Assembly (NCBI GenBank): GCA_005880615.1
Contig: VBID01000114.1
Location: 93,324 to 157,323, forward strand
Length of the DNA: 64,000 nt
Direction of reading: 5' to 3'
Origin: Chloroflexota bacterium
GTDB lineage: Bacteria; Chloroflexota; Dormibacteria; CF-121
The notes under the pieces were generated by a model. That model was not told where the DNA came from. It saw only the letters and a list, made by a program, of their open reading frames with translations, and did no database searches. Of the stretch, positions 1 through 64,000 are shown one piece after another. Numbering within the stretch: position 1 is the first letter of the stretch; each line of letters starts with the position of its first letter. Both the position numbers and the translations under genes were made by a program.

Positions 1-1824
1 ACCATCACCTTGCAGGAGCAGCTCTTCCACAAAGACATCCCCTTCTTGCAGAGCTGGCTGCCCTTCGACTTCAACGCCGTTCTGCTCAAGGGCCGGGCAA
101 ACTACGTCAGCTTGCGGCGCTGGAATCGCTACCTGAACGCGCCCAGCCGCCGGCCCGATGGAAGCTGGTTTGCGGACGAGGTGAAGTTCAAATTGCGGAT
201 GCTGGTCTGGCTGGCGCAGACCCAGACGGGGGACCGATCCGAGATCCGCCTCGCCGGGCTGGACGAGCTGTTCTGGGCGCGGGCGGCGTCCACGGCCGAA
301 GACTGCCTGGGTCCCCATTGCCTGAACTACCAGCAGCAGGCATGCTTCTACTGGAACAGCCGCCACGCGGCCCGGGCCGCCGACCTGGTGGTGACCAACC
401 ATGCCCTCCTGCTGGCCGACGCGCTGTCGGGGGGCACGGTCCTCCCGCCCTACCAGCACCTGATCGTGGACGAAGCCCATCAGCTGGAGGAGGCCGCCGT
501 CGAGAATTTGACCGTGCGGCTGTCGGAGGCCGTCCTGCTCGAGAATCTGGAGCAAGCCCTGACCTGGCTGGCCGCCGTCATCCAGCTGCCTGACTCCACC
601 CTGACCGCGGAGGCGGCCGCCGCCCGGGAAGGGGCGGCGCAGTTCTTCGCCGAATTGCAGAGCTTTGTGAAGCAGCCGCCGGTGGACCAGGACCCGCGCC
701 TGTTTGGGGAAAACCGGGTCCTGCTCGACCCGGCCGGCCGCCAGCTGCCGGGATTTGCCAGCCTGGTGGCCGCCGGGCGGCGGCTGACCGACCGGCTGTC
801 AGCGCTGTGCCGCGCGCTCGAGGCCGGCCTCGACCAGGCCGACCCCGACGGGCTCAACAGTCACGCCGTCCACGAGCTCGACCTGCGGGCCACCCAGCTC
901 AGCACGCTAACGGACCTGCTGCACGAAGCCTTCGCCCAGGCGCGCCCAGACCGGATGTACTGGCTGGTCATCGAGCGCCGGTCTGGCCGGCCCCTGCTGC
1001 AGGTGGTTCCCACGGACGCCGGCCGCACCCTGGCCGAGCGGGTCATCCAGGACAAGGAGACCGTGGTCTTCACCTCCGCCAGCCTGGCGGTGGCCGACTC
1101 GTTTGACTATTTCCGGCGGGGGGTGGGCCTGCGCGAGGCAGAGGCGCACGAGCTGATCTTGGCGTCGCCATTCGACTATCTCGCCCAGGCGCTGCTCTGC
1201 CTGCCCACCGATCTGAAGGAGCTGGACGACCCCCAGTTCCTCGACCAGACTGCCGAGACCGTCGCCTCGATTGCGCGCCAGCTGGAAGGGCGGACCCTCG
1301 TCCTGTTCACGGCGCACCAGCAGCTGCGCGACGTGGCCGATCGGCTGCGGCCGCTGTCCGCCGGAGACGGGGTCCTGGTCATGGCCCAAAACGTGGATGG
1401 CACCAGGCGGCAATTGCTGGAGCAATTCCGTGAGCACCCGCGCACCATCCTGCTGGGGACGAGCAGCTTCTGGCAGGGGATCGACGTGCCCGGCGACGCG
1501 CTCTCCTGCGTGGTGATCGTGCGCCTGCCGTTTGGCGTCCCGACGGACCCGGCCCGGGTGGCCCGCAGCGCCGGACTCCGGGATCCATTCACCGAGTTGC
1601 TGCTGCCGGAGGCGGTGCTGCGCCTGAAGCAGGGGTTTGGCCGCCTCATCCGCAAGCGGACGGACCGGGGGGCGGTCGTGCTGCTCGACCACCGAGTCGC
1701 CCATCGGGCCTACGGCCAGGCCTTCCTGGACGCCCTGCCGCGGGCCGCGGTTCACCTGGGGTTGTCGGACGAGCTGGCGCCCACCATCGGCCGGTGGCTG
1801 GAGCGCACGGTGAGCCTGGGGTGA
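1..1824 (+). CDS. dinG: ATP-dependent DNA helicase DinG/Rad3-like, 5' end outside window (partial)
   Basis: Open frame runs from base 1. DEAH box (LIVDEAHQLEEAA). C-terminal helicase motifs VVTNHALLLADA and QGIDVPGDALSCVVIVRLPF. Stop TGA at 1822-1824. Confidence 0.8.
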   Translation, partial: TITLQEQLFHKDIPFLQSWLPFDFNAVLLKGRANYVSLRRWNRYLNAPSRRPDGSWFADEVKFKLRMLVWLAQTQTGDRSEIRLAGLDELFWARAASTAEDCLGPHCLNYQQQACFYWNSRHAARAADLVVTNHALLLADALSGGTVLPPYQHLIVDEAHQLEEAAVENLTVRLSEAVLLENLEQALTWLAAVIQLPDSTLTAEAAAAREGAAQFFAELQSFVKQPPVDQDPRLFGENRVLLDPAGRQLPGFASLVAAGRRLTDRLSALCRALEAGLDQADPDGLNSHAVHELDLRATQLSTLTDLLHEAFAQARPDRMYWLVIERRSGRPLLQVVPTDAGRTLAERVIQDKETVVFTSASLAVADSFDYFRRGVGLREAEAHELILASPFDYLAQALLCLPTDLKELDDPQFLDQTAETVASIARQLEGRTLVLFTAHQQLRDVADRLRPLSAGDGVLVMAQNVDGTRRQLLEQFREHPRTILLGTSSFWQGIDVPGDALSCVVIVRLPFGVPTDPARVARSAGLRDPFTELLLPEAVLRLKQGFGRLIRKRTDRGAVVLLDHRVAHRAYGQAFLDALPRAAVHLGLSDELAPTIGRWLERTVSLG

Positions 1825-2693
1825 GCGACGACCATCGGCTCCGGGTCGCCCTGGCCCAGATGGCGCCCGCACTGGGCGACCGGCAGCGAAACCTGGAGGC
1901 GCACCGGGGATGGATCGGCAAGGCTAAGGCGACCGGCGCGCAGCTCCTGGTCTTCCCCGAACTGAGCCTCACCGGCTACTTCCTCAAGGACCTGGTCCCG
2001 GAGGTCGCGATCACCCGCGACGGGCCGGAGATGCAGGAGCTGGCCAGCCTGTCCGGGGACCTGGACCTGGTGGTGGGCGCCGTGCTGGAGGAACCCGACC
2101 ACCGCTACTTCAACGCCTCGGTCTATCTCAGCCGCGGGGAGCTGCGGCACATCCACCGCAAGGTGTACCTGCCCACCTATGGCATGTTCGACGAGCAGCG
2201 GTACCTCGCGTCCGGGGACCGCTTCCGGAGCTTCCCCACCGGCTACGGGCGGGCCGGCATCCTGATCTGCGAGGACATCTGGCATCTGTCCACGGCGTAC
2301 ATCCTGAGCCTGCAGGGCGTGGATCTCATCATCTGCCCCTCGGCCAGCCCGGGTCGCGGGGTCAGCACCGACGAGCGATTGGGGACGGCCGAGTCGTATG
2401 CCCTGCTATGCCGGACCTACGCCCAGTTCTTCACCACATTCTTCCTCTACTGCAACCGGGTCGGCTACGAGGACGGGGCCAACTTCTGGGGCGGCTCGAT
2501 GATCATCGGTCCCAATGGCGACCTCATCCAGCAGGAGGAGGACGCTGACGAGGCGCTGGTCACCGCTACCCTGAACCTGGGCGATGTGCGCCACGAACGG
2601 CTCTCCAACCCGTTACTCCGCGATGAGAAGCTGGAATTGACCATCAATGAGCTCCGCCGGGTCTGGCATGAGCGTACCCGCGAACCGTACTGA
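1821..2693 (+). CDS. Carbon-nitrogen hydrolase (nitrilase superfamily), likely glutaminase partner of NadE
   Basis: [31 protein letters not shown] (Glu-Lys-Cys CN-hydrolase triad context). GTG 1821 overlaps dinG stop (GTGA). Alternative ATG at 1794. Sits directly upstream of nadE, overlapping it. Confidence 0.75.
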
Positions 2694-3525
2694 ACGCGCG
2701 GAATTCCTGCCCCTCGCCATCAATCCCGCGTTGGTGGAGCGTATCCTCCTCGGCTTTATCCAGGACGAGGTACGCAAGGTCGGATTCCAGCGGGTGGTCA
2801 TCGGGCTGAGTGGCGGGGTCGACTCCAGCCTGGCCGCCACGCTAGCGGCGCGAGCGCTTGGTCCGTCCAACGTGAAGGGACTGCTCATGCCCTATCGCTT
2901 GAGCGATCCCCGCAGCCAGAGTGACGCTGAGGCCGTCGTGCGCCAGCTGGGCATCGAGCACGAGCTGATCGACATCAGTCCCCAGATCGACGCCTACTTC
3001 GCCCGCTATCCCGACGCCGAACAGGCCCGCCGGGGGAACAAGATGGCCCGGGAGCGGATGACCATCCTGTACGACCACTCGTGGGGGTGGCAGGCGCTGG
3101 TGCTGGGCACTAGTAACAAGACGGAGCTGCTGCTTGGCTACGGCACCATCTACGGCGACATGGCCAGTGCCGTGAATCCGATCGGGGACCTGTACAAGAC
3201 CCAGGTCTGGCAGCTCTCGGATGCCCTGGGCGTGCCCACGGCCATCGTGCAGAAGGCGCCGTCGGCCGACCTCTGGGCCGGGCAGACTGACGAGGTCGAG
3301 CTGGGCTTTCAGTATCGGGAGGTGGACCGACTGCTCTACTACCTGATCGAGCGCCGCTACTCGATCGCCGAACTCGAGCGAGAGGGATTCGCGCGCCCCT
3401 TCATCGACGTGGTCATGGGCAAGGTGCGGGACAGCCAGTACAAGCGGCGGCTGCCGGTGATCGCCAAGCTCTCCAGCCGCACCATCGACCGCGACTTCCG
3501 CTATCCGCGCGACTGGGGTCACTGA
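2668..3525 (+). CDS. nadE: NAD+ synthetase (PP-loop ATP pyrophosphatase)
   Basis: [12 protein letters not shown]-loop and NadE-like length. Alternative ATG at 2647. Overlaps the upstream CN-hydrolase ORF. Confidence 0.85.
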
Positions 3526-3533
3526 TTCCGCTT

Positions 3534-4109
3534 TTGGCCACGGATCCGCTGATCGGCGGGCTCTTTTGGGCTGCCGTCGCCTTCTGGTTGGTGGCCGAGT
3601 GGGTGTTTGGCGTTCGCAGCCGGCCGCCGGCCGGCGCCGCCCTGAGGGACCGCGGTTCCCGGATCGTGGTGGTCGCCTCAGTGGGGATCGGGGTCGCCCT
3701 GGCGGCCAACCTGGCGTTCGCCGTGCCGGAGGCGGCCATCGCGCCCAGCCGCCTGGTGCCGCTGGCCGGCGTCGCTCTTATGGTGGCGGGTGAAGGCTTC
3801 CGGCTGTACGCCATCCGCAGCCTGGGCCGATATTTCACCTTCGTGGTGGCGCTCCACCCCGGTCAGCACCTGGTCGAGTCGGGTCCGTACCGGCTAATTC
3901 GGCACCCGTCGTATACCGGGTCGCTGGTGACGGTGCTCGGGATATGCCTGGCCATGGCCAACTGGCTCTCCCTGGTGGGCGTGATCCCGGCGGCGCTCGG
4001 GTACGGGTACCGGATCCGGGTCGAGGAGCGCGCGCTGGTGGAGGGGCTGGGCGAGGCGTACCGAGCCTACAGGCGCCGGACCAAGCGGATCATTCCTTAC
4101 ATTGTGTGA
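3534..4109 (+). CDS. Isoprenylcysteine carboxyl methyltransferase (ICMT)/phospholipid methyltransferase-family membrane protein
   Basis: Hydrophobic N-terminus and C-terminal RHPSYTGSL motif typical of the ICMT family. Confidence 0.7.
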   Translation: MATDPLIGGLFWAAVAFWLVAEWVFGVRSRPPAGAALRDRGSRIVVVASVGIGVALAANLAFAVPEAAIAPSRLVPLAGVALMVAGEGFRLYAIRSLGRYFTFVVALHPGQHLVESGPYRLIRHPSYTGSLVTVLGICLAMANWLSLVGVIPAALGYGYRIRVEERALVEGLGEAYRAYRRRTKRIIPYIV

Positions 4110-4111
4110 GC

Positions 4112-4813
4112 GTGGGCACGCTCTACCTCGTTTCAACCCCCATCGGCAACCTGGATGACATCACGCTGCGGGCCTTGCAGGTGCTGGAGGCGGCGCCGCT
4201 GGTGGCGGCCGAAGACACCCGCCACACGCTGAAGCTGCTCACCCACTTCGGCCTGCGCCGGCCACTGGTGAGCCTGCATGCCCACAACGAGGAGCGGCAA
4301 CTGGAGAGCATCCTGGAGCGGTTGAAGCAGCACGATATTGCGCTGGTTTCGGACGCGGGCACCCCGGCGCTGTCGGACCCCGGCGTGCGGCTGGTGAGCG
4401 CGGCGGTGGCCCGCGGCTTCGCCGTGGTGCCCATCCCCGGGCCGTCCGCGCCGCTGGCGGCCCTGGTGGCGTCGGGGTTGCCCACCAACCAGTTCACGTT
4501 CCTGGGATTCTTGCCTCGCAAGCGCGGCGAGCTGGAGCGTGTGCTGGGCGACGCGGGGGAGGCCCGCCGGACCTTCGTGTTCTTTGAGTCACCGCATAGG
4601 CTGACGAAAACATTGGCTATAATGGCTGCCACCCTCGGCCCGCGCGCCATGGTGGTAGCCCGGGAGATCACCAAGACGCACGAAGAATTTGTTCGCGGAA
4701 CCCCAGCTGCACTGCTGGCCCACTTTGAGCAGCGGCCGCCGCGTGGGGAGCTGACGGTGGTGGTGGCCGGGAGCGATTGGAAACCTGTGAACGGGGCCGG
4801 CAGCAATGGGTAA
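4112..4813 (+). CDS. rsmI: 16S rRNA (cytidine1402-2'-O)-methyltransferase
   Basis: LYLVSTPIGNLDDITLRALQVLE, a tetrapyrrole-methylase-fold RsmI N-terminus. GTG 4112 lies just after the ICMT stop. The ORF-track extension back to 3944 overlaps ICMT and is rejected. Confidence 0.85.
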   Translation: MGTLYLVSTPIGNLDDITLRALQVLEAAPLVAAEDTRHTLKLLTHFGLRRPLVSLHAHNEERQLESILERLKQHDIALVSDAGTPALSDPGVRLVSAAVARGFAVVPIPGPSAPLAALVASGLPTNQFTFLGFLPRKRGELERVLGDAGEARRTFVFFESPHRLTKTLAIMAATLGPRAMVVAREITKTHEEFVRGTPAALLAHFEQRPPRGELTVVVAGSDWKPVNGAGSNG

Positions 4814-6362
4814 GTTCTACGTCACCACCGCCATCGTGTACGTCAACGACAAGCCTGCCCTGCATTACCTGTATGAGGTCGTGGCCGCCGACGTCCTGGC
4901 CCGCTATCACCGGATGATTGGCGACGACACGTTCTTCCTGACCGGAACTGATGAGCATTCCATCAACGTGGAGCGCGCCGCCAAGCGGGAGGGTCTTCCG
5001 GCGAAGGTGTACAGCGACCAGATGGCGCAGCTCTACCGCGACGTCGAGGCGCAATTCGGCATCTCCTACGACCGATTCATTCGGACCGAAGATCCGGACC
5101 ACGTGGCCGGCGTTCAGAAATTCATTGGCCAGATGCAGGCGAAGGGGGATATCTACAAGGGCACCTACAGCGGCTGGTACTGCCCATCGTGTGAAGCCTT
5201 CTACCAGGCGGACGAGCTGAACGATGGGTACTGCCGGATTCACCCGTCGATCAAGGCCAGCTGGCTGCAGGAGGACAACTACTTTTTCGCACTGTCGAAA
5301 TACCAGGGCCGGCTGCTGCAGCACATCGAGAAACATCCCGAGTTCATCCAGCCCGAGAGCCGGCGAAATGAGATTCTCGGCTGGTTGAGGGCGGGCCTTC
5401 GCGACTTCAGCATCTCGCGCTCCACAATCACGTGGGGCATCCCCTTTCCCGGCGATGAGCGGCACGTCGTGTATGTGTGGGGCGACGCGCTGGTCAACTA
5501 CATCACCGGTGTCGGGTATGGCACCGATGAGGCGCTGTTCAAGCGCTGGTGGCCGGCCGACCTCCACATCATCGGCAAGGACATCACCCGCTTCCATACC
5601 CTCTACTGGCCCGCCATGCTGATGTCTGCCGGCGTCGCGTTGCCCAAGCGGATCTGGGGCCACGGCTTCATGCTGTATCGCGGACAGCGGACCAGCAAGA
5701 CCGCCGGTACGGCCATCGACCCCATCGAGGTGGCGAGCATGTTTGGGGCCGACGCGGTGCGGTACCTGGTCCTCCGTGAGGTGCCATTCGACCGCGACGC
5801 GGATATCAGCGTGGAGGCCATGACCGATCGGTTCAACGCCGACCTGGCCAACGACCTGGGGAACTTCGTCTACCGCAGCCTCTCCATGCTCCAGCGCTAC
5901 TTCGACGGAAAGGTCCCCGCTCCGGACGGCGATACGACCAAGTTGGACGCGGACCTGCGCAAGGCGTTTGAGAAAGCCGTCAAAGGCCAGGGGAAATGCC
6001 TCAAGGACCTCAACTACACCGGCGCCCTCGAGTTGATCTGGGCTGCCGTCAACCGCGGTAACAAGTACATCGAGGAGAGTGCGCCCTGGGTGCTCGCCAA
6101 GCAGTCCGACCAGCGCAAGCGGCTGCAGACCGTGATGTACAACCTGGCCGAGGCGATCCGGCTGACCAGCCTCCTGATCGCGCCCTTTATGCCGGACACC
6201 GCGCAGAAGATCGCGGCGCAGGTCAAGGCCGATTTCAAGATGCCCTGGGTCACCGCCCAGGAATGGGGCGGCACCGCAGTCCGGACGCAGACGACGCTGG
6301 GTGGCGTCCTGTTCCCCCGGATCGAGAAAGAGCTGGCAAGCTCATCGACCTCATCCAGCTGA
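4806..6362 (+). CDS. metG: Methionyl-tRNA synthetase (short form, no C-terminal tRNA-binding extension)
   Basis: Class I aaRS N-terminus YVTTAIVYVNDKPALHYLYE, zinc knuckle CPSCEAFY, KMSKS-like KTAGTAIDP. Confidence 0.9.
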   Translation: MGKFYVTTAIVYVNDKPALHYLYEVVAADVLARYHRMIGDDTFFLTGTDEHSINVERAAKREGLPAKVYSDQMAQLYRDVEAQFGISYDRFIRTEDPDHVAGVQKFIGQMQAKGDIYKGTYSGWYCPSCEAFYQADELNDGYCRIHPSIKASWLQEDNYFFALSKYQGRLLQHIEKHPEFIQPESRRNEILGWLRAGLRDFSISRSTITWGIPFPGDERHVVYVWGDALVNYITGVGYGTDEALFKRWWPADLHIIGKDITRFHTLYWPAMLMSAGVALPKRIWGHGFMLYRGQRTSKTAGTAIDPIEVASMFGADAVRYLVLREVPFDRDADISVEAMTDRFNADLANDLGNFVYRSLSMLQRYFDGKVPAPDGDTTKLDADLRKAFEKAVKGQGKCLKDLNYTGALELIWAAVNRGNKYIEESAPWVLAKQSDQRKRLQTVMYNLAEAIRLTSLLIAPFMPDTAQKIAAQVKADFKMPWVTAQEWGGTAVRTQTTLGGVLFPRIEKELASSSTSSS

Positions 6363-7132
6363 TCGACTCGCACGCGCACCTGCTGTCCCTTCGGGCGCCA
6401 GACACGCCGGACTCCGCGCTGCGGGAGGCCGCCGACGCCGGTGTCACCCGGGTGATCAACATCGGCGACGACCCGACCGATAACGAACCGGGCATCCAGC
6501 TGGCCGAGCGGATCCCGGCGCTGCGCACGACCGTCGGCTGGCATCCGCACTTTGCGGATCACCCCTTAGAGGCCAAGGAGCTGCGAGCGTTGCGAACCCT
6601 GGCGGCGCATCCGCGGGTGGTCGCCGTGGGCGAGATTGGCCTGGACTACGCCTTCACCGAGTACCACCGGGTGCCGGCCAAAGCGCAGGCCCGCGCGTTT
6701 CGACAGATGCTGGGCTTGAGCCAGGAGCTGGGCAAGCCGGTGGTGCTGCACACGCGCGACGCCTTTGCCGACCTGCTGGCCATCCTCGACGAATTTCCCG
6801 GGATCGGCGGCGTATTCCATTGTTTCAGCGGCAACGCGGCCATCGCCTCGGAGTGCCTGGCTCGCGGCTTTGCCATTTCATTCGCGGCCACCGTCACCTA
6901 TCCGGGGGCCCATGACGTCAAAGGCGCGGCCGGCCTGGTGCCGTTGGACCGGATGCTGGTGGAGACCGACGCGCCGTTCCTTCCACCCCAGAGCCGCCGC
7001 GGCCAGCCCAACGCGCCGCGCTACCTGCCCGAGACCGTTCAGGGCATCGCCACCCTCCGCGGGGACAGCATCGAATCCGTAGCCGCCGCCACCCGGCGCA
7101 ATGCCATCCAGCTGTTCGGACTCGATGGCTGA
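6263..7132 (+). CDS. tatD: TatD-family metal-dependent hydrolase/DNase
   Basis: LIDSHAHL metal-binding motif. ATG 6263 gives about 100 nt of overlap with the metG 3' end. A later non-canonical start near 6353-6359 is also possible. Confidence 0.75.
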   Translation: MGRHRSPDADDAGWRPVPPDRERAGKLIDLIQLIDSHAHLLSLRAPDTPDSALREAADAGVTRVINIGDDPTDNEPGIQLAERIPALRTTVGWHPHFADHPLEAKELRALRTLAAHPRVVAVGEIGLDYAFTEYHRVPAKAQARAFRQMLGLSQELGKPVVLHTRDAFADLLAILDEFPGIGGVFHCFSGNAAIASECLARGFAISFAATVTYPGAHDVKGAAGLVPLDRMLVETDAPFLPPQSRRGQPNAPRYLPETVQGIATLRGDSIESVAAATRRNAIQLFGLDG

Positions 7133-7973
7133 TCCACCTGACCTCGCCAACCCGTCGACGATCCGCGCCGTGGCGCGCCGCTTTGGCGTGCAGTTCCAGC
7201 GCCGGTGGGGCCAGAACTTCCTGGCCGATCGGGGCCAGCTGGAGCGGCTGGTGGCCGCCCTGGCGGTTCGCCCAGCTGAGCACGTTGTGGAAGTGGGCCC
7301 GGGCCTCGGGGTGCTGACCCGGGAACTGGCCCAGCGCGCCGCGAGCGTCGTGGGGGTAGAGGTCGATTCGGCCTGCGTTCGGGCACTGGGGCTGACTCTG
7401 CGCGGGCTGGCCAACGTGACCATCGTGCTGGGAGACATCCTGGTCCAGCCGGTGGGTCGCCTGGGCCCGACCCCCTACCGGGTCGTCGGGAACATTCCGT
7501 ACAACCTGACCGGCGCCCTGTTTGGGCATCTGCTGGAGCAACCCGATCCGCCACGGCAGATCGACCTGCTGGTGCAGAAGGAAGTCGCCCAGCGGATCGC
7601 GTCGCCGGGCGGCGATTGGAGCCTGGCCACCCTGAGCGTACGGGCGTTCGGTAGCGCCGAGCTGATCCTGGCTATTCCCAAGGAGGCCTTCTTCCCGGTG
7701 CCCAAGGTGGCGTCGGCTCTGCTGCGGATCGTTCCGGAGCCGATGCCCGTCATCCCGCGTGATGAGCTCCCCGAGTTTTTCAAGTTCGTCCGCCCGTTCT
7801 TTCAGGCCCGGCGAAAGCAACTGCCGTACGTCCTCACGAGGAGGTTGGGCCTGTCGAACGCGCAGGCGCGAGCTCACCTGAGCCAGCTGGGGATCGATCC
7901 AGCTCGCCGCCCGGAAACGCTTTCGCTGGAGGAGTGGCGGCGACTCTTCGCCCGGCGTATAGTTCCCGCCTAG
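7125..7973 (+). CDS. rsmA: 16S rRNA (adenine1518/1519-N6)-dimethyltransferase
   Basis: FGQNFL and VVEVGPGLGVLT SAM-binding motifs. ATG 7125 overlaps the tatD stop. Confidence 0.85.
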   Translation: MADPPDLANPSTIRAVARRFGVQFQRRWGQNFLADRGQLERLVAALAVRPAEHVVEVGPGLGVLTRELAQRAASVVGVEVDSACVRALGLTLRGLANVTIVLGDILVQPVGRLGPTPYRVVGNIPYNLTGALFGHLLEQPDPPRQIDLLVQKEVAQRIASPGGDWSLATLSVRAFGSAELILAIPKEAFFPVPKVASALLRIVPEPMPVIPRDELPEFFKFVRPFFQARRKQLPYVLTRRLGLSNAQARAHLSQLGIDPARRPETLSLEEWRRLFARRIVPA

Positions 7974-7996
7974 AACACAGGAGGGACGGACGCACG

Positions 7997-8317
7997 ATGG
8001 ACGACGATATCCCGTTTTCGCGGCGGGTCTACTCGGGGCGGGGCGTCTTCCTAGACAACCTCCTGACTGAGGTGGCCGCCCGGCCCGAATTGCTTCGCCT
8101 GGTAAGACGGGCGAAAGAGATGAGCGACGATGAGCTGGCCACCCTGGTCGAGGTGATTGGGCGCTCCAGTGGTCGACCGGTCCGCCACCGGCGGTGGCAT
8201 CTGCCCAGACCCACCCTGCCGGTGACCCTGCTGGCCGGTGCGGGCGCCCTGGTCGTGGTCCTCGGTGTCATCAGCGTGGTGCTCTTCGTGTTCGGCACGG
8301 CCCGCGCCGCAGGATAA
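7997..8317 (+). CDS. Hypothetical protein with C-terminal transmembrane helix
   Basis: ATG 7997 preceded by GGAGGG. C-terminal hydrophobic stretch LLAGAGALVVVLGVISVVLFVF. No recognisable domain. Confidence 0.35.
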   Translation: MDDDIPFSRRVYSGRGVFLDNLLTEVAARPELLRLVRRAKEMSDDELATLVEVIGRSSGRPVRHRRWHLPRPTLPVTLLAGAGALVVVLGVISVVLFVFGTARAAG

Positions 8318-8372
8318 GCCTCACGGCGAGGCTTATGATGCAGTGGCCTTGAGGGACCCCCGCGACATCATT

Positions 8373-9659
8373 GTGCCGCGCCCCGGTGGGTTCGGCGGTG
8401 TCCTCGGCAATCCGGACTTCCGGCTGATGTGGTCGGCGCAGATTGCCTCGCAACTGGCCGACAAGTTCCTGATGTTCTCGCTGCTGATCCTCAGCTACAC
8501 CGTCAGCCGAACCAGCACCCAGGGGGCGACGCTGTTCCTGGCTTACACGCTGCCCTCGGTTTTCCTCAGCCCCTTCGCCGGTGTGTACGCGGACCGCCAC
8601 AACAAGAAGCTGCTGATGTTCTGGACAAACGCCATCCGGGGCGGCCTCATCCTCCTGATCCCGCTGAGCCGGTACTCCCCCTATTTCCAGGGAGTCACCT
8701 GGCACCTGCTGGTTATCACCTTCCTGTTTGCCGCGGTAGGCCAGGTCTTCGCCCCGGCGGAGGCGGCGTCGATCCCGTTCATCGTCAATAGCGAAGGGCT
8801 GATGACGGCCACATCCGTGTTTACCAGCACGGTGATGCTCACGCTGCTGGTGGCGGTCCCGCTCTCGACGCTGGCCGTCCGATTCCTCGGCCAGGAGTCG
8901 CCCTATTGGGCAGCGGCGCTGCTCTTCTTTATAGCCGCGGGACTGATCCTGCTGATTCGAACGCCGCTGCGGCTGGTGACGCACGTCGCGCCCGAATCGC
9001 CGGATCTCCTCTATGAGCTCCGGGAAGGGGTGGCATATATTGCCTCCCGGCCGGAGGTCCGCACCGCGGTCCTGCAGCTCAGCCTGACCATCACCATCAT
9101 CTTCTCCGTCTTCGTGGTGGCGCCCCAATACATGAGCACGGTGCTGCAGCTGCAGGCGCGCGACGTGTACCTGATCCTGGGGCCGGCCGTGCTCGGCATG
9201 CTGGCCATGGCCTTCTTTTTGGGCCAGTACGGTCGCCATTTCCGGCGAACCCGGCTCCTGATCGGCGGCCTGCTCTCAGCTGGCGTGACCCTGATGCTGG
9301 TGGCGGTCGTCCCCAGCCTGCTGCGCCAGTTCGCCCCCAACTTGTTGCTGAGCTTCCCGGCAATCTTCGGCCTGGTGGGGGGCCTGGAGTTCGGGGTGCT
9401 CTTCATCCCAGCCTTTACGGTCCTGCAGGAACACACCGAAGCAGAGCTTCGGGGTCGCATCTTCGGGGCGGTGTTCACCGTGGTCAACGCCGCGGTGGCC
9501 GTGCCCATCCTGCTGGCCGGCGGGCTCGCGGACCTGTTCGGCGTGTCGCGGGTGATCTTCGGGATGGGGGTGCTGCTGGTGCTGGCCGGCCTCACGTCCG
9601 CGCTTCCCAGTCGCCGCAGCCCGTTGATTCCGCCGAAGGAAATGAAGGAGAACCGCTAG
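8373..9659 (+). CDS. MFS transporter
   Basis: About 12 predicted hydrophobic segments. N-terminal GNPDFRLMWSAQ is a typical MFS start. GTG 8373 or ATG 8427 are the plausible starts. Confidence 0.7.
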   Translation: MPRPGGFGGVLGNPDFRLMWSAQIASQLADKFLMFSLLILSYTVSRTSTQGATLFLAYTLPSVFLSPFAGVYADRHNKKLLMFWTNAIRGGLILLIPLSRYSPYFQGVTWHLLVITFLFAAVGQVFAPAEAASIPFIVNSEGLMTATSVFTSTVMLTLLVAVPLSTLAVRFLGQESPYWAAALLFFIAAGLILLIRTPLRLVTHVAPESPDLLYELREGVAYIASRPEVRTAVLQLSLTITIIFSVFVVAPQYMSTVLQLQARDVYLILGPAVLGMLAMAFFLGQYGRHFRRTRLLIGGLLSAGVTLMLVAVVPSLLRQFAPNLLLSFPAIFGLVGGLEFGVLFIPAFTVLQEHTEAELRGRIFGAVFTVVNAAVAVPILLAGGLADLFGVSRVIFGMGVLLVLAGLTSALPSRRSPLIPPKEMKENR

Positions 9660-9684
9660 CCCGCCGATATAATCGGTGGGTCCA

Positions 9685-9761
9685 GGGCGCATAGCTCAGT
9701 TGGTACGAGCGCTTCCATGACAAGGAAGAGGTCACAGGTTCGACTCCTGTTGCGCCCACCA
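9685..9761 (+). tRNA. tRNA-Val (anticodon GAC)
   Basis: Cloverleaf: acceptor GGGCGCA/TGCGCCC, D-arm GCTC..GAGC, anticodon stem CTTCC/GGAAG with loop ATGACAA (U33, A37, anticodon GAC), T-arm ACAGG TTCGACT CCTGT, encoded CCA. Confidence 0.85.
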
Positions 9762-9805
9762 AAGTTCCCTTCCCGATGAAGGTGCCAGCGGCACCTTGGA
9801 ACTGA

Positions 9806-10313
9806 GCCCCTTTCTACGACGGATGGAGCCGGTCGAATGAGTGCCTGGTCGAGACCATCGGCGCCCTCTCCCTCGAGCAACTCGCGCTGAGGCCGGCACC
9901 CGACCTCTGACCCTCTGGGCCACCACCGCCCATCTCGCTGGGGCCCGGGTGTACTGGTTGTGCGCGATCCTCCAGGAGCCCGGTGCCGGGGCGCGCTCTA
10001 TTCCGATGCCACCGGAGCCGGTTGGGAGGACGACCTGGCGCACCCGCGTGAGCCCAGAGAACTCATCTTCGCCTTGGAATCCTCCTCGACCATCGTTCAG
10101 GCATGCCTTGAGCGCTGGACGCCGGCGATGCTACAAGACGAATTCCGTCGAGAGATCGCCGGCAAGCTCCAGCTCCAGCCCCGCCAGGCTGTGCTCCTGC
10201 GGCTGCTCACGCACGACGGCTACCACGGTGGCGAGATCTCGCAGACACTCGGAATGCACGCACTCAAGGAGGTTCACCTCTGGACCGGCCGCCATCGGCC
10301 CCTTGCAACCTGA
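9806..10313 (+). pseudogene. DinB/YfiT-like (DinB_2) metal-dependent hydrolase family, frameshifted pseudogene
   Basis: The homologous sequence is spread over three frames: 9806-9910 (ETIGALSLEQLALRPAPD, ends at TGA), 9905-9960 (LWATTAHLAGARVYWL), and 9960-10313 (C-terminal LLTHDGYHGGEISQ motif). No start codon. Paralogous to the intact DinB-family gene at 15173-15718. Confidence 0.5.
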
Positions 10314-10478
10314 GAGAGGCAGCTCGAGGACGGCTACGTGCTCCGCAGCGTGGCGGTCGACCTGCCCATCAGCGAGGTGGTAGACGCGCCGAAGTGGATT
10401 GTCTCTGCCTTGTTGCCGCTCGACCGTTTCACCGGGGGAGAGGAGTAGACGAGGCCTGGGCTGGCCTCGTCCACGTTC

Positions 10479-11957
10479 TCAGCTGACCGGCGCTCCCTGA
10501 GTCGCCAGGGCCGGCGCTTCGCCGAACACCAGTCGTGCCTCCTGGAGGCTCTGCGGGCGGTTGCTCCGAAGGTAGAACAGGACGGCGACGCCGATCACCA
10601 CCCAGGCGATGGCGATCGGAGCGGCAAAACTGGCCGGCGCAGTCAGCGAGGGAAAGGGCGGCAGGCCGATGGCAGCCACCAGCGGGGGCACGAAGACGAG
10701 TGAGCCGGCCACTGGGATCACCCCGTGAAGCCAGATGTTCCACTCCTCCGGGTGCTCACGGCGATAGAGCCGCAGACACGAGATGTTCCCGGCGATGTAG
10801 ATCAGGATGGTGATGAAGGTGGCGACCGTGCCGAGCAGCGCGAAAGCGTTCAGGGGTCCGCCGGTGACGAATCCCAGCACCACCGCCACCGCCACCCCAT
10901 AGACGAACTGGGCGAGGACGGCGACGGAGGGCGTCCGGTACCGCGGGTGGACCCGGGCGAACGCGCGCGGGATGGCGCCCACCCGCCCCATGGCGTAGAG
11001 CACCCGAGTGGCCGCGTTGGCGCCGGCATTGCTGTTGGCGATGGCGCTGTTGGCCACCGCCAGGAAGACGAGCACCCAGAGGGGGCCCCACGCTTGCACC
11101 GCCAGTTGGTGCCACGGGTCGCCGTTTCCGGCGTTCGGGAAGTTGGCCATCTTATCTGGGCCGAACGCCACGGTGCCCGCATAGGTGGTGAAGACGTAGA
11201 AGAGGCCGATCCCGAGGCAGGAGAGCAAGACCGCGCGTCCGATCGTTCGGCGGGGATCTTTCGTTTCCTCCGCCAGGGGGATGCTGGCCTCAAAACCGAT
11301 GAAGGCGAGGATGCCGAAGATCATTCCCTGGGCGATCCCCGACAGCCCACCGAGGCGAGTATCGGCCGCCAGGCTCGGGGTGAACACCTGGAGGGTGTTC
11401 TTGCTTCCGGCCTGCACAATCAATGTGATCGCCAGGGCCAGGAAGACCACGATCTCGAACGCGCCCAGGACGGCGCCAGTCTCGGTCGACAGCTGGACGC
11501 CGAAGTAGGTCAGCCCGAGCACGATGACGGCCGCCACGATGGACCAGATCCACCAGGTCCCCAGCGGGGTGCCGAGCGTGCTGTGCAGGGTCGTGTCCAG
11601 CAGGTTGCCAAAGATCAAGAACAGGAGCGGTGCCACGATGGGCTCCGACAGGAGAAAGCCCCAGCCGACCAGGAAGCCGGCGCTGGGATTGAGGCTGCGG
11701 CTGGCGTACGTATAAAATCCACCGGCTGACGGCAGGTGCCGGGCCAGCTGGCCGATGCAGCTGGCGACCAGCAGGCAGGCGACCAGGGCCAGGGCCACCG
11801 CCAGGGCGGTTGAGCCGCCTGCATAGGGAGTCGCGAAGATGATGGAGAACGCCACCGCCGCCGCCGGAGCCATGTGCGTGATCGACTGGAACAGGACCGG
11901 TACCAATCCGACCGCATTGGGCTTGAGCTGCGGGGTCGAGCCGACAGCAGTTGCCAT
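10479..11957 (-). CDS. APC-family amino acid/polyamine permease
   Basis: 12-TM protein. Start MATAVGSTPQLKPNAVGLVPVLFQSITHMAP at ATG 11957 with GAGGGAGGG SD. An amino-acid-permease-like motif FYTYASRSLNP is present. Confidence 0.8.
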   Translation of the reverse strand: MATAVGSTPQLKPNAVGLVPVLFQSITHMAPAAAVAFSIIFATPYAGGSTALAVALALVACLLVASCIGQLARHLPSAGGFYTYASRSLNPSAGFLVGWGFLLSEPIVAPLLFLIFGNLLDTTLHSTLGTPLGTWWIWSIVAAVIVLGLTYFGVQLSTETGAVLGAFEIVVFLALAITLIVQAGSKNTLQVFTPSLAADTRLGGLSGIAQGMIFGILAFIGFEASIPLAEETKDPRRTIGRAVLLSCLGIGLFYVFTTYAGTVAFGPDKMANFPNAGNGDPWHQLAVQAWGPLWVLVFLAVANSAIANSNAGANAATRVLYAMGRVGAIPRAFARVHPRYRTPSVAVLAQFVYGVAVAVVLGFVTGGPLNAFALLGTVATFITILIYIAGNISCLRLYRREHPEEWNIWLHGVIPVAGSLVFVPPLVAAIGLPPFPSLTAPASFAAPIAIAWVVIGVAVLFYLRSNRPQSLQEARLVFGEAPALATQGAPVS

Positions 11958-12140
11958 GCCATTCCCTCCCTCGGCGCCCGAAGGCGCGAAAATTCTACAG
12001 GAAACGTACTCCGGGCGATAGCGGCGGGTCAAGGTCCGGCCGGCCGGCCCGTTATACCGGGTGATGCTGCCCCTGCGCACCAGGATCCGCCTGTGGCTCG
12101 CCCGGCTGCTGGACCAGTTGCTGCTCCGAGGGTTCTGGAA

Positions 12141-12168
12141 CTAAAAAGCCGCGAGTACGTCTCGCGGC
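12141..12168 (-). terminator. Intrinsic-terminator-like hairpin with U-tract on the - strand
   Basis: Minus strand reads GCCGCGAG-acgta-CTCGCGGC followed by TTTTTAG. No annotated - strand gene ends here. Confidence 0.35.
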
Positions 12169-12249
12169 TTGAGCGATCGCGACGTCCGAATCGGGCTAAA
12201 GTCTTGTAACGCGCGAGCCCGGCCGGGCTTACGCCGGTCCCATGCCATA

Positions 12250-12702
12250 ATGCGGTCGACCATGGCCGAGGCCCCATCGCCCGACGGGGAAACCCAGGAC
12301 CGGGTGCTGATTTTCCAGCCCGAGACGCGCCAGGCCCGCGCCTACCGGGAACTCTTTGAACACAACGGCTACCAGGCACGGACCGCGCTGCCGGCCGACG
12401 ATGTGCAGCGGATCTGCGAGGAGGTCCAGCCGGCGCTGGTGATCTTCGACATGGGATTCTGGGAAGCGGACAGCGCGCTTGTCTTTGGCATCCTCAACAA
12501 CGCGTTGGGCTTCCAAAGACCGGTCATCATCGGCCTGAGCACCCTCGACGTCCACACCCGGCGGGCCAGGCGTTTCGGCGCCGATGCGGTCTGGATCCGG
12601 GGCGTTGACGACGCGGTCGGGCTGCCCCGGCTCGCCGGCCAGCTGCTCGCCGCGCGCCGAGCGGGCACGCTCAAGGTGCCGCAGCCGAAGACCCCGCTCT
12701 AG
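12250..12702 (+). CDS. Atypical (degenerate) response-regulator receiver-domain-like protein
   Basis: A CheY-like alpha/beta pattern (VLIFQPE...ALVIFDMGF...VIIGLS...GADAVWIRG) that lacks the usual N-terminal acidic pair and the conserved Lys. Possible starts ATG 12250 or 12262. Confidence 0.5.
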   Translation: MRSTMAEAPSPDGETQDRVLIFQPETRQARAYRELFEHNGYQARTALPADDVQRICEEVQPALVIFDMGFWEADSALVFGILNNALGFQRPVIIGLSTLDVHTRRARRFGADAVWIRGVDDAVGLPRLAGQLLAARRAGTLKVPQPKTPL

Positions 12703-12806
12703 GCACACCCCGTTAGGCAATTCCCGAGCCCGAATCCACAGTTGAGGCCTCAACCGCTTTTCCCCACTCGCTGCGAGAAGCAATAAATATGTGGAAAAGA
12801 ATTGCC

Positions 12807-12837
12807 TTGACATTTCGTCGCACGTCGGTCGTATCAT
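12807..12837 (+). promoter_or_regulatory. Sigma70-like promoter (TTGACA-N19-TATCAT) with AT-rich upstream tract
   Basis: TTGACA at 12807-12812 and TATCAT at 12832-12837. An AT-rich block (caataaatatgtggaaaagaatt) precedes it. It lies about 70 nt upstream of the strong SD (AGGAGG 12890-12895) and TTG 12906. Confidence 0.4.
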
Positions 12838-12905
12838 AGACAGGCGTTTCGCGCCTACGGTCTCGGCAGGACCATAGCTCTCGAGGAAAGAGGAGGTCGC
12901 TCCGG

Positions 12906-13184
12906 TTGAAAGCCGCTCCACCCATCAAGACCTGCACGCGCGCCGGTTGCACCAACCTGGTGAAGAAATCGACGGCCCGCTACTGCAGCATTGGGTGCTG
13001 TGCGCAGGATCCGGTTCGGAAGGAGCGGCTCCGCCACCAGGCCCGGCGGGCACCCATCGTGCCGCTCTCCCATCAGTTGTCGCTCACGTTCAAGGCCAAC
13101 CCCGACCTGGAAGCCTGGCTGATGGAGCGGCTGCCCAGTGGGGAAGGGATCCCAGCCGGGCTGCAACGCCTGCGGGCAGGCTGA
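12906..13184 (+). CDS. Small Cys-rich protein: N-terminal zinc ribbon (C-x4-C...C-x3-CC) plus C-terminal ribbon-helix-helix-like segment
   Basis: TTG start 10 nt after AGGAGG. Cysteine pattern CTRAGC...YCSIGCC. SLTFKANPDLEAWLMERL resembles an RHH beta-strand plus helix. No assignable family. Confidence 0.5.
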   Translation: MKAAPPIKTCTRAGCTNLVKKSTARYCSIGCCAQDPVRKERLRHQARRAPIVPLSHQLSLTFKANPDLEAWLMERLPSGEGIPAGLQRLRAG

Positions 13185-13208
13185 TCTCTCTATAAGAGGC
13201 TAGGCTCT

Positions 13209-13404
13209 AAGCCCGGGTCCATCGATCGGACGACGCAGATCGGGATGCGGGGCGTGCCGAGCCGAAGGAGGCGACGAGCACGGGAGGGAGCGCATCCGTT
13301 GATGCGTGACCGACCGCGCACAGGAGACGACGCCCGGAGCCCGGCCTCGGGCTCAGGCCGCATCCGCGCCCAAGATGCTAGTTCGATTCGATGGACCCGG
13401 GCTT
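13209..13404 (-). mobile_element. MITE-like 196-bp element with 17-bp perfect TIRs (copy A, inverted relative to copy B)
   Basis: AAGCCCGGGTCCATCGA at 13209-13225 and its reverse complement at 13388-13404. The core is about 90% identical to 45480-45615 on the opposite strand. Confidence 0.5.
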
Positions 13405-13436
13405 ATAATCGGCGTCACCTCCGGAGGTGATGTCCG

Positions 13437-15176
13437 ATCGGCCAGGATCTCGAGACCCTTCGCCATTCCACCGCCCACGTAATGGCGGCCGCCGTGCTCG
13501 ACTTATTCCCCGGCACGGCCATCGGGATCGGGCCCGCGACCGACGAGGGATTCTATTACGACTTCGATTTCCGCAACGGCGGCCGCCCGGTGGAGGCCGA
13601 TCTGCGCCGGATCGAGGCGCGCATGCGCGAGATTGTTCGGGCGGCTCCCGCCTTCGTCAAGGAAGAAGTGCCGAAGCCGACGGCGGTGGAGCTCTTCCGC
13701 AAGCTCGACCAGCCGTACAAGGTCCAGCTGGTCGAGGAAAAGGTGACCGAACCGACGGCGCGGCTCTACCGGACCGGAGACTTCGTGGACCTCTGCCTGG
13801 GCCCGCACCTGCACGACGCCGGTCAGCTAGGGGCCTTTCGGCTACTCTCGCTGGCCGGCGCCTACTGGAAGGGCAGCGAGAAGAACCCGATGCTGACCCG
13901 GATTTACGGGACGGCCTTTCCCACCGAGGCCGAGCTGGAGGCACACCTCAAACGTCTGGAGGAGGCGGCCCAGCGGGACCATCGGAAGATCGGCAAGGAG
14001 CTCGACCTGTTCATGATCGACGACATGGCCGGCCGGGGCCTGCCGCTCTGGCTGCCCAAGGGGGCGACGGTGCGCCGGCTGTTGGAGGAGTACATCGTTA
14101 GGAAGGAATTGCGGGCAGGCTACCAGCACGTGCGCACCCCCGACATCGCCCGCCTCGACCTCTACAAGCAAAGCGGGCACTGGGCTCGCTACCGAGAGGC
14201 GATGTACCCACCCTCCAAGATCGAGGACGAGGAGTGGCAGCTGCGGCCCATGAACTGCCCCCACCACATCCGGATTTTCCAGCGCCGTGCCTACAGCTAT
14301 CGCGACCTGCCGGTGCGGCTGGCGGAGCTCGGCACCGTCTACCGCTACGAGAAGTCGGGCGAGGTGTCGGGGCTGATCCGGGTGCGCGCCTTCACCATCA
14401 ACGATGCCCACATCTTCTGCCGGCCGGACCAGGTGACCCAGGAGTTCGACGCCGTGGTCCGGCTGATTCTGGAGGTCTACGAAGCGCTGGGCGTCACCGA
14501 CTTCTACTTCCGCCTCTCGTTGCGTGACCAGACCAGTGACAAGTGGATGGGGGACCCGGCGGTGTGGGAGATGGCCCAGGAGGCGGCCCGCGCCGCACTC
14601 CGGGCGGGCGGGCACACGTTCGTGGAGGCCCCCGGGGAGGCCGCCTTCTACGGACCGAAGCTCGACGTTCAGATCAAGGACGCTATCGGCCGCGAGTTCA
14701 GCCTGTCCACCAACCAGATCGACTTCCTGATGCCCGAGGCCTTCGGCCTGGAGTACACCGATGCCGACCAGACCCAGAAGCGGCCGGTGATGATCCACCG
14801 CGCCCCCATCGGCTCCTTCGAACGCTTCATGGCCTACATGATCGAGCTCTATGCTGGGGCCTTTCCCCTCTGGCTGGCGCCGGTGCAGGTGGTCTTCATC
14901 CCTATCGCGGACCGCCACCTGGCCGGGGTGGAGGGTATCGCGGCGCGCTTTCGTGACCAGGACCTGCGGGTGGAGGTGGACGGCCGCGGCGAGCGGATGC
15001 AGGCCAAGATCCGGGACGCCCAGCTGCAGAAGGTGCCCTACATGGCGGTGGTGGGCGACCGCGAACTGGAAAGCGGCCAGGTCAACGTTCGGACCCGAGA
15101 CGGCGGCCAGGAAGCGCTGGCGGTCGAGGCGTTTCTTGACCGGCTGCGCCGCGAGAGCAAGGCGCCTAGCATATGA
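13437..15176 (+). CDS. thrS: Threonyl-tRNA synthetase lacking the N1 (TGS) domain
   Basis: The frame opens only at 13431, after TGA 13428-13430. The conserved editing motif HSTAH precedes the first ATG (13482). The only SD-adjacent start is ATC 13437 (GGAGG 13423-13427). Class II catalytic and anticodon-binding domains follow. Confidence 0.85.
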   Translation: MGQDLETLRHSTAHVMAAAVLDLFPGTAIGIGPATDEGFYYDFDFRNGGRPVEADLRRIEARMREIVRAAPAFVKEEVPKPTAVELFRKLDQPYKVQLVEEKVTEPTARLYRTGDFVDLCLGPHLHDAGQLGAFRLLSLAGAYWKGSEKNPMLTRIYGTAFPTEAELEAHLKRLEEAAQRDHRKIGKELDLFMIDDMAGRGLPLWLPKGATVRRLLEEYIVRKELRAGYQHVRTPDIARLDLYKQSGHWARYREAMYPPSKIEDEEWQLRPMNCPHHIRIFQRRAYSYRDLPVRLAELGTVYRYEKSGEVSGLIRVRAFTINDAHIFCRPDQVTQEFDAVVRLILEVYEALGVTDFYFRLSLRDQTSDKWMGDPAVWEMAQEAARAALRAGGHTFVEAPGEAAFYGPKLDVQIKDAIGREFSLSTNQIDFLMPEAFGLEYTDADQTQKRPVMIHRAPIGSFERFMAYMIELYAGAFPLWLAPVQVVFIPIADRHLAGVEGIAARFRDQDLRVEVDGRGERMQAKIRDAQLQKVPYMAVVGDRELESGQVNVRTRDGGQEALAVEAFLDRLRRESKAPSI

Positions 15177-15718
15177 CGATGGCATCTGTGGACCCGGTGA
15201 CGGCGCCGTCCGAATACCAGCGGCTCATGCTCTCGCTGGTCGGGGAGGACGATCCGGCGTCGGTCCAGGAGGAGACGCCCGGCGCGGTCAGGGGGATGAT
15301 CGCCACGGCAGCCGCCGACATTCGCCGCCGGCCGGCCGAGGGTGAGTGGTCGGTGCTCGAACTGGTCGGTCACCTCGCCGACGCCGAGCTGGTCATGGCC
15401 GCCCGGTACCGGTGGGTGCTGGCTCACGAGGAGCCGCCGATCGCCGCCTATGACCAGGACCGCTGGGTGGACCGGCTCCGGCACAACGACGACGATCCGC
15501 GCGACCTGCTGGCCCTCTTCGAGCCGTTGCGGCTGGCCAACCTGGCCCTCTGGCGGCGCACCCCCGGGCCGGCTCGGCAACGGGTTGGCCTCCATTCCGA
15601 GCGCGGCCGGGAGAGCCTCGACCTGATGTTCCGGATGATCGCCGGTCACGACCGCTTTCATCTGGCCCAGATGGACCGGACGCTGCGGGCCATCAGGGTC
15701 GGCGCCGGTTCAGCCTAG
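15173..15718 (+). CDS. DinB-family (DinB_2) protein
   Basis: WSVLELVGHLADAELVMAARYRWVL and C-terminal H-x3-H helix motifs. ATG overlaps the thrS stop (ATGA). Confidence 0.75.
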   Translation: MTMASVDPVTAPSEYQRLMLSLVGEDDPASVQEETPGAVRGMIATAAADIRRRPAEGEWSVLELVGHLADAELVMAARYRWVLAHEEPPIAAYDQDRWVDRLRHNDDDPRDLLALFEPLRLANLALWRRTPGPARQRVGLHSERGRESLDLMFRMIAGHDRFHLAQMDRTLRAIRVGAGSA

Positions 15719-16417
15719 TAACCTGGCCTGCAACGGCTCCTCCACTAGGTGGCCGTCGCGGACGAAGATCTGGTAGGCCTGGGCGCCCGCGCGCTCCGAG
15801 ACGACGTCGGCCAGCTCCCGGCCACGAAAATGCAGCGCCGCCCCATCGTCGATGGCGAGTCCGGCCGGGAATCCCTCCGCGATCAACCGCTGGTAGGTCG
15901 GCCGACGCTTCGGATCGTCGCTGAAGTGGGGGCAGGCGCTGCCGGAAAGAAAGCCGAGGCCGTCCTGCCTGGGGGCCAGGTCAGATCCCACCGAATCGGT
16001 CAGATAAGCCTCGAACCAACAGATGGCGCCGGCGCTCATGCCGGCGAGGACGGCGCCCGCATCCCAGGCCTCCCGCAAGAGGCGGTCCAGGCCGTGCAGC
16101 CGCCAGACCGCGAGCAGATTCGTGGTGCTGCCGCCGCCGACGTAGAAGGCCTGCTGCTCCCTGACGAACCGGGGCAAGTCGTGGGTGAGCGGCGTCTGAA
16201 AAAGCGGCAGGTCGGAGGGTCGGCAGTCCAGCTGGGCGTAGGCTCGATAGAAGCGGGCGAGATAGCTCTCCGCATCGCCGCTGGCCGTTCCCAGGAAACA
16301 GATCCGCGGCCGGGGCCGCCCGGCCAGGCTCAGGATGAAGGCATCGATGGGGGTCGGCACGCCGGTGGCGGAGAAACCGCCGCCCCCCAAGGCGACAATG
16401 TGGCCCGGCACGGGCAC
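15710..16417 (-). CDS. Peptidase S51 (dipeptidase E/cyanophycinase-like)
   Basis: MPVPGHIVALGGGGF N-terminus and overall S51/class I glutamine amidotransferase-like pattern. Confidence 0.7.
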   Translation of the reverse strand: MPVPGHIVALGGGGFSATGVPTPIDAFILSLAGRPRPRICFLGTASGDAESYLARFYRAYAQLDCRPSDLPLFQTPLTHDLPRFVREQQAFYVGGGSTTNLLAVWRLHGLDRLLREAWDAGAVLAGMSAGAICWFEAYLTDSVGSDLAPRQDGLGFLSGSACPHFSDDPKRRPTYQRLIAEGFPAGLAIDDGAALHFRGRELADVVSERAGAQAYQIFVRDGHLVEEPLQARLLG

Positions 16418-16445
16418 AGAATAACCTCCGCCGGGCTGGACGCCA

Positions 16446-16453
16446 TGTATAAT
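16446..16453 (+). promoter_or_regulatory. Extended -10 promoter (TGtTATAAT) for the infC operon leader
   Basis: TG at 16446-16447 and TATAAT at 16448-16453. No good -35, consistent with an extended -10 promoter. Confidence 0.45.
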
Positions 16454-16521
16454 GCAGTCCCTAAGCAGAGGCTGTCCAAACTCTCACCTTGAGGCGCGCC
16501 AGAGAGGTTGTGGGGACGTAA

Positions 16522-16548
16522 AGATAGCCTCCGGCTATCTTTTTTTGT
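16522..16548 (+). terminator. Intrinsic terminator/attenuator hairpin in the infC leader
   Basis: AGATAGCC-tcc-GGCTATCT followed by TTTTTTT. It ends 3 nt before the infC SD TAAGGAGG (16551-16558). No + strand gene lies upstream of it. Confidence 0.6.
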
Positions 16549-16586
16549 TGTAAGGAGGTTGATCCACGGCCTTTCGGGAACTGCGA

Positions 16587-17114
16587 ATTAACGACCAGAT
16601 TCGTGCGCAGGAAGTTCGGCTCATCGATGACGAAAATCAGCAACTCGGGGTGGTATCCCTCGAGCGAGCGAAGCAACTGGCGATCGAGCGAGATATGGAC
16701 CTGGTCGAGGTGGCGCCCCAGGCGCAGCCGCCAGTGTGCCGGATCATGGACTACGGCAAGTTCAAGTTCGAAAGCCTAAAGAAAGACAAAGATGCACGCA
16801 AGAAGCACCAGAACATCAAGGTCAAGGAGATGAAGCTCCGCCCCAAAATCGGTGAGCACGACTTCCAGACCAAATTCCACAACGTCAAGTCCTTCCTGGA
16901 GCAGGGGGACAAGGTGAAGCTGACCATCATGTTCCGCGGCCGTGAGATGGTCCACCAGGATATCGGCAAGAACCTGCTGGACCGGATGGCCCGCGAGCTC
17001 AAGACGATCAGCAGCGTCGAGCGCACCCCCCTGCTGGAAGGGAAGAACATGATCATGATCCTGGCCCCGGTGTTGGCGCCGACCGCCGCCAAGCCAGCCT
17101 CGGAGGGCACCTAA
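16587..17114 (+). CDS. infC: Translation initiation factor IF-3
   Basis: RINDQIRAQEVRLIDDENQQLGVVSLERAKQLA matches the IF3 N-terminal domain. The frame is open from 16563 with no ATG/GTG/TTG before the conserved residues. ATT 16587 is the candidate start (E. coli-like AUU). The ORF track's GTG 16650 would cut into the N-domain. Confidence 0.8.
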   Translation: MNDQIRAQEVRLIDDENQQLGVVSLERAKQLAIERDMDLVEVAPQAQPPVCRIMDYGKFKFESLKKDKDARKKHQNIKVKEMKLRPKIGEHDFQTKFHNVKSFLEQGDKVKLTIMFRGREMVHQDIGKNLLDRMARELKTISSVERTPLLEGKNMIMILAPVLAPTAAKPASEGT

Positions 17115-17311
17115 TGCCCAAACTGCGCACCCATAAGGCGTCTCAGAAGCGCTTCCGGTTCACCAAGACCGGCAAGATCGTGCGGCCACACGGGCAGAAG
17201 AGCCATCTGCTCGTGCACAAGAGCGCGCGCCGCAAACGGCAGTACAGCAAGCTTGTCATTCTGCAGGGCGGCGACGCGGCCATCGTGCGCCGGGCGCTCC
17301 CGTACCGATAA
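17114..17311 (+). CDS. rpmI: 50S ribosomal protein L35
   Basis: MPKLRTHKASQKRFRFTKTGKIVR. Confidence 0.9.
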   Translation: MPKLRTHKASQKRFRFTKTGKIVRPHGQKSHLLVHKSARRKRQYSKLVILQGGDAAIVRRALPYR

Positions 17312-17332
17312 GTCGAAGGAAGGTGATCGACC

Positions 17333-17695
17333 ATGCCTCGTGTCAAGCGCGGCGTCCCAGCGCGGCGGCGCCACAAGAAGATCCTCAAACTGGCCAAGGG
17401 CTTCCGGCTGACGCACCGGACGCTGTTCCGCCCGGCAAATGAAGCCGTCCTCCATTCGCTTCAGTACGCCTTCCGTGACCGACGGGCGCGCAAGCGCGAC
17501 ATGCGCAAGCTCTGGATCACTCGCATCAACGCCGCCAGCCGGAGCCATGGGCTGCCCTACAACCAGTTCATGCACGGCCTGAAGGTGGCGGGGGTTACGA
17601 TCAACCGGAAGATGCTGGCCGACCTGGCGGTACGGGACGACCAGTCCTTCATCCAGCTGGTCGACCTGGCCAAAGGCTCCCCGGCAAAAAGCTGA
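17333..17695 (+). CDS. rplT: 50S ribosomal protein L20
   Basis: [25 protein letters not shown]. Confidence 0.9.
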
Positions 17696-17826
17696 CCAGA
17701 TCGTGCTACCATGCCTGCACCATGAGCGGCATGGTTTGGCTTTCTTTCTTTCTCGGGCCGGCTCGCGGCCGGCCTTCTGCGTAGCGCCCAACCGTCGCTT
17801 GGCGCGCGTCCGGGGAGGGCCTTCTG

Positions 17827-18852
17827 ATGGCTAACCTGCCAGAGGATCTCGAACGCCTACGACTGGCCGCGCACTCCCAGATCGCGGCGGCCCAGGACCC
17901 CACGGCCCTGGAGCAGCTGCGGGTCGCCCTGCTGGGGAAGAAGGGGACGCTGACCGCCACCCTGCGCGGTCTGGGGAGTCTCCCGCCCACCGAACGGGCC
18001 CAGGCCGGTGAGCGGGCGAACGCGGTGAAGAAAGAGCTGGAGGAGGCGATCGCGGCCCGGGCTGCCGCCCTCGAGGAAGCCCGCCGGGCCGGGCTGGCCG
18101 AGCAGGAGTGGCTCGACATCACATTCATTCCGCAGGACGAGGGGTATGGGCATCTGCACCCGATCACGCTCATCATGCGCGAGATCCGGGCGGTGTTCTC
18201 CCATATCGGCTACACGGTTGCCGTCGGCCCCGAGGTGGAGGACGAGTGGCACAACTTCGAGGCCCTCAACATCCCTGCCGGTCACCCGGCGCGGGACGAC
18301 ATGGATAGCTTCTACGTGGGGTCCGGCGCGCTGCTGCTGCGGACCCATACCTCCCCGGTCCAGATCCGCTACATGGAACAGCACCAGCCGCCCATCCGCA
18401 TCATCGCACCGGGCCGCGTCTATCGGCGAGACTACGACGCGACCCACCTGCCGCAGTTCCACCAGGTCGAGGGGCTGTGCGTGGATAGCGACATCCGCCT
18501 GTCGGACCTGAAGGGCACGCTGGAGTATTTCGCTCGCTCGATCTTTGGCGCCGAGCGCCGGATCCGGTTGACGGGCGACCACTTTCCCTTCACCGAGCCA
18601 AGCGTCGGGGTGGCGGTCTCCTGCGGGATCTGCGGCGGCGCCGGCTGCTCGAGCTGCAAGCGCGGCTGGCTGGAAATCCTGGGGGCGGGGATGGTCCATC
18701 CACAGGTGCTGCGCAATGGCGGCATCGATCCCGCTCGGTACTCGGGTTTCGCCTTCGGCATGGGCCCCGACCGGATCGCCATGCTGAAGTACAACCTGCC
18801 CGACATCCGGAGCATCGTCGAGCCCGACGTGCGGTTCCTGAGGCAGTTCTAG
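17827..18852 (+). CDS. pheS: Phenylalanyl-tRNA synthetase alpha subunit
   Basis: Class II motifs, FTEPSVGVAVSC...GWLEILGAGMVHPQVL. Confidence 0.9.
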   Translation: MANLPEDLERLRLAAHSQIAAAQDPTALEQLRVALLGKKGTLTATLRGLGSLPPTERAQAGERANAVKKELEEAIAARAAALEEARRAGLAEQEWLDITFIPQDEGYGHLHPITLIMREIRAVFSHIGYTVAVGPEVEDEWHNFEALNIPAGHPARDDMDSFYVGSGALLLRTHTSPVQIRYMEQHQPPIRIIAPGRVYRRDYDATHLPQFHQVEGLCVDSDIRLSDLKGTLEYFARSIFGAERRIRLTGDHFPFTEPSVGVAVSCGICGGAGCSSCKRGWLEILGAGMVHPQVLRNGGIDPARYSGFAFGMGPDRIAMLKYNLPDIRSIVEPDVRFLRQF

Positions 18853-21212
18853 TGCTGATCTCGGCTGGCTGGCTGCGCGAGTACGTGGACGTGCCGGCTG
18901 ATACCGCCGCGTTGGCCGAGCGCCTCACCCTGGCCGGGATGGAGGTGGAGCGCATCCAGGAACCGTTTGTGGACGTGGTGGTGGCCGAGGTGGTCGAACT
19001 TCGGCCGCACCCGAACGCCACCAAGCTGCAGCTGGCGCGGGTGAAGACGGGGGACGCCAGCATCGAGGTGGTCACCGGCGCGACCAACCTTTCAAAGGGG
19101 GACCGGGTCCCGCTGGCTCGCGCCGGTGCGCGCCTCGGCAACCGGACCATCAGCGCCGAGGTCTTTCGCGGCGTCCGCTCGGAGGGCATGCTGTGCTCAG
19201 CCATTGAGCTCGGCCTGGGCGAGGATGCCGACGGCATCATGGTCCTGGACCGGAAGGCCCCGCTGGGAGCGGACCTCCGCACCCTGTTCCCGATCGGTCC
19301 GGTGCTGGACATGGAGATCAAGTCCAACCGTCCGGACCTGCTAGCCCACCTCGGGATCGCGCGGGAAATCGCCGCCCTCTACGGCACGGCGCTGCGACCG
19401 CCCGCCTCGCGCCCGGGCAGGGCCCTCGCGGCCGGACCGGCGTCGATCACGATTGAGGATGCGGAAGGCTGCCGCCGCTTCGTCGGCCAGCTGATGCACG
19501 GCGTCAAGGTCGGCCCGTCCCCTAGCTGGATGCAGGCTCGGCTCCGCGCGGCCGGGGTGCGACCCATCAGCAACGTGGTGGACATCACCAACTACGTGAT
19601 GCTGGAGAGCGGCCAGCCCATGCACGCTTTCGACTACGATCGCCTGGCGGGCGGCCGACTGGTGGTGCGCCGAGCCAGGGCCGGGGAGCGGCTCGTCTGC
19701 CTCGATGGGAAGACCCGCGAGCTGACTCCTGACTACCTGGTGGTGGCAGACGCCGAGCGGGCCCAGGCCCTGGCCGGCATCATTGGCGGCGCGGACAGTG
19801 CCGTCCAGGCCGCCACCACGGCCGTCCTCCTGGAAGCAGCCACCTGGGAGCCGCGGCGGATCCGCGCCACGTCTCGGGCGCTCGGCCTACGTTCCGAGGC
19901 CTCGGCTCGGTTCGAACGGGGGCTGAGCCCGGCCCTCAGCAAGCCGGCCGTGGATCGCGCCGCCGCGCTGCTGGCCGAGATCGCCTCGGGCACCGAGGTC
20001 CAGGCCGTCGACGTCTACCCCGTCCCCCTGGTCCAGCGGGCGATCACGGTGCGGAGCGCCGAGCTGGACCGAATCCTGGGCGTCAGCGTCCCCAAGCGGC
20101 AGGCCTCGTCCATCCTGGAGCGGCTTGAGTTCGCAGTGAAATCCACCACCGACGGCCTGCGGGCCACCCCGCCGGCCTTTCGGCTGGACTGCTCGATCCC
20201 CGAAGACATTGCGGAAGAGGTCGGCCGCATCTACGGCTACGATCGCGTGCCGAGCACGCTGCCCGGCGAGCGAAGGCCGGTGATCGACGTCTACCAACTC
20301 GCCGACGCCGACGACCGCGTCAGGGAACTCCTGGCCGGCCTTGGCTTCAGTGAGACCGTCACCTACAGCTTCGCGGAGGCCCATACCGCGACCCTCGTCC
20401 GTCTCCCATCGGCACCCGCCGATGCGCTGACCGTCAGGAATCCCATCCTTGAACGCCGCGACACCTTGCGGGTCAGCCTGCTTTCCGGGCTGCTGGCGAA
20501 TCTTGCCCTCAACGCTCGCCAGGATCAACCCGACACGCGGCTGTTCGAACTGGCGACCGCATTCTGGGGCCGAGCGGGCGATGCCTGGCCGGAGGAGCCA
20601 CGGCTGCTGGCCGTTGCCGCTCATGTGAGCAGTGGCCAGCCGGAGGCGGCGGCCCAGGCGTTACGCAGGCTGGAAGCCGGATTACGCCTGCTCCGGCAGC
20701 GAATCGGGCGCCAGCCCCTGGCTGTCCGGCAGGCCGCGGTGGCAGGCTTCCACCAGGGGCGCTCGGGGGAGATCATCCGCGAGGGCGCCGTCATCGGCGC
20801 GGTCGGCGAGGTCCATCCCGGCGTCCTGCGCACGCTGGAGCTGCCCGGCCGGGCGGTGGTCGCGGAGGTCCTGTTCGACCCCTTCGTCGAATACGGCCTG
20901 GCTGTCCCCCAGGCCTCGCCGCTGGCCCGCTTTCCGGACATCCGCCGCGATCTGACCGTGATCGTTCCGCGCCAGGCAGCCAGTAACGAGCTGCTGCAAG
21001 TTATGCACGAGCACGGCGGTTCTACGTTAAGGGAGATTGCCATGCTCAGCGAATACGAGGGGCCACAACTCCCGTGGGGGACCCGTAGCATCTCGTTCCG
21101 CCTCGTCTACCAGGCTGCCGATCGCACCCTGACGGCGGCCGAGGTCTCAGAGCGCCATGAGGCCATCATCACGGCGCTTCGGCGGCGCTTCGGCGCGGAT
21201 GTGAGGGCCTGA
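18852..21212 (+). CDS. pheT: Phenylalanyl-tRNA synthetase beta subunit
   Basis: MLISAGWLREYV N-terminus, B3/B4 and FDX-ACB regions. GTG overlaps the pheS stop. Confidence 0.9.
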   Translation: MLISAGWLREYVDVPADTAALAERLTLAGMEVERIQEPFVDVVVAEVVELRPHPNATKLQLARVKTGDASIEVVTGATNLSKGDRVPLARAGARLGNRTISAEVFRGVRSEGMLCSAIELGLGEDADGIMVLDRKAPLGADLRTLFPIGPVLDMEIKSNRPDLLAHLGIAREIAALYGTALRPPASRPGRALAAGPASITIEDAEGCRRFVGQLMHGVKVGPSPSWMQARLRAAGVRPISNVVDITNYVMLESGQPMHAFDYDRLAGGRLVVRRARAGERLVCLDGKTRELTPDYLVVADAERAQALAGIIGGADSAVQAATTAVLLEAATWEPRRIRATSRALGLRSEASARFERGLSPALSKPAVDRAAALLAEIASGTEVQAVDVYPVPLVQRAITVRSAELDRILGVSVPKRQASSILERLEFAVKSTTDGLRATPPAFRLDCSIPEDIAEEVGRIYGYDRVPSTLPGERRPVIDVYQLADADDRVRELLAGLGFSETVTYSFAEAHTATLVRLPSAPADALTVRNPILERRDTLRVSLLSGLLANLALNARQDQPDTRLFELATAFWGRAGDAWPEEPRLLAVAAHVSSGQPEAAAQALRRLEAGLRLLRQRIGRQPLAVRQAAVAGFHQGRSGEIIREGAVIGAVGEVHPGVLRTLELPGRAVVAEVLFDPFVEYGLAVPQASPLARFPDIRRDLTVIVPRQAASNELLQVMHEHGGSTLREIAMLSEYEGPQLPWGTRSISFRLVYQAADRTLTAAEVSERHEAIITALRRRFGADVRA

Positions 21213-21775
21213 TGGATTTCCTCGACTTGATGATCATTGCCACCCTGGTGGTCAACATCACGCTGGGCGTCCGCTTTGGCGTGATGAGGCGGGTAGTGGC
21301 CTTCATCGGACTCTTCCTGGGCGTGGGGGCGGCCACCCTGGTGAGCGCCAACAGCTCCATCCACGTGGCATCCACCTTTGGCTTGACGTCCGCGTTGTGG
21401 ACGCACGTGGTCACCTACATCGGGATCGTGGTGGGGTCCGTCCTCCTCTTTGAGATCCTGGGCATGGTCTACTCCCGCTTCCTGGAAAGCCTGGTGGCCG
21501 CCATGTTCGACGCCGCTTCCGGCGGCGTGCTGGGCGCGGTGCTTGGGGTCGTCGAAGTGTCGCTCGGCCTCTATATCGGCATCGGCTTGATCAACACCGC
21601 GTTGCCGGCCGGCTATGCATACCCGCCGTCGTTTGTTCATGCACAGGAGTTGATCGTGGGGTCGTTCTTTGCTCCCCACTTCTACGGGCTGTTTCCACTG
21701 ACGAAGGTGATCTTCGCAGCCGTGCTGCCCAGCAGCATCGGGACGTACTTCACGCAGCTACTGCAAACGAACTAG
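21212..21775 (+). CDS. cvpA: CvpA-family membrane protein
   Basis: MDFLDLMIIATLVVNITLGVRFGVMRRVVAFIGLFLG and 4 TM helices. ATG overlaps the pheT stop. Confidence 0.6.
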   Translation: MDFLDLMIIATLVVNITLGVRFGVMRRVVAFIGLFLGVGAATLVSANSSIHVASTFGLTSALWTHVVTYIGIVVGSVLLFEILGMVYSRFLESLVAAMFDAASGGVLGAVLGVVEVSLGLYIGIGLINTALPAGYAYPPSFVHAQELIVGSFFAPHFYGLFPLTKVIFAAVLPSSIGTYFTQLLQTN

Positions 21776-21837
21776 GCTCAACCTCAGCGAGTCGCACGGG
21801 CGACGAGACCCCGGGGCACGTCAGCCAGCGGAATGAC

Positions 21838-21892
21838 TCACGCATAATGGCGCGATGAGGCCTGAGCCCGAGGGTCCGAGCGTCGCGGTCCA
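21838..21892 (+). repeat. Partial (5'-end) copy of the MITE-like element
   Basis: gcataatggcgcgatgaggcctgagcccgagggtccgagcgtcgcggtcc aligns to 45474-45530 of copy B. It ends 4 nt before GTG 21896. Confidence 0.4.
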
Positions 21893-21895
21893 GCC

Positions 21896-22285
21896 GTGAA
21901 GTCCACGACCAGTCCGACCATTGCGCCGTGGCTTTCGGTCCGCGATGCGACGAGGGCGGTCGAGTACTACCGGGCGGCGTTCGGCGCGGTCGAGGTCTAC
22001 CGGCTCGCCGGGGACGATGGGGCCATCGCGGTCGCGCAGCTGTCGATTGGGGGAGCCATGTTCTGGGTCCAGAACGACGTCGCAGCCAGCCGTGACGGCC
22101 GGGTCACCGGGTCGGTTCGGATCATCCTGTCGGTCGACGATCCAGACTCGGTGTTCGAGCGGGCGGTCGCCGGCGGGGCCACCATCAGAGCGGCGATGCA
22201 CGAAGAGTACGGGTGGCGAACTGGCCGTGTTACCGACCCCTTTGGCCACGACTGGGAGCTGAGCAAGCAGCTCGCCCCCGCGTGA
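21896..22285 (+). CDS. VOC-family (glyoxalase/bleomycin-resistance/PhnB-like) protein
   Basis: Paired beta-alpha-beta-beta-beta modules, VEYYRAAFGAVEVYR...AMFWVQND. Confidence 0.7.
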   Translation: MKSTTSPTIAPWLSVRDATRAVEYYRAAFGAVEVYRLAGDDGAIAVAQLSIGGAMFWVQNDVAASRDGRVTGSVRIILSVDDPDSVFERAVAGGATIRAAMHEEYGWRTGRVTDPFGHDWELSKQLAPA

Positions 22286-22394
22286 GGGTCCCAATCGGAT
22301 AGGCACCCTGATCCGGCGCGAGGCTGACGTTATCGAGCGCCCCGATTCCCTGACCCGACCGCGGCTGGGCCGCGCCTTCTACGCGCGCGACCCG

Positions 22395-22946
22395 GTGACC
22401 CTGGCGCGCGACCTACTGGGTCGCATCCTTTTCTTCGACTCGCCCAAGGGGCTGCTGAGCGGCCGCATCGTGGAGACCGAGGCCTACACCGGCGCGGCCG
22501 ATCCCGCCTCCCACGCCTACCGCGGGGCCACCCCTCGGAACATGGTCATGTTCGGTCCCGCCGGGTACGCCTACGTCTATTTCACCTACGGCATGCACCA
22601 CTGCCTGAACGTGGTGGCCGGGCGGAGGGGCACGGCCGGCGCGGTCCTGCTGCGCTCGCTCGAGCCGCTCGGGGGGCTGGCCGTCATGCAGGACCACGGC
22701 GTGCGGGGCGGGGACGAGCGCCTCTGCAGCGGGCCGGGAAAGATCTGCAAGGCCTTCGGCCTCACCCTCCGGCACAACGGGTTGGATCTGACCCGCGGCC
22801 CGTTGGGGATCGCGGCCGGCCAACCGATTGACGACCGGCTGGTGGAGGTTGGAACGCGCATCGGGATTCGCCGAGCGGCGGACTTCCCCTACCGGTTCAC
22901 GATCGCCGGGAGCGGGAGCCTCTCGGTGCGCGCGCGCCCGGTGTGA
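22395..22946 (+). CDS. mpg: DNA-3-methyladenine glycosylase (AAG/MPG family)
   Basis: LLGRILFFDSPKGLLSGRIVETEAYTGAADPASHAYRG...YFTYGMHHCLNVV. The conserved PRLGRAFYARD lies upstream of GTG 22395 in frame, so the true start may be a non-canonical codon near 22350-22365. Confidence 0.8.
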   Translation: MTLARDLLGRILFFDSPKGLLSGRIVETEAYTGAADPASHAYRGATPRNMVMFGPAGYAYVYFTYGMHHCLNVVAGRRGTAGAVLLRSLEPLGGLAVMQDHGVRGGDERLCSGPGKICKAFGLTLRHNGLDLTRGPLGIAAGQPIDDRLVEVGTRIGIRRAADFPYRFTIAGSGSLSVRARPV

Positions 22947-22998
22947 TTCGACGGCGATGCTTTTTGGCCGGGCTGGGCCGATGCCATACTAACCCGAT

Positions 22999-24048
22999 AT
23001 GCCAGCGTCCACGGTGAACTCGCAGGTGGCGGTCGTGCAGCGACCTTCGGTACTACTCGATCGCAGCGCGACCATCGCCCGGGCCGTGGAGAGCATCGAT
23101 GAAGCGGCGTCGCACGGGGCGAGGCTGATCACCTTTCCCGAAACCTATATCCCCGGCTATCCCGAGTGGATCTGGCGGCTCCGGCCGGGCACGGACTCCC
23201 AGCTGACCGCCGAGATCCATGCCGAGCTGGTCCGCCAGGCGGTCGACCTGAGTACGGACCAGCTGGATCCGATCCTGGCCGCGGCTCGACGTCACAGCGC
23301 GACCGTCGTGGTCGGCCTCCAGGAGCGGGATGCCTCGTTCAGCCGTGGCACGCTGTACAACACGGTGGTGGTGGTCAGCGCCGAGGGCGAGATCGTGAAT
23401 CGCCACCGCAAGTTGATGCCCACTAACCCCGAACGGATGGTGTGGGGCGTCGGCGATGCCGCTGGGCTGAAGGTGCTGGACACCCCAGCCGGCCGGTTGG
23501 GTGGGCTCATCTGCTGGGAAAACTACATGCCGCTGGCCCGCTACGCGCTCTACGCGGAAGGCGTGGAAATTTATGTCGCTCCCACCTGGGACATGGGGCC
23601 GGCCTGGGTCTCATCGATGGTCCACATCGCCCGCGAGGGACGCTGCTGGGTGCTCAGCAACGGCACCTCCCTGCAGGGGCGGGATATCCCGGAGGGCTTC
23701 CCCCATCGAGCCGCCCTTTTTCCCGAACCCGAGGAGTGGATCAACGAGGGCGACTCGGTGATCGTGGCGCCCAACGGCACCATTGTCGCCGGACCGCTCA
23801 ACAAGAAGCACGGCATCCTGTACGCCGAGTGCGACCCGGCGCAAGCGGCCAGCGCGCATCGCACCTTGGACGTGGCCGGTCACTACTCCAGGCCAGACGT
23901 CTTCAGGCTCGAGGTGCGACGCGACGCAGCGGTCCCGGTGACCTTCCGTGACCAGCATCAGCCTCCGGGGGCGACCGCTTCCCAACCCGACGGCGGGTCG
24001 GCCCCGTTGCCAGCACCCAAGAAGACTCGGGAGATCCGGCTCACCTGA
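22999..24048 (+). CDS. Nitrilase/aliphatic amidase (CN hydrolase)
   Basis: ITFPETYIPGYP and CWENYMPLARYALYAEGVEIYVAPTWD (catalytic Cys context). Confidence 0.8.
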   Translation: MPASTVNSQVAVVQRPSVLLDRSATIARAVESIDEAASHGARLITFPETYIPGYPEWIWRLRPGTDSQLTAEIHAELVRQAVDLSTDQLDPILAAARRHSATVVVGLQERDASFSRGTLYNTVVVVSAEGEIVNRHRKLMPTNPERMVWGVGDAAGLKVLDTPAGRLGGLICWENYMPLARYALYAEGVEIYVAPTWDMGPAWVSSMVHIAREGRCWVLSNGTSLQGRDIPEGFPHRAALFPEPEEWINEGDSVIVAPNGTIVAGPLNKKHGILYAECDPAQAASAHRTLDVAGHYSRPDVFRLEVRRDAAVPVTFRDQHQPPGATASQPDGGSAPLPAPKKTREIRLT

Positions 24049-24061
24049 GCCCGAACCCGGG

Positions 24062-26605
24062 CTAGGGCGACGGCTGGGGCTGGAAGGGCGCCATAACCGT
24101 GAAGGTGGTCTGGCCGACCGCCGGGGCATTTCTCGGGTTGTAGTCGTAGGCCTGCACGATGAGGGTGTGAGGCCCCGGGATATGGATGGTCACCTGGTAG
24201 GGGCCTTGCCTGATGATGGCGATCGGCGTACTCCCGCCGTCGAGGAAGAAATCGACCTCCATGATCGCCTGATCGTCCTGCGGGACCGCCGTGATGGTGA
24301 TGCCCCCGTCCGGGAGCTGGGTCAGCATCAGCGGCTGGAGGGTGGGCGGGATGGTTTCCGTCATCACGCTGCAGGTTTGGGTCGGCATGGTCGGGTTGTC
24401 CTTGGCCTTGAGCTCGTCCGGGTACCCCGGCGGATAGACCACGAAGGTCTTGGTGGCGATCAGCTGGGTTGGTGTGTCCGGGGCGGCCAGCAGTCCGTCG
24501 GTCGTGCAGACGCGGACCACCTTGTACCAGTCGTCGTCCCGGTTGGGGGTCAGGCCGGCGACGAACCAGTCCGTCACGGTCTGTCCTGCCGATGAGCAGG
24601 CGGCCGTGGCGCGCAGCCCGCTCGCCTTGCACACCGTCACCTGCTTGAGGCCATCGGGTCGGGTCCAATCGTGCACCGGCTGGCTGGCCTCATAGGCATT
24701 GAAGATGTCGCGGAAGATCAGGCCCGGACCGAAGGCGCCCCAGACCACCCCGGCCGGCGTGGACAGGTCGGAGTTCTCGCCGGGCGGGCAGACGCCGGCG
24801 CACGTGTGTCCCATCCAGGTTCCGATGACGATGTCGGGGTTGTAGCCAATGAACCAGGAGTCGTGCCAGTTCTCGGTGGTGCCGGTCTTGGAGGAAAACG
24901 GGCGGGTGATGTGGAGCGGCGCGCCTACCGGCTTCAGCACGTCGTTCACCAGCCAGGCCACCTGCGGACTGAGCACGCGCACCCCGGGGGTCGGCTTCCA
25001 CTCGGTCAGGGTGTTGCCGTTGCTGTCGGTGACCTTCAGGATCACCACGGGGTCGTGACGCACCCCGCCGTTGGCCAGCACGGCGAACGCGTTGAAGTGT
25101 TCCAGGGGGATGACCTCGCTGGCGCCGATCGCCTGGCCGAGGCCGCGCTCCGGCGTCAGGTTCGAGGAAGTGAGGCCCATCATCCGCGCGGTCTGGAAGA
25201 CCCGAGCGTAGCCGAGCTGCTTGAGCAGCAAGATGGCCGGGATGTTGCGGGATTCCGACAGGGCCTGGCGGAGGGTGATGATGCCTTCGCTCTTGTGGTC
25301 CCAGTCCACGAAGGGCTGGCCGTTGATCTTGCCCTCCTCGTCGTTGGAGACGTTGGCCGGCCCCAACCCATTGGAAAAGGCCGTGGAGTAGACGTAGATC
25401 TTGAAGGACGAGCCGGGCTGGCGCCCGGGCCGGCTGGTAATGACGTTGAATTCCCCGCCGATGCCCCGGTCGTAGTAGTTGGCGCTGCCCACCATGGCCA
25501 GCACCTGCCCGGTGGCCGGGTCGATCACCTCGGCCGCCCCGTTGTTGACATTCTTGGCGCGCAGGTCGGGCCGGTTGACATTGCTGGCTACCGCCGCCTC
25601 GGCGATTTTCTGCAGCCCGGAATCCAGGGTGGTGGTCACCTGCAGGCCGCCGGCCCGCACCACCTCCGGACCGTACTGGCGGTCGAGCGTCTGCAGGATG
25701 TAGTCCACGAACCAGGGGGCCGTCACGTTCTGCTGCAGCGTGCCGTTCTTGTAGACCAGCTTCTCGCTCACGGCCGTGTCGTATTCTTGGGCGGTGATGT
25801 GGTGGTCGCGCAGCATGGCCCGCAGCACGATGAGCTGGCGGTTGCGGGCGGCGTCGCCGGTCTGCGGGTCGAAGGGGTCGAAGTCGGAGGGGGCGTTCGG
25901 GATGCCCGCCAGCAGGGCGGCCTCGGCGATGTCCAGGTCTTTGGCGGACTTGGCGAAGTAGGTCTGGGCGGCGGCCTCGGCGCCGTACGCCTCATGGCCG
26001 TAATAGATCTCGTTCAGGTAGAGAGTCAGGATCTCGGTCTTGGTGTAGCGGCGCTCGATGTCGAGGGCCAGCACGGCCTCCTTGATCTTGCGCTCGACGC
26101 TGCGCTCATTGGTGAGTAGGGTCGCCTTGACCAGCTGCTGGGTGATGGTGCTGCCACCCTGGGCGGCCCGCACGTGGGTGATGTCGGCCAGCGCTGCCCC
26201 AATGACCCGGCGGAAGTCGATGCCGTGATGGGTGTAGAAGGTGCGGTCCTCCAGCGAGACCGTCGCCTGCACCAGGTGGGGCGAGATCGCACTCAGCGGG
26301 ACCACGGTCCGGATCCCCTCCGAGGTGTGCTTGACGTAGAGCAGCACCCCATTGCGGTCGTAGATCTTGGTCGACTGGGCCAGCTCGCGCACCCGCAACG
26401 AGTTGGTGTCCGGGAGATCGCGAGTGTACGTCTGGTACTTATCGAAGGCCTCGGCCCCCCCGCCCAGGCTCATGGTGAAGAGCACGGTCAGGGTGACGAC
26501 CGCGAACTTCGCCAGCATGCCGCGCCCATTGCGGCGGCGTCGCATGCGGGTGACGGTGAGGACTCGCAGGGCGGCCCGGCGGGCCAGGGCGTGTCTACTC
26601 AGCAT
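24062..26605 (-). CDS. Class A penicillin-binding protein (glycosyltransferase GT51 plus transpeptidase) with C-terminal Ig-like extension
   Basis: GT51 motifs (RVIGAALADITHVRAAQGGSTITQQLVK), transpeptidase SSFK, KSG/KTG box, and about 170 aa extra at the C-terminus. Start at ATG 26605 or 26659. Confidence 0.85.
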   Translation of the reverse strand: MLSRHALARRAALRVLTVTRMRRRRNGRGMLAKFAVVTLTVLFTMSLGGGAEAFDKYQTYTRDLPDTNSLRVRELAQSTKIYDRNGVLLYVKHTSEGIRTVVPLSAISPHLVQATVSLEDRTFYTHHGIDFRRVIGAALADITHVRAAQGGSTITQQLVKATLLTNERSVERKIKEAVLALDIERRYTKTEILTLYLNEIYYGHEAYGAEAAAQTYFAKSAKDLDIAEAALLAGIPNAPSDFDPFDPQTGDAARNRQLIVLRAMLRDHHITAQEYDTAVSEKLVYKNGTLQQNVTAPWFVDYILQTLDRQYGPEVVRAGGLQVTTTLDSGLQKIAEAAVASNVNRPDLRAKNVNNGAAEVIDPATGQVLAMVGSANYYDRGIGGEFNVITSRPGRQPGSSFKIYVYSTAFSNGLGPANVSNDEEGKINGQPFVDWDHKSEGIITLRQALSESRNIPAILLLKQLGYARVFQTARMMGLTSSNLTPERGLGQAIGASEVIPLEHFNAFAVLANGGVRHDPVVILKVTDSNGNTLTEWKPTPGVRVLSPQVAWLVNDVLKPVGAPLHITRPFSSKTGTTENWHDSWFIGYNPDIVIGTWMGHTCAGVCPPGENSDLSTPAGVVWGAFGPGLIFRDIFNAYEASQPVHDWTRPDGLKQVTVCKASGLRATAACSSAGQTVTDWFVAGLTPNRDDDWYKVVRVCTTDGLLAAPDTPTQLIATKTFVVYPPGYPDELKAKDNPTMPTQTCSVMTETIPPTLQPLMLTQLPDGGITITAVPQDDQAIMEVDFFLDGGSTPIAIIRQGPYQVTIHIPGPHTLIVQAYDYNPRNAPAVGQTTFTVMAPFQPQPSP

Positions 26606-26697
26606 GTAAACCCGCCGACTATAACGGTTTGGGTCCAAAAAAGGTGACTCTGCGCGCATTCAAACCCAACTCGGATGGCGTATATACTCGCCTGCAC

Positions 26698-27906
26698 GTG
26701 ACGACACGAGTTGGTGACGAAACGGCAAAGGACGGACAGGCAACGGCGCAGGATTGGGAGCGGCTAACCGCCGGGGCGGTCGAGATCGTTGACGCCAAGC
26801 ACCTTCAGGACCGCCTAGCCCGGGGCGATCGGCTGCGGGTCAAGCTCGGGCTCGACCCAACCAGGCCGGACATCCACCTCGGCCACACCGTGGTTCTTCG
26901 TGCCTTACGGCGCTTCCAGGAGCGGGGCCACAAAGCCATACTGATCATCGGCGATACAACAGCGCAGATTGGGGATCCGTCTGGGCAGAGCGCGACGCGG
27001 CCGCAACTCAGCCGTAAAGAAGTTGAATCCGCTGCGGGGACGTACTTGCAGCAGGCCTGGAAGATCTTGGACGAAGCGGAAACCGAGGTCCGCTGGCAGT
27101 CAGAGTGGTTCGACAAGATGAACCTCGCTGATCTAGTTCGCCTAATGAGCTATTACACAGTTGCCAAGATGCTTGCTCGCGAGGACTTCGCCAAGCGCCA
27201 TAGGGAGGCGCGGCCCATCGGCCTACATGAGTTGCTGTATCCGCTTTTGCAAGCTTATGACTCGGTAGCGGTCAAGGCAGACCTCGAACTTGGTGGGACA
27301 GACCAGACCTTCAATCTGCTGGTCGGCCGCGACATACAGCAAGCTTTCGGCCAGCCAGCCCAGGACATCATGACCACCCCCCTCCTTGAGGGGATCGATG
27401 GTATCCAGAAGATGAGCAAGAGCCTTGACAACTACGTCGCGATCGACGAGGAGCCACAGGAGATCTACAGAAAGATCCTTAGCATTCCAGACTCCCTAAT
27501 CCCGCGCTATTTCCGCCTTGCAACGCTGATGTCGCCTGGCGAGCTGAGAGAGATAGAGGTCCGGCTCAAGCTCGGGGAGAACCCGTTAGAGCTCAAGAAG
27601 CAACTAGCCAAGCTGATTATCGCCGAGCTTCGAAGTCCGCTCGAGGCGGAGCACGTTTACGAAGACATCCGTACGCACGTCTCGTACAAGAATCGGCCTA
27701 TTAAGCCCGATCCTCGGCCACTGTCCCAGCTCTTCATAGATGCGGGACTTGCAAACAGCAAGAGCGAGGTGCGCCGGCTCGTCAGCCAGAATGGGATATT
27801 CATTAACGAGCAACTTGTCGTGCATCCGGATGGAGTCGTCACGCCAGAGACGGGCATGCTCTTGAGACGCGGCCGGCACCACGCAGTGCGGCTCGTGGTG
27901 CAGTAG
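26698..27906 (+). CDS. tyrS: Tyrosyl-tRNA synthetase (Thermus-type short form)
   Basis: HLGH and KMSKS motifs, C-terminal S4-like domain. Start GTG 26698 or TTG 26629, in a divergent overlap region shared with the PBP gene. Confidence 0.85.
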   Translation: MTTRVGDETAKDGQATAQDWERLTAGAVEIVDAKHLQDRLARGDRLRVKLGLDPTRPDIHLGHTVVLRALRRFQERGHKAILIIGDTTAQIGDPSGQSATRPQLSRKEVESAAGTYLQQAWKILDEAETEVRWQSEWFDKMNLADLVRLMSYYTVAKMLAREDFAKRHREARPIGLHELLYPLLQAYDSVAVKADLELGGTDQTFNLLVGRDIQQAFGQPAQDIMTTPLLEGIDGIQKMSKSLDNYVAIDEEPQEIYRKILSIPDSLIPRYFRLATLMSPGELREIEVRLKLGENPLELKKQLAKLIIAELRSPLEAEHVYEDIRTHVSYKNRPIKPDPRPLSQLFIDAGLANSKSEVRRLVSQNGIFINEQLVVHPDGVVTPETGMLLRRGRHHAVRLVVQ

Positions 27907-27927
27907 ACTTTCAGGTCGGGTTCTGCC

Positions 27928-28683
27928 ATGTCCGGACATTCCAAATGGTCGACGATCAAGCACAAGAAGGCGGCCACGGACGCCCGCAAAGGCCAGCAGT
28001 TCACCAAGGTGGCGCGTGAGCTCACCATCGCGGCCAAGGAAGGGGGCGGCAACCCGGACGGCAACTATCGCCTGCGGTTGGCGATCGAAAAGGCGCGCGA
28101 CGTCAACATGCCCCAGGACAACATCAAGCGGGCCATCCAGCGGGGGACCGGCGAGCTGGGGGGCGCCCAGATGGAGGAGCTCCGCTTCGAGGGCTACGGC
28201 CCCAGCGGGGTGGCCATCATCGTGGAGACGGTCACCGACAACCGAAACCGGACCGCGGGCGAGATTCGGAACCTGTTCACTAGGGCCGGCGGCAGCCTGG
28301 GGGCCACGGGCAGCGTGGCCTGGATGTTCCACCGGGAGGGGCAGATCACCGTTGATGCCAAGAAGAAGGACCCCGATGAGGTCGGACTGGAGGCCATCGA
28401 GCTGGGGGCCGCCGACGCCCGGGTCGACGGCGCGTCGGTCGACGTGGTGACCGACCCTCACCAGCTGCACGTGGTGCGTGATGCCCTCAAGAAGAAGGGC
28501 TACGCGATCGAGTCCGCCGAAGTCACCATGAACGCGTCGCAGACGATCAGCCTCGATGAGACCAGGGCCGCCTCGGTCCTGAAACTGCTCGACGCCCTGG
28601 AGGAGCTCGACGACGTCCAGGCGGTCTACTCGAACATCGACGTGCCGGCGGACGTGCTGGAACGGATCAGCGAAAGCGCCTGA
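27928..28683 (+). CDS. yebC: YebC/PmpR-family transcriptional regulator
   Basis: MSGHSKWSTIKHKKAATDARKGQQFTKVARELTIAAKEGGGNPDGNYRLR. Confidence 0.85.
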   Translation: MSGHSKWSTIKHKKAATDARKGQQFTKVARELTIAAKEGGGNPDGNYRLRLAIEKARDVNMPQDNIKRAIQRGTGELGGAQMEELRFEGYGPSGVAIIVETVTDNRNRTAGEIRNLFTRAGGSLGATGSVAWMFHREGQITVDAKKKDPDEVGLEAIELGAADARVDGASVDVVTDPHQLHVVRDALKKKGYAIESAEVTMNASQTISLDETRAASVLKLLDALEELDDVQAVYSNIDVPADVLERISESA

Positions 28684-28717
28684 CGGCTCGACGGAGTTCG
28701 CGGGAGGAGGGAAAGGC

Positions 28718-29230
28718 GTGCTCGTGCTGGGAATCGATCCGGGTCTGGCGGATACCGGCTACGGGGCGGTGCGCCGAGAGGGGGACCGGCTGCTGGTGGT
28801 CCGCAGTGGCACCATCAAGACCCCCGCCAGCCTGCCCGACCCGGACCGGCTGCGCGTCCTGGCTCAGGAGCTGCGCGGGCTGATGGCCCAGCTGCAGCCC
28901 GAGGTGGTGGCGGTGGAGGAACTGTTCTTCTCCAAGAACGTGCGCACGGCCATGGCGGTGGGCCAGGCTCGCGGGGTGGCGATCCTGATGGCCATCGAGG
29001 GCGGCGCCCGCATTCACGAGTACACGCCGCCGCAGGTCAAGCTCTCGGTCACCGGGTTCGGCGGGGCCACTAAGTCGCAGATGCTGAAGATGGTGCAGGC
29101 GGTCTTGCGCACCCGGGCGTTGCCCCAGTCGGACGATGCTATTGACGCCCTGGCGGTCGCCATCTGCCATCACCACGCCGGCCGGCTCCGAACGGTGCTG
29201 AGCCGGGCCCCGGTAGGCGTCCGGGTGTGA
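28718..29230 (+). CDS. ruvC: Holliday junction resolvase RuvC
   Basis: VLGIDPGLADTGYGAV catalytic N-terminus. Confidence 0.9.
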   Translation: MLVLGIDPGLADTGYGAVRREGDRLLVVRSGTIKTPASLPDPDRLRVLAQELRGLMAQLQPEVVAVEELFFSKNVRTAMAVGQARGVAILMAIEGGARIHEYTPPQVKLSVTGFGGATKSQMLKMVQAVLRTRALPQSDDAIDALAVAICHHHAGRLRTVLSRAPVGVRV

Positions 29231-29826
29231 TCGCCAGCCTGTCCGGCACGTTGCTGCACCGGGGCGCCGACGCCCTCATCGTGGACGTGAACGGGGTGGG
29301 CTACCTCGTGACCGTCGGTGCTCGCACCTTCACCCAGCTGGGAAAGACCGGGGAGCCGGTGCGCCTCTACACCTACACCCACGTGCGAGAGGACATCCTG
29401 GCTCTGTATGGGTTCAGCAGTCCCGAGGAACTTGCCTTCTTCAAGCTCCTCCTGTCGGTCAAGGGCATCGGACCGAAAGCGGCCCTGGCGATCTTGAGCC
29501 GGGCCGAGCTCAAGGTGATCAGCCGGGCCATCCTGAACGAAGACGCCGCCCTCCTGAGCACGATCCCGGGAATCGGACCCAAAACCGCGGCTCGGGTCGT
29601 GCTCGAGCTCAAGGGCAAGCTAAAAGAGGAGATGTTCGCGGCCGAGCCGCTGCCCGGCGCGGCCGGCGACGCGGTCACCCAGGCGCTGGCCGTGTTGACC
29701 GGCCTCGGCTATACGCCGGGCGAGGCCCGCGAGGCGGTGCGCCACGCGGCGGCGGGTAACGGGGGAGGCCGATCCGTGGAGGAGCTGGTCACGGTGGCGC
29801 TTCGGGGGCTCGATCGGCGTGACTGA
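29227..29826 (+). CDS. ruvA: Holliday junction branch-migration protein RuvA
   Basis: [31 protein letters not shown] overlaps the ruvC stop. Confidence 0.9.
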
Positions 29827-30835
29827 CCGGCTGGTCGCCGGCAAGGAGCAGGTCGAGGAACGCGAGTTCGAGACCACGCTGCGGCCGCGCCGGCTGGCCG
29901 AGTTCATCGGCCAGACCGGAGTCAAGGCCAATCTCGAAGTCCTGATCTCGGCGGCCCGCCAGCGCCAGGAACCGGTGGAGCACATCCTGATCGCCGGCCC
30001 TCCGGGCCTGGGGAAGACGACCCTGGCCAACATCCTGGCCAACGAGATGGAGGTCAACATCCGCACCACCTCCGGCCCAGCGATCGAGCACCAGGGCGCG
30101 CTGGCCTCCATCCTGATGAACCTGGAGGACCGGGACGTGTTCTTTATCGACGAGATCCACCGCCTGGCCCGCCCGGTGGAGGAGAGCCTGTACCCGGCGA
30201 TGGAGGATTTCAAGTTCGACTGGGTCAGCGGCAAGGGCGCGGGCGCCACCCCGCTGCGCCTGCAGCTGCCGCGATTCACGGTGATCGGTGCTACCACCCG
30301 CCAGGGGATGCTCTCGGCCCCCCTGCGGGACCGGTTCGGAGCGGTCTACGCGCTCTATTTCTACGAAACCGAGGACCTCTTCCAGATCGTGACTCGGTCG
30401 GCGCGGCTGTTAAATGTGGCGATCGACGAGGCCGGCACCAGCGCCATCGCTCGTCGCGCCCGGGGCACCCCCCGGATCGCTAATCGCCTGTTGCGCCGGG
30501 TGCGGGACTATGCCCAGGTCCGCGCGTCGGGCTACATCGACGAAGGAGTGGCCCTGGCGGCCATGTCCATGCTGGAGGTGGATGACCTGGGGCTGGACTC
30601 GGTCGACCGCCGAATCCTGCGGACGATTGTTGAAAAGTATGACGGCGGGCCGGTGGGCGTGGAGACGGTGGCCGTCTCGGTCTCGGAGGATCCGGAGACG
30701 ATCGAGGATGTCTATGAGCCCTTCCTGATGCAGCTCGGGTTCCTCTCGCGGACACCCCGCGGGCGAGTCGCCACCAAGCTCGCCTACGACCACCTGGGAC
30801 TGGTCAAAGCGACCGAGCAACCGCGATTGCTCTAG
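29819..30835 (+). CDS. ruvB: Holliday junction DNA helicase RuvB
   Basis: AAA+ Walker [12 protein letters not shown] and sensor motifs. GTG overlaps the ruvA stop. Confidence 0.9.
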
Positions 30836-30879
30836 ACAAATCGCCGGCCGGGCGGCCGGCGGTCCACTGGGATCGGGCC

Positions 30880-32007
30880 ATCACGCTGGCGGCCATTGTC
30901 TTCCTAGCGTCCTTCTCGCTGTTCCTGTTCAGTGGGACGCTGCCGATCTACCTCTACCGGGATCGCGGTTTCTCGCTTTCGACGGTGGGCCTGCTGGTGG
31001 GGCTCGCCTTCGGCGTCCAGTTAGTGGCCACGCTGCTGTCCGGACCGGTGATCGATCGCTGGGGGGCGGGGCTGGCGCTGCGGGCCGGGCCGGCGCTCTA
31101 CCTGGCGGCCGCCGTGCTCTTCGTGGTTGCCCCGGAAGTCGTGCCGATTTCGGTGGCCCGCGTCTTGCAGGGCCTCGGGATCGCCCTGCTGCTGCCCGCC
31201 GCCTACACGCTCCTGCCCAGCCTGGTCGGGCCGCGACAGCGGGCCACCGCCTTCGGGGTGGTGGGCGTGATCCAGAACATTGCCCTGGCCATCGCCCCGC
31301 CGCTGGGACTCTGGCTCCTGAGCCGTGGCCCGAGCGTGCTTTTTGGTACGGCGGTGGCCGCCGCCGCGGCGGGGATGGTAGCGGGTCTGCGCCTTAGAGC
31401 CGGCCGGCCATCGGCTGCCCGCGCCAGCGTGTTCACCTATCGCGCCAGCTGGACGCCGCTGCTGGCCGCCACCTTCCTGACCATCGTGTACTGGGGCGTG
31501 ATCACGGCCTTTCTGCCGATCTATGTGACGCAGCATCACGGTGGCAATGTTGGCTGGTTCTTCACCGCCGATGCCATCGCCATCATGCTGTTGCGAATCC
31601 CCGCCGGGTGGCTCACGGATCGGATCGGCACCCGCTGGCTGCTGGTGACCGGTATCGTCCTCACCGATCTGGCGGTGCTGGCCCTGCTCTGGCCGCCGTC
31701 GTTGCCGGTGCTGGTGCTGTCGGGTGCGGGAACCGGGGCCGGTGCCGCCTTCCTGATTCCGCCGACGCTGCTGGAGCTGAGCAAGCGCAGCGACGAGGGG
31801 GACCGCGGAACCGCCATGGCCCTGTTTAGCAGCAGCTTCGCGGCGGCGCTGGGAGTGGGGAGCGTGGGTGGCACCCCACTGGTCACCCACTTCGGCTTCC
31901 TTGCCACGCTGGTGCTGAGCGCGGCCGTCTGCCTGGCCGCGGCCCCCATCGTGGTGGTTACGCTTCGATCAGGTGAAGACGAGCGACTTCGACTATCCCC
32001 TCCCTGA
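30880..32007 (+). CDS. MFS transporter (N-terminal start uncertain)
   Basis: The hydrophobic MFS frame is open from the ruvB stop region (30841) and encodes TM1 (AAIVFLASFSLFLF) upstream of the first GTG (30985). No ATG/GTG/TTG lies in 30841-30984. ATC 30880 is the candidate start. The 3' end overlaps queA by 35 nt. Confidence 0.6.
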   Translation: MTLAAIVFLASFSLFLFSGTLPIYLYRDRGFSLSTVGLLVGLAFGVQLVATLLSGPVIDRWGAGLALRAGPALYLAAAVLFVVAPEVVPISVARVLQGLGIALLLPAAYTLLPSLVGPRQRATAFGVVGVIQNIALAIAPPLGLWLLSRGPSVLFGTAVAAAAAGMVAGLRLRAGRPSAARASVFTYRASWTPLLAATFLTIVYWGVITAFLPIYVTQHHGGNVGWFFTADAIAIMLLRIPAGWLTDRIGTRWLLVTGIVLTDLAVLALLWPPSLPVLVLSGAGTGAGAAFLIPPTLLELSKRSDEGDRGTAMALFSSSFAAALGVGSVGGTPLVTHFGFLATLVLSAAVCLAAAPIVVVTLRSGEDERLRLSPP

Positions 32008-33007
32008 GTCGCTGATCGCCCAGCACCCGCCGGTGGAGCGCGATGCCGGCCGCATGCTGGTACTCGACCCCATGGCCGACCGCCTCGAGCACGCGACCGT
32101 GCGGGATCTGCCGCGCTTCCTTGCTCCGGCCGACCTGCTGATCTTCAACGACAGCCGCGTGCTGCCGGCTCGGTTGCGGGGGGTGCGCGCCGGTGGGGGA
32201 GAGGCCGAGGTGATGCTGCTCCGTCCCGCCCAGGATGGGTGGTGGGAGGCCCTGGTCCGGCCAGGCCGCAAGCTCAAGCCCGGGACGACGGTCCAGGTCG
32301 GCGGATCGGCGCTGCAGGTCGAGATCGGGAACGGGGACGCGGAGGGGACCCGGTCGGTCCGGCTCTACGGGGTGGAGCGTCCCCTGGACGAGGTGCACCG
32401 AGTGGGGGAGATGCCGACGCCGCCCTACATCCGGGAGCGGCTGGCCGATGCCGATCGCTACCAGACGATCTACGCGCGCGAAGAGGGCTCCGCCGCCGCC
32501 CCCACCGCCGGGCTGCACTTCACGCAGCGGTTGCTGGATGCCGTACGGGCCCGCGGCGTGGCAATCGAGTTCGTGACTTTGCATGTTGGGCTTGATACGT
32601 TCCGGCCGGTTCAGGAGGCGGACCCGGCCGAGCATCGGATGCACCGAGAAGCCTATGAGCTGTCACCCAGGGTGGTGGAGGCGGTCGAGCGCGCGCACAA
32701 ACGCGGCGGCCGGGTGGTGGCGGTGGGCACCACTACGGTACGCGTCCTTGAGACCTGCGCCACGGACACGAGAACCCTCCGTGCCGGCCAGGGTTGGAGC
32801 GAGCTCTTCATCCGCCCGGGCTTTCGGTTCCGGGTGGTCGATGCGTTGCTCACCAACTTCCACTTCCCGCAGAGCACGCTGCTGATGCTGGTCAGCGCTT
32901 TCGCCGGGCGAGAGCGGATCTTGCAGGCGTACCAAGAGGCCATCCGGGAAAACTATCGCTTCTACAGTTTCGGGGATTGCATGCTGATCACCGGCCGCAG
33001 TGTTTGA
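31973..33007 (+). CDS. queA: S-adenosylmethionine:tRNA ribosyltransferase-isomerase
   Basis: MKTSDFDYPLPESLIAQHP. Confidence 0.9.
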   Translation: MKTSDFDYPLPESLIAQHPPVERDAGRMLVLDPMADRLEHATVRDLPRFLAPADLLIFNDSRVLPARLRGVRAGGGEAEVMLLRPAQDGWWEALVRPGRKLKPGTTVQVGGSALQVEIGNGDAEGTRSVRLYGVERPLDEVHRVGEMPTPPYIRERLADADRYQTIYAREEGSAAAPTAGLHFTQRLLDAVRARGVAIEFVTLHVGLDTFRPVQEADPAEHRMHREAYELSPRVVEAVERAHKRGGRVVAVGTTTVRVLETCATDTRTLRAGQGWSELFIRPGFRFRVVDALLTNFHFPQSTLLMLVSAFAGRERILQAYQEAIRENYRFYSFGDCMLITGRSV

Positions 33008-34103
33008 GCTGGTCCGCGAGGAGGCGGGCGCCCGCCGGGGCCGGCTGCAGACTGCGCATGGGGTGATCGAGACGCCGGCCTTCATGCCGGTGGGCACCCA
33101 GGCCAGTGTGAAAGCGCTCAGCCCTGACGACCTGGCCACGCTCGGGGTGCAGGTCTTGTTGGGCAACACCTACCACCTGGCGCTGCGGCCGGGCGCGGAC
33201 CGCATCGCCCGGCTGGGCGGGTTGCATCGTTTCATGGGGTGGACGGGAGCCATCCTGACCGACAGCGGCGGCTTCCAGGTCTTCAGCCTCGACCACCTGG
33301 TCCGCGTCAGTGACGAGGGCGCCACCTTTCGGTCCCACCTCGACGGCAGCGAGCAGCGCTTCACGCCGGAGTCGGTGATGGCGATTCAGCGCGAGCTGGG
33401 CTCGGACATCGCCATGGCCTTCGATGAGCCGGTGCCGTGGCCCTCGGACGCCAACCGCGCCAGCGCCGCCCTGGAGCGGACCCACCGCTGGGCGGAGCGC
33501 TGCCTGGCCGCGGCCCCGGGCTCCGGGCAGCTTCGATTCGGCATCGCCCAGGGTGGGTTCAACCGAGACTTGCGCCGCCAAAGCGCGCTGGCACTCCGAA
33601 GCCTGGCCTTCGATGGATATGCCGTCGGCGGACTGAGCCTGGGTGAACCGAAGGCGCTCACCCTCGAACTGCTCGAGCTCCAGGCCGGCGAATTGCCGCG
33701 CGACCGGCCCCGCTACCTGATGGGGGTGGGCACCCCCTTCGACCTCATCGAGGCGGTGGCCCGCGGCGTGGACCTGATGGACTGCGTGCTGCCCACCCGG
33801 ATCGCGCGCAACGGCTCGGTCCTGACCCGCGGCGGACGCATCAACCTGCGGAATCGCCGCTTCGCCGACGACGCGGGGCCGCTCGACGACGGCTGTGGCT
33901 GCTACAGCTGCCAGCGTTTCAGTCGGGCGTACCTTCGGCATCTGTTCATGGCGGGTGAGATCCTGGCCCACCGATTGGCATCGATCCATAACCTCTTCGT
34001 GCTGCTCCGGCTGATGGACCGGATTCGTGATGGCATCGGCTCGGGTTCGCTAGCTGCGCTGTTCGGGGACCTGCGCACCGAGTGGCAGAGCGCGCCGCTT
34101 TAA
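33000..34103 (+). CDS. tgt: Queuine tRNA-ribosyltransferase
   Basis: TPAFMPVGTQASVK, zinc site CxCxxC...H (CGCYSCQRFSRAYLRHL). Confidence 0.9.
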   Translation: MFELVREEAGARRGRLQTAHGVIETPAFMPVGTQASVKALSPDDLATLGVQVLLGNTYHLALRPGADRIARLGGLHRFMGWTGAILTDSGGFQVFSLDHLVRVSDEGATFRSHLDGSEQRFTPESVMAIQRELGSDIAMAFDEPVPWPSDANRASAALERTHRWAERCLAAAPGSGQLRFGIAQGGFNRDLRRQSALALRSLAFDGYAVGGLSLGEPKALTLELLELQAGELPRDRPRYLMGVGTPFDLIEAVARGVDLMDCVLPTRIARNGSVLTRGGRINLRNRRFADDAGPLDDGCGCYSCQRFSRAYLRHLFMAGEILAHRLASIHNLFVLLRLMDRIRDGIGSGSLAALFGDLRTEWQSAPL

Positions 34104-34163
34104 GCAGTTAGCCTCGACCCGACTCGGGCCTGAATTTGAGCCTCTATATACTTTTCGTTCGGC

Positions 34164-35579
34164 ATGCGGGCCAGCGGTAAGTGGCTTCTCGTCATCCTGG
34201 GCGTCGCCCTTTTGGCGGCGTTCATCGACGGTTACTCGTATATCTACCGGTTTACCAGCGGGCAGGGGCTCGATAAGCCACTGGCGGACAAGCCCACCAT
34301 CTCGGTGCCGGCCCTGGGCATCAACTGGCAGATCTACGTGCACAAAGGGTTGGACCTGGTGGGCGGCACCCACCTGGAGCTGCAGATCACCAACGTGCGC
34401 TCAGGCATCACGCTGTCGGAGGCGCGCGATCGCGCCCTGTTCATCATCGAAAACCGGGTGAACGCCGCCGGCTTCTCCGAGCCGGTGGTGCGATCGGAAG
34501 GAGCCGACCGAATCATCGTAGAGCTGCCCGGGGTCAACCTCAAGCAGGCCGAGGACCTGATCGGCAAGACCGCCTACCTGACCATATGGAAGTGGGTCCC
34601 CGGGAAGCCAAGCGCGACCGTGCTCGGCCAGCTCAACCCGACCGATGCGCAGAAGTATGCCGGCTACACGCCCGAATGGACGCACATCGACGGCAGCATG
34701 ATCACCAATGCCGCCCGCTCCACCGATTCGACCGGCCTGCCGGATGTCTCGATCTCCCTCAACTCCCAGGGCGCCCAGTTGTTCGACACCCTGACCAAGG
34801 AGCGCTTCTCCCACCGGGTGGCCGGGGCCGACCAGCCGCCCGATAACAAGATCGCCATCTTCCTGGACAAGAACCTGGTCGAGGACGCGGGCGTGGAGAG
34901 CGAGATCGCCGGCGGCCAGGCCATCATCACCGGTGGCTTCACCGCGGACAGCGCCACCCAGCTGGCGCTGCAGCTCAACTCCGGCGCGCTGCCAGGGTCC
35001 GTCAACGTCATTTCGAACACGGCGGTGGGCGCCACCCTGGGGGCCAACACGGTGCGCCTCAGCCTCTTGGGCGGAGGCCTGGGGCTGGCCATCGTCGTCC
35101 TGTTCATGATCCTGTACTACCGGCTACCCGGCGTGGTGGCCAGCCTGGCGCTGATGATTTACGCTGGCGCCGTCCTGGCCATCTTCAAGCTGTTCGGTGT
35201 CACGTTGACGCTGGCCGGCCTGGCGGGGTTCGTCCTCTCGGTCGGGATGGCGGTGGACGCCAACGTCCTGATCTTTGAGCGGGTGAAGGAGGAATTACGC
35301 TCCGGGCGCACCTTGGGTGCGGCCATGGAGGTCGGGGTGAAGCGCGCCTGGCCGGCCATCCGCGACTCCAACATCTCGACCTGGATCACCTGCGGGGTAC
35401 TCGCCTTCTTCGGGGCGCCGCTGATCAAGGGCTTCGCCATCACCCTGGCGATCGGCGTGGCGGTCAGCATGTTCTCGGCCATCGTTACCACCCAGCAGTT
35501 CTTGCAGGTGGTGGCCGGGATGCAGGCGGCCCGGCGGCTGTCCTTCTACGGCGTGCAGGCGCCCCCCAAGGCAGCCTGA
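34164..35579 (+). CDS. secD: Protein translocase subunit SecD
   Basis: N-terminal TM, periplasmic domain, C-terminal 5-TM bundle (LAGLAGFVLSVGMAVDANVLIFERV). Confidence 0.9.
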   Translation: MRASGKWLLVILGVALLAAFIDGYSYIYRFTSGQGLDKPLADKPTISVPALGINWQIYVHKGLDLVGGTHLELQITNVRSGITLSEARDRALFIIENRVNAAGFSEPVVRSEGADRIIVELPGVNLKQAEDLIGKTAYLTIWKWVPGKPSATVLGQLNPTDAQKYAGYTPEWTHIDGSMITNAARSTDSTGLPDVSISLNSQGAQLFDTLTKERFSHRVAGADQPPDNKIAIFLDKNLVEDAGVESEIAGGQAIITGGFTADSATQLALQLNSGALPGSVNVISNTAVGATLGANTVRLSLLGGGLGLAIVVLFMILYYRLPGVVASLALMIYAGAVLAIFKLFGVTLTLAGLAGFVLSVGMAVDANVLIFERVKEELRSGRTLGAAMEVGVKRAWPAIRDSNISTWITCGVLAFFGAPLIKGFAITLAIGVAVSMFSAIVTTQQFLQVVAGMQAARRLSFYGVQAPPKAA

Positions 35580-36454
35580 TGAATATCGTCGGGCGGCGGA
35601 ACTGGTACTTCGGGCTGTCGTTGCTGATCATCCTGCCCGGGATTGTCTCCATGGCCGTGCTCGGCTTCCGCCTCGGGATCGACTTCCAGGGCGGCAGCCA
35701 GCTCAACCTGGTCTTCGCCAACCCGGTACAGGCGAGCGCCATCCAGCGCGAGGTGGACACGTTCAGCGTCGACGGGACGGTTCAGCAGACCACGGCCAAT
35801 GGCGTGCTGATCACGACCAAGCCGCTGGGCCAGGCCACCCAGCAGAACCTCGAGAACGACCTGGCTGCCAAGTTTGGGGCGATCGACCCGAGCCGGTCCG
35901 GAACGCAGTTGGTCGGGCCCACGGTCGCCCGGGAACTCGTGATCGGCGCTGGAGGCCTGATTGCGAGTGCCTCGCTGTTGATCATGATCTACCTCCGCGT
36001 GCGGTTCGCCTCCCTTCGGTTCGCCGTGTGCGCCATCCTGGCCCTGCTGCACGACGTCTTCGTGCTCACCGGGGTCTACTCGATCCTGGGCCGGGTCTTC
36101 AATCTGCCCATCGGCGAAATCAACACCCTGTTCGTGACCGCGGCGCTGACCGTCATCGGCTTTTCCGTCCATGACACGATCGTCATCTTCGACCGGATCC
36201 GCGAGAACCTGAAGGTGGCCAGCCGGCTCAACTTCGAGCAGACGGTCAACCTGAGCATCATCCAGTCGCTGGCCCGGTCCCTGAACACGTCCATGACCGT
36301 CGTCTTCGTCCTGGTGGCGCTGTTCCTGATCAGCCCGCCCAACATCAAGGGCTTCACTCTGGCCCTGCTGATCGGGATCGTCAGCGGGACGTACTCGTCG
36401 ATCTTCAACGCCAGCCCACTGCTGGTGGTGTGGCGCCGGTTGGCCCAGCGCTAG
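35579..36454 (+). CDS. secF: Protein translocase subunit SecF
   Basis: MNIVGRRNWYFGLSLLIILPG. The stop of secD overlaps this start. Confidence 0.9.
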   Translation: MNIVGRRNWYFGLSLLIILPGIVSMAVLGFRLGIDFQGGSQLNLVFANPVQASAIQREVDTFSVDGTVQQTTANGVLITTKPLGQATQQNLENDLAAKFGAIDPSRSGTQLVGPTVARELVIGAGGLIASASLLIMIYLRVRFASLRFAVCAILALLHDVFVLTGVYSILGRVFNLPIGEINTLFVTAALTVIGFSVHDTIVIFDRIRENLKVASRLNFEQTVNLSIIQSLARSLNTSMTVVFVLVALFLISPPNIKGFTLALLIGIVSGTYSSIFNASPLLVVWRRLAQR

Positions 36455-36575
36455 CGCTCACCCCCACCCCGACCCTCCCCCTGAGGGGGCGGGCGAGAAG
36501 CCTGGGATGGCGGCGCCCGGCCCAGCGGTAGGGCTCACCCCACCCCGACCCTCCCATGAGGGGGTGGGAGAGAAC
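36455..36575 (+). repeat. Two tandem copies (about 45 bp each, 80 bp apart) of a GC-rich hairpin repeat
   Basis: GCTCACCCCCACCCCGACCCTCCCCCTGAGGGGGCGGGCGAGAAG at 36455-36500 and GCTCACCCCACCCCGACCCTCCCATGAGGGGGTGGGAGAGAAC at 36532-36575. Each half folds as CCCTCCC/GGGAGGG around a TGA loop. Confidence 0.5.
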
Positions 36576-36603
36576 CGCTCACAATGGGTATAAGGAGGAG
36601 GCC

Positions 36604-36876
36604 ATGGCAAAGACTAAGACCAAAGTCTGTACCCACCTCGACCAGATTCGGGACCTGCCGCCGCGCACACCGGAAGGCTGCGAGGAATGCCTGAAGACCG
36701 GAGACGAGTGGCTTCATCTGCGGCTCTGCCGCGAGTGTGGCCACGTGGGCTGTTGCGACGATTCGAAGAACAAGCACGCGACCAAGCACTTCCAGAAGAC
36801 GAAACACCCGATCATCCGCTCGTTCGAGCCGGGGGAGGACTGGAGCTGGTGCTTTGTCGATGAGGTGTACGTCTGA
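36604..36876 (+). CDS. UBP-type zinc-finger (ZnF-UBP) domain protein
   Basis: ATG 36604 preceded by AAGGAGGAGG. Full ZnF-UBP cysteine/histidine pattern: CTHL...CEEC...LRLCRECGHVGCCD...HATKHFQKTKHP. Confidence 0.7.
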   Translation: MAKTKTKVCTHLDQIRDLPPRTPEGCEECLKTGDEWLHLRLCRECGHVGCCDDSKNKHATKHFQKTKHPIIRSFEPGEDWSWCFVDEVYV

Positions 36877-36971
36877 TAGAGCCGAATCCGGGCTTGGGGG
36901 CCTCTATACTAGCCACGAAATGAATACGGCGAAGCTCCTGGGGTGCGGTCCCCGCAGTCGTTAGCAATCTC

Positions 36972-37445
36972 ATGGCGGAGACCCAGGCCCTGGCGGATCA
37001 GATCCGCGCGCTGATCACCCCGACCCTCACGCATCTGCGGTTCGAGCTCTACGATCTCGAGTTAACCGGCGGCCGCGGTCACCGCCTGTTGCGGATCATG
37101 ATCGACCGGCCGGAGGGCGTGTCGCTCGACGACTGCGAGCGGGTCAGTCATTCGCTCAGCCCGCTGCTCGATCAGGTCGACCTGCTCCCCGATCACTACG
37201 AGCTCGAGGTATCCTCGCCGGGGGCGGAGCGGCCGCTGCGCACGCCTGATGAGTTTCGCCGCTTCCTCGGCAAGCGCGCCAACCTCCGCTACCGGGTGGG
37301 CGATCAGGAACAGGTCTCCGAAGGCCGCCTGATCGCCGTCTCCACCGATACCATCGAGCTCCAGCTGCGTGACGGCAAAAAGGAACGCCTGGTCGCCGTC
37401 CCCTTCCGGGACCTCGTGGCGGCGCGCCTGGCCGTCGAGTTCTAG
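36972..37445 (+). CDS. rimP: Ribosome maturation factor RimP
   Basis: LRFELYDLELTGGRGHRLLRIMIDRPEGVSLDDCERVSHSLSPLLD. Confidence 0.85.
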   Translation: MAETQALADQIRALITPTLTHLRFELYDLELTGGRGHRLLRIMIDRPEGVSLDDCERVSHSLSPLLDQVDLLPDHYELEVSSPGAERPLRTPDEFRRFLGKRANLRYRVGDQEQVSEGRLIAVSTDTIELQLRDGKKERLVAVPFRDLVAARLAVEF

Positions 37446-37462
37446 GCGGGTTCTGGTCCTTC

Positions 37463-38536
37463 GTGCTGAAGTCTGATTTCATCAAGGCGCTCGACCAGAT
37501 CCAGGAGGAGAAGGGGATCTCGAAGGATTCGCTTCTCATGCTGGTGGAGAGCGCCCTCGCCACCGCCTACCGGCGCGCCTTTAACGCCGACACCGCTCGA
37601 GTCCGGATCGATCCGGACACGGCGCAGGTGTCCATCTTCGGCCGGCGTACGGTGGTCGACCGAGTGCAGGACGCCGCCACGGAGGTTTCCCTGGCGGACG
37701 CTCGGCGTGAGCGTCCGGAGGCGGCGCTAGGGGAGAGTCTCGAAGTGTCGATTCCCACCGAGGACTTCGCCCGCCTGGCCGCCCAGATCAGCAAGCAGGT
37801 GGTGTTCCAGCGCTTGCGCGAGGCGGAGAAAGACCAGGTCCTCAAAGACGTGCTCGAGCACCGCGGCGAGATGGTGAGCGGCGTCGTGGATCGAATCGAG
37901 GAGCACGGTGGCGAGAAGGTCGTCTACCTCGAGCTGGGCAAAGCGGAAGGCGTCATGCCCCCGGAGGAGCAGATCCCGGGCGAGTCGCTGCGGCCGGGCC
38001 AGCGGGTCAAGGTCCTGCTGCTGGAGCAGCGGCGGCACGGGCGCGGCGCCCAGGTCCTGGTCTCGCGAGCCCACAAGGCCTTCATCCGCCGGCTGCTCGA
38101 GTTCGAGATCCCCGAGGTGGCCTCGGGGGCGGTGCAAATCCGGGCGTTGGCCCGAGAACCCGGGGTCCGCACCAAGGTTGGGGTGTCGGCGACGCAGCCG
38201 GGCTTGGATCCGGTGGGGGCCTGCATCGGGCCGCGGGGAGTCCGGCACCGGTCGGTGGTGAGCGAGCTGGGCAACGAGCGGGTGGACTTCATTCCGTGGG
38301 CAGATGACCAGCCGACGCTGGTGGCCAACGCGCTCAGCCCGGCGACTGTGCTGGGCGTCGACATCGACCGCGCCGGCCGAACGGCGACGGCGCATGTCCC
38401 GGAGGGCCAGCTGTCCCTGGCCATCGGCAAGGAGGGCCAGAACGTCCGGCTGGCCGCCAAGCTGACGGGATGGCGAATCGACATCAAGCCGGTGACCGCG
38501 GCGGAGAGCGAGGCCAGACACGCCACCACGGCTTAG
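37463..38536 (+). CDS. nusA: Transcription termination/antitermination factor NusA
   Basis: N-terminal domain (ALESALATAYRR), S1, KH1/KH2 (IGKEGQNVRLAAKLTGWRIDIK). Confidence 0.9.
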   Translation: MLKSDFIKALDQIQEEKGISKDSLLMLVESALATAYRRAFNADTARVRIDPDTAQVSIFGRRTVVDRVQDAATEVSLADARRERPEAALGESLEVSIPTEDFARLAAQISKQVVFQRLREAEKDQVLKDVLEHRGEMVSGVVDRIEEHGGEKVVYLELGKAEGVMPPEEQIPGESLRPGQRVKVLLLEQRRHGRGAQVLVSRAHKAFIRRLLEFEIPEVASGAVQIRALAREPGVRTKVGVSATQPGLDPVGACIGPRGVRHRSVVSELGNERVDFIPWADDQPTLVANALSPATVLGVDIDRAGRTATAHVPEGQLSLAIGKEGQNVRLAAKLTGWRIDIKPVTAAESEARHATTA

Positions 38537-38552
38537 CCCGCCCCCGCTACGA

Positions 38553-38813
38553 ACGTGCGTCGCCTGCCGGCAATCCAAGCCCAAGCGCGAGCTGGTCCGG
38601 CTGGTCCGCGGCGCCGACGGCGTAGCCGTCGACCCGACCGGGCGGGCGCCGGGTCGGGGGGCTTACCTGTGCCGGGACCCAGCCTGCTGGCGAGTCGCGG
38701 AGAAGAAGCGGAGCCTGGAGCGGGCGCTGGGGGGTCCCATCCGTCGAGAGGATTGGCTGCGGCTGTCCGCGGGAATACTGAATTCAGTTCAGGCGACTAG
38801 TATCATTCCTTAG
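38553..38813 (+). CDS. ylxR: YlxR-family (DUF448) RNA-binding protein, start codon unresolved
   Basis: The frame +1 relative to the ORF-track ORF encodes RTCVACRQSKPKRELVRLVRGADGVAVDPTGRAPGRGAYLCRDPACW (a canonical YlxR motif) through to TAG 38811-38813. No in-frame ATG/GTG/TTG lies between the upstream TGA (38493-38495) and the CxxC motif. Confidence 0.6.
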   Translation, partial: TCVACRQSKPKRELVRLVRGADGVAVDPTGRAPGRGAYLCRDPACWRVAEKKRSLERALGGPIRREDWLRLSAGILNSVQATSIIP

Positions 38814-38849
38814 TTCGGCGTAATCCAGAGTTCATTCAGAGGAGTTCGT

Positions 38850-40847
38850 ATCGCTACTCAGACCCGTGGCATCAAAGTTCAACAGCTGGCGCGCGACCTC
38901 GGGGTCGAGGCCCGCGACATCCTGGAGTTCCTGAAGACGTATCGGCGTGCCCCGCGGCATGCCATGGCCGTGCTCACCCCGGACCAGGAGGCCGCGGCGC
39001 GGACTCAGTTCGCCCAGGCGGCCGCCCCGGTGGAGGCCGCCAAGCCCAGCGAGACCAAGGGGGTCCAGCTACCGCCCAGCGTCAGCGTGAAGGAGCTGGG
39101 GGAGTACCTCGGCGTCAGCGCCGTGGAGATCATCAAGGAACTGATGCGCAACGGCATCATGGCCAACATCAACCAGCAGATCGACTTCGACACGGCTGCC
39201 CTGGTCGCCGACACGTTCGGCATCCAGGCCTCGCCGATGGCGATGGACGCGGCCATCACGGAGGAGATCGTGGGCGAGGACACCAGCCAGGTCAAGATGA
39301 CCACCCGCTCCGAGCTCTTCAGCCTGGATGGAGAGGACCCGGCCAACCTGAGGCCCAGGCCGCCGGTGGTCACCGTCATGGGCCACGTCGACCATGGCAA
39401 GACCTCGCTACTGGACGCCATCCGACAGACCAAGGTGGCGGCGGGGGAGGCGGGCGGCATTACCCAGCGCATCGGCGCCTACTCGGTGGAGGAAAAGGGC
39501 CGCCCCGTGGTCTTCCTGGATACCCCCGGTCATGAAGCCTTCACCGCCATGCGGGCCCGCGGCGCCCAGGTCACGGATGTCGTGGTCCTGGTGGTGGCCG
39601 CCGATGATGGCGTGCAACCGCAGACAATCGAGGCCCTCTCCCACGCCAAGGCGGCGGGCGTGCCCATCGTGGTGGCCATCAACAAGATCGACCGCGAAGG
39701 GGCCAACCCGGAGCAGGTCATGCGGCAGCTTAGCGACCATGGCTTGGTGCCGGAGGCCTGGGGTGGCCAGACCGTCATGGTGCCCGTCTCGGCCAAGCAG
39801 AAGAAGGGCATCGGCGACCTCCTGGACATGATCCTGCTGGTTTCGGAGCTCCAGGAACTCAAGGCCAACCCCGCCAAGCCGGCCGCTGGCACCGTCATCG
39901 ACGCCCACCTCGAGAAGGGCCGAGGCCCGGTGGCCACGGTGCTGGTGCAGACCGGCACCCTCCGGGTCGGGGACAACATGGTGGTGGGGCATATCTTCGG
40001 CAAGGTGCGCGCCCTGCTGAATGATGAGGGCAAGAAGATGAAGGAAGCGGGTCCGGCCACCCCCGCGGTGGTGACCGGCCTACCCGACGTCCCCACCGCG
40101 GGTGACGTCTTCCAGGTGGTCTCCACCGAGAAGGTGGCCCGCACCATCGCCATGCAGCGAGCCGAGCAGCACCGGGTAGCTACCCTGGCGCAAACTCGCC
40201 GGGTGACGCTCGCCGACCTGGCGGCGCAGGTCCAGGAAGGCAAGATCAAGGACCTAAACCTGGTGCTCAAGGCCGAGAGCAACGGGTCGGTCGAGGCCCT
40301 GAAGAGCTCGCTGCTGAAGATCCAGGACCCGCAGGTCCGGATCAACATCGTCTTCGAGGGCGTGGGCGGAGTCACGGAGTCAGACATCCTGCTGGCGGCC
40401 GTCTCCAACGCTCTGGTCATCGCCTTCAGCGTCAAGCCCGACGCCGCCGCCCAGCGGGCGGCCGAGCGCGAGAAGGTCGATATCCGCCAGTACGACGTCG
40501 TGTACAACGTGACCAATGACATCGAGAAGGCCATCAAGGGCCTCTATGAGCCGACCTTCGTGGAGGTCTGGGAGGGCCGCGCCGAGGTGCTCCAGCCCAT
40601 CAAGATCCCCAAGGTCGGCAACATCGCCGGCTCCCGCGTCGTGGATGGCAAGATCTCCCGCGACTCGAGGGTCAAGATTTCCCGCGACGGCCAGCTGCTG
40701 CTGGAGGGACAGATCGTGGCTTTGAAGCGCTTCAAAGACGACGTCAAAGAAGTCACCGTGGGCCTGGAGTGCGGGATCCAGGTGGAGGGCTTCCAGGACT
40801 TCCAGACCGGTGACGTGCTGGATGCGTACCTGGTGAAACAGGCGTGA
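38850..40847 (+). CDS. infB: Translation initiation factor IF-2
   Basis: The IF2 N-domain (IKVQQLARDLGVEARDILEFLKT) is encoded upstream of the first ATG (38964), in frame. The frame opens after TAG 38811-38813 with no canonical start. ATC 38850 sits 5 nt after AGAGGAG. G-domain GHVDHGKTSLLD...DTPGHEAF...NKID. Confidence 0.85.
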   Translation: MATQTRGIKVQQLARDLGVEARDILEFLKTYRRAPRHAMAVLTPDQEAAARTQFAQAAAPVEAAKPSETKGVQLPPSVSVKELGEYLGVSAVEIIKELMRNGIMANINQQIDFDTAALVADTFGIQASPMAMDAAITEEIVGEDTSQVKMTTRSELFSLDGEDPANLRPRPPVVTVMGHVDHGKTSLLDAIRQTKVAAGEAGGITQRIGAYSVEEKGRPVVFLDTPGHEAFTAMRARGAQVTDVVVLVVAADDGVQPQTIEALSHAKAAGVPIVVAINKIDREGANPEQVMRQLSDHGLVPEAWGGQTVMVPVSAKQKKGIGDLLDMILLVSELQELKANPAKPAAGTVIDAHLEKGRGPVATVLVQTGTLRVGDNMVVGHIFGKVRALLNDEGKKMKEAGPATPAVVTGLPDVPTAGDVFQVVSTEKVARTIAMQRAEQHRVATLAQTRRVTLADLAAQVQEGKIKDLNLVLKAESNGSVEALKSSLLKIQDPQVRINIVFEGVGGVTESDILLAAVSNALVIAFSVKPDAAAQRAAEREKVDIRQYDVVYNVTNDIEKAIKGLYEPTFVEVWEGRAEVLQPIKIPKVGNIAGSRVVDGKISRDSRVKISRDGQLLLEGQIVALKRFKDDVKEVTVGLECGIQVEGFQDFQTGDVLDAYLVKQA

Positions 40848-41293
40848 GCATCGACCAGGAGGGCTACGGCTACCGCCCCGACGAGCGCGGTGTCGATCGC
40901 CTGATGGAAGACCTGCGAACGCTTTCGCCAGCGGGCATCGACCGCGCGGCCTGGGGGTGGGATTCGCACGAGGGCGGGCACTCGGTGGAACGCTTCCGCG
41001 ACGCCGAAAAAGCGGCCCTCCGCGTCATCGAGCAGTCGAATCGTGGCCCCGCCTGGGAACAGGTGCGGCGCTCCATCCTGGACCTGACCGAAGGGCGTTC
41101 CTCGCTGGTGTCCTGGAAGATCGAGCATGGGGACCCCGGCCACAAGGCGGAGCAGGCCGCCCTGGGCGCGGCCCTGGCGTTAGTGGGGGGAGAGAAATTG
41201 CCCCACAAGGAATTCGTCAGCCTGGTCCGCCCGATGGCGGAGGCGCTGCCCTGGCTCCTGCCGGAGGTCGCACCCGAACCGCGCCGGTCGTAA
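40844..41293 (+). CDS. Hypothetical protein in the infB-rbfA operon
   Basis: GTG overlaps the infB stop (GTGA). No recognisable domain. Translation begins MSIDQEGYGYRPDERGVDRLMEDLRTLSPAGIDRAAWGWDSHEGG. Confidence 0.5.
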   Translation: MSIDQEGYGYRPDERGVDRLMEDLRTLSPAGIDRAAWGWDSHEGGHSVERFRDAEKAALRVIEQSNRGPAWEQVRRSILDLTEGRSSLVSWKIEHGDPGHKAEQAALGAALALVGGEKLPHKEFVSLVRPMAEALPWLLPEVAPEPRRS

Positions 41294-41300
41294 GAGACAC

Positions 41301-41328
41301 CCTTCCCTCCCCCCTGAAGCGAGGGGAA
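41301..41328 (+). repeat. GC-rich hairpin (divergent member of the CCCTCCC...GGGAGGG family) in the rbfA leader
   Basis: CCTTCCCTCCCCCCTGAAGCGAGGGGAA folds as CCCCT-gaagcg-AGGGG. Confidence 0.35.
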
Positions 41329-41390
41329 ATGTTGGCGCGGCGATGTCCTGAGCTTAGGTGGGAGCGCAATGGGGGAGAATAGGTCCCGTG

Positions 41391-41753
41391 GGAACGCACC
41401 GCGTGGAACGGGTGGCGGCGCAGCTGCAGAAGGAGATCAGCGAGATCATGCGGCGCGACCTCAAGGATCCGAGGGTCTCCATGTGCAGCATTACCCAGGT
41501 CAAACTGTCCCCCGACCTGCGTAATGCCACCATCCGGGTGAGCGTCGTCGGGGAGCCGGATAGCCAGCAGGCGGCGATCGAGGGCCTGCAGCGGGCGCGG
41601 GGCTTCATCCGCCGTGAGCTGGGGGCCCGGTTGACCAACCTCCGCTTTTCCCCAGAGCTCCGGTTCGAGCTGGACCTGTCGATCGCGTACAGCGTGCGCG
41701 TCAGCCAGCTCTTGCGAGAGGTGCTTCCCAGCGACCAATCAGCGAATGGCTGA
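41391..41753 (+). CDS. rbfA: Ribosome-binding factor A
   Basis: GTG 41391 after GGGGGAGAATAGG. RVERVAAQLQKEISEIMRRDLKDPRV...VKLSPDLRNATIRVSV. Confidence 0.85.
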   Translation, partial: GTHRVERVAAQLQKEISEIMRRDLKDPRVSMCSITQVKLSPDLRNATIRVSVVGEPDSQQAAIEGLQRARGFIRRELGARLTNLRFSPELRFELDLSIAYSVRVSQLLREVLPSDQSANG

Positions 41754-42750
41754 GCTCTCTCCCCCGCGCCCGGAGGTGGCCGAGGCGGCCCCCCGCATCT
41801 GGTCGATTGTCGCGTCGGCCACGGCATTGGGAGCGATCTGTCACAAAGACGCCGACGGCGACACGCTGGGGTCGGCGCTGGCGTTCCGGTTCGCCCTCCA
41901 GCCACTGGGCAAGCGGGTCAGCGTGGTCGCCTCGCCGCCGGTCCCGCAGGCGTGGTGGTTTCTGCCGGGAATCGAGACGGTGAACGCCACCTCCCTGCCC
42001 TCGGGCGGCCCCCTGTTCATCTTCGACTCGACCGGACCGGAACGGGCCGGGATTCACGCCGACACCATCCGGCGGGCGCCGGTCGTGGTCAACATCGATC
42101 ATCACATCTCCAACCCTGGTTTTGGATCGGTGGACCTGGTCATCACCGAGGCCGCCTCGACCGGGGAGATCGTCTTCGACTTGCTCAAGGCCTGGAAGGT
42201 CCAGATCCCCCCCGAAGCCGCGGCCAACCTGTACGCCACCATCCTGTCCGACACGGGCGGTTTCCGGCACGACAACACCTCCGAGCGCGCGCTGCGGGCG
42301 GCCGCCGAGCTGGTTTCGCTGGGGGCCGACCCGGCGCTGATCGCCCGCGGTCTGTTCAAGAGCCGGCCGGCGTCGACGCTGCGGATGCAGGGCCGGATCC
42401 TGCAGAGCCTCCATTTCGAGTGCGGGGACCGGTTGGTCTGGGGGGCGATCACCCAGGCCGATCTGCGCGACACCGGCGCCTTGACCGAACAGGCCGATGG
42501 CGCCATCGATCAGCTCAACACGGTGCGGGGAGAGGAGATCGCCATCCTGTTCAAGCAGGTCAGTCCGGTGCTGACCAAGGTCAGCATTCGGACGCGCGAG
42601 CAGGTGGACGCCGCCGCCCTGGCGGCCGAGTTCGGGGGAGGCGGACACCGCCGCGCCTCGGGCCTCGAGCTGGAGGTACCGCTGTCCGAGGCGGAAGGCC
42701 GCGTGCTGCAAGCGGCGCGGCGGGTGCTTGGCTGCCCGGAGCCCGACTGA
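41746..42750 (+). CDS. nrnA: DHH/DHHA1 phosphoesterase (NrnA-like oligoribonuclease/pAp phosphatase)
   Basis: DHH motifs (ICHKDADGDTLGSALA, NIDHH) and DHHA1 GGGH. Confidence 0.8.
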   Translation: MAELSPPRPEVAEAAPRIWSIVASATALGAICHKDADGDTLGSALAFRFALQPLGKRVSVVASPPVPQAWWFLPGIETVNATSLPSGGPLFIFDSTGPERAGIHADTIRRAPVVVNIDHHISNPGFGSVDLVITEAASTGEIVFDLLKAWKVQIPPEAAANLYATILSDTGGFRHDNTSERALRAAAELVSLGADPALIARGLFKSRPASTLRMQGRILQSLHFECGDRLVWGAITQADLRDTGALTEQADGAIDQLNTVRGEEIAILFKQVSPVLTKVSIRTREQVDAAALAAEFGGGGHRRASGLELEVPLSEAEGRVLQAARRVLGCPEPD

Positions 42751-43643
42751 CCGTCTCCACGAAGGTTCACGCCGGCCTGCTCAACATCGCCAAGCCTCCG
42801 GGCGTGACCTCGTTCGGCGTCGTCCACCGGGTGCGCCGGCTGACCGGGGTGCGCCGGGTCGGCCACGGCGGCACCCTGGACCCGGCGGCCGACGGGGTGC
42901 TGCCGGTGCTCATCGGACCGGCCACCCGACTGACCGAGCTGGTGCACGAGTGGCCAAAGACCTACCGGGCCACCCTGCAGCTGGGGGCGACATCGACCAC
43001 CTATGATGCCGAGGGCGTGGTCACCCCGCGGTCGGATCCCAGCCGGGTGAACGAGGCGATGATCACCGCCCTGCTGCCGGACTTCGTGGGGCACATCGCG
43101 CAGGTGCCACCTCTCTATTCGGCGCTCAAGGTGGGAGGCGAGCCCCTCTATCGAAAGGCGCGGCGCGGGGAGACCGTAGCACTGGTCGCCCGACCCGTCC
43201 AGATCATCGGGATAGCGCTGCGGTCTTTCGACCAGGCGACCGGTCGGGCCGTGATCCATGTCCAGTGCGGCCGGGGTGCCTACGTTCGCAGCCTGGCCCA
43301 TGACCTGGGGGCCCGACTCGGGTGCGGCGCCTATCTGGCGGCATTGACCCGCACGGCGGTGGGGCCACTCCAGCTGGCGGACGCCGTACTGCTGGGAACC
43401 CTGGAGCAGGCGGGCCCGAACTGGGAGCGCTGGCTGCTGGCGCTGGACCTTCCGCTGCGCGACTGGGCCGCCATCACGGTCGACGCCGGGCAGGCCCTGG
43501 CGCTCAGCCATGGCCAGCCGATGGGACCGCAGCCCGTGGCGGCCGGCCGCTACCGGGTGATCGATGAGACCGGCCGGCTGCTGGCCTGGGGTGTGATCGA
43601 TGCCGCGGGGCGGTTTGCGCCGGCCGGGGTTTTCCCGCCGTGA
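42729..43643 (+). CDS. truB: tRNA pseudouridine(55) synthase
   Basis: HAGLLNIAKPPGVTSFGVVHRVRRL...GHGGTLDP catalytic Asp motif. TTG 42729 is the only canonical start before the conserved block, and it overlaps nrnA by 22 nt. Confidence 0.85.
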   Translation, partial: WLPGARLTVSTKVHAGLLNIAKPPGVTSFGVVHRVRRLTGVRRVGHGGTLDPAADGVLPVLIGPATRLTELVHEWPKTYRATLQLGATSTTYDAEGVVTPRSDPSRVNEAMITALLPDFVGHIAQVPPLYSALKVGGEPLYRKARRGETVALVARPVQIIGIALRSFDQATGRAVIHVQCGRGAYVRSLAHDLGARLGCGAYLAALTRTAVGPLQLADAVLLGTLEQAGPNWERWLLALDLPLRDWAAITVDAGQALALSHGQPMGPQPVAAGRYRVIDETGRLLAWGVIDAAGRFAPAGVFPP

Positions 43644-44575
43644 GCCTGACCGTCCGCTTCGGGTTCCCGGATCCGGGGATGTTTGGCCCGGTGCACGCCA
43701 CCATTGGCACCTTCGATGGCCTGCACCGGGGCCACCTCAGAGTGGTGACCCCGGTCATTGAGGGGGCCCGCGCCGCGGGGGTGGTCAGCCTGGTGGTGAC
43801 GTTTGAGCCACATCCGCGCTGCGTGCTCGATCCCGACCACTGTCCGCAGAACCTGACGACCCTGGATGAGAAGACCTGGTTGCTCGACCAGCTCGGCCTG
43901 GACCACCTGCTGGTCATCCCGTTCACGCCCCAGGTGGCGGCCCTGAGCCCGGCCGACTTCATGCGCCGCCTGACCCGCGGCATGCAACTCCAGCATCTCT
44001 TCGCTGGCTATGACTTCGCCTTCGGGCGGGGCCGCCGGGGCGACCACACGTTCTTGCGCCAGCTGGGTACCCGGCAGGGGTTTGCGCTGGATGTGGTCCC
44101 GGCGCAGGAACGTGGCGGCGAGCCGATCAGCAGCTCTCGCATCCGGCGGCTGCTCTTGCTGGGCCAGGTACGGGCCGCGTCGCAACTCCTCGGCCGCGAC
44201 TACTTCCTGCGCTCGGTGGTGGAGCAGGGGGCCCAGCGGGGCAAAGGGCTGGGATTCCCCACGGCCAACCTGAAGATCACGCCCAACAAGTTGCTGCCGG
44301 CCAACGGGGTGTACGCTGTCCGGGTCGACCTGGAGGGGGCCGAGTATCAGGGCGCCCTGAACCTGGGGTTTCGTCCCACGTTTGGCGGCCATGCCCTGAC
44401 CGTCGAAGTCTTCCTCTTCGACTACCAGGGCGACCTGTACGGCAAACTGCTGACAGTGTTCTTCGTCCAGCGACTGCGGGGGGAGCGGCGGTTCGCCTCT
44501 GTTACCGCGCTCCAGCACCAGATCAGCCGGGATGTGGAGACCGCACGACGGGTCCTGAGCCGCTCGTCATCGTAA
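43640..44575 (+). CDS. ribF: Bifunctional riboflavin kinase/FAD synthetase
   Basis: ATIGTFDGLHRGH adenylyltransferase motif and C-terminal riboflavin kinase domain. Confidence 0.85.
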   Translation: MSLTVRFGFPDPGMFGPVHATIGTFDGLHRGHLRVVTPVIEGARAAGVVSLVVTFEPHPRCVLDPDHCPQNLTTLDEKTWLLDQLGLDHLLVIPFTPQVAALSPADFMRRLTRGMQLQHLFAGYDFAFGRGRRGDHTFLRQLGTRQGFALDVVPAQERGGEPISSSRIRRLLLLGQVRAASQLLGRDYFLRSVVEQGAQRGKGLGFPTANLKITPNKLLPANGVYAVRVDLEGAEYQGALNLGFRPTFGGHALTVEVFLFDYQGDLYGKLLTVFFVQRLRGERRFASVTALQHQISRDVETARRVLSRSSS

Positions 44576-45450
44576 ACCCGGTCGCGGGCGATGGCCGGGC
44601 GCGCCGGTTCTGGGCCCGCGGCGCCGCCGCCTGTGCTGCCGCCGGGGTGAACGTGAACGTCGTCTGGACCACCCGGCGCGGCGCCGCCGCCGAGGCCGCG
44701 GCCACCGCCAACGGGCAAACCGTGATCGCGGTGGGCGGCGATGGCACCATCCACGAGGTGGTGAACGGATTGCTGCGTCGGCCGGGAACGGCGCGGCCCC
44801 GTTTCGGAGCCCTGCCCGCCGGAACGGGCGGCGACTTCTGCCGCAGCCTGCCCGGACCGCGCGACCCGGCCCTGATCCCGGGGTGGCTCCAGGCGTCCCG
44901 GTTCAAAACCATCGACGCGGCGCGCGCCGCCACCTCCAACGGCCGGCGATTCTTCATCAACGCGGCCGATGCCGGCATCGGGGCCCGCATCGCCCGCCGG
45001 GCGGTCGCTGCCCCGGCGCTGCTGGGCGGGACCGCTCGGTACCTTGGCGCCGCCGCCTGGAGCCTCATGGTGCACCGAAACGTGGCGGTGCGCCTCCGCC
45101 TCGACGACGGGCCGACCGAGCGCCTCCGAGTCTGGACCATCGTGGTGGCCAACGGCGGCTATGCCGGCAGTGGCATGTGGCTGGCGCCCGACGCCAGGCT
45201 GGATGACGGGTGGCTGGATGTGGTGATCATCGGCGACATCGGGCGGCCACTGGCTATCCGCAGCCTCCCGCTGCTGTACCAGGGAAAACATGGACGGCTG
45301 GCGCAGGTGCGCTTCGCCCGGGCCCGCCGGGTGGAGATTGAGGCCGAGACCCCCGCCCAGGTCCAGGCCGATGGCGAGCTGGTGGGGGAGACGCCCGCCG
45401 TCTTCGAGGTGATACCGGGAGCCCTGGACGTCCTCTCGTGGGACGGCTGA
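44569..45450 (+). CDS. DAGK_cat-family lipid kinase (YegS/diacylglycerol kinase-like)
   Basis: The conserved N-terminus LVIVNPVAGDGRARRF and the GGDGT motif are in one frame, which has no ATG/GTG/TTG for more than 200 nt upstream of GTG 44647. ATC 44569 is the candidate start, overlapping the ribF stop. Confidence 0.7.
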   Translation: MVNPVAGDGRARRFWARGAAACAAAGVNVNVVWTTRRGAAAEAAATANGQTVIAVGGDGTIHEVVNGLLRRPGTARPRFGALPAGTGGDFCRSLPGPRDPALIPGWLQASRFKTIDAARAATSNGRRFFINAADAGIGARIARRAVAAPALLGGTARYLGAAAWSLMVHRNVAVRLRLDDGPTERLRVWTIVVANGGYAGSGMWLAPDARLDDGWLDVVIIGDIGRPLAIRSLPLLYQGKHGRLAQVRFARARRVEIEAETPAQVQADGELVGETPAVFEVIPGALDVLSWDG

Positions 45451-45638
45451 GCCCGAACCCACAGAAACGAACTTGCATCTCGGATGCGGCCTGAGCCCGA
45501 GGCCGGGCTCCGAGCGTCGTCTCCTGTGCGCGCTCGGTCACGCATCGACGGATGCGCTCCCTCGCCTGCTCGTCGCCTCCTTCGGCTCGGCGCGCCCCGC
45601 ATCTCAATCTGCTTCGTCCGCTCGGTGGATCCGGGCTG
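45450..45638 (+). mobile_element. MITE-like element copy B (about 190 bp, imperfect TIRs)
   Basis: It begins at the DAGK stop codon. The core is about 90% identical to the reverse complement of 13227-13387. Termini AGCCCGAACCCACAG ... CGGTGGATCCGGGCTGG are inverted. Internal direct repeats CGTCGTCTCC and CGTCGCCTCC. Central palindrome CGCATCGACGGATGCG. Confidence 0.5.
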
Positions 45639-45705
45639 GCCAAACAGCTGTTCCCTGTTTTCGGCTGACGGCAAGGACTACCATCGGGTCGAAAAGGAGG
45701 TAACG

Positions 45706-46062
45706 GCCATGGGCAAGTACGCAGTCATGGGCGGCTACACGGCGGAGACCTGGGCCCGCTTCGTTCAGAATCCGGGGGACCGGGCCGCCGCGGTGCGGAA
45801 AGCCGCGGAGAGCGTGGGGGCGAAGCTCGACAGCATTTACTGGACGTTCGGCGACGACGACTATCTGGTGATCGTGGACGCGCCGGATGATGTCACCGCG
45901 GCGGCCGTTTCGGTCGCCGTCGGAAGCTCCGGCGCCCTTCGGAACCTGCGGACCATCAAGTTGATTACGGCCGACGAGCTGCAGAAGGTGCTGGCCAAAG
46001 CCAAGACCGCGGCCGGCGCGTACGTTCCACCTGGGGCCAGGGAGCCCGTCGCCACCCGCTGA
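45706..46062 (+). CDS. GYD-domain protein
   Basis: ATG after AAAAGGAGGT. MGKYAVMGGYTAETWARFVQNP...YWTFGDDDYLVIVDAPDD matches the GYD family. Confidence 0.7.
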   Translation, partial: AMGKYAVMGGYTAETWARFVQNPGDRAAAVRKAAESVGAKLDSIYWTFGDDDYLVIVDAPDDVTAAAVSVAVGSSGALRNLRTIKLITADELQKVLAKAKTAAGAYVPPGAREPVATR

Positions 46063-46083
46063 TCGCGACCCGTCGACCCGAAA

Positions 46084-46117
46084 GGCGGGCGGCCATCGGG
46101 CCGCCCGTTATTTTGTT
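46084..46117 (+). terminator. Intrinsic terminator
   Basis: GGCGGGCGGCC-atcg-GGCCGCCCG followed by TTATTTTGTT, 22 nt after the GYD stop. Confidence 0.6.
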
Positions 46118-46120
46118 CCG

Positions 46121-46783
46121 GTGAAGCCGATCCGAGCCCTGGTGTTCGACTTCGACGGCCTCATCGTCGAAACCGAGGAGCCCATCTTCCGGGCCTGGCA
46201 GCGCATCTACCGCGAGCAGGGGCAGGAGTTGCCGCTCGAGATCTGGGTCACCATCATCGGTACGTCCTCCGGACCCTTCGATCCGATCCAGTACCTGGAG
46301 GAGCGGGTCGGCCGTCCGCTCGACCGGCAGCGTTTCGACGACCTGGAGCGCCGCTACTACGAGGAAGCGACCGCCCTGCAGCGGCTGATGCCGGGGGTGG
46401 CCGAGTACCTGCGAGACGCCCGCCGGTTGCACCTGGGGGTGGGCATCGCGTCCAGCTCCAGGCGCGCCTGGGTCCTCGAGCATCTGAAGCGGTTCGCCAT
46501 CGCCGATGCCTTCGACGCCGTCGTCTGCCGGGAGGACGTGACGCGCACCAAGCCGGATCCGGAACTCTACCTCGAGGCTACAAAGCGACTGACGGTCATG
46601 CCTGAGGAAGCCCTGGCCCTGGAGGATTCCAGCAACGGCATCGCCGCCGCCAAAGCGGCCGGCCTGCGCTGCGTGGCCGTCCCCACCGTGATGACCGCCA
46701 GCCTGGATCTGAGCCGCGCCGACCTGAGGATCCCATCCTTAGGAGCGGTCTCCCTAACTGACCTGCTGGCTCAGATCGGCTGA
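46121..46783 (+). CDS. HAD-IA family hydrolase (beta-phosphoglucomutase-like)
   Basis: VFDFDGLIVETEE (motif I DxD) and later S/T and K-x(n)-D HAD motifs. Confidence 0.75.
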   Translation: MKPIRALVFDFDGLIVETEEPIFRAWQRIYREQGQELPLEIWVTIIGTSSGPFDPIQYLEERVGRPLDRQRFDDLERRYYEEATALQRLMPGVAEYLRDARRLHLGVGIASSSRRAWVLEHLKRFAIADAFDAVVCREDVTRTKPDPELYLEATKRLTVMPEEALALEDSSNGIAAAKAAGLRCVAVPTVMTASLDLSRADLRIPSLGAVSLTDLLAQIG

Positions 46784-47059
46784 TTCTTTTTCGAGCGACT
46801 CACGCACCTCGTGGAGGTACGCCACCAGATCGGCGCTAGAGAGATCGGCCCGGGCGTGCCGCATCCGCTCGACGGCCACGCCGGCCATGAAGCTGGCCAG
46901 TGGGGCAAACCGACGTTCCTGCGTGTGGGCCGCCACCCTGGCCAGGTCCAGGATCTCGGCCGCCACGTCCGGGTCAAGCTCCGGAGGATCAATGGCCGCT
47001 TGTCGGCGGAAGGCAGCCTCGACCAGCCGCCGGCCCAGCGCCGTCAACCAATCATTCAT
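46754..47059 (-). CDS. Hypothetical protein, divergent from the fdh operon
   Basis: ATG at 47059 (- strand). No recognisable domain. Overlaps the HAD gene 3' end convergently by 30 nt. Confidence 0.4.
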   Translation of the reverse strand: MNDWLTALGRRLVEAAFRRQAAIDPPELDPDVAAEILDLARVAAHTQERRFAPLASFMAGVAVERMRHARADLSSADLVAYLHEVRESLEKESADLSQQVS

Positions 47060-47071
47060 GGTTCAGACAGT

Positions 47072-47101
47072 TTGACATGATCGCTATCTGGTCCTTATCA
47101 T
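47072..47101 (+). promoter_or_regulatory. Sigma70-like promoter (TTGACA-N17-TTATCA) upstream of fdnG
   Basis: TTGACA at 47072-47077 and TTATCA(T) at 47095-47101, about 40 nt upstream of ATG 47139. Confidence 0.4.
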
Positions 47102-47138
47102 CAACGGGTTCGCGGCCGGGGAAGATGAGGTAGGGCGA

Positions 47139-50100
47139 ATGCCTGAACTTACGCGCCGGGCTTTTTTGAAACTGAGCGCCGCGGGGACCGGCGCCGCCGG
47201 GCTCACCGCCCTGGGGTTCGATACCGCGTCAGCGGTCCAGGTCACCCAGAACTTCCGCATTGCCGGGGCGCGCGAGTCGCACTCGGTCTGCCCTTACTGC
47301 GCGGTCGGCTGCGCGCTGGTCGCGTACACGCAGGACAATGCCGACGGCAGCCGCCGCCTCCTGCAAATCGAGGGCAACCCGGACAGCCCGGTGAACGAAG
47401 GCCGCCTGTGTCCCAAGGGCGCTACCGCCATGCAGCTGGCGACCAGCGCCCGGCGAGTGGAATCGCCGATGTACAGGGCGCCGGGCAGTGACCACTGGCA
47501 GAAGATCACCTGGGACGACCTGCTGAACAAGCTGGCTCAGCGCATCAAAGACGCCCGAGACGCCACCTTCGTCGCCCAGGATGGCAGTGGGAACACCGTC
47601 AACCGCACGGAGGGGATCGCCTTCGCCGGCGGCGCCGCCTTCAGCAGCGAAGAAGGGTACTTCGCCACCAAGGTGATGCGCGGCCTCGGCCTGGTCCATC
47701 TCGAACAGCAGGCACGGGTTTGACACGGGCCCACGGTGGTCAGTTTGGCCGCCACATTCGGGAGAGGGGCCATGACCAACCACTGGCGCGACATCAAGAA
47801 CGCCGACCTGATCCTGATCAACGGCGCCAACCCGGCGGAAGCCCATCCGGTCGGCTTTCAATGGTTCGTCCAGGCTAAGCTCGATCCCCAGCGTGGCCCG
47901 GGCGCCGGCGGCGGCGCCAAGATCATCCACGCCGACCCGCGCTTCACGCGCACGTCGGCGTTGGCCGATATCTACGCCCGCATCCGAACCGGCACCGACG
48001 TCGCCTACTTCGGCGGGCTGATCAACTACGTGCTGCAAAACAACCTCCATCACGAGTCGTACGTCACCAATTACACGAACGCCTCCTTCCTGGTGAAGAA
48101 GGAATACGGGTTCACCGATGGGCTCTTCAGCGGCTACGATCCCAAGGCCCGCAAGTACAACACCGCCTCCTGGGGCTACCAGATCGATGACGCCGCTAGC
48201 GTCGCTTATAACGCGGCCCATCCGCCGGCCGGCGGCGCGGTCGCCACCCTGGCCAAGCGCGACCTGACCTTGCAGGACCCGCAGACCGTGTTCCAGCTCA
48301 TGAAGCAGCACTATTCCCGGTACACGCCAGAGATGGTCTCGCGGATCACGGGCATTCCGCAGGACCAGTTCTTGCGGATCGCCAAGCTGGTGGGGGAGAT
48401 GGGGCAACCCAACAAAGTGATGACGATCGTCTACGCGGTCGGCCTCACCCACCACACGACCGGGGGCGAGCTGATCCGGTCGGGGGCCGTCCTCCAGTTG
48501 CTGCTGGGCAACATGGGCCGCCCCGGCGGCGGCATGAACGCCGAGCGCGGTCATGCCAATATCCAGGGTAACACCGACCACGCCATCTCCTGGGAGATCC
48601 TGCCGGGGTACCTGCAAATCCCGGCGCCGCAACGCAAGACCATCGACGAGTACGTGGCGGCACAAGCACCCAAGAAGCTGGACCCACAATCGTGGAACTT
48701 CTTCGGAACCAACTACAAGAAGTTCATGGTCAGCCTGCTGAAGGGCTGGTACGGGGACGCCGCCACCAAGGACAACGACTTCGCCTTCAATTTCATCCCC
48801 AAACCGGGCCAGAACTCGTCGTGGATGTCCATCTACGACCAGTCGCTGAAGGGCAAGATGCAGGGCCTGATTCTTTCGGGGATGACGGCGACCAGCATCG
48901 GCCCTGATTCGAACCGGGTGATGGAGGCCCTGGCCAACCTGAAGTGGCTGGTCGTGATGGACGCGCTGCCGACCACCAGCTCGGAGTTCTGGCGCCGCCC
49001 CGGGGCCAGCCCGGCGTCTATCCAGACCGAGGTCTTCATGGTGCCGACTACCCACTGGATCGAGAAGGACGGCTCCTTCACCAACAGCGGCCGGTGGGCG
49101 CAATGGAAGGAGCAGGTCCTGCCCCCACAGGGGCAAGCCCGGCACGATCACTGGATCCTGGCCGACCTCTTCCAGCGGGTGAAGACCCTCTACCGGCAGC
49201 AGGGCGGCAAGTTCCCGGACCCGATCATCGCCCTGACCCTCAAGTACCAGGACCCGGCCAAGCCGCAGCTGGACGAGATCGCCCAGGAGATCAACGGCTT
49301 CGATCTGACCACCGGCAAGCGGATGAGCAGCTTCGCCAACCTGAAGGACGATGGGACCACCACCGCCGGTGACTGGATCTACACCGGCAGCTACCCGGAC
49401 AGCGGCAACCTGATGAAGCGGACGGACGGCATTCAGGATGTGAAGACCAACGACCCGACCGGGATGGGGTTCTTCCCCAAGTGGGCCTGGTCCTGGCCGC
49501 TCAACCGCCGGGTGCTGTACAACCGGGCCTCGGCCGACCTGGAGGGCAAGCCCTGGGACCAGACCCGCCCCGGCATTACCTGGAACGGAAGCAAGTGGGT
49601 CGGGGACGTGCCCGACTACCCGGCCACCATGAAGCCGTACACCCTGGATCCGAAGGCGTGGCTGCCGTTCATCATGACCGGCGAGGGGACCGGCCGCCTG
49701 TTCAGCACCTCAATGCTCGACGGGCCCCTCCCCGAGCACTACGAGCCGGTCGAAGCACCGGTGGCCAACCCCCTTCATCCAGGCCAGTCGGCCTCCCCGG
49801 TGGCCTTCCTCTATTCAGGGGGCGGCTCGTTCGGAGCGGCCAAGGACAGCTTTGGGACGGTCGCCGACTACCCGTACGTCGCTACCAGCTACCGCCTGAC
49901 CGAGCACGAGCACTATGTCACCCAGCACGTGCCCCTGCTGGTCGGGCTGCAGCCGCATCCGTTCGTTGAGGTCCCCGAGGAGCTGGCCAAGGAGAAGGGC
50001 ATCCAGACGGGCGACCGGGTGCGGGTGACGTCCAAGCGCGGCAAGATCGAGGTCCTGGCCCTGGTCACCAAGCGGCTGGCAGCCAGCACCATCGACGGCA

Positions 50101-50276
50101 AGAAGGTCTACACCATCGGCATCCCGATCCATTGGGGATTCGTGGGAGTGGCAGCCGACCAGGACCCGAGCAAGGGCGCCAACTGGCTGGCCAATGCGCT
50201 GACCCCCTTCGTGGGCGACGCCAACGCCTACACGCCCGAGTTCAAGGCCTTCCTGGTGGACCTGAAGAAGATATGA
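47139..50276 (+). CDS. fdnG: Formate dehydrogenase-N/O-type alpha subunit, selenocysteine-containing (in-frame UGA at 47721-47723)
   Basis: Tat signal RRAFLKLSAAG. The two ORF-track ORFs (47139-47723 and 47736-50276) are in the same frame, separated only by TGA. Across the junction the sequence QQARV-U-HGPTVVSLAATFGRGAMTNHW matches the E. coli FdnG Sec196 context. A hairpin GGUGGUC-AGUUU-GGCCGCC begins 11 nt after the UGA, consistent with a SECIS element. Confidence 0.85.
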
Positions 50277-51055
50277 TCAGCACCCTCGTCCGGACCGACC
50301 CCTGGCCACTCCGACGGCAGCGGACCGACGAGCTCTTGACCCGCTATGCCTTCGCGAGCGAGCTGCTCGGCTTCTACCGGTCGCTGCTGCCCGTCCAGGA
50401 GAAGGCCTACCGCGCGGCCGAAGAGGATCATCCGGGCCCGACCGATCTCCCCAGGTACGTGGTGGATCGGGTGATGCCCACCGTGATCGACGTCACGGTC
50501 GCCGACGGGCCCCGGCGGCTCCGCGATGGCGTGGTGGAGCGCTTCTGTTCAGCCGACCTACCCGACCTGGTAGGCCGCTGGCTGAGCGGCGCGGCGCAGA
50601 CTCCCTTTGAGGTTTTCCTGGCCCGCGCCTCGGCCAGCCCGGTGCTCGAGGCCCTGAAGGGGGAACGCGAAAGCCCCCTGAATGATCGACACTGCCCGGC
50701 CTGTGGGGGGCTGCCCCAGTTGAGCTACTTTGCCGTCACCGGGGAGGCGCTGGTCACCGGCCCCCGCTACTTGCTCTGCTCCCGGTGCGGGCGGACCTGG
50801 GTGTTCAGCCGAATGGTCTGCGCCGGGTGTGGCGAACGGTCAGGAAACCAGATGCCGATCTATCGCGAGGAGGCCCAATTCCCGCACGTCCGGATCGACG
50901 CCTGCCAGGCCTGCCAGCACTACCTGCTGACCTTCGACCTGCGCCAGGACACGGCCGCCGTGCCGGTGGTCGACGAGCTGGCCTGCCTTCCCCTCGACCT
51001 GTTCGCCCGCGAGCGGGGGTTCACCAAGATCACGCCAAACCTGTTGGGGAATTGA
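50273..51055 (+). CDS. fdhE: Formate dehydrogenase accessory protein FdhE
   Basis: Four CxxC pairs (CPACGG...CSRCG...CAGCGE...CQACQ). ATG overlaps the fdnG stop. Confidence 0.8.
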   Translation: MISTLVRTDPWPLRRQRTDELLTRYAFASELLGFYRSLLPVQEKAYRAAEEDHPGPTDLPRYVVDRVMPTVIDVTVADGPRRLRDGVVERFCSADLPDLVGRWLSGAAQTPFEVFLARASASPVLEALKGERESPLNDRHCPACGGLPQLSYFAVTGEALVTGPRYLLCSRCGRTWVFSRMVCAGCGERSGNQMPIYREEAQFPHVRIDACQACQHYLLTFDLRQDTAAVPVVDELACLPLDLFARERGFTKITPNLLGN

Positions 51056-51056
51056 A

Positions 51057-51827
51057 ATGGCTACACCCGTAGGCTTCTTCACCGACACGACCCTCTGCAT
51101 CGGCTGCAAGGCCTGCGAGGTGGCCTGCAAAGAGTGGAACCAGCTGCCCGACAACCCCATCCAGTTCCGGGACAGCTACGACAACACGGGCCAGCTCGAC
51201 CAGCGGAACTTCCGGCACGTGCGCTTCGTCGAGCAGGCCACCTCCAACCCGGACAAGCCGATCGCCTGGTCGATGATGAGCGACGTCTGCAAGCACTGCG
51301 CCAACGCCAGCTGCCTGGAAGTCTGCCCCACCGATGCCATCATCCGAACCGAGTTCGACACCGTCTACATCCAGCAGGACGTGTGTAACGGCTGCCGCGA
51401 CTGCATCGCGGCCTGCCCCTACGGCGTCATCGGCTTTGACTCCCAGAGCGGCACGGCCAAGAAATGCACGTTCTGCTACGACCGCCTGCAGAACAACAAG
51501 ATGCCTGCCTGCGCGCAGGCCTGTCCGACCCAATCGATCAAGTTCGGCAACCTGGCCGACCTGCGCAAGATGGCGGCCGATCGGGTGCAGGCGTTGCAGG
51601 CGCAAGGCGTCACCCAGGCCCGCATCTATGGGGACACGGAGTACGGCGGCCTGCACGCCTTCTTCCTGCTCACCGACAAGCCGGAAGCCTACGCGCTGCC
51701 CAACGCCGAGAGCGCGGTGCTGCCCGGCCGGAACGACGTTCCCGGGTACCTCGCGGTGGCGGTCACCTCGGTGCTGGCAGCCATCGGCGGCCTGGTCGCC
51801 TTCCGCCGCCGGGGTGAGCGCGCCTGA
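51057..51827 (+). CDS. fdnH: Formate dehydrogenase iron-sulfur subunit (4x[4Fe-4S])
   Basis: CIGCKACEVACK, CKHCANASCLEVCP, CNGCRDCIAACP, CTFC...CAQACP, plus a C-terminal TM anchor. Confidence 0.85.
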   Translation: MATPVGFFTDTTLCIGCKACEVACKEWNQLPDNPIQFRDSYDNTGQLDQRNFRHVRFVEQATSNPDKPIAWSMMSDVCKHCANASCLEVCPTDAIIRTEFDTVYIQQDVCNGCRDCIAACPYGVIGFDSQSGTAKKCTFCYDRLQNNKMPACAQACPTQSIKFGNLADLRKMAADRVQALQAQGVTQARIYGDTEYGGLHAFFLLTDKPEAYALPNAESAVLPGRNDVPGYLAVAVTSVLAAIGGLVAFRRRGERA

Positions 51828-52717
51828 TGCTGACCGAGCATTTCGTCGCCGCGCCGCACTGGGAGTGGTACATCCTGGCCTACTTCGTGGCGGCCGGTCT
51901 CAGCGGCGGCACCTACGTCATTGGGACCATGCTGCGGCTCTGGGGCGATGCCCGCGATCTGCCGGCTTCGCGGCTGGCCTTCTTCATCAGCTGGCCGCTG
52001 CTGCTCGTCTGCCCCATCCTGCTGACGCTGGATCTGGGGCAGCCGACGCGCTTCTGGCACATGCTGATCGACAGCCGAACCGCGGGGCTGGCCTTTAAGT
52101 CCTGGTCTCCGATGTCGGTGGGCGCCTGGGCCCTCCTCATCTACGGGATTTTCAGCACCGTGATGTTCGTGGTCGCTCTGGGAGAAACGCGCTCCACCCC
52201 CGCGCTGTTGTCCCGTGTGTCAAAGGTGGCCGGCACCCTGGCGGGACGGGTCGTCATGGTGGTGGGGGCGCTCTTCGCGCTCTTCGTCTCCGCCTACACC
52301 GGCGTGCTCCTGGCAGTCAGCAACCAGCCGGTCTGGAGCGACACCTGGACCCTCGGCGGGTTGTTCTTGGCCTCCGGTCTGAGCGGCGCCAGCGCGCTCG
52401 TGCTGCTGATGAGCCGGCGCCGGCCGGAAGCTGCGGAGACGGACGAGAAACTCCTGGAGGCCGATCGCTATTTCATCATCCTGGAGCTGGTCCTGATTGC
52501 CCTCTTCTTCGTCACCTTGGGAGGGGTGCTCTCGCGCGTGCTCAGCGGAGGGTGGCTGGTGCTCTGGTTGGTGGTGCTGGCGGGGACGGTGGTGCCGCTC
52601 CTCGTGCATTGGCGGCCCGCCTGGCGGCAACGGATCTCCCGGAACCTGGGTCCCATCCTGGTCCTGCTCGGGGTGCTCGCCCTTCGGGCTGTGGTTATTT
52701 TCAGCCCACAGAGTTAA
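51827..52717 (+). CDS. NrfD/PsrC-family integral membrane subunit of the formate dehydrogenase complex
   Basis: Eight or nine hydrophobic helices. It overlaps the fdnH stop. No cytochrome-b (FdnI-type) His pattern. Confidence 0.7.
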   Translation: MLTEHFVAAPHWEWYILAYFVAAGLSGGTYVIGTMLRLWGDARDLPASRLAFFISWPLLLVCPILLTLDLGQPTRFWHMLIDSRTAGLAFKSWSPMSVGAWALLIYGIFSTVMFVVALGETRSTPALLSRVSKVAGTLAGRVVMVVGALFALFVSAYTGVLLAVSNQPVWSDTWTLGGLFLASGLSGASALVLLMSRRRPEAAETDEKLLEADRYFIILELVLIALFFVTLGGVLSRVLSGGWLVLWLVVLAGTVVPLLVHWRPAWRQRISRNLGPILVLLGVLALRAVVIFSPQS

Positions 52718-52837
52718 CCGGGCCGCGACCCGACCGCGCCCGCCGTTACGGCGGCGTAACGCTTTCGGCTGGGACGGACAGACCCCTCTGGGCCTGCCGT
52801 TCTCTCAGATAGATCCCACGTCAGAGGAGGAAACCTC

Positions 52838-53524
52838 GTGCATCGCACCCTGTGTGCCCTTGCCACCAGCGTGACTTTGGTGGTCGCATTGAACGTCGGC
52901 GCCGCCGCGGCCGGCAACACGCATTCCTCGCCCAAGCCACACGGCCACGGCTCGATCCATGGCCCGGCGAATGGGATTCAGGACAATCAGGACAAGACCG
53001 GGGCCGCGGACCATGGCACCCTACAGTTCGGTCCATTCGCGAGTGGGTCGACCGACTCCGGGACCTGCGGCAACGACTGGGCGAACGACACGTTCAATCG
53101 TTTCTTCACGGTGGTGACCAACGAGGACGGGACTGTCCGGGTGGTCGAGTTCTTCAAGGATGCCACCTTTGTGACCGCTGTCCTCCCTATCACGTCCACC
53201 GGTCCCATCAAGAGCCCTGGCGCGTGCGAGAACGGAGTCAACAACGGGGGCTTGGTGACGCCCGACATCAACGGGCGATTCCAGGGCTATCTCCTGGGCA
53301 GCGTTAGCGGAGCAACGCTCGACCCCCGCTTGGCCAATTGCACCGTTGACACCTGCGGCACCACGGCGAAGTTCATCGCGACGGTATTTGGAGCCGGCGC
53401 CACCTACGACGTGACGACCTTCCTGTTCAACTACAGCTCATCGGATCAGCAGCTGATCCAGCGTCACTGGAAGAATGCCTCCGATGATCGCGGCGGCAAT
53501 CGCGGCGACATTCGCACCAGCTAA
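52838..53524 (+). CDS. Secreted hypothetical protein (signal peptide, 4 Cys)
   Basis: GTG 8 nt after GGAGG. Signal-peptide-like MHRTLCALATSVTLVVALNVGAAAA. No recognisable domain. Confidence 0.5.
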   Translation: MHRTLCALATSVTLVVALNVGAAAAGNTHSSPKPHGHGSIHGPANGIQDNQDKTGAADHGTLQFGPFASGSTDSGTCGNDWANDTFNRFFTVVTNEDGTVRVVEFFKDATFVTAVLPITSTGPIKSPGACENGVNNGGLVTPDINGRFQGYLLGSVSGATLDPRLANCTVDTCGTTAKFIATVFGAGATYDVTTFLFNYSSSDQQLIQRHWKNASDDRGGNRGDIRTS

Positions 53525-53543
53525 CTCAACGTCGGTTGACGAA

Positions 53544-53579
53544 GGGGCTTCGCCCGCGGGGCGAGGCCCTTTTTGTTTG
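53544..53579 (+). terminator. Intrinsic terminator
   Basis: GGGGCTTCGCCC-gcg-GGGCGAGGCCC followed by TTTTTGTTT, immediately after the 53524 stop. Confidence 0.65.
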
Positions 53580-53593
53580 GCCGTGAGATCGGC

Positions 53594-53654
53594 TGAGGGG
53601 GAGCCCGGGCCAGATGATCACCCCCTCTGTGACCTTCCCTTGAGCGGGAGGGAA
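53594..53654 (+). repeat. Two GC-rich hairpins (family members) in the leader of the truncated LLM gene
   Basis: GAGGGGGAG...CACCCCCTC at 53595-53627 and TTCCCT-tgagcgg-GAGGGAA at 53634-53654, followed by GGGGGGAGGGAG. Confidence 0.35.
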
Positions 53655-53693
53655 ATCCTAAAGGGGGGAGGGAGTTATAAGCTCTTGGGGGCT

Positions 53694-54188
53694 ATGGTCA
53701 ATGTCGGGGTAGTCCTTCCGGCCTGGTTCAGCGACGCGGGCGACTACCTGGCCGATGCCCGGGCGCTGGAGGAGGCCGGCGTGCACTCCCTCTGGCTCGA
53801 AGCCAAAGATCGGACTCCCGACCCGGACATGCTGCTGGCCGCCATCGCGGCCGTGACCAGCCGGGTGAAAGTCGGCCTGCGGATGCCGAGCGGCGAGGAC
53901 GCTCGGTTCGCCGTGCGGCTGGACACGCTGCAGCGACTGTCGCGGTTCCGGGCCATCACCGGCCAGGTGCGGCGAGGCGGAGCGGAGCTGATCGCCGGGC
54001 CGCAGCCCGTCGTGCGGTTCATGGTGGTGCCGGTGCCAGCCGATCCGGCGGCCTGGGCCGATACGCTGGACGCCGCCGAAAAACAGGGTGCCGGCGTCCT
54101 GGTGCCCCTCTTTCCCGGCCTGCTCGACCTGTTGCGGCGGCCCGAGCAGGCTGACGACCGCTCGGACCTCATTCTCAGCCAGGGTTGA
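53694..54188 (+). CDS. LLM-class (luciferase-like) flavin/F420-dependent oxidoreductase, N-terminal portion only (truncated, about 164 aa)
   Basis: MVNVGVVLPAWFSDAGDYLADARALEEAGVHSLWL is a typical LLM N-terminus, but the ORF is about half the usual length. Confidence 0.5.
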   Translation: MVNVGVVLPAWFSDAGDYLADARALEEAGVHSLWLEAKDRTPDPDMLLAAIAAVTSRVKVGLRMPSGEDARFAVRLDTLQRLSRFRAITGQVRRGGAELIAGPQPVVRFMVVPVPADPAAWADTLDAAEKQGAGVLVPLFPGLLDLLRRPEQADDRSDLILSQG

Positions 54189-54297
54189 TCTCCCTGGGTT
54201 TCACGGTAAGCCGTATTCGGTATACTTCCGAGCGACTCGGCGCAGGTGTTCGACTTGCCAACGGCACCCGGGCTGAGCAGCCAAAGGAGGTCACAGA

Positions 54298-54561
54298 CTG
54301 GCAGCAACAGCAAAAGTACAGGTCATCGCCGATAATCGTCGCAGCGAGAAGGACACCGGGTCGGCGGAGGTCCAGATCGCCATCTTCTCGGAGCGGATTA
54401 GCCACCTCACCGACCACCTAAAAGACCACAAGCGCGATCAAGGCTCGCGGCGTGGGCTGCTCCAACTGGTGGGGAAGCGGCGCCGTCTCCTGAACTATCT
54501 GCAGCGCGAGGACATCGAGCGCTACCGGGCCCTGGTCGCCAAGTTAGGGCTGCGGAGGTGA
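54298..54561 (+). CDS. rpsO: 30S ribosomal protein S15
   Basis: [86 protein letters not shown] is encoded in the frame +1 relative to the ORF-track ORF at 54185-54421. The frame opens at 54277 with no ATG/GTG/TTG. CTG 54298 lies 7 nt after AAGGAGG (54284-54290). Confidence 0.8.
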
Positions 54562-54761
54562 TGGCCTAGGGTGTATCTCGGCCGTGCGAACGGCCGCCAG
54601 GGTCCCACGGAACGGGTTAGAGATTGGTGCGCGGAGAACGTCAGGCGTCAGCCGACCTTCTTCGGACCCCAACCCCTAACCCTCCTCGAAGCGGGTCACG
54701 TGGGTCGAACTCGATCAACCAAATTGGCCGCGCTCCGGTGCGGCACCCCAGGAGGGTTTTC
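54562..54761 (+). promoter_or_regulatory. rpsO-pnp intercistronic leader with hairpins
   Basis: GGCCGT-gcga-ACGGCC at 54580-54595, then further GC hairpins, then SD CCAGGAGGG before GTG 54762. Confidence 0.35.
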
Positions 54762-56990
54762 GTGAAGCAAACGCAATTACAAATTGGCGGACGGACGCTG
54801 ACGATAGACACCGGTCGAATGGCTGGCCAGGCCAGTGGCGCCGTCCTCATTCGCATGGGAGACACCGTGCTCCTCGTCACCGCCACCATGTCGGAATCGC
54901 CGCGTGAGGGCATCGACTTTTTCCCGCTGACCTGTGACTACGAAGAGAAGCTGTACGCCGCCGGCAAGATCCCCGGTGGCTTCATCCGCCGGGAGGGCCG
55001 GCCCAGCGAAACAGCCGTCCTCAACAGCCGGCTGATCGACCGGCCGGTGCGTCCGCTGTTTCCCAAGGACTTCCGTAACGACGTCCAGGTGATCGCGACC
55101 GTGCTCTCGGTCGACCAGGATGCTGACCCGGCCACCATGGCCATCGTGGGCGCCTCGACCGCGCTGACCATCTCCAAGATCCCCTTCCTGGGGCCGATCG
55201 GTGCCGTGCGGATGGGGCTGCTCGAGGGCGAGTTGGTGGTCAACCCACCGGTGAACCGGATGGAGGAGAGTCAGCTGGACCTTGTGGTGACCGGCACCCG
55301 GGAGGCCATCATCATGGTCGAGGCGGGGGCCAAGGAGGTTCCCGAGGACACCGTGGTCGAGGCCATGCGGCGGGCGCATGGCGAGATCGTGCGCCTGTGC
55401 GACCTGCAGGAGGCCTTCGCCCGCGAGGTGGGGACGCCCAAGGTCCAGGTGACACCGGCGGTGGTCGATGCCGAAGTGGACCAGGCGGTCGACCAGTACC
55501 TGGCCGAGCGCCTGGATGCCGCCCTGTTCAACCCCAGCAAGAGCCTGCGCGAGTCGGCGCTGGATGATCTGAAGAAGGAGACGGTCGCCGAGCTCTCCCC
55601 GCGCTTTGCCGACCGGCTGACCCAGGTGGCCAAGGCCTTCGACGCCAAGGTCAAGCAGCGGGTCCGCCAGAAAATCCTGGACGACGGCATGCGCCCCGAC
55701 GGCCGGCAGACGACCGAGATCCGGCCCATCAGCTGCGAGGTGGGACTCCTGCCCCGGACCCACGGCTCGGCGCTGTTCACGCGGGGCCAGACCCAGGTGC
55801 TGAGCATCGTGACGCTGGGGTCGATCGGGGACAAGCAGAAGCTCGACGGCCTGGGCCTGGAAGAGTCCAAGCGCTTCATGCACCACTACAATTTCCCGCC
55901 GTTCAGCGTGGGCGAGGTGCGGCCGCTGCGGTCTCCCGGCCGCCGGGAGATCGGGCACGGGGCGCTCGCCGAGCGCGCTCTGACCGCGGTCATCCCCACA
56001 GAAGTGGATTTCCCCTACACCATTCGCCTCGTGAGCGAAACGCTGTCGTCCAACGGCTCGACCTCGATGGCCAGCACCTGCGGCGCCAGCCTGGCGCTGA
56101 TGGATGCGGGCGTCCCCACCAAGTCCCAGGTGGCGGGCATCGCCATGGGCCTGATCACCGGGGAGGGCGGCCGGTCCGCCATTCTGAGCGACATCCAGGG
56201 CGTCGAGGACGCGCTGGGTGACATGGACTTCAAGGTTGCCGGCACGGCGACGGGCATTACGGCGCTGCAGATGGACATGAAGGTCAAGGGCATCAGCATC
56301 GAGCTGATCGGCCGGGCCCTGGCGCAGGCCCGCGAGGGGCGGATGTTCATCATGGACAAGATGAACGCCACGCTGGGCAGCCCGCGGACCACCATGTCGG
56401 CCTACGCTCCGCGCATGGTCACCATCCAGATCCATCCCGACAAGATCCGGGAAGTAATCGGTCCCGGAGGCAAGACGATCCGCAAGATCATCGAGGAGAC
56501 CGGGGTCTCCATCGACGTGGAGGATGACGGCCGCGTGATCATCGGGTCGGTCAACGGCGAGGCCTCCGACAAGGCCATCCAGATGATCCGGGACCTCACC
56601 GGCGAAGTCGAGGTCGGCAAGAACTACAAGGGCAAGGTGGTCCGGATCATGCCGTTCGGGGCGTTCGTCCAGATCATGCCCAACACCGACGGCCTGGTGC
56701 ACATCAGCCAGCTGGCGGAGGAGCGGGTGGAGCGGGTGGAGGACGCGGTCCAGGTGGGCCAGGAGATCGAGGTCAAGGTGACCGAAGTCGACAGCCAGGG
56801 CCGCATCAACCTGTCGCGCAAAGCCGTGCTGCAGGAGGCCAAGGGCATCACCGGGGACTGGGTCGTCAGTGCCAGCGATCGGCGGCGTCCAATCGGTGGT
56901 GGGACGGACGGAGGGGCAGGCGGCGGTGGCTACCGCGATCGGGGCCCGCGGCGGGAGTTCGACCGGAGCGGGAACCGGGGCCGGCGCTAG
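54762..56990 (+). CDS. pnp: Polynucleotide phosphorylase
   Basis: Two RNase PH domains, KH ([15 protein letters not shown]) and S1 domains, and an RGG-rich C-terminal tail. GTG 54762 after GGAGGG. Confidence 0.9.
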
Positions 56991-57077
56991 ACCTTAGCCC
57001 GGATCCGGGCTTAAGTTTCGGCAGATCGAGGCGGCGTCGGGCCATGAGCCGCGCCGCCTCTGGCTCCAAAATTCGCT

Positions 57078-57755
57078 GTGCCGGCGACGGCTGGCGGCCT
57101 TATACTTTCCGGCGGCTTGGTTTCCTTTCCGGATCTGGCGGCGCTCGGCGAGGCGGTGCATGACTGCCGGCGCTGCGCCCTCGGGTCGAGCCGAACCCAC
57201 GCCGTCCCCGGGGTCGGGCCCCGGAACGCCCGGATCGTGATCGTGGGCGAAGCCCCGGGCCAGATGGAGGACCAGCAGGGCGAACCTTTCGTGGGCGCTG
57301 CCGGCAAGCTCCTGGATCAGCTGCTGCGGGGCATCGGGCTGTCGCGGGCTGAGGTCTTCATCACCAACGTGCTGAAATGCCGGCCTCCCGGTAACCGCGA
57401 TCCTCTGCCGGAGGAAGCCCAGGCCTGCGCCCCCTACCTGGACCAACAGCTGGCCCTGATCAAGCCGGAGGTCGTCCTCATCCTGGGGCGGCACGCCCTG
57501 GCCCGGCTCCTGCCCGGGCATGATTCGATCTCCCGGGTGCACGGTCGCGTACTCTTCAAGAATGCGACCGCCTATATCCCGATTTACCATCCGGCGGCGG
57601 CCCTGTACAACAGTTTCCTGATGCAGACCCTCGAGCAGGACTTCCAGGCGGTTCGCACCTATCTCGACCGGGCGGCCCGGCAGCCGGCCCCGGTCCCGGC
57701 GGCATCGGCCGCCGGCGGCACTGACCCGGACCACCAGCTCAGCCTGTTTGGCTAG
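57078..57755 (+). CDS. Uracil-DNA glycosylase, family 4
   Basis: CRRCALGSSRTHAVPGVGPRNARIVIVGEAPGQMEDQQGEPFVGAAGKLL, a 4Fe-4S family 4 UDG. Confidence 0.8.
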   Translation: MPATAGGLILSGGLVSFPDLAALGEAVHDCRRCALGSSRTHAVPGVGPRNARIVIVGEAPGQMEDQQGEPFVGAAGKLLDQLLRGIGLSRAEVFITNVLKCRPPGNRDPLPEEAQACAPYLDQQLALIKPEVVLILGRHALARLLPGHDSISRVHGRVLFKNATAYIPIYHPAAALYNSFLMQTLEQDFQAVRTYLDRAARQPAPVPAASAAGGTDPDHQLSLFG

Positions 57756-57760
57756 CCAGG

Positions 57761-59422
57761 TTGCCTAAGAAGCCGCTGCTGCGGGCCATCCCGCTGGGCG
57801 GGCTGGGCGAGATCGGGCGCAACATGATGGCGCTCGAGTACGACGAGCACATCGTCGTGGTCGATGCTGGGTTGATGTTCCCCGAGGAGGAGATGCTGGG
57901 GGTGGATCTCGTCCTCCCCGACATCACCTACCTGGTGGAGCGCAAGGAGCACGTGCTGGCGTTCCTGCTGACCCACGGCCACGAGGACCACGTCGGGTCG
58001 CTGCCCTACGTGCTGCCCCGGATCAACGCCCCGATCTACGGCACCCGCCTGACCCTGGGGCTGCTGAAGAACAAGCTGCGCGAGCACAAGCTGCTGGATA
58101 GCGCCCAGCTGCACGAGGTCAAGGCCGGCGACCGAATCGAGCTCGGCCCCTTCAAGGTCGAGTTCATCCACGTCGCCCACAGCATCCCGGACGGGGTGGC
58201 GCTGGCCATCGAAACCCCAGCCGGGGTCGTCATCCACACGGGCGACTTCAAGATGGACCAGACCCCGGCCGACGGCGCGCCTACCGACATGGCTCGCCTC
58301 TCCAACTACGGCGATCGGGGGGTGCTGATGCTGATGTCGGACAGCACCAACGCCGAGCGGGAGGGCTTCACCCTCTCCGAACGGGTGGTGGGGGAGGCCT
58401 TCCAGGAGATCTTCGGCCAGTGCCCGGGCCGGATCATCATCTCCACCTTTGCGTCGAACATCTATCGGATCCAGCAAGCCATGCAAACCGCGGCGCGCTA
58501 CAAGCGCAAGGTGGCGGTGGTCGGCCGCTCGATGGTCAACAACGTCGCCATTGCCCAGGAGCTCGGCTACCTCGACATCCCGTCCGACCTGATGGTGAAG
58601 ATCCAGGACATCGGCAAGGAGCCGGACGAACGGCTGGTGATCCTGTCCACCGGAAGCCAGGGCGAGCCGCTCTCGGCGCTGACCCGGATCGCGGCCCAGG
58701 AGCATCCCCAGGTCAAGCTCAAGCCGGGAGACAGCGTCATCCTGTCCGCCAGCCCCATCCCCGGGAATGAAGAGCTGGTGTCGAGAACCATCAACAACTG
58801 CTACAAGCACGGTGCCCGCGTCTTCTACCCGCCGCTGCACCGGGTGCACGCCTCCGGGCACGCTAACTCGGAGGAGCTGAAGCTGATGCTGAACCTGGTG
58901 AAGCCGAAGTTCTTCCTGCCGGTTCACGGCGAGTTCCGACACCTGGCGCACCACGCGGAAATTGCGCACGACGTGGGCATCCCCAAGGAACGAGTGGTGG
59001 TGGTCGATGACGGGAACGTGGTGGAGTTGGACGGGGCGCCCCGCCTACGTAACAAAGTGCCGGCCGGCTACGTCTTCGTCGACGGGCTAGGCGTCGGCGA
59101 CGTGGGTTCGGTGGTGTTGCGCGACCGTCGGGTGCTATCCCAGGACGGCATCTTCATCGTGATCGTGACCGTCAACAAGGACACGGGCCAGCTGGTGGGC
59201 GACCCCGACCTGATCTCCCGCGGCTTCGTGCATCAGCAAACGTCTGACACCCTGCTGGATGCCGCTCGCGATCAGGTGACCAAGACCATCAACAAGCTGG
59301 GCGGGCAGGGTCCCCCCGAATGGCAGGTGGTGAAGAGCGCGGTGCGCGACGCCATGAGCCGGTACCTCTACGAGCAGACCCGGCGGCGCCCCATGATCAT
59401 CCCGATCGTGGTGGAGATCTAG
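57761..59422 (+). CDS. rnj: Ribonuclease J
   Basis: Metallo-beta-lactamase HGHEDHVGSLPYV, beta-CASP and C-terminal domains. TTG start. Confidence 0.9.
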   Translation: MPKKPLLRAIPLGGLGEIGRNMMALEYDEHIVVVDAGLMFPEEEMLGVDLVLPDITYLVERKEHVLAFLLTHGHEDHVGSLPYVLPRINAPIYGTRLTLGLLKNKLREHKLLDSAQLHEVKAGDRIELGPFKVEFIHVAHSIPDGVALAIETPAGVVIHTGDFKMDQTPADGAPTDMARLSNYGDRGVLMLMSDSTNAEREGFTLSERVVGEAFQEIFGQCPGRIIISTFASNIYRIQQAMQTAARYKRKVAVVGRSMVNNVAIAQELGYLDIPSDLMVKIQDIGKEPDERLVILSTGSQGEPLSALTRIAAQEHPQVKLKPGDSVILSASPIPGNEELVSRTINNCYKHGARVFYPPLHRVHASGHANSEELKLMLNLVKPKFFLPVHGEFRHLAHHAEIAHDVGIPKERVVVVDDGNVVELDGAPRLRNKVPAGYVFVDGLGVGDVGSVVLRDRRVLSQDGIFIVIVTVNKDTGQLVGDPDLISRGFVHQQTSDTLLDAARDQVTKTINKLGGQGPPEWQVVKSAVRDAMSRYLYEQTRRRPMIIPIVVEI

Positions 59423-59531
59423 AGGGCTGCCGGCGGCAGCCGTTCGGGATGGGACACCCTGGCTCCCGCTGGTAAAATGCTGCGTAACGTCGTAGCCTCC
59501 GTCGCAGTTCACGTCCTGAAGTGATCCAACC

Positions 59532-61802
59532 ATGAAAACCCGACGCAAACGCGTCACCCGGCGTGCCCGGCGCCCGGCGAGCCGGACGCGGTTCAAGATC
59601 CGGCGCATCCGTGTTCCGTCGCTCAAGGTACCCGCCCGCCAGCAACGGGAACTGGCCGGGCTGGCTGGCCTGCTGGTGGCGGCGCTGATCGCCCTGGCCG
59701 TCTACCTGCCCAGCGGCGGCGGCTCGGCGATGCAGGCCCTCCGACTCGGCCTGGATGGGCTGTTTGGGGTGGGCGTCATCGTCGTCATCCTGGCCGCCCT
59801 GGCGGCCGGCCTGGAGCTGCTGGCGCCCTGGATCGAGACCTTTACCCTGGGCCGTGGCCTGGGGATCGTCCTCTTGCTGGGCGGTGTGCTCGGCCTCCTG
59901 CAGCTGGCCAGTGCCGGCAGCGGTGGGGCGGTTGGCCGGGCGGAGACCGAGGCCCTGCGCGGCTTCCTGGGCACGGCTGGCAGCCTGCTGGTGCTGACCG
60001 CCGTGGTGCTGGGGGCGCTGGTGCTGGCCTTTGACCTGTCCCTCCGCGACCTCGCCGGGCTGATCCGCGAGCGATACGAGGACGCCCAGCACGAGCGGCG
60101 TACCATCTTGGCCGAACGCGCGGTGCGCGGCCGGCCGGTGGTCCGGATCGCGGGTCCGATGGCCCAGCCGCCGCGGGAGGTCGAGGAACCGATGCTGGTT
60201 CCCATCCAGGGGCTGGCCGCAGCCGATCCCGAGCCGCTGGCCCGGGTGGCGCCCCGGCCGAACATCGTCCGCCTTGAACAGGATGCGGAACCGAACAAAG
60301 CCGCGGCGCAGCTCGAGCAGGAACACGCGACAGCTGTGCTGCTCGTGGCGGATGAGGACGATGAGCCGCCCCGCGAGTGGCGGAAGCCCGAGCTGTCCTT
60401 GCTGGACACGGTGACGGTGCGCAAGGAACGGCTGCAGGACGAGATCGTGGCCAACATCAAGACCATCGAGCAGACGCTGCTCAGCTTTGACGTCGAGGCC
60501 AAGGTGATCGGCGTGAACTCGGGCCCGGCGGTGACCCAGTACGAGCTCCAGCCGGCTAAGGGGGTGGCGGTGCGCAAGATCACCGCCCTGCAGAACGATC
60601 TGTCGCTGGCCCTCTCGGCCACGGTCCGCATCCAGGCGCCGATTCCGGGGAGGCCCGCGGTGGGCGTGGAGGTCCCCAACAAGGCGACCAGCCTGGTCAC
60701 GCTGCGCGAGATCATCCAGACGCCGACGTTCCAGGACGACAAGACCCTGCTGTCGCTGGCCATCGGGACCGACGTGAGCGGCAATACCGTGGTCGGCGAC
60801 CTGACCAGGATGCCGCACCTGCTGATCGCGGGGGCCACCGGCTCGGGCAAGAGCGTCTGCATCAACGCGCTGCTGGCGGGCCTGATGTTCCAGGCGACGC
60901 CCGATGAGATGAAGCTGATCCTGATCGACCCCAAGCGGGTGGAGTTCTCCCTGTACCAGGACCTGCCTTACCTGATGGTGCCGGTGGTCACCGAGTCCGA
61001 CCAAGCGGTCGCCTCGTTGCGCTGGGCCGTGATGGAGATGGACAACCGGTACAAGCTGTTCGCCAGCCACACGGTCCGCAACATCGGTGACTTCAACGAG
61101 CGGGCGACCGAGATGGGCCTCCGGCCCCTGCCCTACATCGTGGTCGTCATTGACGAACTGGCTGACCTGATGATGGTGGCGGCCGGCGAGATCGAGGAGC
61201 TGATCTGCCGGATCGCCCAGCTGGCCCGGGCGGTGGGCATCCACCTGCTGGTCGCCACCCAGCGTCCATCGGCGGACATCATCACCGGCCTGATCAAGGC
61301 CAACATCCCATCCCGCATCGCCTTCGCCGTGAGCTCCAGCATCGACTCCCGGGTCATCCTGGACGAGACCGGCGCCGAGAAGTTGCTGGGCCGGGGCGAC
61401 ATGCTCTACCTGCCGGTGGAAGCCAGCAAGGCGACTCGCTTGCAAGGCGTGTTCGTGTCCGAGCGGGAGATCAAGGGCATCGTCGACTTCTGGCGAGCGC
61501 AGGGGAAGCCGCAGTACCAGGAGGAGATCTTCAACGTAGAAGCCACCGTGTCCTGGGCCAAGGAGCAGACCAAGCGCGATCCGCTGTTCGGCAAGGGTGC
61601 CCGGGTGGTGGCCACCGAGGGCCGGGCCTCGGTGTCGCTTCTGCAGCGCAAGCTGAACGTGGGGTACACGCGGGCCGCCCGGATCGTGGACCAGCTGGCC
61701 GAGCAGCGGGTGGTCGGCCCCTACGAGGGCAGCAAGTCGCGCGAGGTCCTCATGAACCTGCTCGAGGTGGACGACCTCGTGCGTGATCTCGACGATTCGT
61801 GA
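59532..61802 (+). CDS. ftsK: DNA translocase FtsK/SpoIIIE
   Basis: N-terminal TM helices, Walker A GATGSGKSVCINALL, gamma (winged-helix) domain at the C-terminus. Confidence 0.9.
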   Translation: MKTRRKRVTRRARRPASRTRFKIRRIRVPSLKVPARQQRELAGLAGLLVAALIALAVYLPSGGGSAMQALRLGLDGLFGVGVIVVILAALAAGLELLAPWIETFTLGRGLGIVLLLGGVLGLLQLASAGSGGAVGRAETEALRGFLGTAGSLLVLTAVVLGALVLAFDLSLRDLAGLIRERYEDAQHERRTILAERAVRGRPVVRIAGPMAQPPREVEEPMLVPIQGLAAADPEPLARVAPRPNIVRLEQDAEPNKAAAQLEQEHATAVLLVADEDDEPPREWRKPELSLLDTVTVRKERLQDEIVANIKTIEQTLLSFDVEAKVIGVNSGPAVTQYELQPAKGVAVRKITALQNDLSLALSATVRIQAPIPGRPAVGVEVPNKATSLVTLREIIQTPTFQDDKTLLSLAIGTDVSGNTVVGDLTRMPHLLIAGATGSGKSVCINALLAGLMFQATPDEMKLILIDPKRVEFSLYQDLPYLMVPVVTESDQAVASLRWAVMEMDNRYKLFASHTVRNIGDFNERATEMGLRPLPYIVVVIDELADLMMVAAGEIEELICRIAQLARAVGIHLLVATQRPSADIITGLIKANIPSRIAFAVSSSIDSRVILDETGAEKLLGRGDMLYLPVEASKATRLQGVFVSEREIKGIVDFWRAQGKPQYQEEIFNVEATVSWAKEQTKRDPLFGKGARVVATEGRASVSLLQRKLNVGYTRAARIVDQLAEQRVVGPYEGSKSREVLMNLLEVDDLVRDLDDS

Positions 61803-61850
61803 CACGCAGCTGTCATGGAGGCGGGGTACCATGATCGGCGTGTTAATCGA

Positions 61851-61890
61851 CACCCCCACCCTGACCCTCTCCCTGAGGGGGAGGGAGAAG
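61851..61890 (+). repeat. GC-rich hairpin repeat (same family as 36455-36575) overlapping the yajQ SD
   Basis: CACCCCCACCCTGACCCTCTCCCTGAGGGGGAGGGAGAAG. The CTCTCCC/GGGGGAG stem has a TGA loop. The 3' arm GGGAGGGAG is the SD for ATG 61893. Confidence 0.5.
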
Positions 61891-61892
61891 TC

Positions 61893-62384
61893 ATGACGCA
61901 GGAGTATTCGTTCGACGTGGTGTCCCAGTACGACCGGCAGGAGCTGGTGAACGCCGTGAACCAGGCCCAGCGGGAGGTGACCACCCGCTACGACTTCAAG
62001 GACGCCGGCGCCTCCATCGCGCTGGGCGACAGCGAACTGGTGCTGGACGGGCCGTCGGAGATGAAGCTCAAGGCCATGGTCGATGTGCTGCAGAGCAAGC
62101 TCGTCCGGCGCAACCTGTCACTCAAGATCCTGAAGATGGGTCCGGTCGAGCCGGCGGCCAAGGGGACGGTCCGGCAGCGGATCGAGCTCCAGGCCGGCAT
62201 CACCGATGAGCTGGCCCGCACCCTGGTCAAACAGATCAAAACGGTCAGTCCCAAGGTCCAGCCCCGGATCCAGGGTGACGCGATTCGCGTCTCCAGCCGG
62301 GAGAAGGACCTGCTGCAGAAGGTCATCCAGTCATTGCGCGAGACCGACGCCCCGGTGCCGCTGCAGTTCATCAACTACCGGTGA
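61893..62384 (+). CDS. yajQ: YajQ-family (UPF0234) nucleotide-binding protein
   Basis: MTQEYSFDVVSQYDRQELVNAVNQAQREVTTRYDFKD. The ORF-track extension back to 61815 runs through the repeat and is rejected. Confidence 0.8.
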   Translation: MTQEYSFDVVSQYDRQELVNAVNQAQREVTTRYDFKDAGASIALGDSELVLDGPSEMKLKAMVDVLQSKLVRRNLSLKILKMGPVEPAAKGTVRQRIELQAGITDELARTLVKQIKTVSPKVQPRIQGDAIRVSSREKDLLQKVIQSLRETDAPVPLQFINYR

Positions 62385-62879
62385 GTGGTGCCCGTAGACC
62401 CCGAGATCTTCGCCCGAGCCGAGCAGGTGGGGGAGAGGCTCCGGCAGCGGGGGTGGTCGGTGGCGGTGGCCGAATCCTGTACCGGCGGCCTGCTGGGGGC
62501 GGCGCTGACCGACGTGCCGGGCAGCTCGCGCTACTTCCTGGGCGGGGTGATCGCCTACGCCGATCGGGTGAAGGTGGAGCAGCTGGCGGTACCGCCCAGC
62601 GTGCTGCGCACCCAGGGCGCCGTGAGCGCGGAGACGGCGGCCGCCATGGCCAGCGGCGTTCGCCAGCTCCTGCGGGCCGACGTCGGGGTGTCGATTACCG
62701 GAGTGGCCGGGCCTGGCGCGGAGGAGGGCAAACCGGCTGGCCTGACCTTCATCGGGGTGGCTGCCCCGCAATCCGCTACGCAGCGCTACGACTGGACCGG
62801 CGACCGGTGGGCCAACCGCCGGCAGTCGGTGATCGCCGCCCTGGATCTCCTGGCCAGGGCCCTCAAGGGCAAGCCTTGA
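62385..62879 (+). CDS. CinA C-terminal domain protein (nicotinamide-nucleotide amidohydrolase PncC-like)
   Basis: VAVAESCTGGLLGAALTDVPGSSRYFLGGVIAYADRVKVEQL. GTG immediately after the yajQ stop. Confidence 0.8.
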   Translation: MVPVDPEIFARAEQVGERLRQRGWSVAVAESCTGGLLGAALTDVPGSSRYFLGGVIAYADRVKVEQLAVPPSVLRTQGAVSAETAAAMASGVRQLLRADVGVSITGVAGPGAEEGKPAGLTFIGVAAPQSATQRYDWTGDRWANRRQSVIAALDLLARALKGKP

Positions 62880-62945
62880 CACTAATACAAATTTGTGGAA
62901 TAGTGACGGGAGCCAGGCCCCGCCGCTGGACCGAAGGGGAAGAGT

Positions 62946-63956
62946 ATGTCGGATAAAGAACGCGCCCTCATCGCCGCCCTGACGCAGATCGAACGGTCCT
63001 ACGGGAAGGGGTCCATCATGCGGCTGGGGGAGGCCGCCGCCCAACGCAATGTGGACATCATCCCGACCGGATCGCTGACCCTGGACATGGCGCTGGGGGT
63101 GGGCGGCATTCCGCGCGGGCGTGTGGTGGAGATCTACGGGCCGGAGTCGTCCGGCAAGACCACCCTGGCGCTGCATGTCATCGCGGAAGCGCAAAAGAAG
63201 GGCGGCGTGGCGGCTTTCATCGATGCCGAGCACGCCCTGGACCCGGTGTACGCGGGGCGGATCGGGGTCAAGACCGAAGATCTCCTGATCTCCCAACCGG
63301 ACACCGGCGAGCAGGCGCTGGAAATTGTCGACGTGCTGGTCCGCTCGGGTGCCGTCGACGTCATCGTGGTGGATTCGGTGGCGGCGCTGGTGCCCAAGGC
63401 CGAGATTGAAGGGGAGATGGGGGACAGCCACGTCGCGCTGCAGGCCCGGCTGATGTCGCAAGCATTGCGCAAGCTGACGGCCGGCATCTCCAAATCCAAC
63501 ACCTCGGTGATCTTCATCAACCAGCTGCGGGAGAAGGTGGGCATCATGTTCGGCAACCCCGAGGTGACGACCGGGGGTCGGGCGCTGAAGTTCTATGCCT
63601 CCATCCGGCTGGACATCCGGCGCATCGACTCCATCAAGAGTGGCCTGGACGTGATCGGCAGCCGGGTCAAGGTCAAGGTGGTCAAGAACAAGGTCGCGCC
63701 GCCATTCAAGGCCGCCGAGTTCGACATTCTCTACAACGAGGGGATCTCCTACTGGGGCAGCGTGCTCGACGCGGCCGTCGACGGCGCCCTGGTCGAGAAG
63801 AGTGGCTCCTGGTTCTCCAGCAACGGCCAGCGACTGGGGCAGGGTCGCGAGCAGACGGTCGCCTTCCTCAAGGCCAATCCCGCGGTGGGGGAGGAGCTGA
63901 TCCAGAAACTCCGGGAGCGGGCGGAGAAGGCGGCCCTGGCGCCGGCGTTGGCGTAA
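62946..63956 (+). CDS. recA: Recombinase RecA
   Basis: Walker [14 protein letters not shown]1/L2 loops, [14 protein letters not shown]. Confidence 0.95.
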
Positions 63957-64000
63957 GCGCACCCGTAAACCGATCACCCCAATGAGGCAGCGCCGGGTGC

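Follow-up and report, generated by a model that had tools for sequence, protein, structure and literature searches.

A Formate Dehydrogenase Alpha Subunit Gene with a Predicted Selenocysteine Codon, Split by Gene Finders, in a Dormibacteria (Chloroflexota) Contig

Introduction

The in-frame UGA codon of a bacterial formate dehydrogenase gene may terminate one protein or specify selenocysteine (Sec), and gene finders usually decide for the former. This question is raised by a stretch of 64,000 nucleotides (here called the window) from a Chloroflexota bacterium of the Dormibacteria, in which two neighboring open reading frames (ORFs) on the forward strand resemble the two parts of one formate dehydrogenase. 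The combination of a TGA codon and a hairpin in formate dehydrogenase genes, split by gene finders, is already well known; in mycobacteria, the Sec-containing enzyme is split or truncated at the UGA by standard annotation (PMC13449736). A first-pass annotation of the window, made from the sequence alone, had proposed a single gene with UGA read as Sec. Here, this proposal is followed through the reading frame, the relatives of the gene, the RNA element downstream of the UGA, the decoding machinery, and the neighboring genes.

One Reading Frame Interrupted by a Single UGA

A single reading frame spans the ORFs 47139-47723 and 47736-50276, the sole interruption being the TGA at 47721-47723. Sequence and translation thereby confirm what the first-pass annotation had claimed, since translation of 47139-50276 meets one internal stop, at codon 195 (...EQQARV*HGPTVVSLAATFGRGAMTNHW...). 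The ORF list gives a protein of 194 amino acids for 47139-47723 and one of 846 amino acids with a "GTG start" for 47736-50276, while in public gene calls of the source scaffold and of relatives the catalytic subunit is cut into proteins of 194 and 834 amino acids. The segment 47712-47760 reads GCA CGG GTT TGA CAC GGG CCC ACG GTG GTC AGT TTG GCC GCC ACA. If the UGA is translated, the complete coding sequence (47139-50276, forward strand) encodes an FdnG/FdoG-type formate dehydrogenase alpha subunit of 1045 amino acids, which ends at the stop codon TGA 50274-50276 and in which the predicted Sec195 (47721-47723, forward strand) is followed by His196 in the context ...QQARV-U-HGPTVVSLAATFGR. Within the window, UGA is the ordinary terminator of infB, fdnG, fdhE, fdnH, and ftsK; recoding of the internal UGA must therefore be local.

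Very probably, a single gene at 47139-50276 encodes a Tat-exported FdnG/FdoG-type alpha subunit, with Sec at UGA 47721-47723, which would act as ligand of the Mo/W bis-pterin center. The assignment to this family is carried by the NCBIfam profile of the FDH-N alpha subunit, TIGR01553 (curated cut-off, 814.2 bits), which matches the N-terminal half with 221.2 bits over profile positions 2-194 and the C-terminal half with 1024.2 bits over positions 196-1009. Position 195, matched by neither half, is the position of the TGA. E. coli FdnG (1kqf_A) aligns end to end with the fused protein (979 bits, residues 3-1044), and the TGA column falls on Sec196, the "X" of 1KQF. The E. coli FdnG/FdoG Sec196 context, which had been proposed for codon 195 together with an alignment of the fused translation to FdnG, is thus borne out by both the profile gap and the alignment with 1kqf_A.

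The V-U-H-G-P segment (codons 194-198) contains the U-H-x-P motif, which is listed as UHxP for the FdhA selenoproteins (PMC13188914, Table 1). In the alignment with 1kqf_A, the catalytic His of U-H and the arginine of RGH are both retained. The N-terminal 4Fe-4S motif C-x2-C-x3-C-x32-C is present as C51-x2-C54-x3-C58-x32-C91. It is preceded by a twin-arginine (Tat) signal peptide, MPELTRRAFLKLSAAGTGAAGLTALGFDTASA, of predicted extent 47139-47234 (forward strand), which is indicated by alignment with the FdnG signal and by TIGR01409 (TAT_signal_seq; 20.7 bits against a cut-off of 16.7, residues 4-24). With E. coli FdnG/FdoG (FDH-N and FDH-O; 1KQF), the protein thus has in common TIGR01553, the length class, the Tat signal, the 4Fe-4S motif, and the Sec-His column, as well as the flanking peptide ARV-U-HGPTV.SLA.TFGRGAMTNHW, although its identity to E. 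coli FdnG is 45.7% only. The actinobacterial formate dehydrogenase subfamily NF041513 (NCBIfam) was considered and rejected (148 and 745 bits for the two parts, 893 summed, against a cut-off of 1400).

Conservation of the UGA among Relatives

From genome collections, the best 80 relatives, 73-94% identical, were kept for comparison (371 further ones were found); most come from soil metagenome-assembled genomes labeled Dormibacterota or Chloroflexota. The Sec codon is TGA in 80/80 of these best relatives and Cys in 0/80, and on both sides of the TGA the sequences are conserved at the protein level. As the contrary outcome, the first-pass annotation had named close relatives with Cys and two separate polypeptides. 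This is contradicted by the TGA in 80/80 and by the putative GTG start at 47736, which is GTC, a non-start codon, in 13 relatives.

A broken gene, in which TGA is a nonsense codon of a pseudogene or separates two polypeptides (194 amino acids and a product from GTG 47736), would agree with the two proteins of the public gene calls and the two entries of the ORF list. It is nevertheless highly improbable, as 80/80 independent assemblies retain the TGA, the protein sequence being conserved in either half, and as the GTG is replaced by GTC in those 13 loci. Being located within the hairpin described below, this GTG also has no ribosome-binding site ahead of it. A split would moreover eliminate the metal ligand and place the FeS domain and the pterin domains, which belong to a single fold, on different polypeptides. 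Concerning a sequencing or assembly error for TGC or TGT, the origin of the sequence from a metagenome scaffold could be cited in its favor, and nothing else. Contigs from at least four independently assembled samples encode identical proteins of the operon, and each of the 80 related loci, taken from other assemblies, has TGA, which leaves such an error a practically negligible probability.

The Hairpin Downstream of the UGA

MFE and centroid folds place a stem-loop of 8 bp, GGUGGUCA/UGGCCGCC, with the apical loop GUU at 47735-47753 (forward strand), which is the predicted upper stem-loop of a SECIS element. It had been drawn before as GGUGGUC-AGUUU-GGCCGCC; its start 11 nt downstream of the UGA was retained, while the 7 bp and the 5-nt loop were replaced, through an extra A-U pair, by 8 bp and a 3-nt loop. 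The spacer between UGA and hairpin is exactly 11 nt (47724-47734). This spacing, which had been put forward as that of a bacterial SECIS, is also that of E. coli fdnG, fdoG, and fdhF. Counted from the U of UGA, the hairpin begins at nucleotide 15, and U17, G23, and U24 are placed as in the E. coli SECIS, with G23 and U24 located within the apical loop. The distance, an apical loop GU(C/U), and G23 with U24 are common to this element and those of E. coli fdnG/fdoG. The minimal E. coli SECIS is described, in the part of PMC8659212 that cites Liu et al. 1998, as an upper stem-loop 11 nt from the UGA, with G23/U24 apical and U17 bulged.

The bSECISearch consensus comprises an apical loop of 3-9 nt, an upper stem of 4-16 bp, an MFE of at most -7.5 kcal/mol, and, at loop position 1 or 2, a G with G or U as the next base (PMC13188914). 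The present hairpin agrees with the bacterial consensus in size (3-nt loop, 8-bp stem), in loop sequence (G-U-U closed by A-U, which fits N1-G-[G/U]-N-N2, the GU being supplied by the Ser codon AGT in 78/78), in distance (11-nt spacer plus 8-nt 5' arm, i.e., 19 nt from UGA to loop), and in energy (-10.7 kcal/mol for the 19-nt hairpin against the limit of -7.5). Rfam RF01989, SECIS_3 (fdnG/fdoG-type), is matched over its full length at 47718-47776 (forward strand), with E = 3.2e-9 in a local search and E = 6.9e-7 for the whole window; the score of 44.4 bits is below the gathering threshold of 63. Relatives score 44.6-65.9 bits, and E. coli fdnG and fdoG 84.3 bits, which sets the element apart from that of E. 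coli fdnG.

Taken alone, the hairpin is weak evidence. In the GC-rich window, comparable 8-bp hairpins occur at about 0.002 per position, a spacing of exactly 11 nt to such a downstream hairpin is seen for 6 of the 1592 TGA triplets, and the fold stability of the 61-nt segment is not above that of shuffles (z = -0.61). Since hairpins this good are common in the window, stability was set aside as evidence; the hairpin is significant because of the TGA in 80/80, the compensatory synonymous changes, and the SECIS_3 match at E = 6.9e-7. Among 57 distinct sequences, 98.9% of the hairpin cells are paired, against 25-62% in slid control windows. Three pairs show compensatory changes, and none of 500 shuffles was as good (0/500). 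In 13 loci, GTG..GCC is jointly replaced by GTC..GCG, the mixed combination being never found, and the compensatory changes fall on synonymous sites. Synonymous-site entropy collapses in codons +4 to +10 after the UGA. The codons Ser+7 (AGT, 78/78), Val+6 (GTC, 76/76), and His+1 (CAC, 78/78) are invariant, with entropies of 1.0-1.5 bits at nearby four-fold sites. The hairpin is thus constrained at the RNA level, and part of its nucleotide conservation is forced by the invariant peptide.

Two details depart from E. coli. U17 is invariant and lies opposite G31 (U-G in 56/57 sequences), with which it is able to form a wobble pair; in E. coli fdnG the opposite base is C, and the Rfam structure shows U17 as a bulge. 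Through a Pro-to-Ala change (CCA to GCC) relative to E. coli, U17 can pair with G, which would give a continuous stem of 8 bp devoid of a bulged U; U17 may accordingly be wobble-paired instead of bulged. Furthermore, the lower stem, unlike that of the E. coli SECIS, is unconserved: that of SECIS_3 was rejected as part of the element (60.4% of its cells are paired, and several columns show no pair at all), as was that of the MFE fold (48.1% paired). Comparison of the fold with the SECIS models, as proposed initially, was hence successful for the hairpin layout, which is like that of fdnG, fdoG, and fdhF, and unsuccessful for the SECIS_3 threshold and the lower stem.

Decoding of the UGA

The search for the Sec machinery covered the window and 10 kb past each of its ends (about 84 kb in total, out of a source scaffold of 112 kb), together with the sequences flanking the operon in the 80 relatives. 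In none of these regions was a selA, selB, selD, or tRNA-Sec found, save for an oxidoreductase-SelD fusion gene in a Methylomirabilota relative (L030), located 4 kb from the operon. A selB-like match in the same relative was rejected as TypA/BipA. In tblastn searches of the window with E. coli SelA, SelB, and SelD, the sole match was the GTPase domain of infB, a cross-match. ARAGORN and Rfam detected no tRNA-Sec in the window, tRNA-Val only, and ARAGORN found zero tRNAs in all 80 related loci; in the source scaffold, the 10 kb adjoining the window on either side contain housekeeping genes only. A Sec-decoding capacity of the organism is presumed.

The missing genes in about 84 kb of scaffold and in the relatives' flanks would also suit a decoding of the UGA by other means, that is, a reassignment specific to the lineage or near-cognate read-through with insertion of Cys, Trp, or Arg; the hairpin would then only slow termination. 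In E. coli, termination at UGA is leaky when the next base is C, and here His+1 is always CAC. A general reassignment, however, is contradicted by infB, fdnG, fdhE, fdnH, and ftsK, which end at UGA in the window. The nucleotides contacted by SelB (G23, U24, U17) are exactly those of the E. coli SECIS, as is the 11-nt spacing, and a lineage devoid of Sec would be expected to fix TGC or TGT like the Cys-type formate dehydrogenases, whereas TGA is kept in 80/80. Decoding without Sec machinery is accordingly very unlikely.

For Sec insertion, the following scenario is proposed. The 8-bp hairpin would stay folded just outside the ribosomal mRNA tunnel while the UGA occupies the A site. SelB carrying Sec-tRNA(Sec) would bind the apical G23-U24 (and U17), and delivery of Sec would compete with release factor 2, yielding the 1045-amino acid protein rather than the 194-amino acid fragment.

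The closest parallel in annotation is the mycobacterial Sec formate dehydrogenase, likewise a lone formate dehydrogenase selenoprotein of high-GC bacteria that is split or truncated in annotation (PMC13449736); its SECIS was detected with Rfam at a threshold lowered to 45 bits (PMC13449736). In mycobacteria, selC-selA-selB lie near the gene, unlike at the present locus, where none is nearby and NF041513 is far under its cut-off. Formate dehydrogenase is the commonest bacterial selenoprotein (PMC13188914), and biologically it behaves here as expected; the observation is correct but ordinary. Its main value lies in annotation, since, with the catalytic subunit split, a metabolic reconstruction would overlook or misread a working formate dehydrogenase and with it the implied need for selenium. 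The Rfam SECIS_3 gathering threshold (63 bits) misses such elements, which score 44-66 bits among relatives. The fdnG-type SECIS is extended to poorly studied soil lineages; a literature search found no paper linking Dormibacterota to selenocysteine.

The Operon and Its Predicted Electron Transfer Route

Three genes follow on the forward strand, which would provide the partners of the enzyme: an FdhE-like maturation protein, an FdnH-like four-cluster subunit, and an NrfD-type membrane subunit. The fdhE-like accessory gene (50273-51055; 260 amino acids, four CxxC motifs), whose ATG overlaps the fdnG stop (ATGA), is assigned by Pfam FdhE_central/FdhE_C in public gene calls and by TIGR01562, the latter with 66.7 bits, which is under the cut-off; fdhE follows fdnG in 78/81 sources. 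The fdnH-like gene (51057-51827) encodes an iron-sulfur beta subunit of 256 amino acids with Cys cluster motifs, 36% identity to E. coli FdnH, and one C-terminal transmembrane (TM) helix at residues 231-249; TIGR01582 (FDH-beta) scores 162.6 bits against a cut-off of 334.7. The NrfD/PsrC-type integral membrane subunit (51827-52717; 296 amino acids, about 8 TM helices by hydropathy; TIGR03148, 48.6 bits; PF03916, PF14589) occupies the place of the cytochrome b FdnI in the E. coli operon. E. coli FdnI, the di-haem cytochrome b gamma subunit, is matched neither in the window nor in any of the 80 loci. With this gene set, the enzyme would most likely oxidize formate outside the cytoplasmic membrane and pass the electrons to the quinone pool.

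Unlike FdnGHI and FdoGHI, the operon has an NrfD-type membrane subunit and no cytochrome b FdnI, and fdhE lies between alpha and beta. The periplasmic FdhAB enzymes of Desulfovibrio/Nitratidesulfovibrio vulgaris and D. gigas are soluble heterodimers devoid of a membrane anchor. The present alpha subunit is like theirs (6SDR, 1H0H) in being a Tat-exported Sec protein and matches them end to end with 814-858 bits, but here FdnH has a TM helix at its C terminus and is followed by an NrfD-type subunit. Polysulfide reductase PsrABC and tetrathionate reductase TtrABC likewise combine a pterin catalytic, a four-cluster, and a haem-free NrfD-type quinone-interacting subunit; in contrast to these sulfur-compound reductases, the catalytic subunit here is a Sec formate dehydrogenase.

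It is conceivable, though rather doubtful, that this represents a distinct formate dehydrogenase architecture and not FDH-N proper: Sec-FdnG and FdnH, whose genes flank that of FdhE, would be combined with an NrfD-type anchor devoid of haem, and the SECIS would lack both bulged U and lower stem. Such an architecture would be widespread in uncultured soil Dormibacterota/Chloroflexota, Methylomirabilota, and others, and SelB would have to recognize a fully paired hairpin. Selenium-dependent formate oxidation to menaquinone could then be an unrecognized energy input for trace-gas-scavenging soil bacteria.

Upstream of the alpha subunit gene, and divergent from it, lies a DUF6457 gene (46754-47059, reverse strand; PF20058 in public gene calls). 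A homologue adjoins the operon in 40/81 sources, and the gene is possibly associated with it.

Gene Structure and Predicted Selenocysteine Codon

The gene of the formate dehydrogenase alpha subunit (fdnG, 47139-50276, +) is translated in one frame over 1045 codons, with codon 195 as the sole internal stop (...EQQARV*HGPTVVSLAATFGRGAMTNHW...); the sequence around 47712-47756 reads GCA CGG GTT TGA CAC GGG CCC ACG GTG GTC AGT TTG GCC GCC ACA. The UGA at 47721-47723 is very probably recoded as selenocysteine (Sec). In the ORF list the gene appears as two entries, 47139-47723 (194 aa) and 47736-50276 (846 aa, "GTG start"). It is also split, into 194 and 834 aa, in the public gene calls of the 112-kb metagenome scaffold_10 (ENA ERZ28573622), from which the window derives or with which it is identical. 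Relatives were sought in one genome per species, and the best 80 of the 451 found were compared; since the respective Val codon is GTC in 13 of these 80, the GTG at 47736 was rejected as a conserved initiation site. In the window, UGA terminates infB, fdnG itself, fdhE, fdnH, and ftsK; the internal UGA must therefore undergo local recoding, not reassignment.

Among bacterial selenoproteins, FdhA was the first to become known and has the widest distribution (PMC13188914). Annotation pipelines are known to overlook it in bacteria of high GC content, whose genes end most often in UGA (PMC13449736). The split-ORF finding is a correct re-annotation of this known selenoprotein type; of modest interest are the lineage, a sub-threshold SECIS variant without obvious bulged U, and the NrfD-type partner.

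Against the NCBIfam profile TIGR01553 (formate dehydrogenase-N alpha, cut-off 814), the N-terminal piece covers positions 2-194 with 221 bits and the C-terminal piece positions 196-1009 with 1024 bits, the TGA coinciding with exactly one profile position, 195. The alpha subunit shares 45.7% identity with E. coli FdnG. When Cys takes the place of the internal stop, the fused sequence matches the FdnG structure (1KQF) from end to end with 979 bits. In this alignment the TGA is placed on the "X" that represents Sec196, and both the His after the TGA and the RGH arginine are kept. Sec-containing FdhA structures of the Desulfovibrio type rank next (814-858 bits). A twin-arginine signal, TRRAFLK, passes the cut-off of TIGR01409, and a C-x2-C-x3-C-x32-C cluster motif is located at the N-terminus. 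The catalytic subunit is a member of the FdnG family, while the complex is not an FDH-N in the strict sense.

Conservation of the UGA Codon and of the RNA Hairpin

The best 80 of the 451 relatives are 73-94% identical to the window protein over the C-terminal 850 aa. Nearly all are soil or sediment MAGs, labelled as Candidatus Dormibacterota, Chloroflexota, Limnocylindria, Methylomirabilota/Rokubacteria, and a few others. The homologous codon is TGA in 79 of the 80 by pattern search and also in the last one (L070), which escaped the search only through its HAPT peptide. Close relatives with Cys, named in the first-pass annotation as evidence against Sec, are contradicted by this result, as no Cys codon occurs at the site among these best 80 and TGA is found in 80/80.

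The hairpin GGUGGUCA-GUU-UGGCCGCC is located at 47735-47753. On its own it is unremarkable: the stability of the 61-nt fold is no better than that of shuffles (z = -0.61), hairpins of similar quality occur about twice per kilobase of the window, and 6 of the window's 1592 TGA triplets are followed by such a hairpin at exactly 11 nt. It is the comparative evidence from the aligned sequences that is decisive. The peptide is invariant, and variation is therefore confined to synonymous sites; three of the eight hairpin pairs link two third-codon positions. In 57 distinct sequences, pairing extends to 98.9% of cells, with changes on both sides in three pairs; it is equalled by none of 500 shuffles and falls to 25-62% when the partner is slid by 1-3 columns. 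The clearest compensatory case is the change from GTG...GCC to GTC...GCG in 13 of these loci, with zero mixed combinations. Third-position entropy is 0-0.65 bits at hairpin codons +4 to +10 (counted after the UGA), compared with 1.0-1.5 bits at four-fold sites close by. A single codon is used at each of three positions: AGT for Ser+7 (78/78 sequences, despite six possible codons and a GC-rich genome), GTC for Val+6 (76/76), and CAC for His+1 (78/78).

Of the first-pass annotation, the coordinates, the common frame, and the residues flanking the TGA agree with sequence and translation, and the claimed 11-nt gap between UGA and hairpin agrees with sequence and fold. Its Sec interpretation is supported by the alignment to TIGR01553 and 1KQF, by the conserved TGA, and by hairpin covariation.

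From the conservation pattern, we infer that the source organism would decode Sec. The window contains tRNA-Val only and no tRNA-Sec, and the loci of the best 80 of 451 relatives contain no tRNAs of any kind. The sole match of E. coli SelA, SelB, and SelD queries in the window is the GTPase domain of infB, and the 10 kb past each window end on the source scaffold hold housekeeping genes only. In one Methylomirabilota locus (L030), a pyridine-nucleotide-disulfide oxidoreductase-SelD fusion (16449-18665, -; TIGR03169 and TIGR00476) is found about 4 kb downstream of the FDH operon, adjoining genes of the xanthine dehydrogenase family; a neighbouring "selB-like" match is actually TypA.

Comparison with Known SECIS Elements

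In E. coli, the 17-nt upper stem-loop of the SECIS element sits 11 nt from the UGA, the critical nucleotides are U17, G23, and U24, of which U17 and G23 contact SelB, and unpairing of lower-stem bases reduces read-through by only about 25% (reviewed in PMC8659212). The 11-nt distance and the G-U at nucleotides 23-24 (from the U of UGA) are common to E. coli fdnG, fdoG, and fdhF and the window. The bacterial consensus comprises a loop of 3-9 nt on a stem of 4-16 bp, an early-loop G[G/U], 16-37 nt from UGA to loop, and an MFE of -7.5 or lower (PMC13188914); the window element agrees in all four points (3-nt loop and 8-bp stem, GU, 19 nt, -10.7 kcal/mol).

The Rfam model SECIS_3 (RF01989) matches 47718-47776 over its full length with 44.4 bits (E = 6.9e-7, whole window); a default Rfam scan is silent because this lies under the gathering score of 63. 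With this model, 84.3 bits are reached by E. coli fdnG and fdoG and 44.6-65.9 bits by six relatives; the window element is therefore a divergent representative of the SECIS type of fdnG/fdoG. The lower score results from the loss of the lower stem and from a Pro-to-Ala exchange (CCA to GCC) that sets a G opposite U17, so that the stem can be continuous through a U-G wobble at the position of the U that is bulged out in E. coli. Neither the lower stem of the SECIS_3 model (60% paired) nor an alternative from the MFE fold (48% paired) is kept.

Operon Organization and Likely Function

Between the alpha and beta genes, in the window as in relatives, lies an fdhE-like maturation gene (50273-51055, +; 260 aa, four CxxC motifs), the ATG of which overlaps the fdnG stop (ATGA), so that its start is translationally coupled. 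It is followed by an fdnH-like subunit (51057-51827; 36% identity to E. coli FdnH) that has Cys cluster motifs and, at its C-terminus, a single transmembrane helix, and by a haem-free NrfD/PsrC-type membrane subunit with about 8 TM (51827-52717, +). The latter differs from E. coli FdnI, a cytochrome b, and no FdnI homologue is found in the window or in the loci of the best 80 of 451 relatives. Where contigs are long enough, the order alpha-FdhE-beta-NrfD is kept (78, 70, and 60 of 81 sources, window included). By analogy with NrfD/PsrC-anchored molybdoenzymes, the complex would most likely oxidise formate outside the cytoplasm and feed the electrons into the quinone pool.

Genomic Surroundings

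The sulfurtransferase gene fdhD is located directly upstream of fdnG, at 0.7-3 kb, in 24 of the best 80 of 451 relatives (including L013, L023, L025, L030, L031, L032, L036, L039, L058, and L062); it is absent from the window and must therefore be encoded elsewhere in the organism. A DUF6457 gene (46754-47059, -), divergent from fdnG, and a downstream luciferase-like (LLM) ORF (53475-54188, +) recur beside the operon, the former in 40 and the latter in 41 of 81 sources; this recurrence suggests putative accessory roles. The operon lies within the conserved housekeeping cluster infB-rbfA-nrnA-truB-ribF ... rpsO-pnp (38964-56990), a context common only to the closest relative (L001); the differing neighbours of the other operons among the best 80 of 451 suggest that it moves as a cassette. 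A weak match to the Rfam skipping-rope RNA (1994-2060, +; 27.3 bits, gathering score 36.7, E = 0.037) is probably due to chance. The gene of ribosomal protein S15, rpsO (54283-54561, +), just upstream of pnp, is absent from the ORF list and from the scaffold's public gene calls and is devoid of an ATG, GTG, or TTG start. Its probable start is CTG 54298, 6 nt past a strong Shine-Dalgarno sequence, AAAGGAGGT (54283-54291), and its stop is at 54559-54561.
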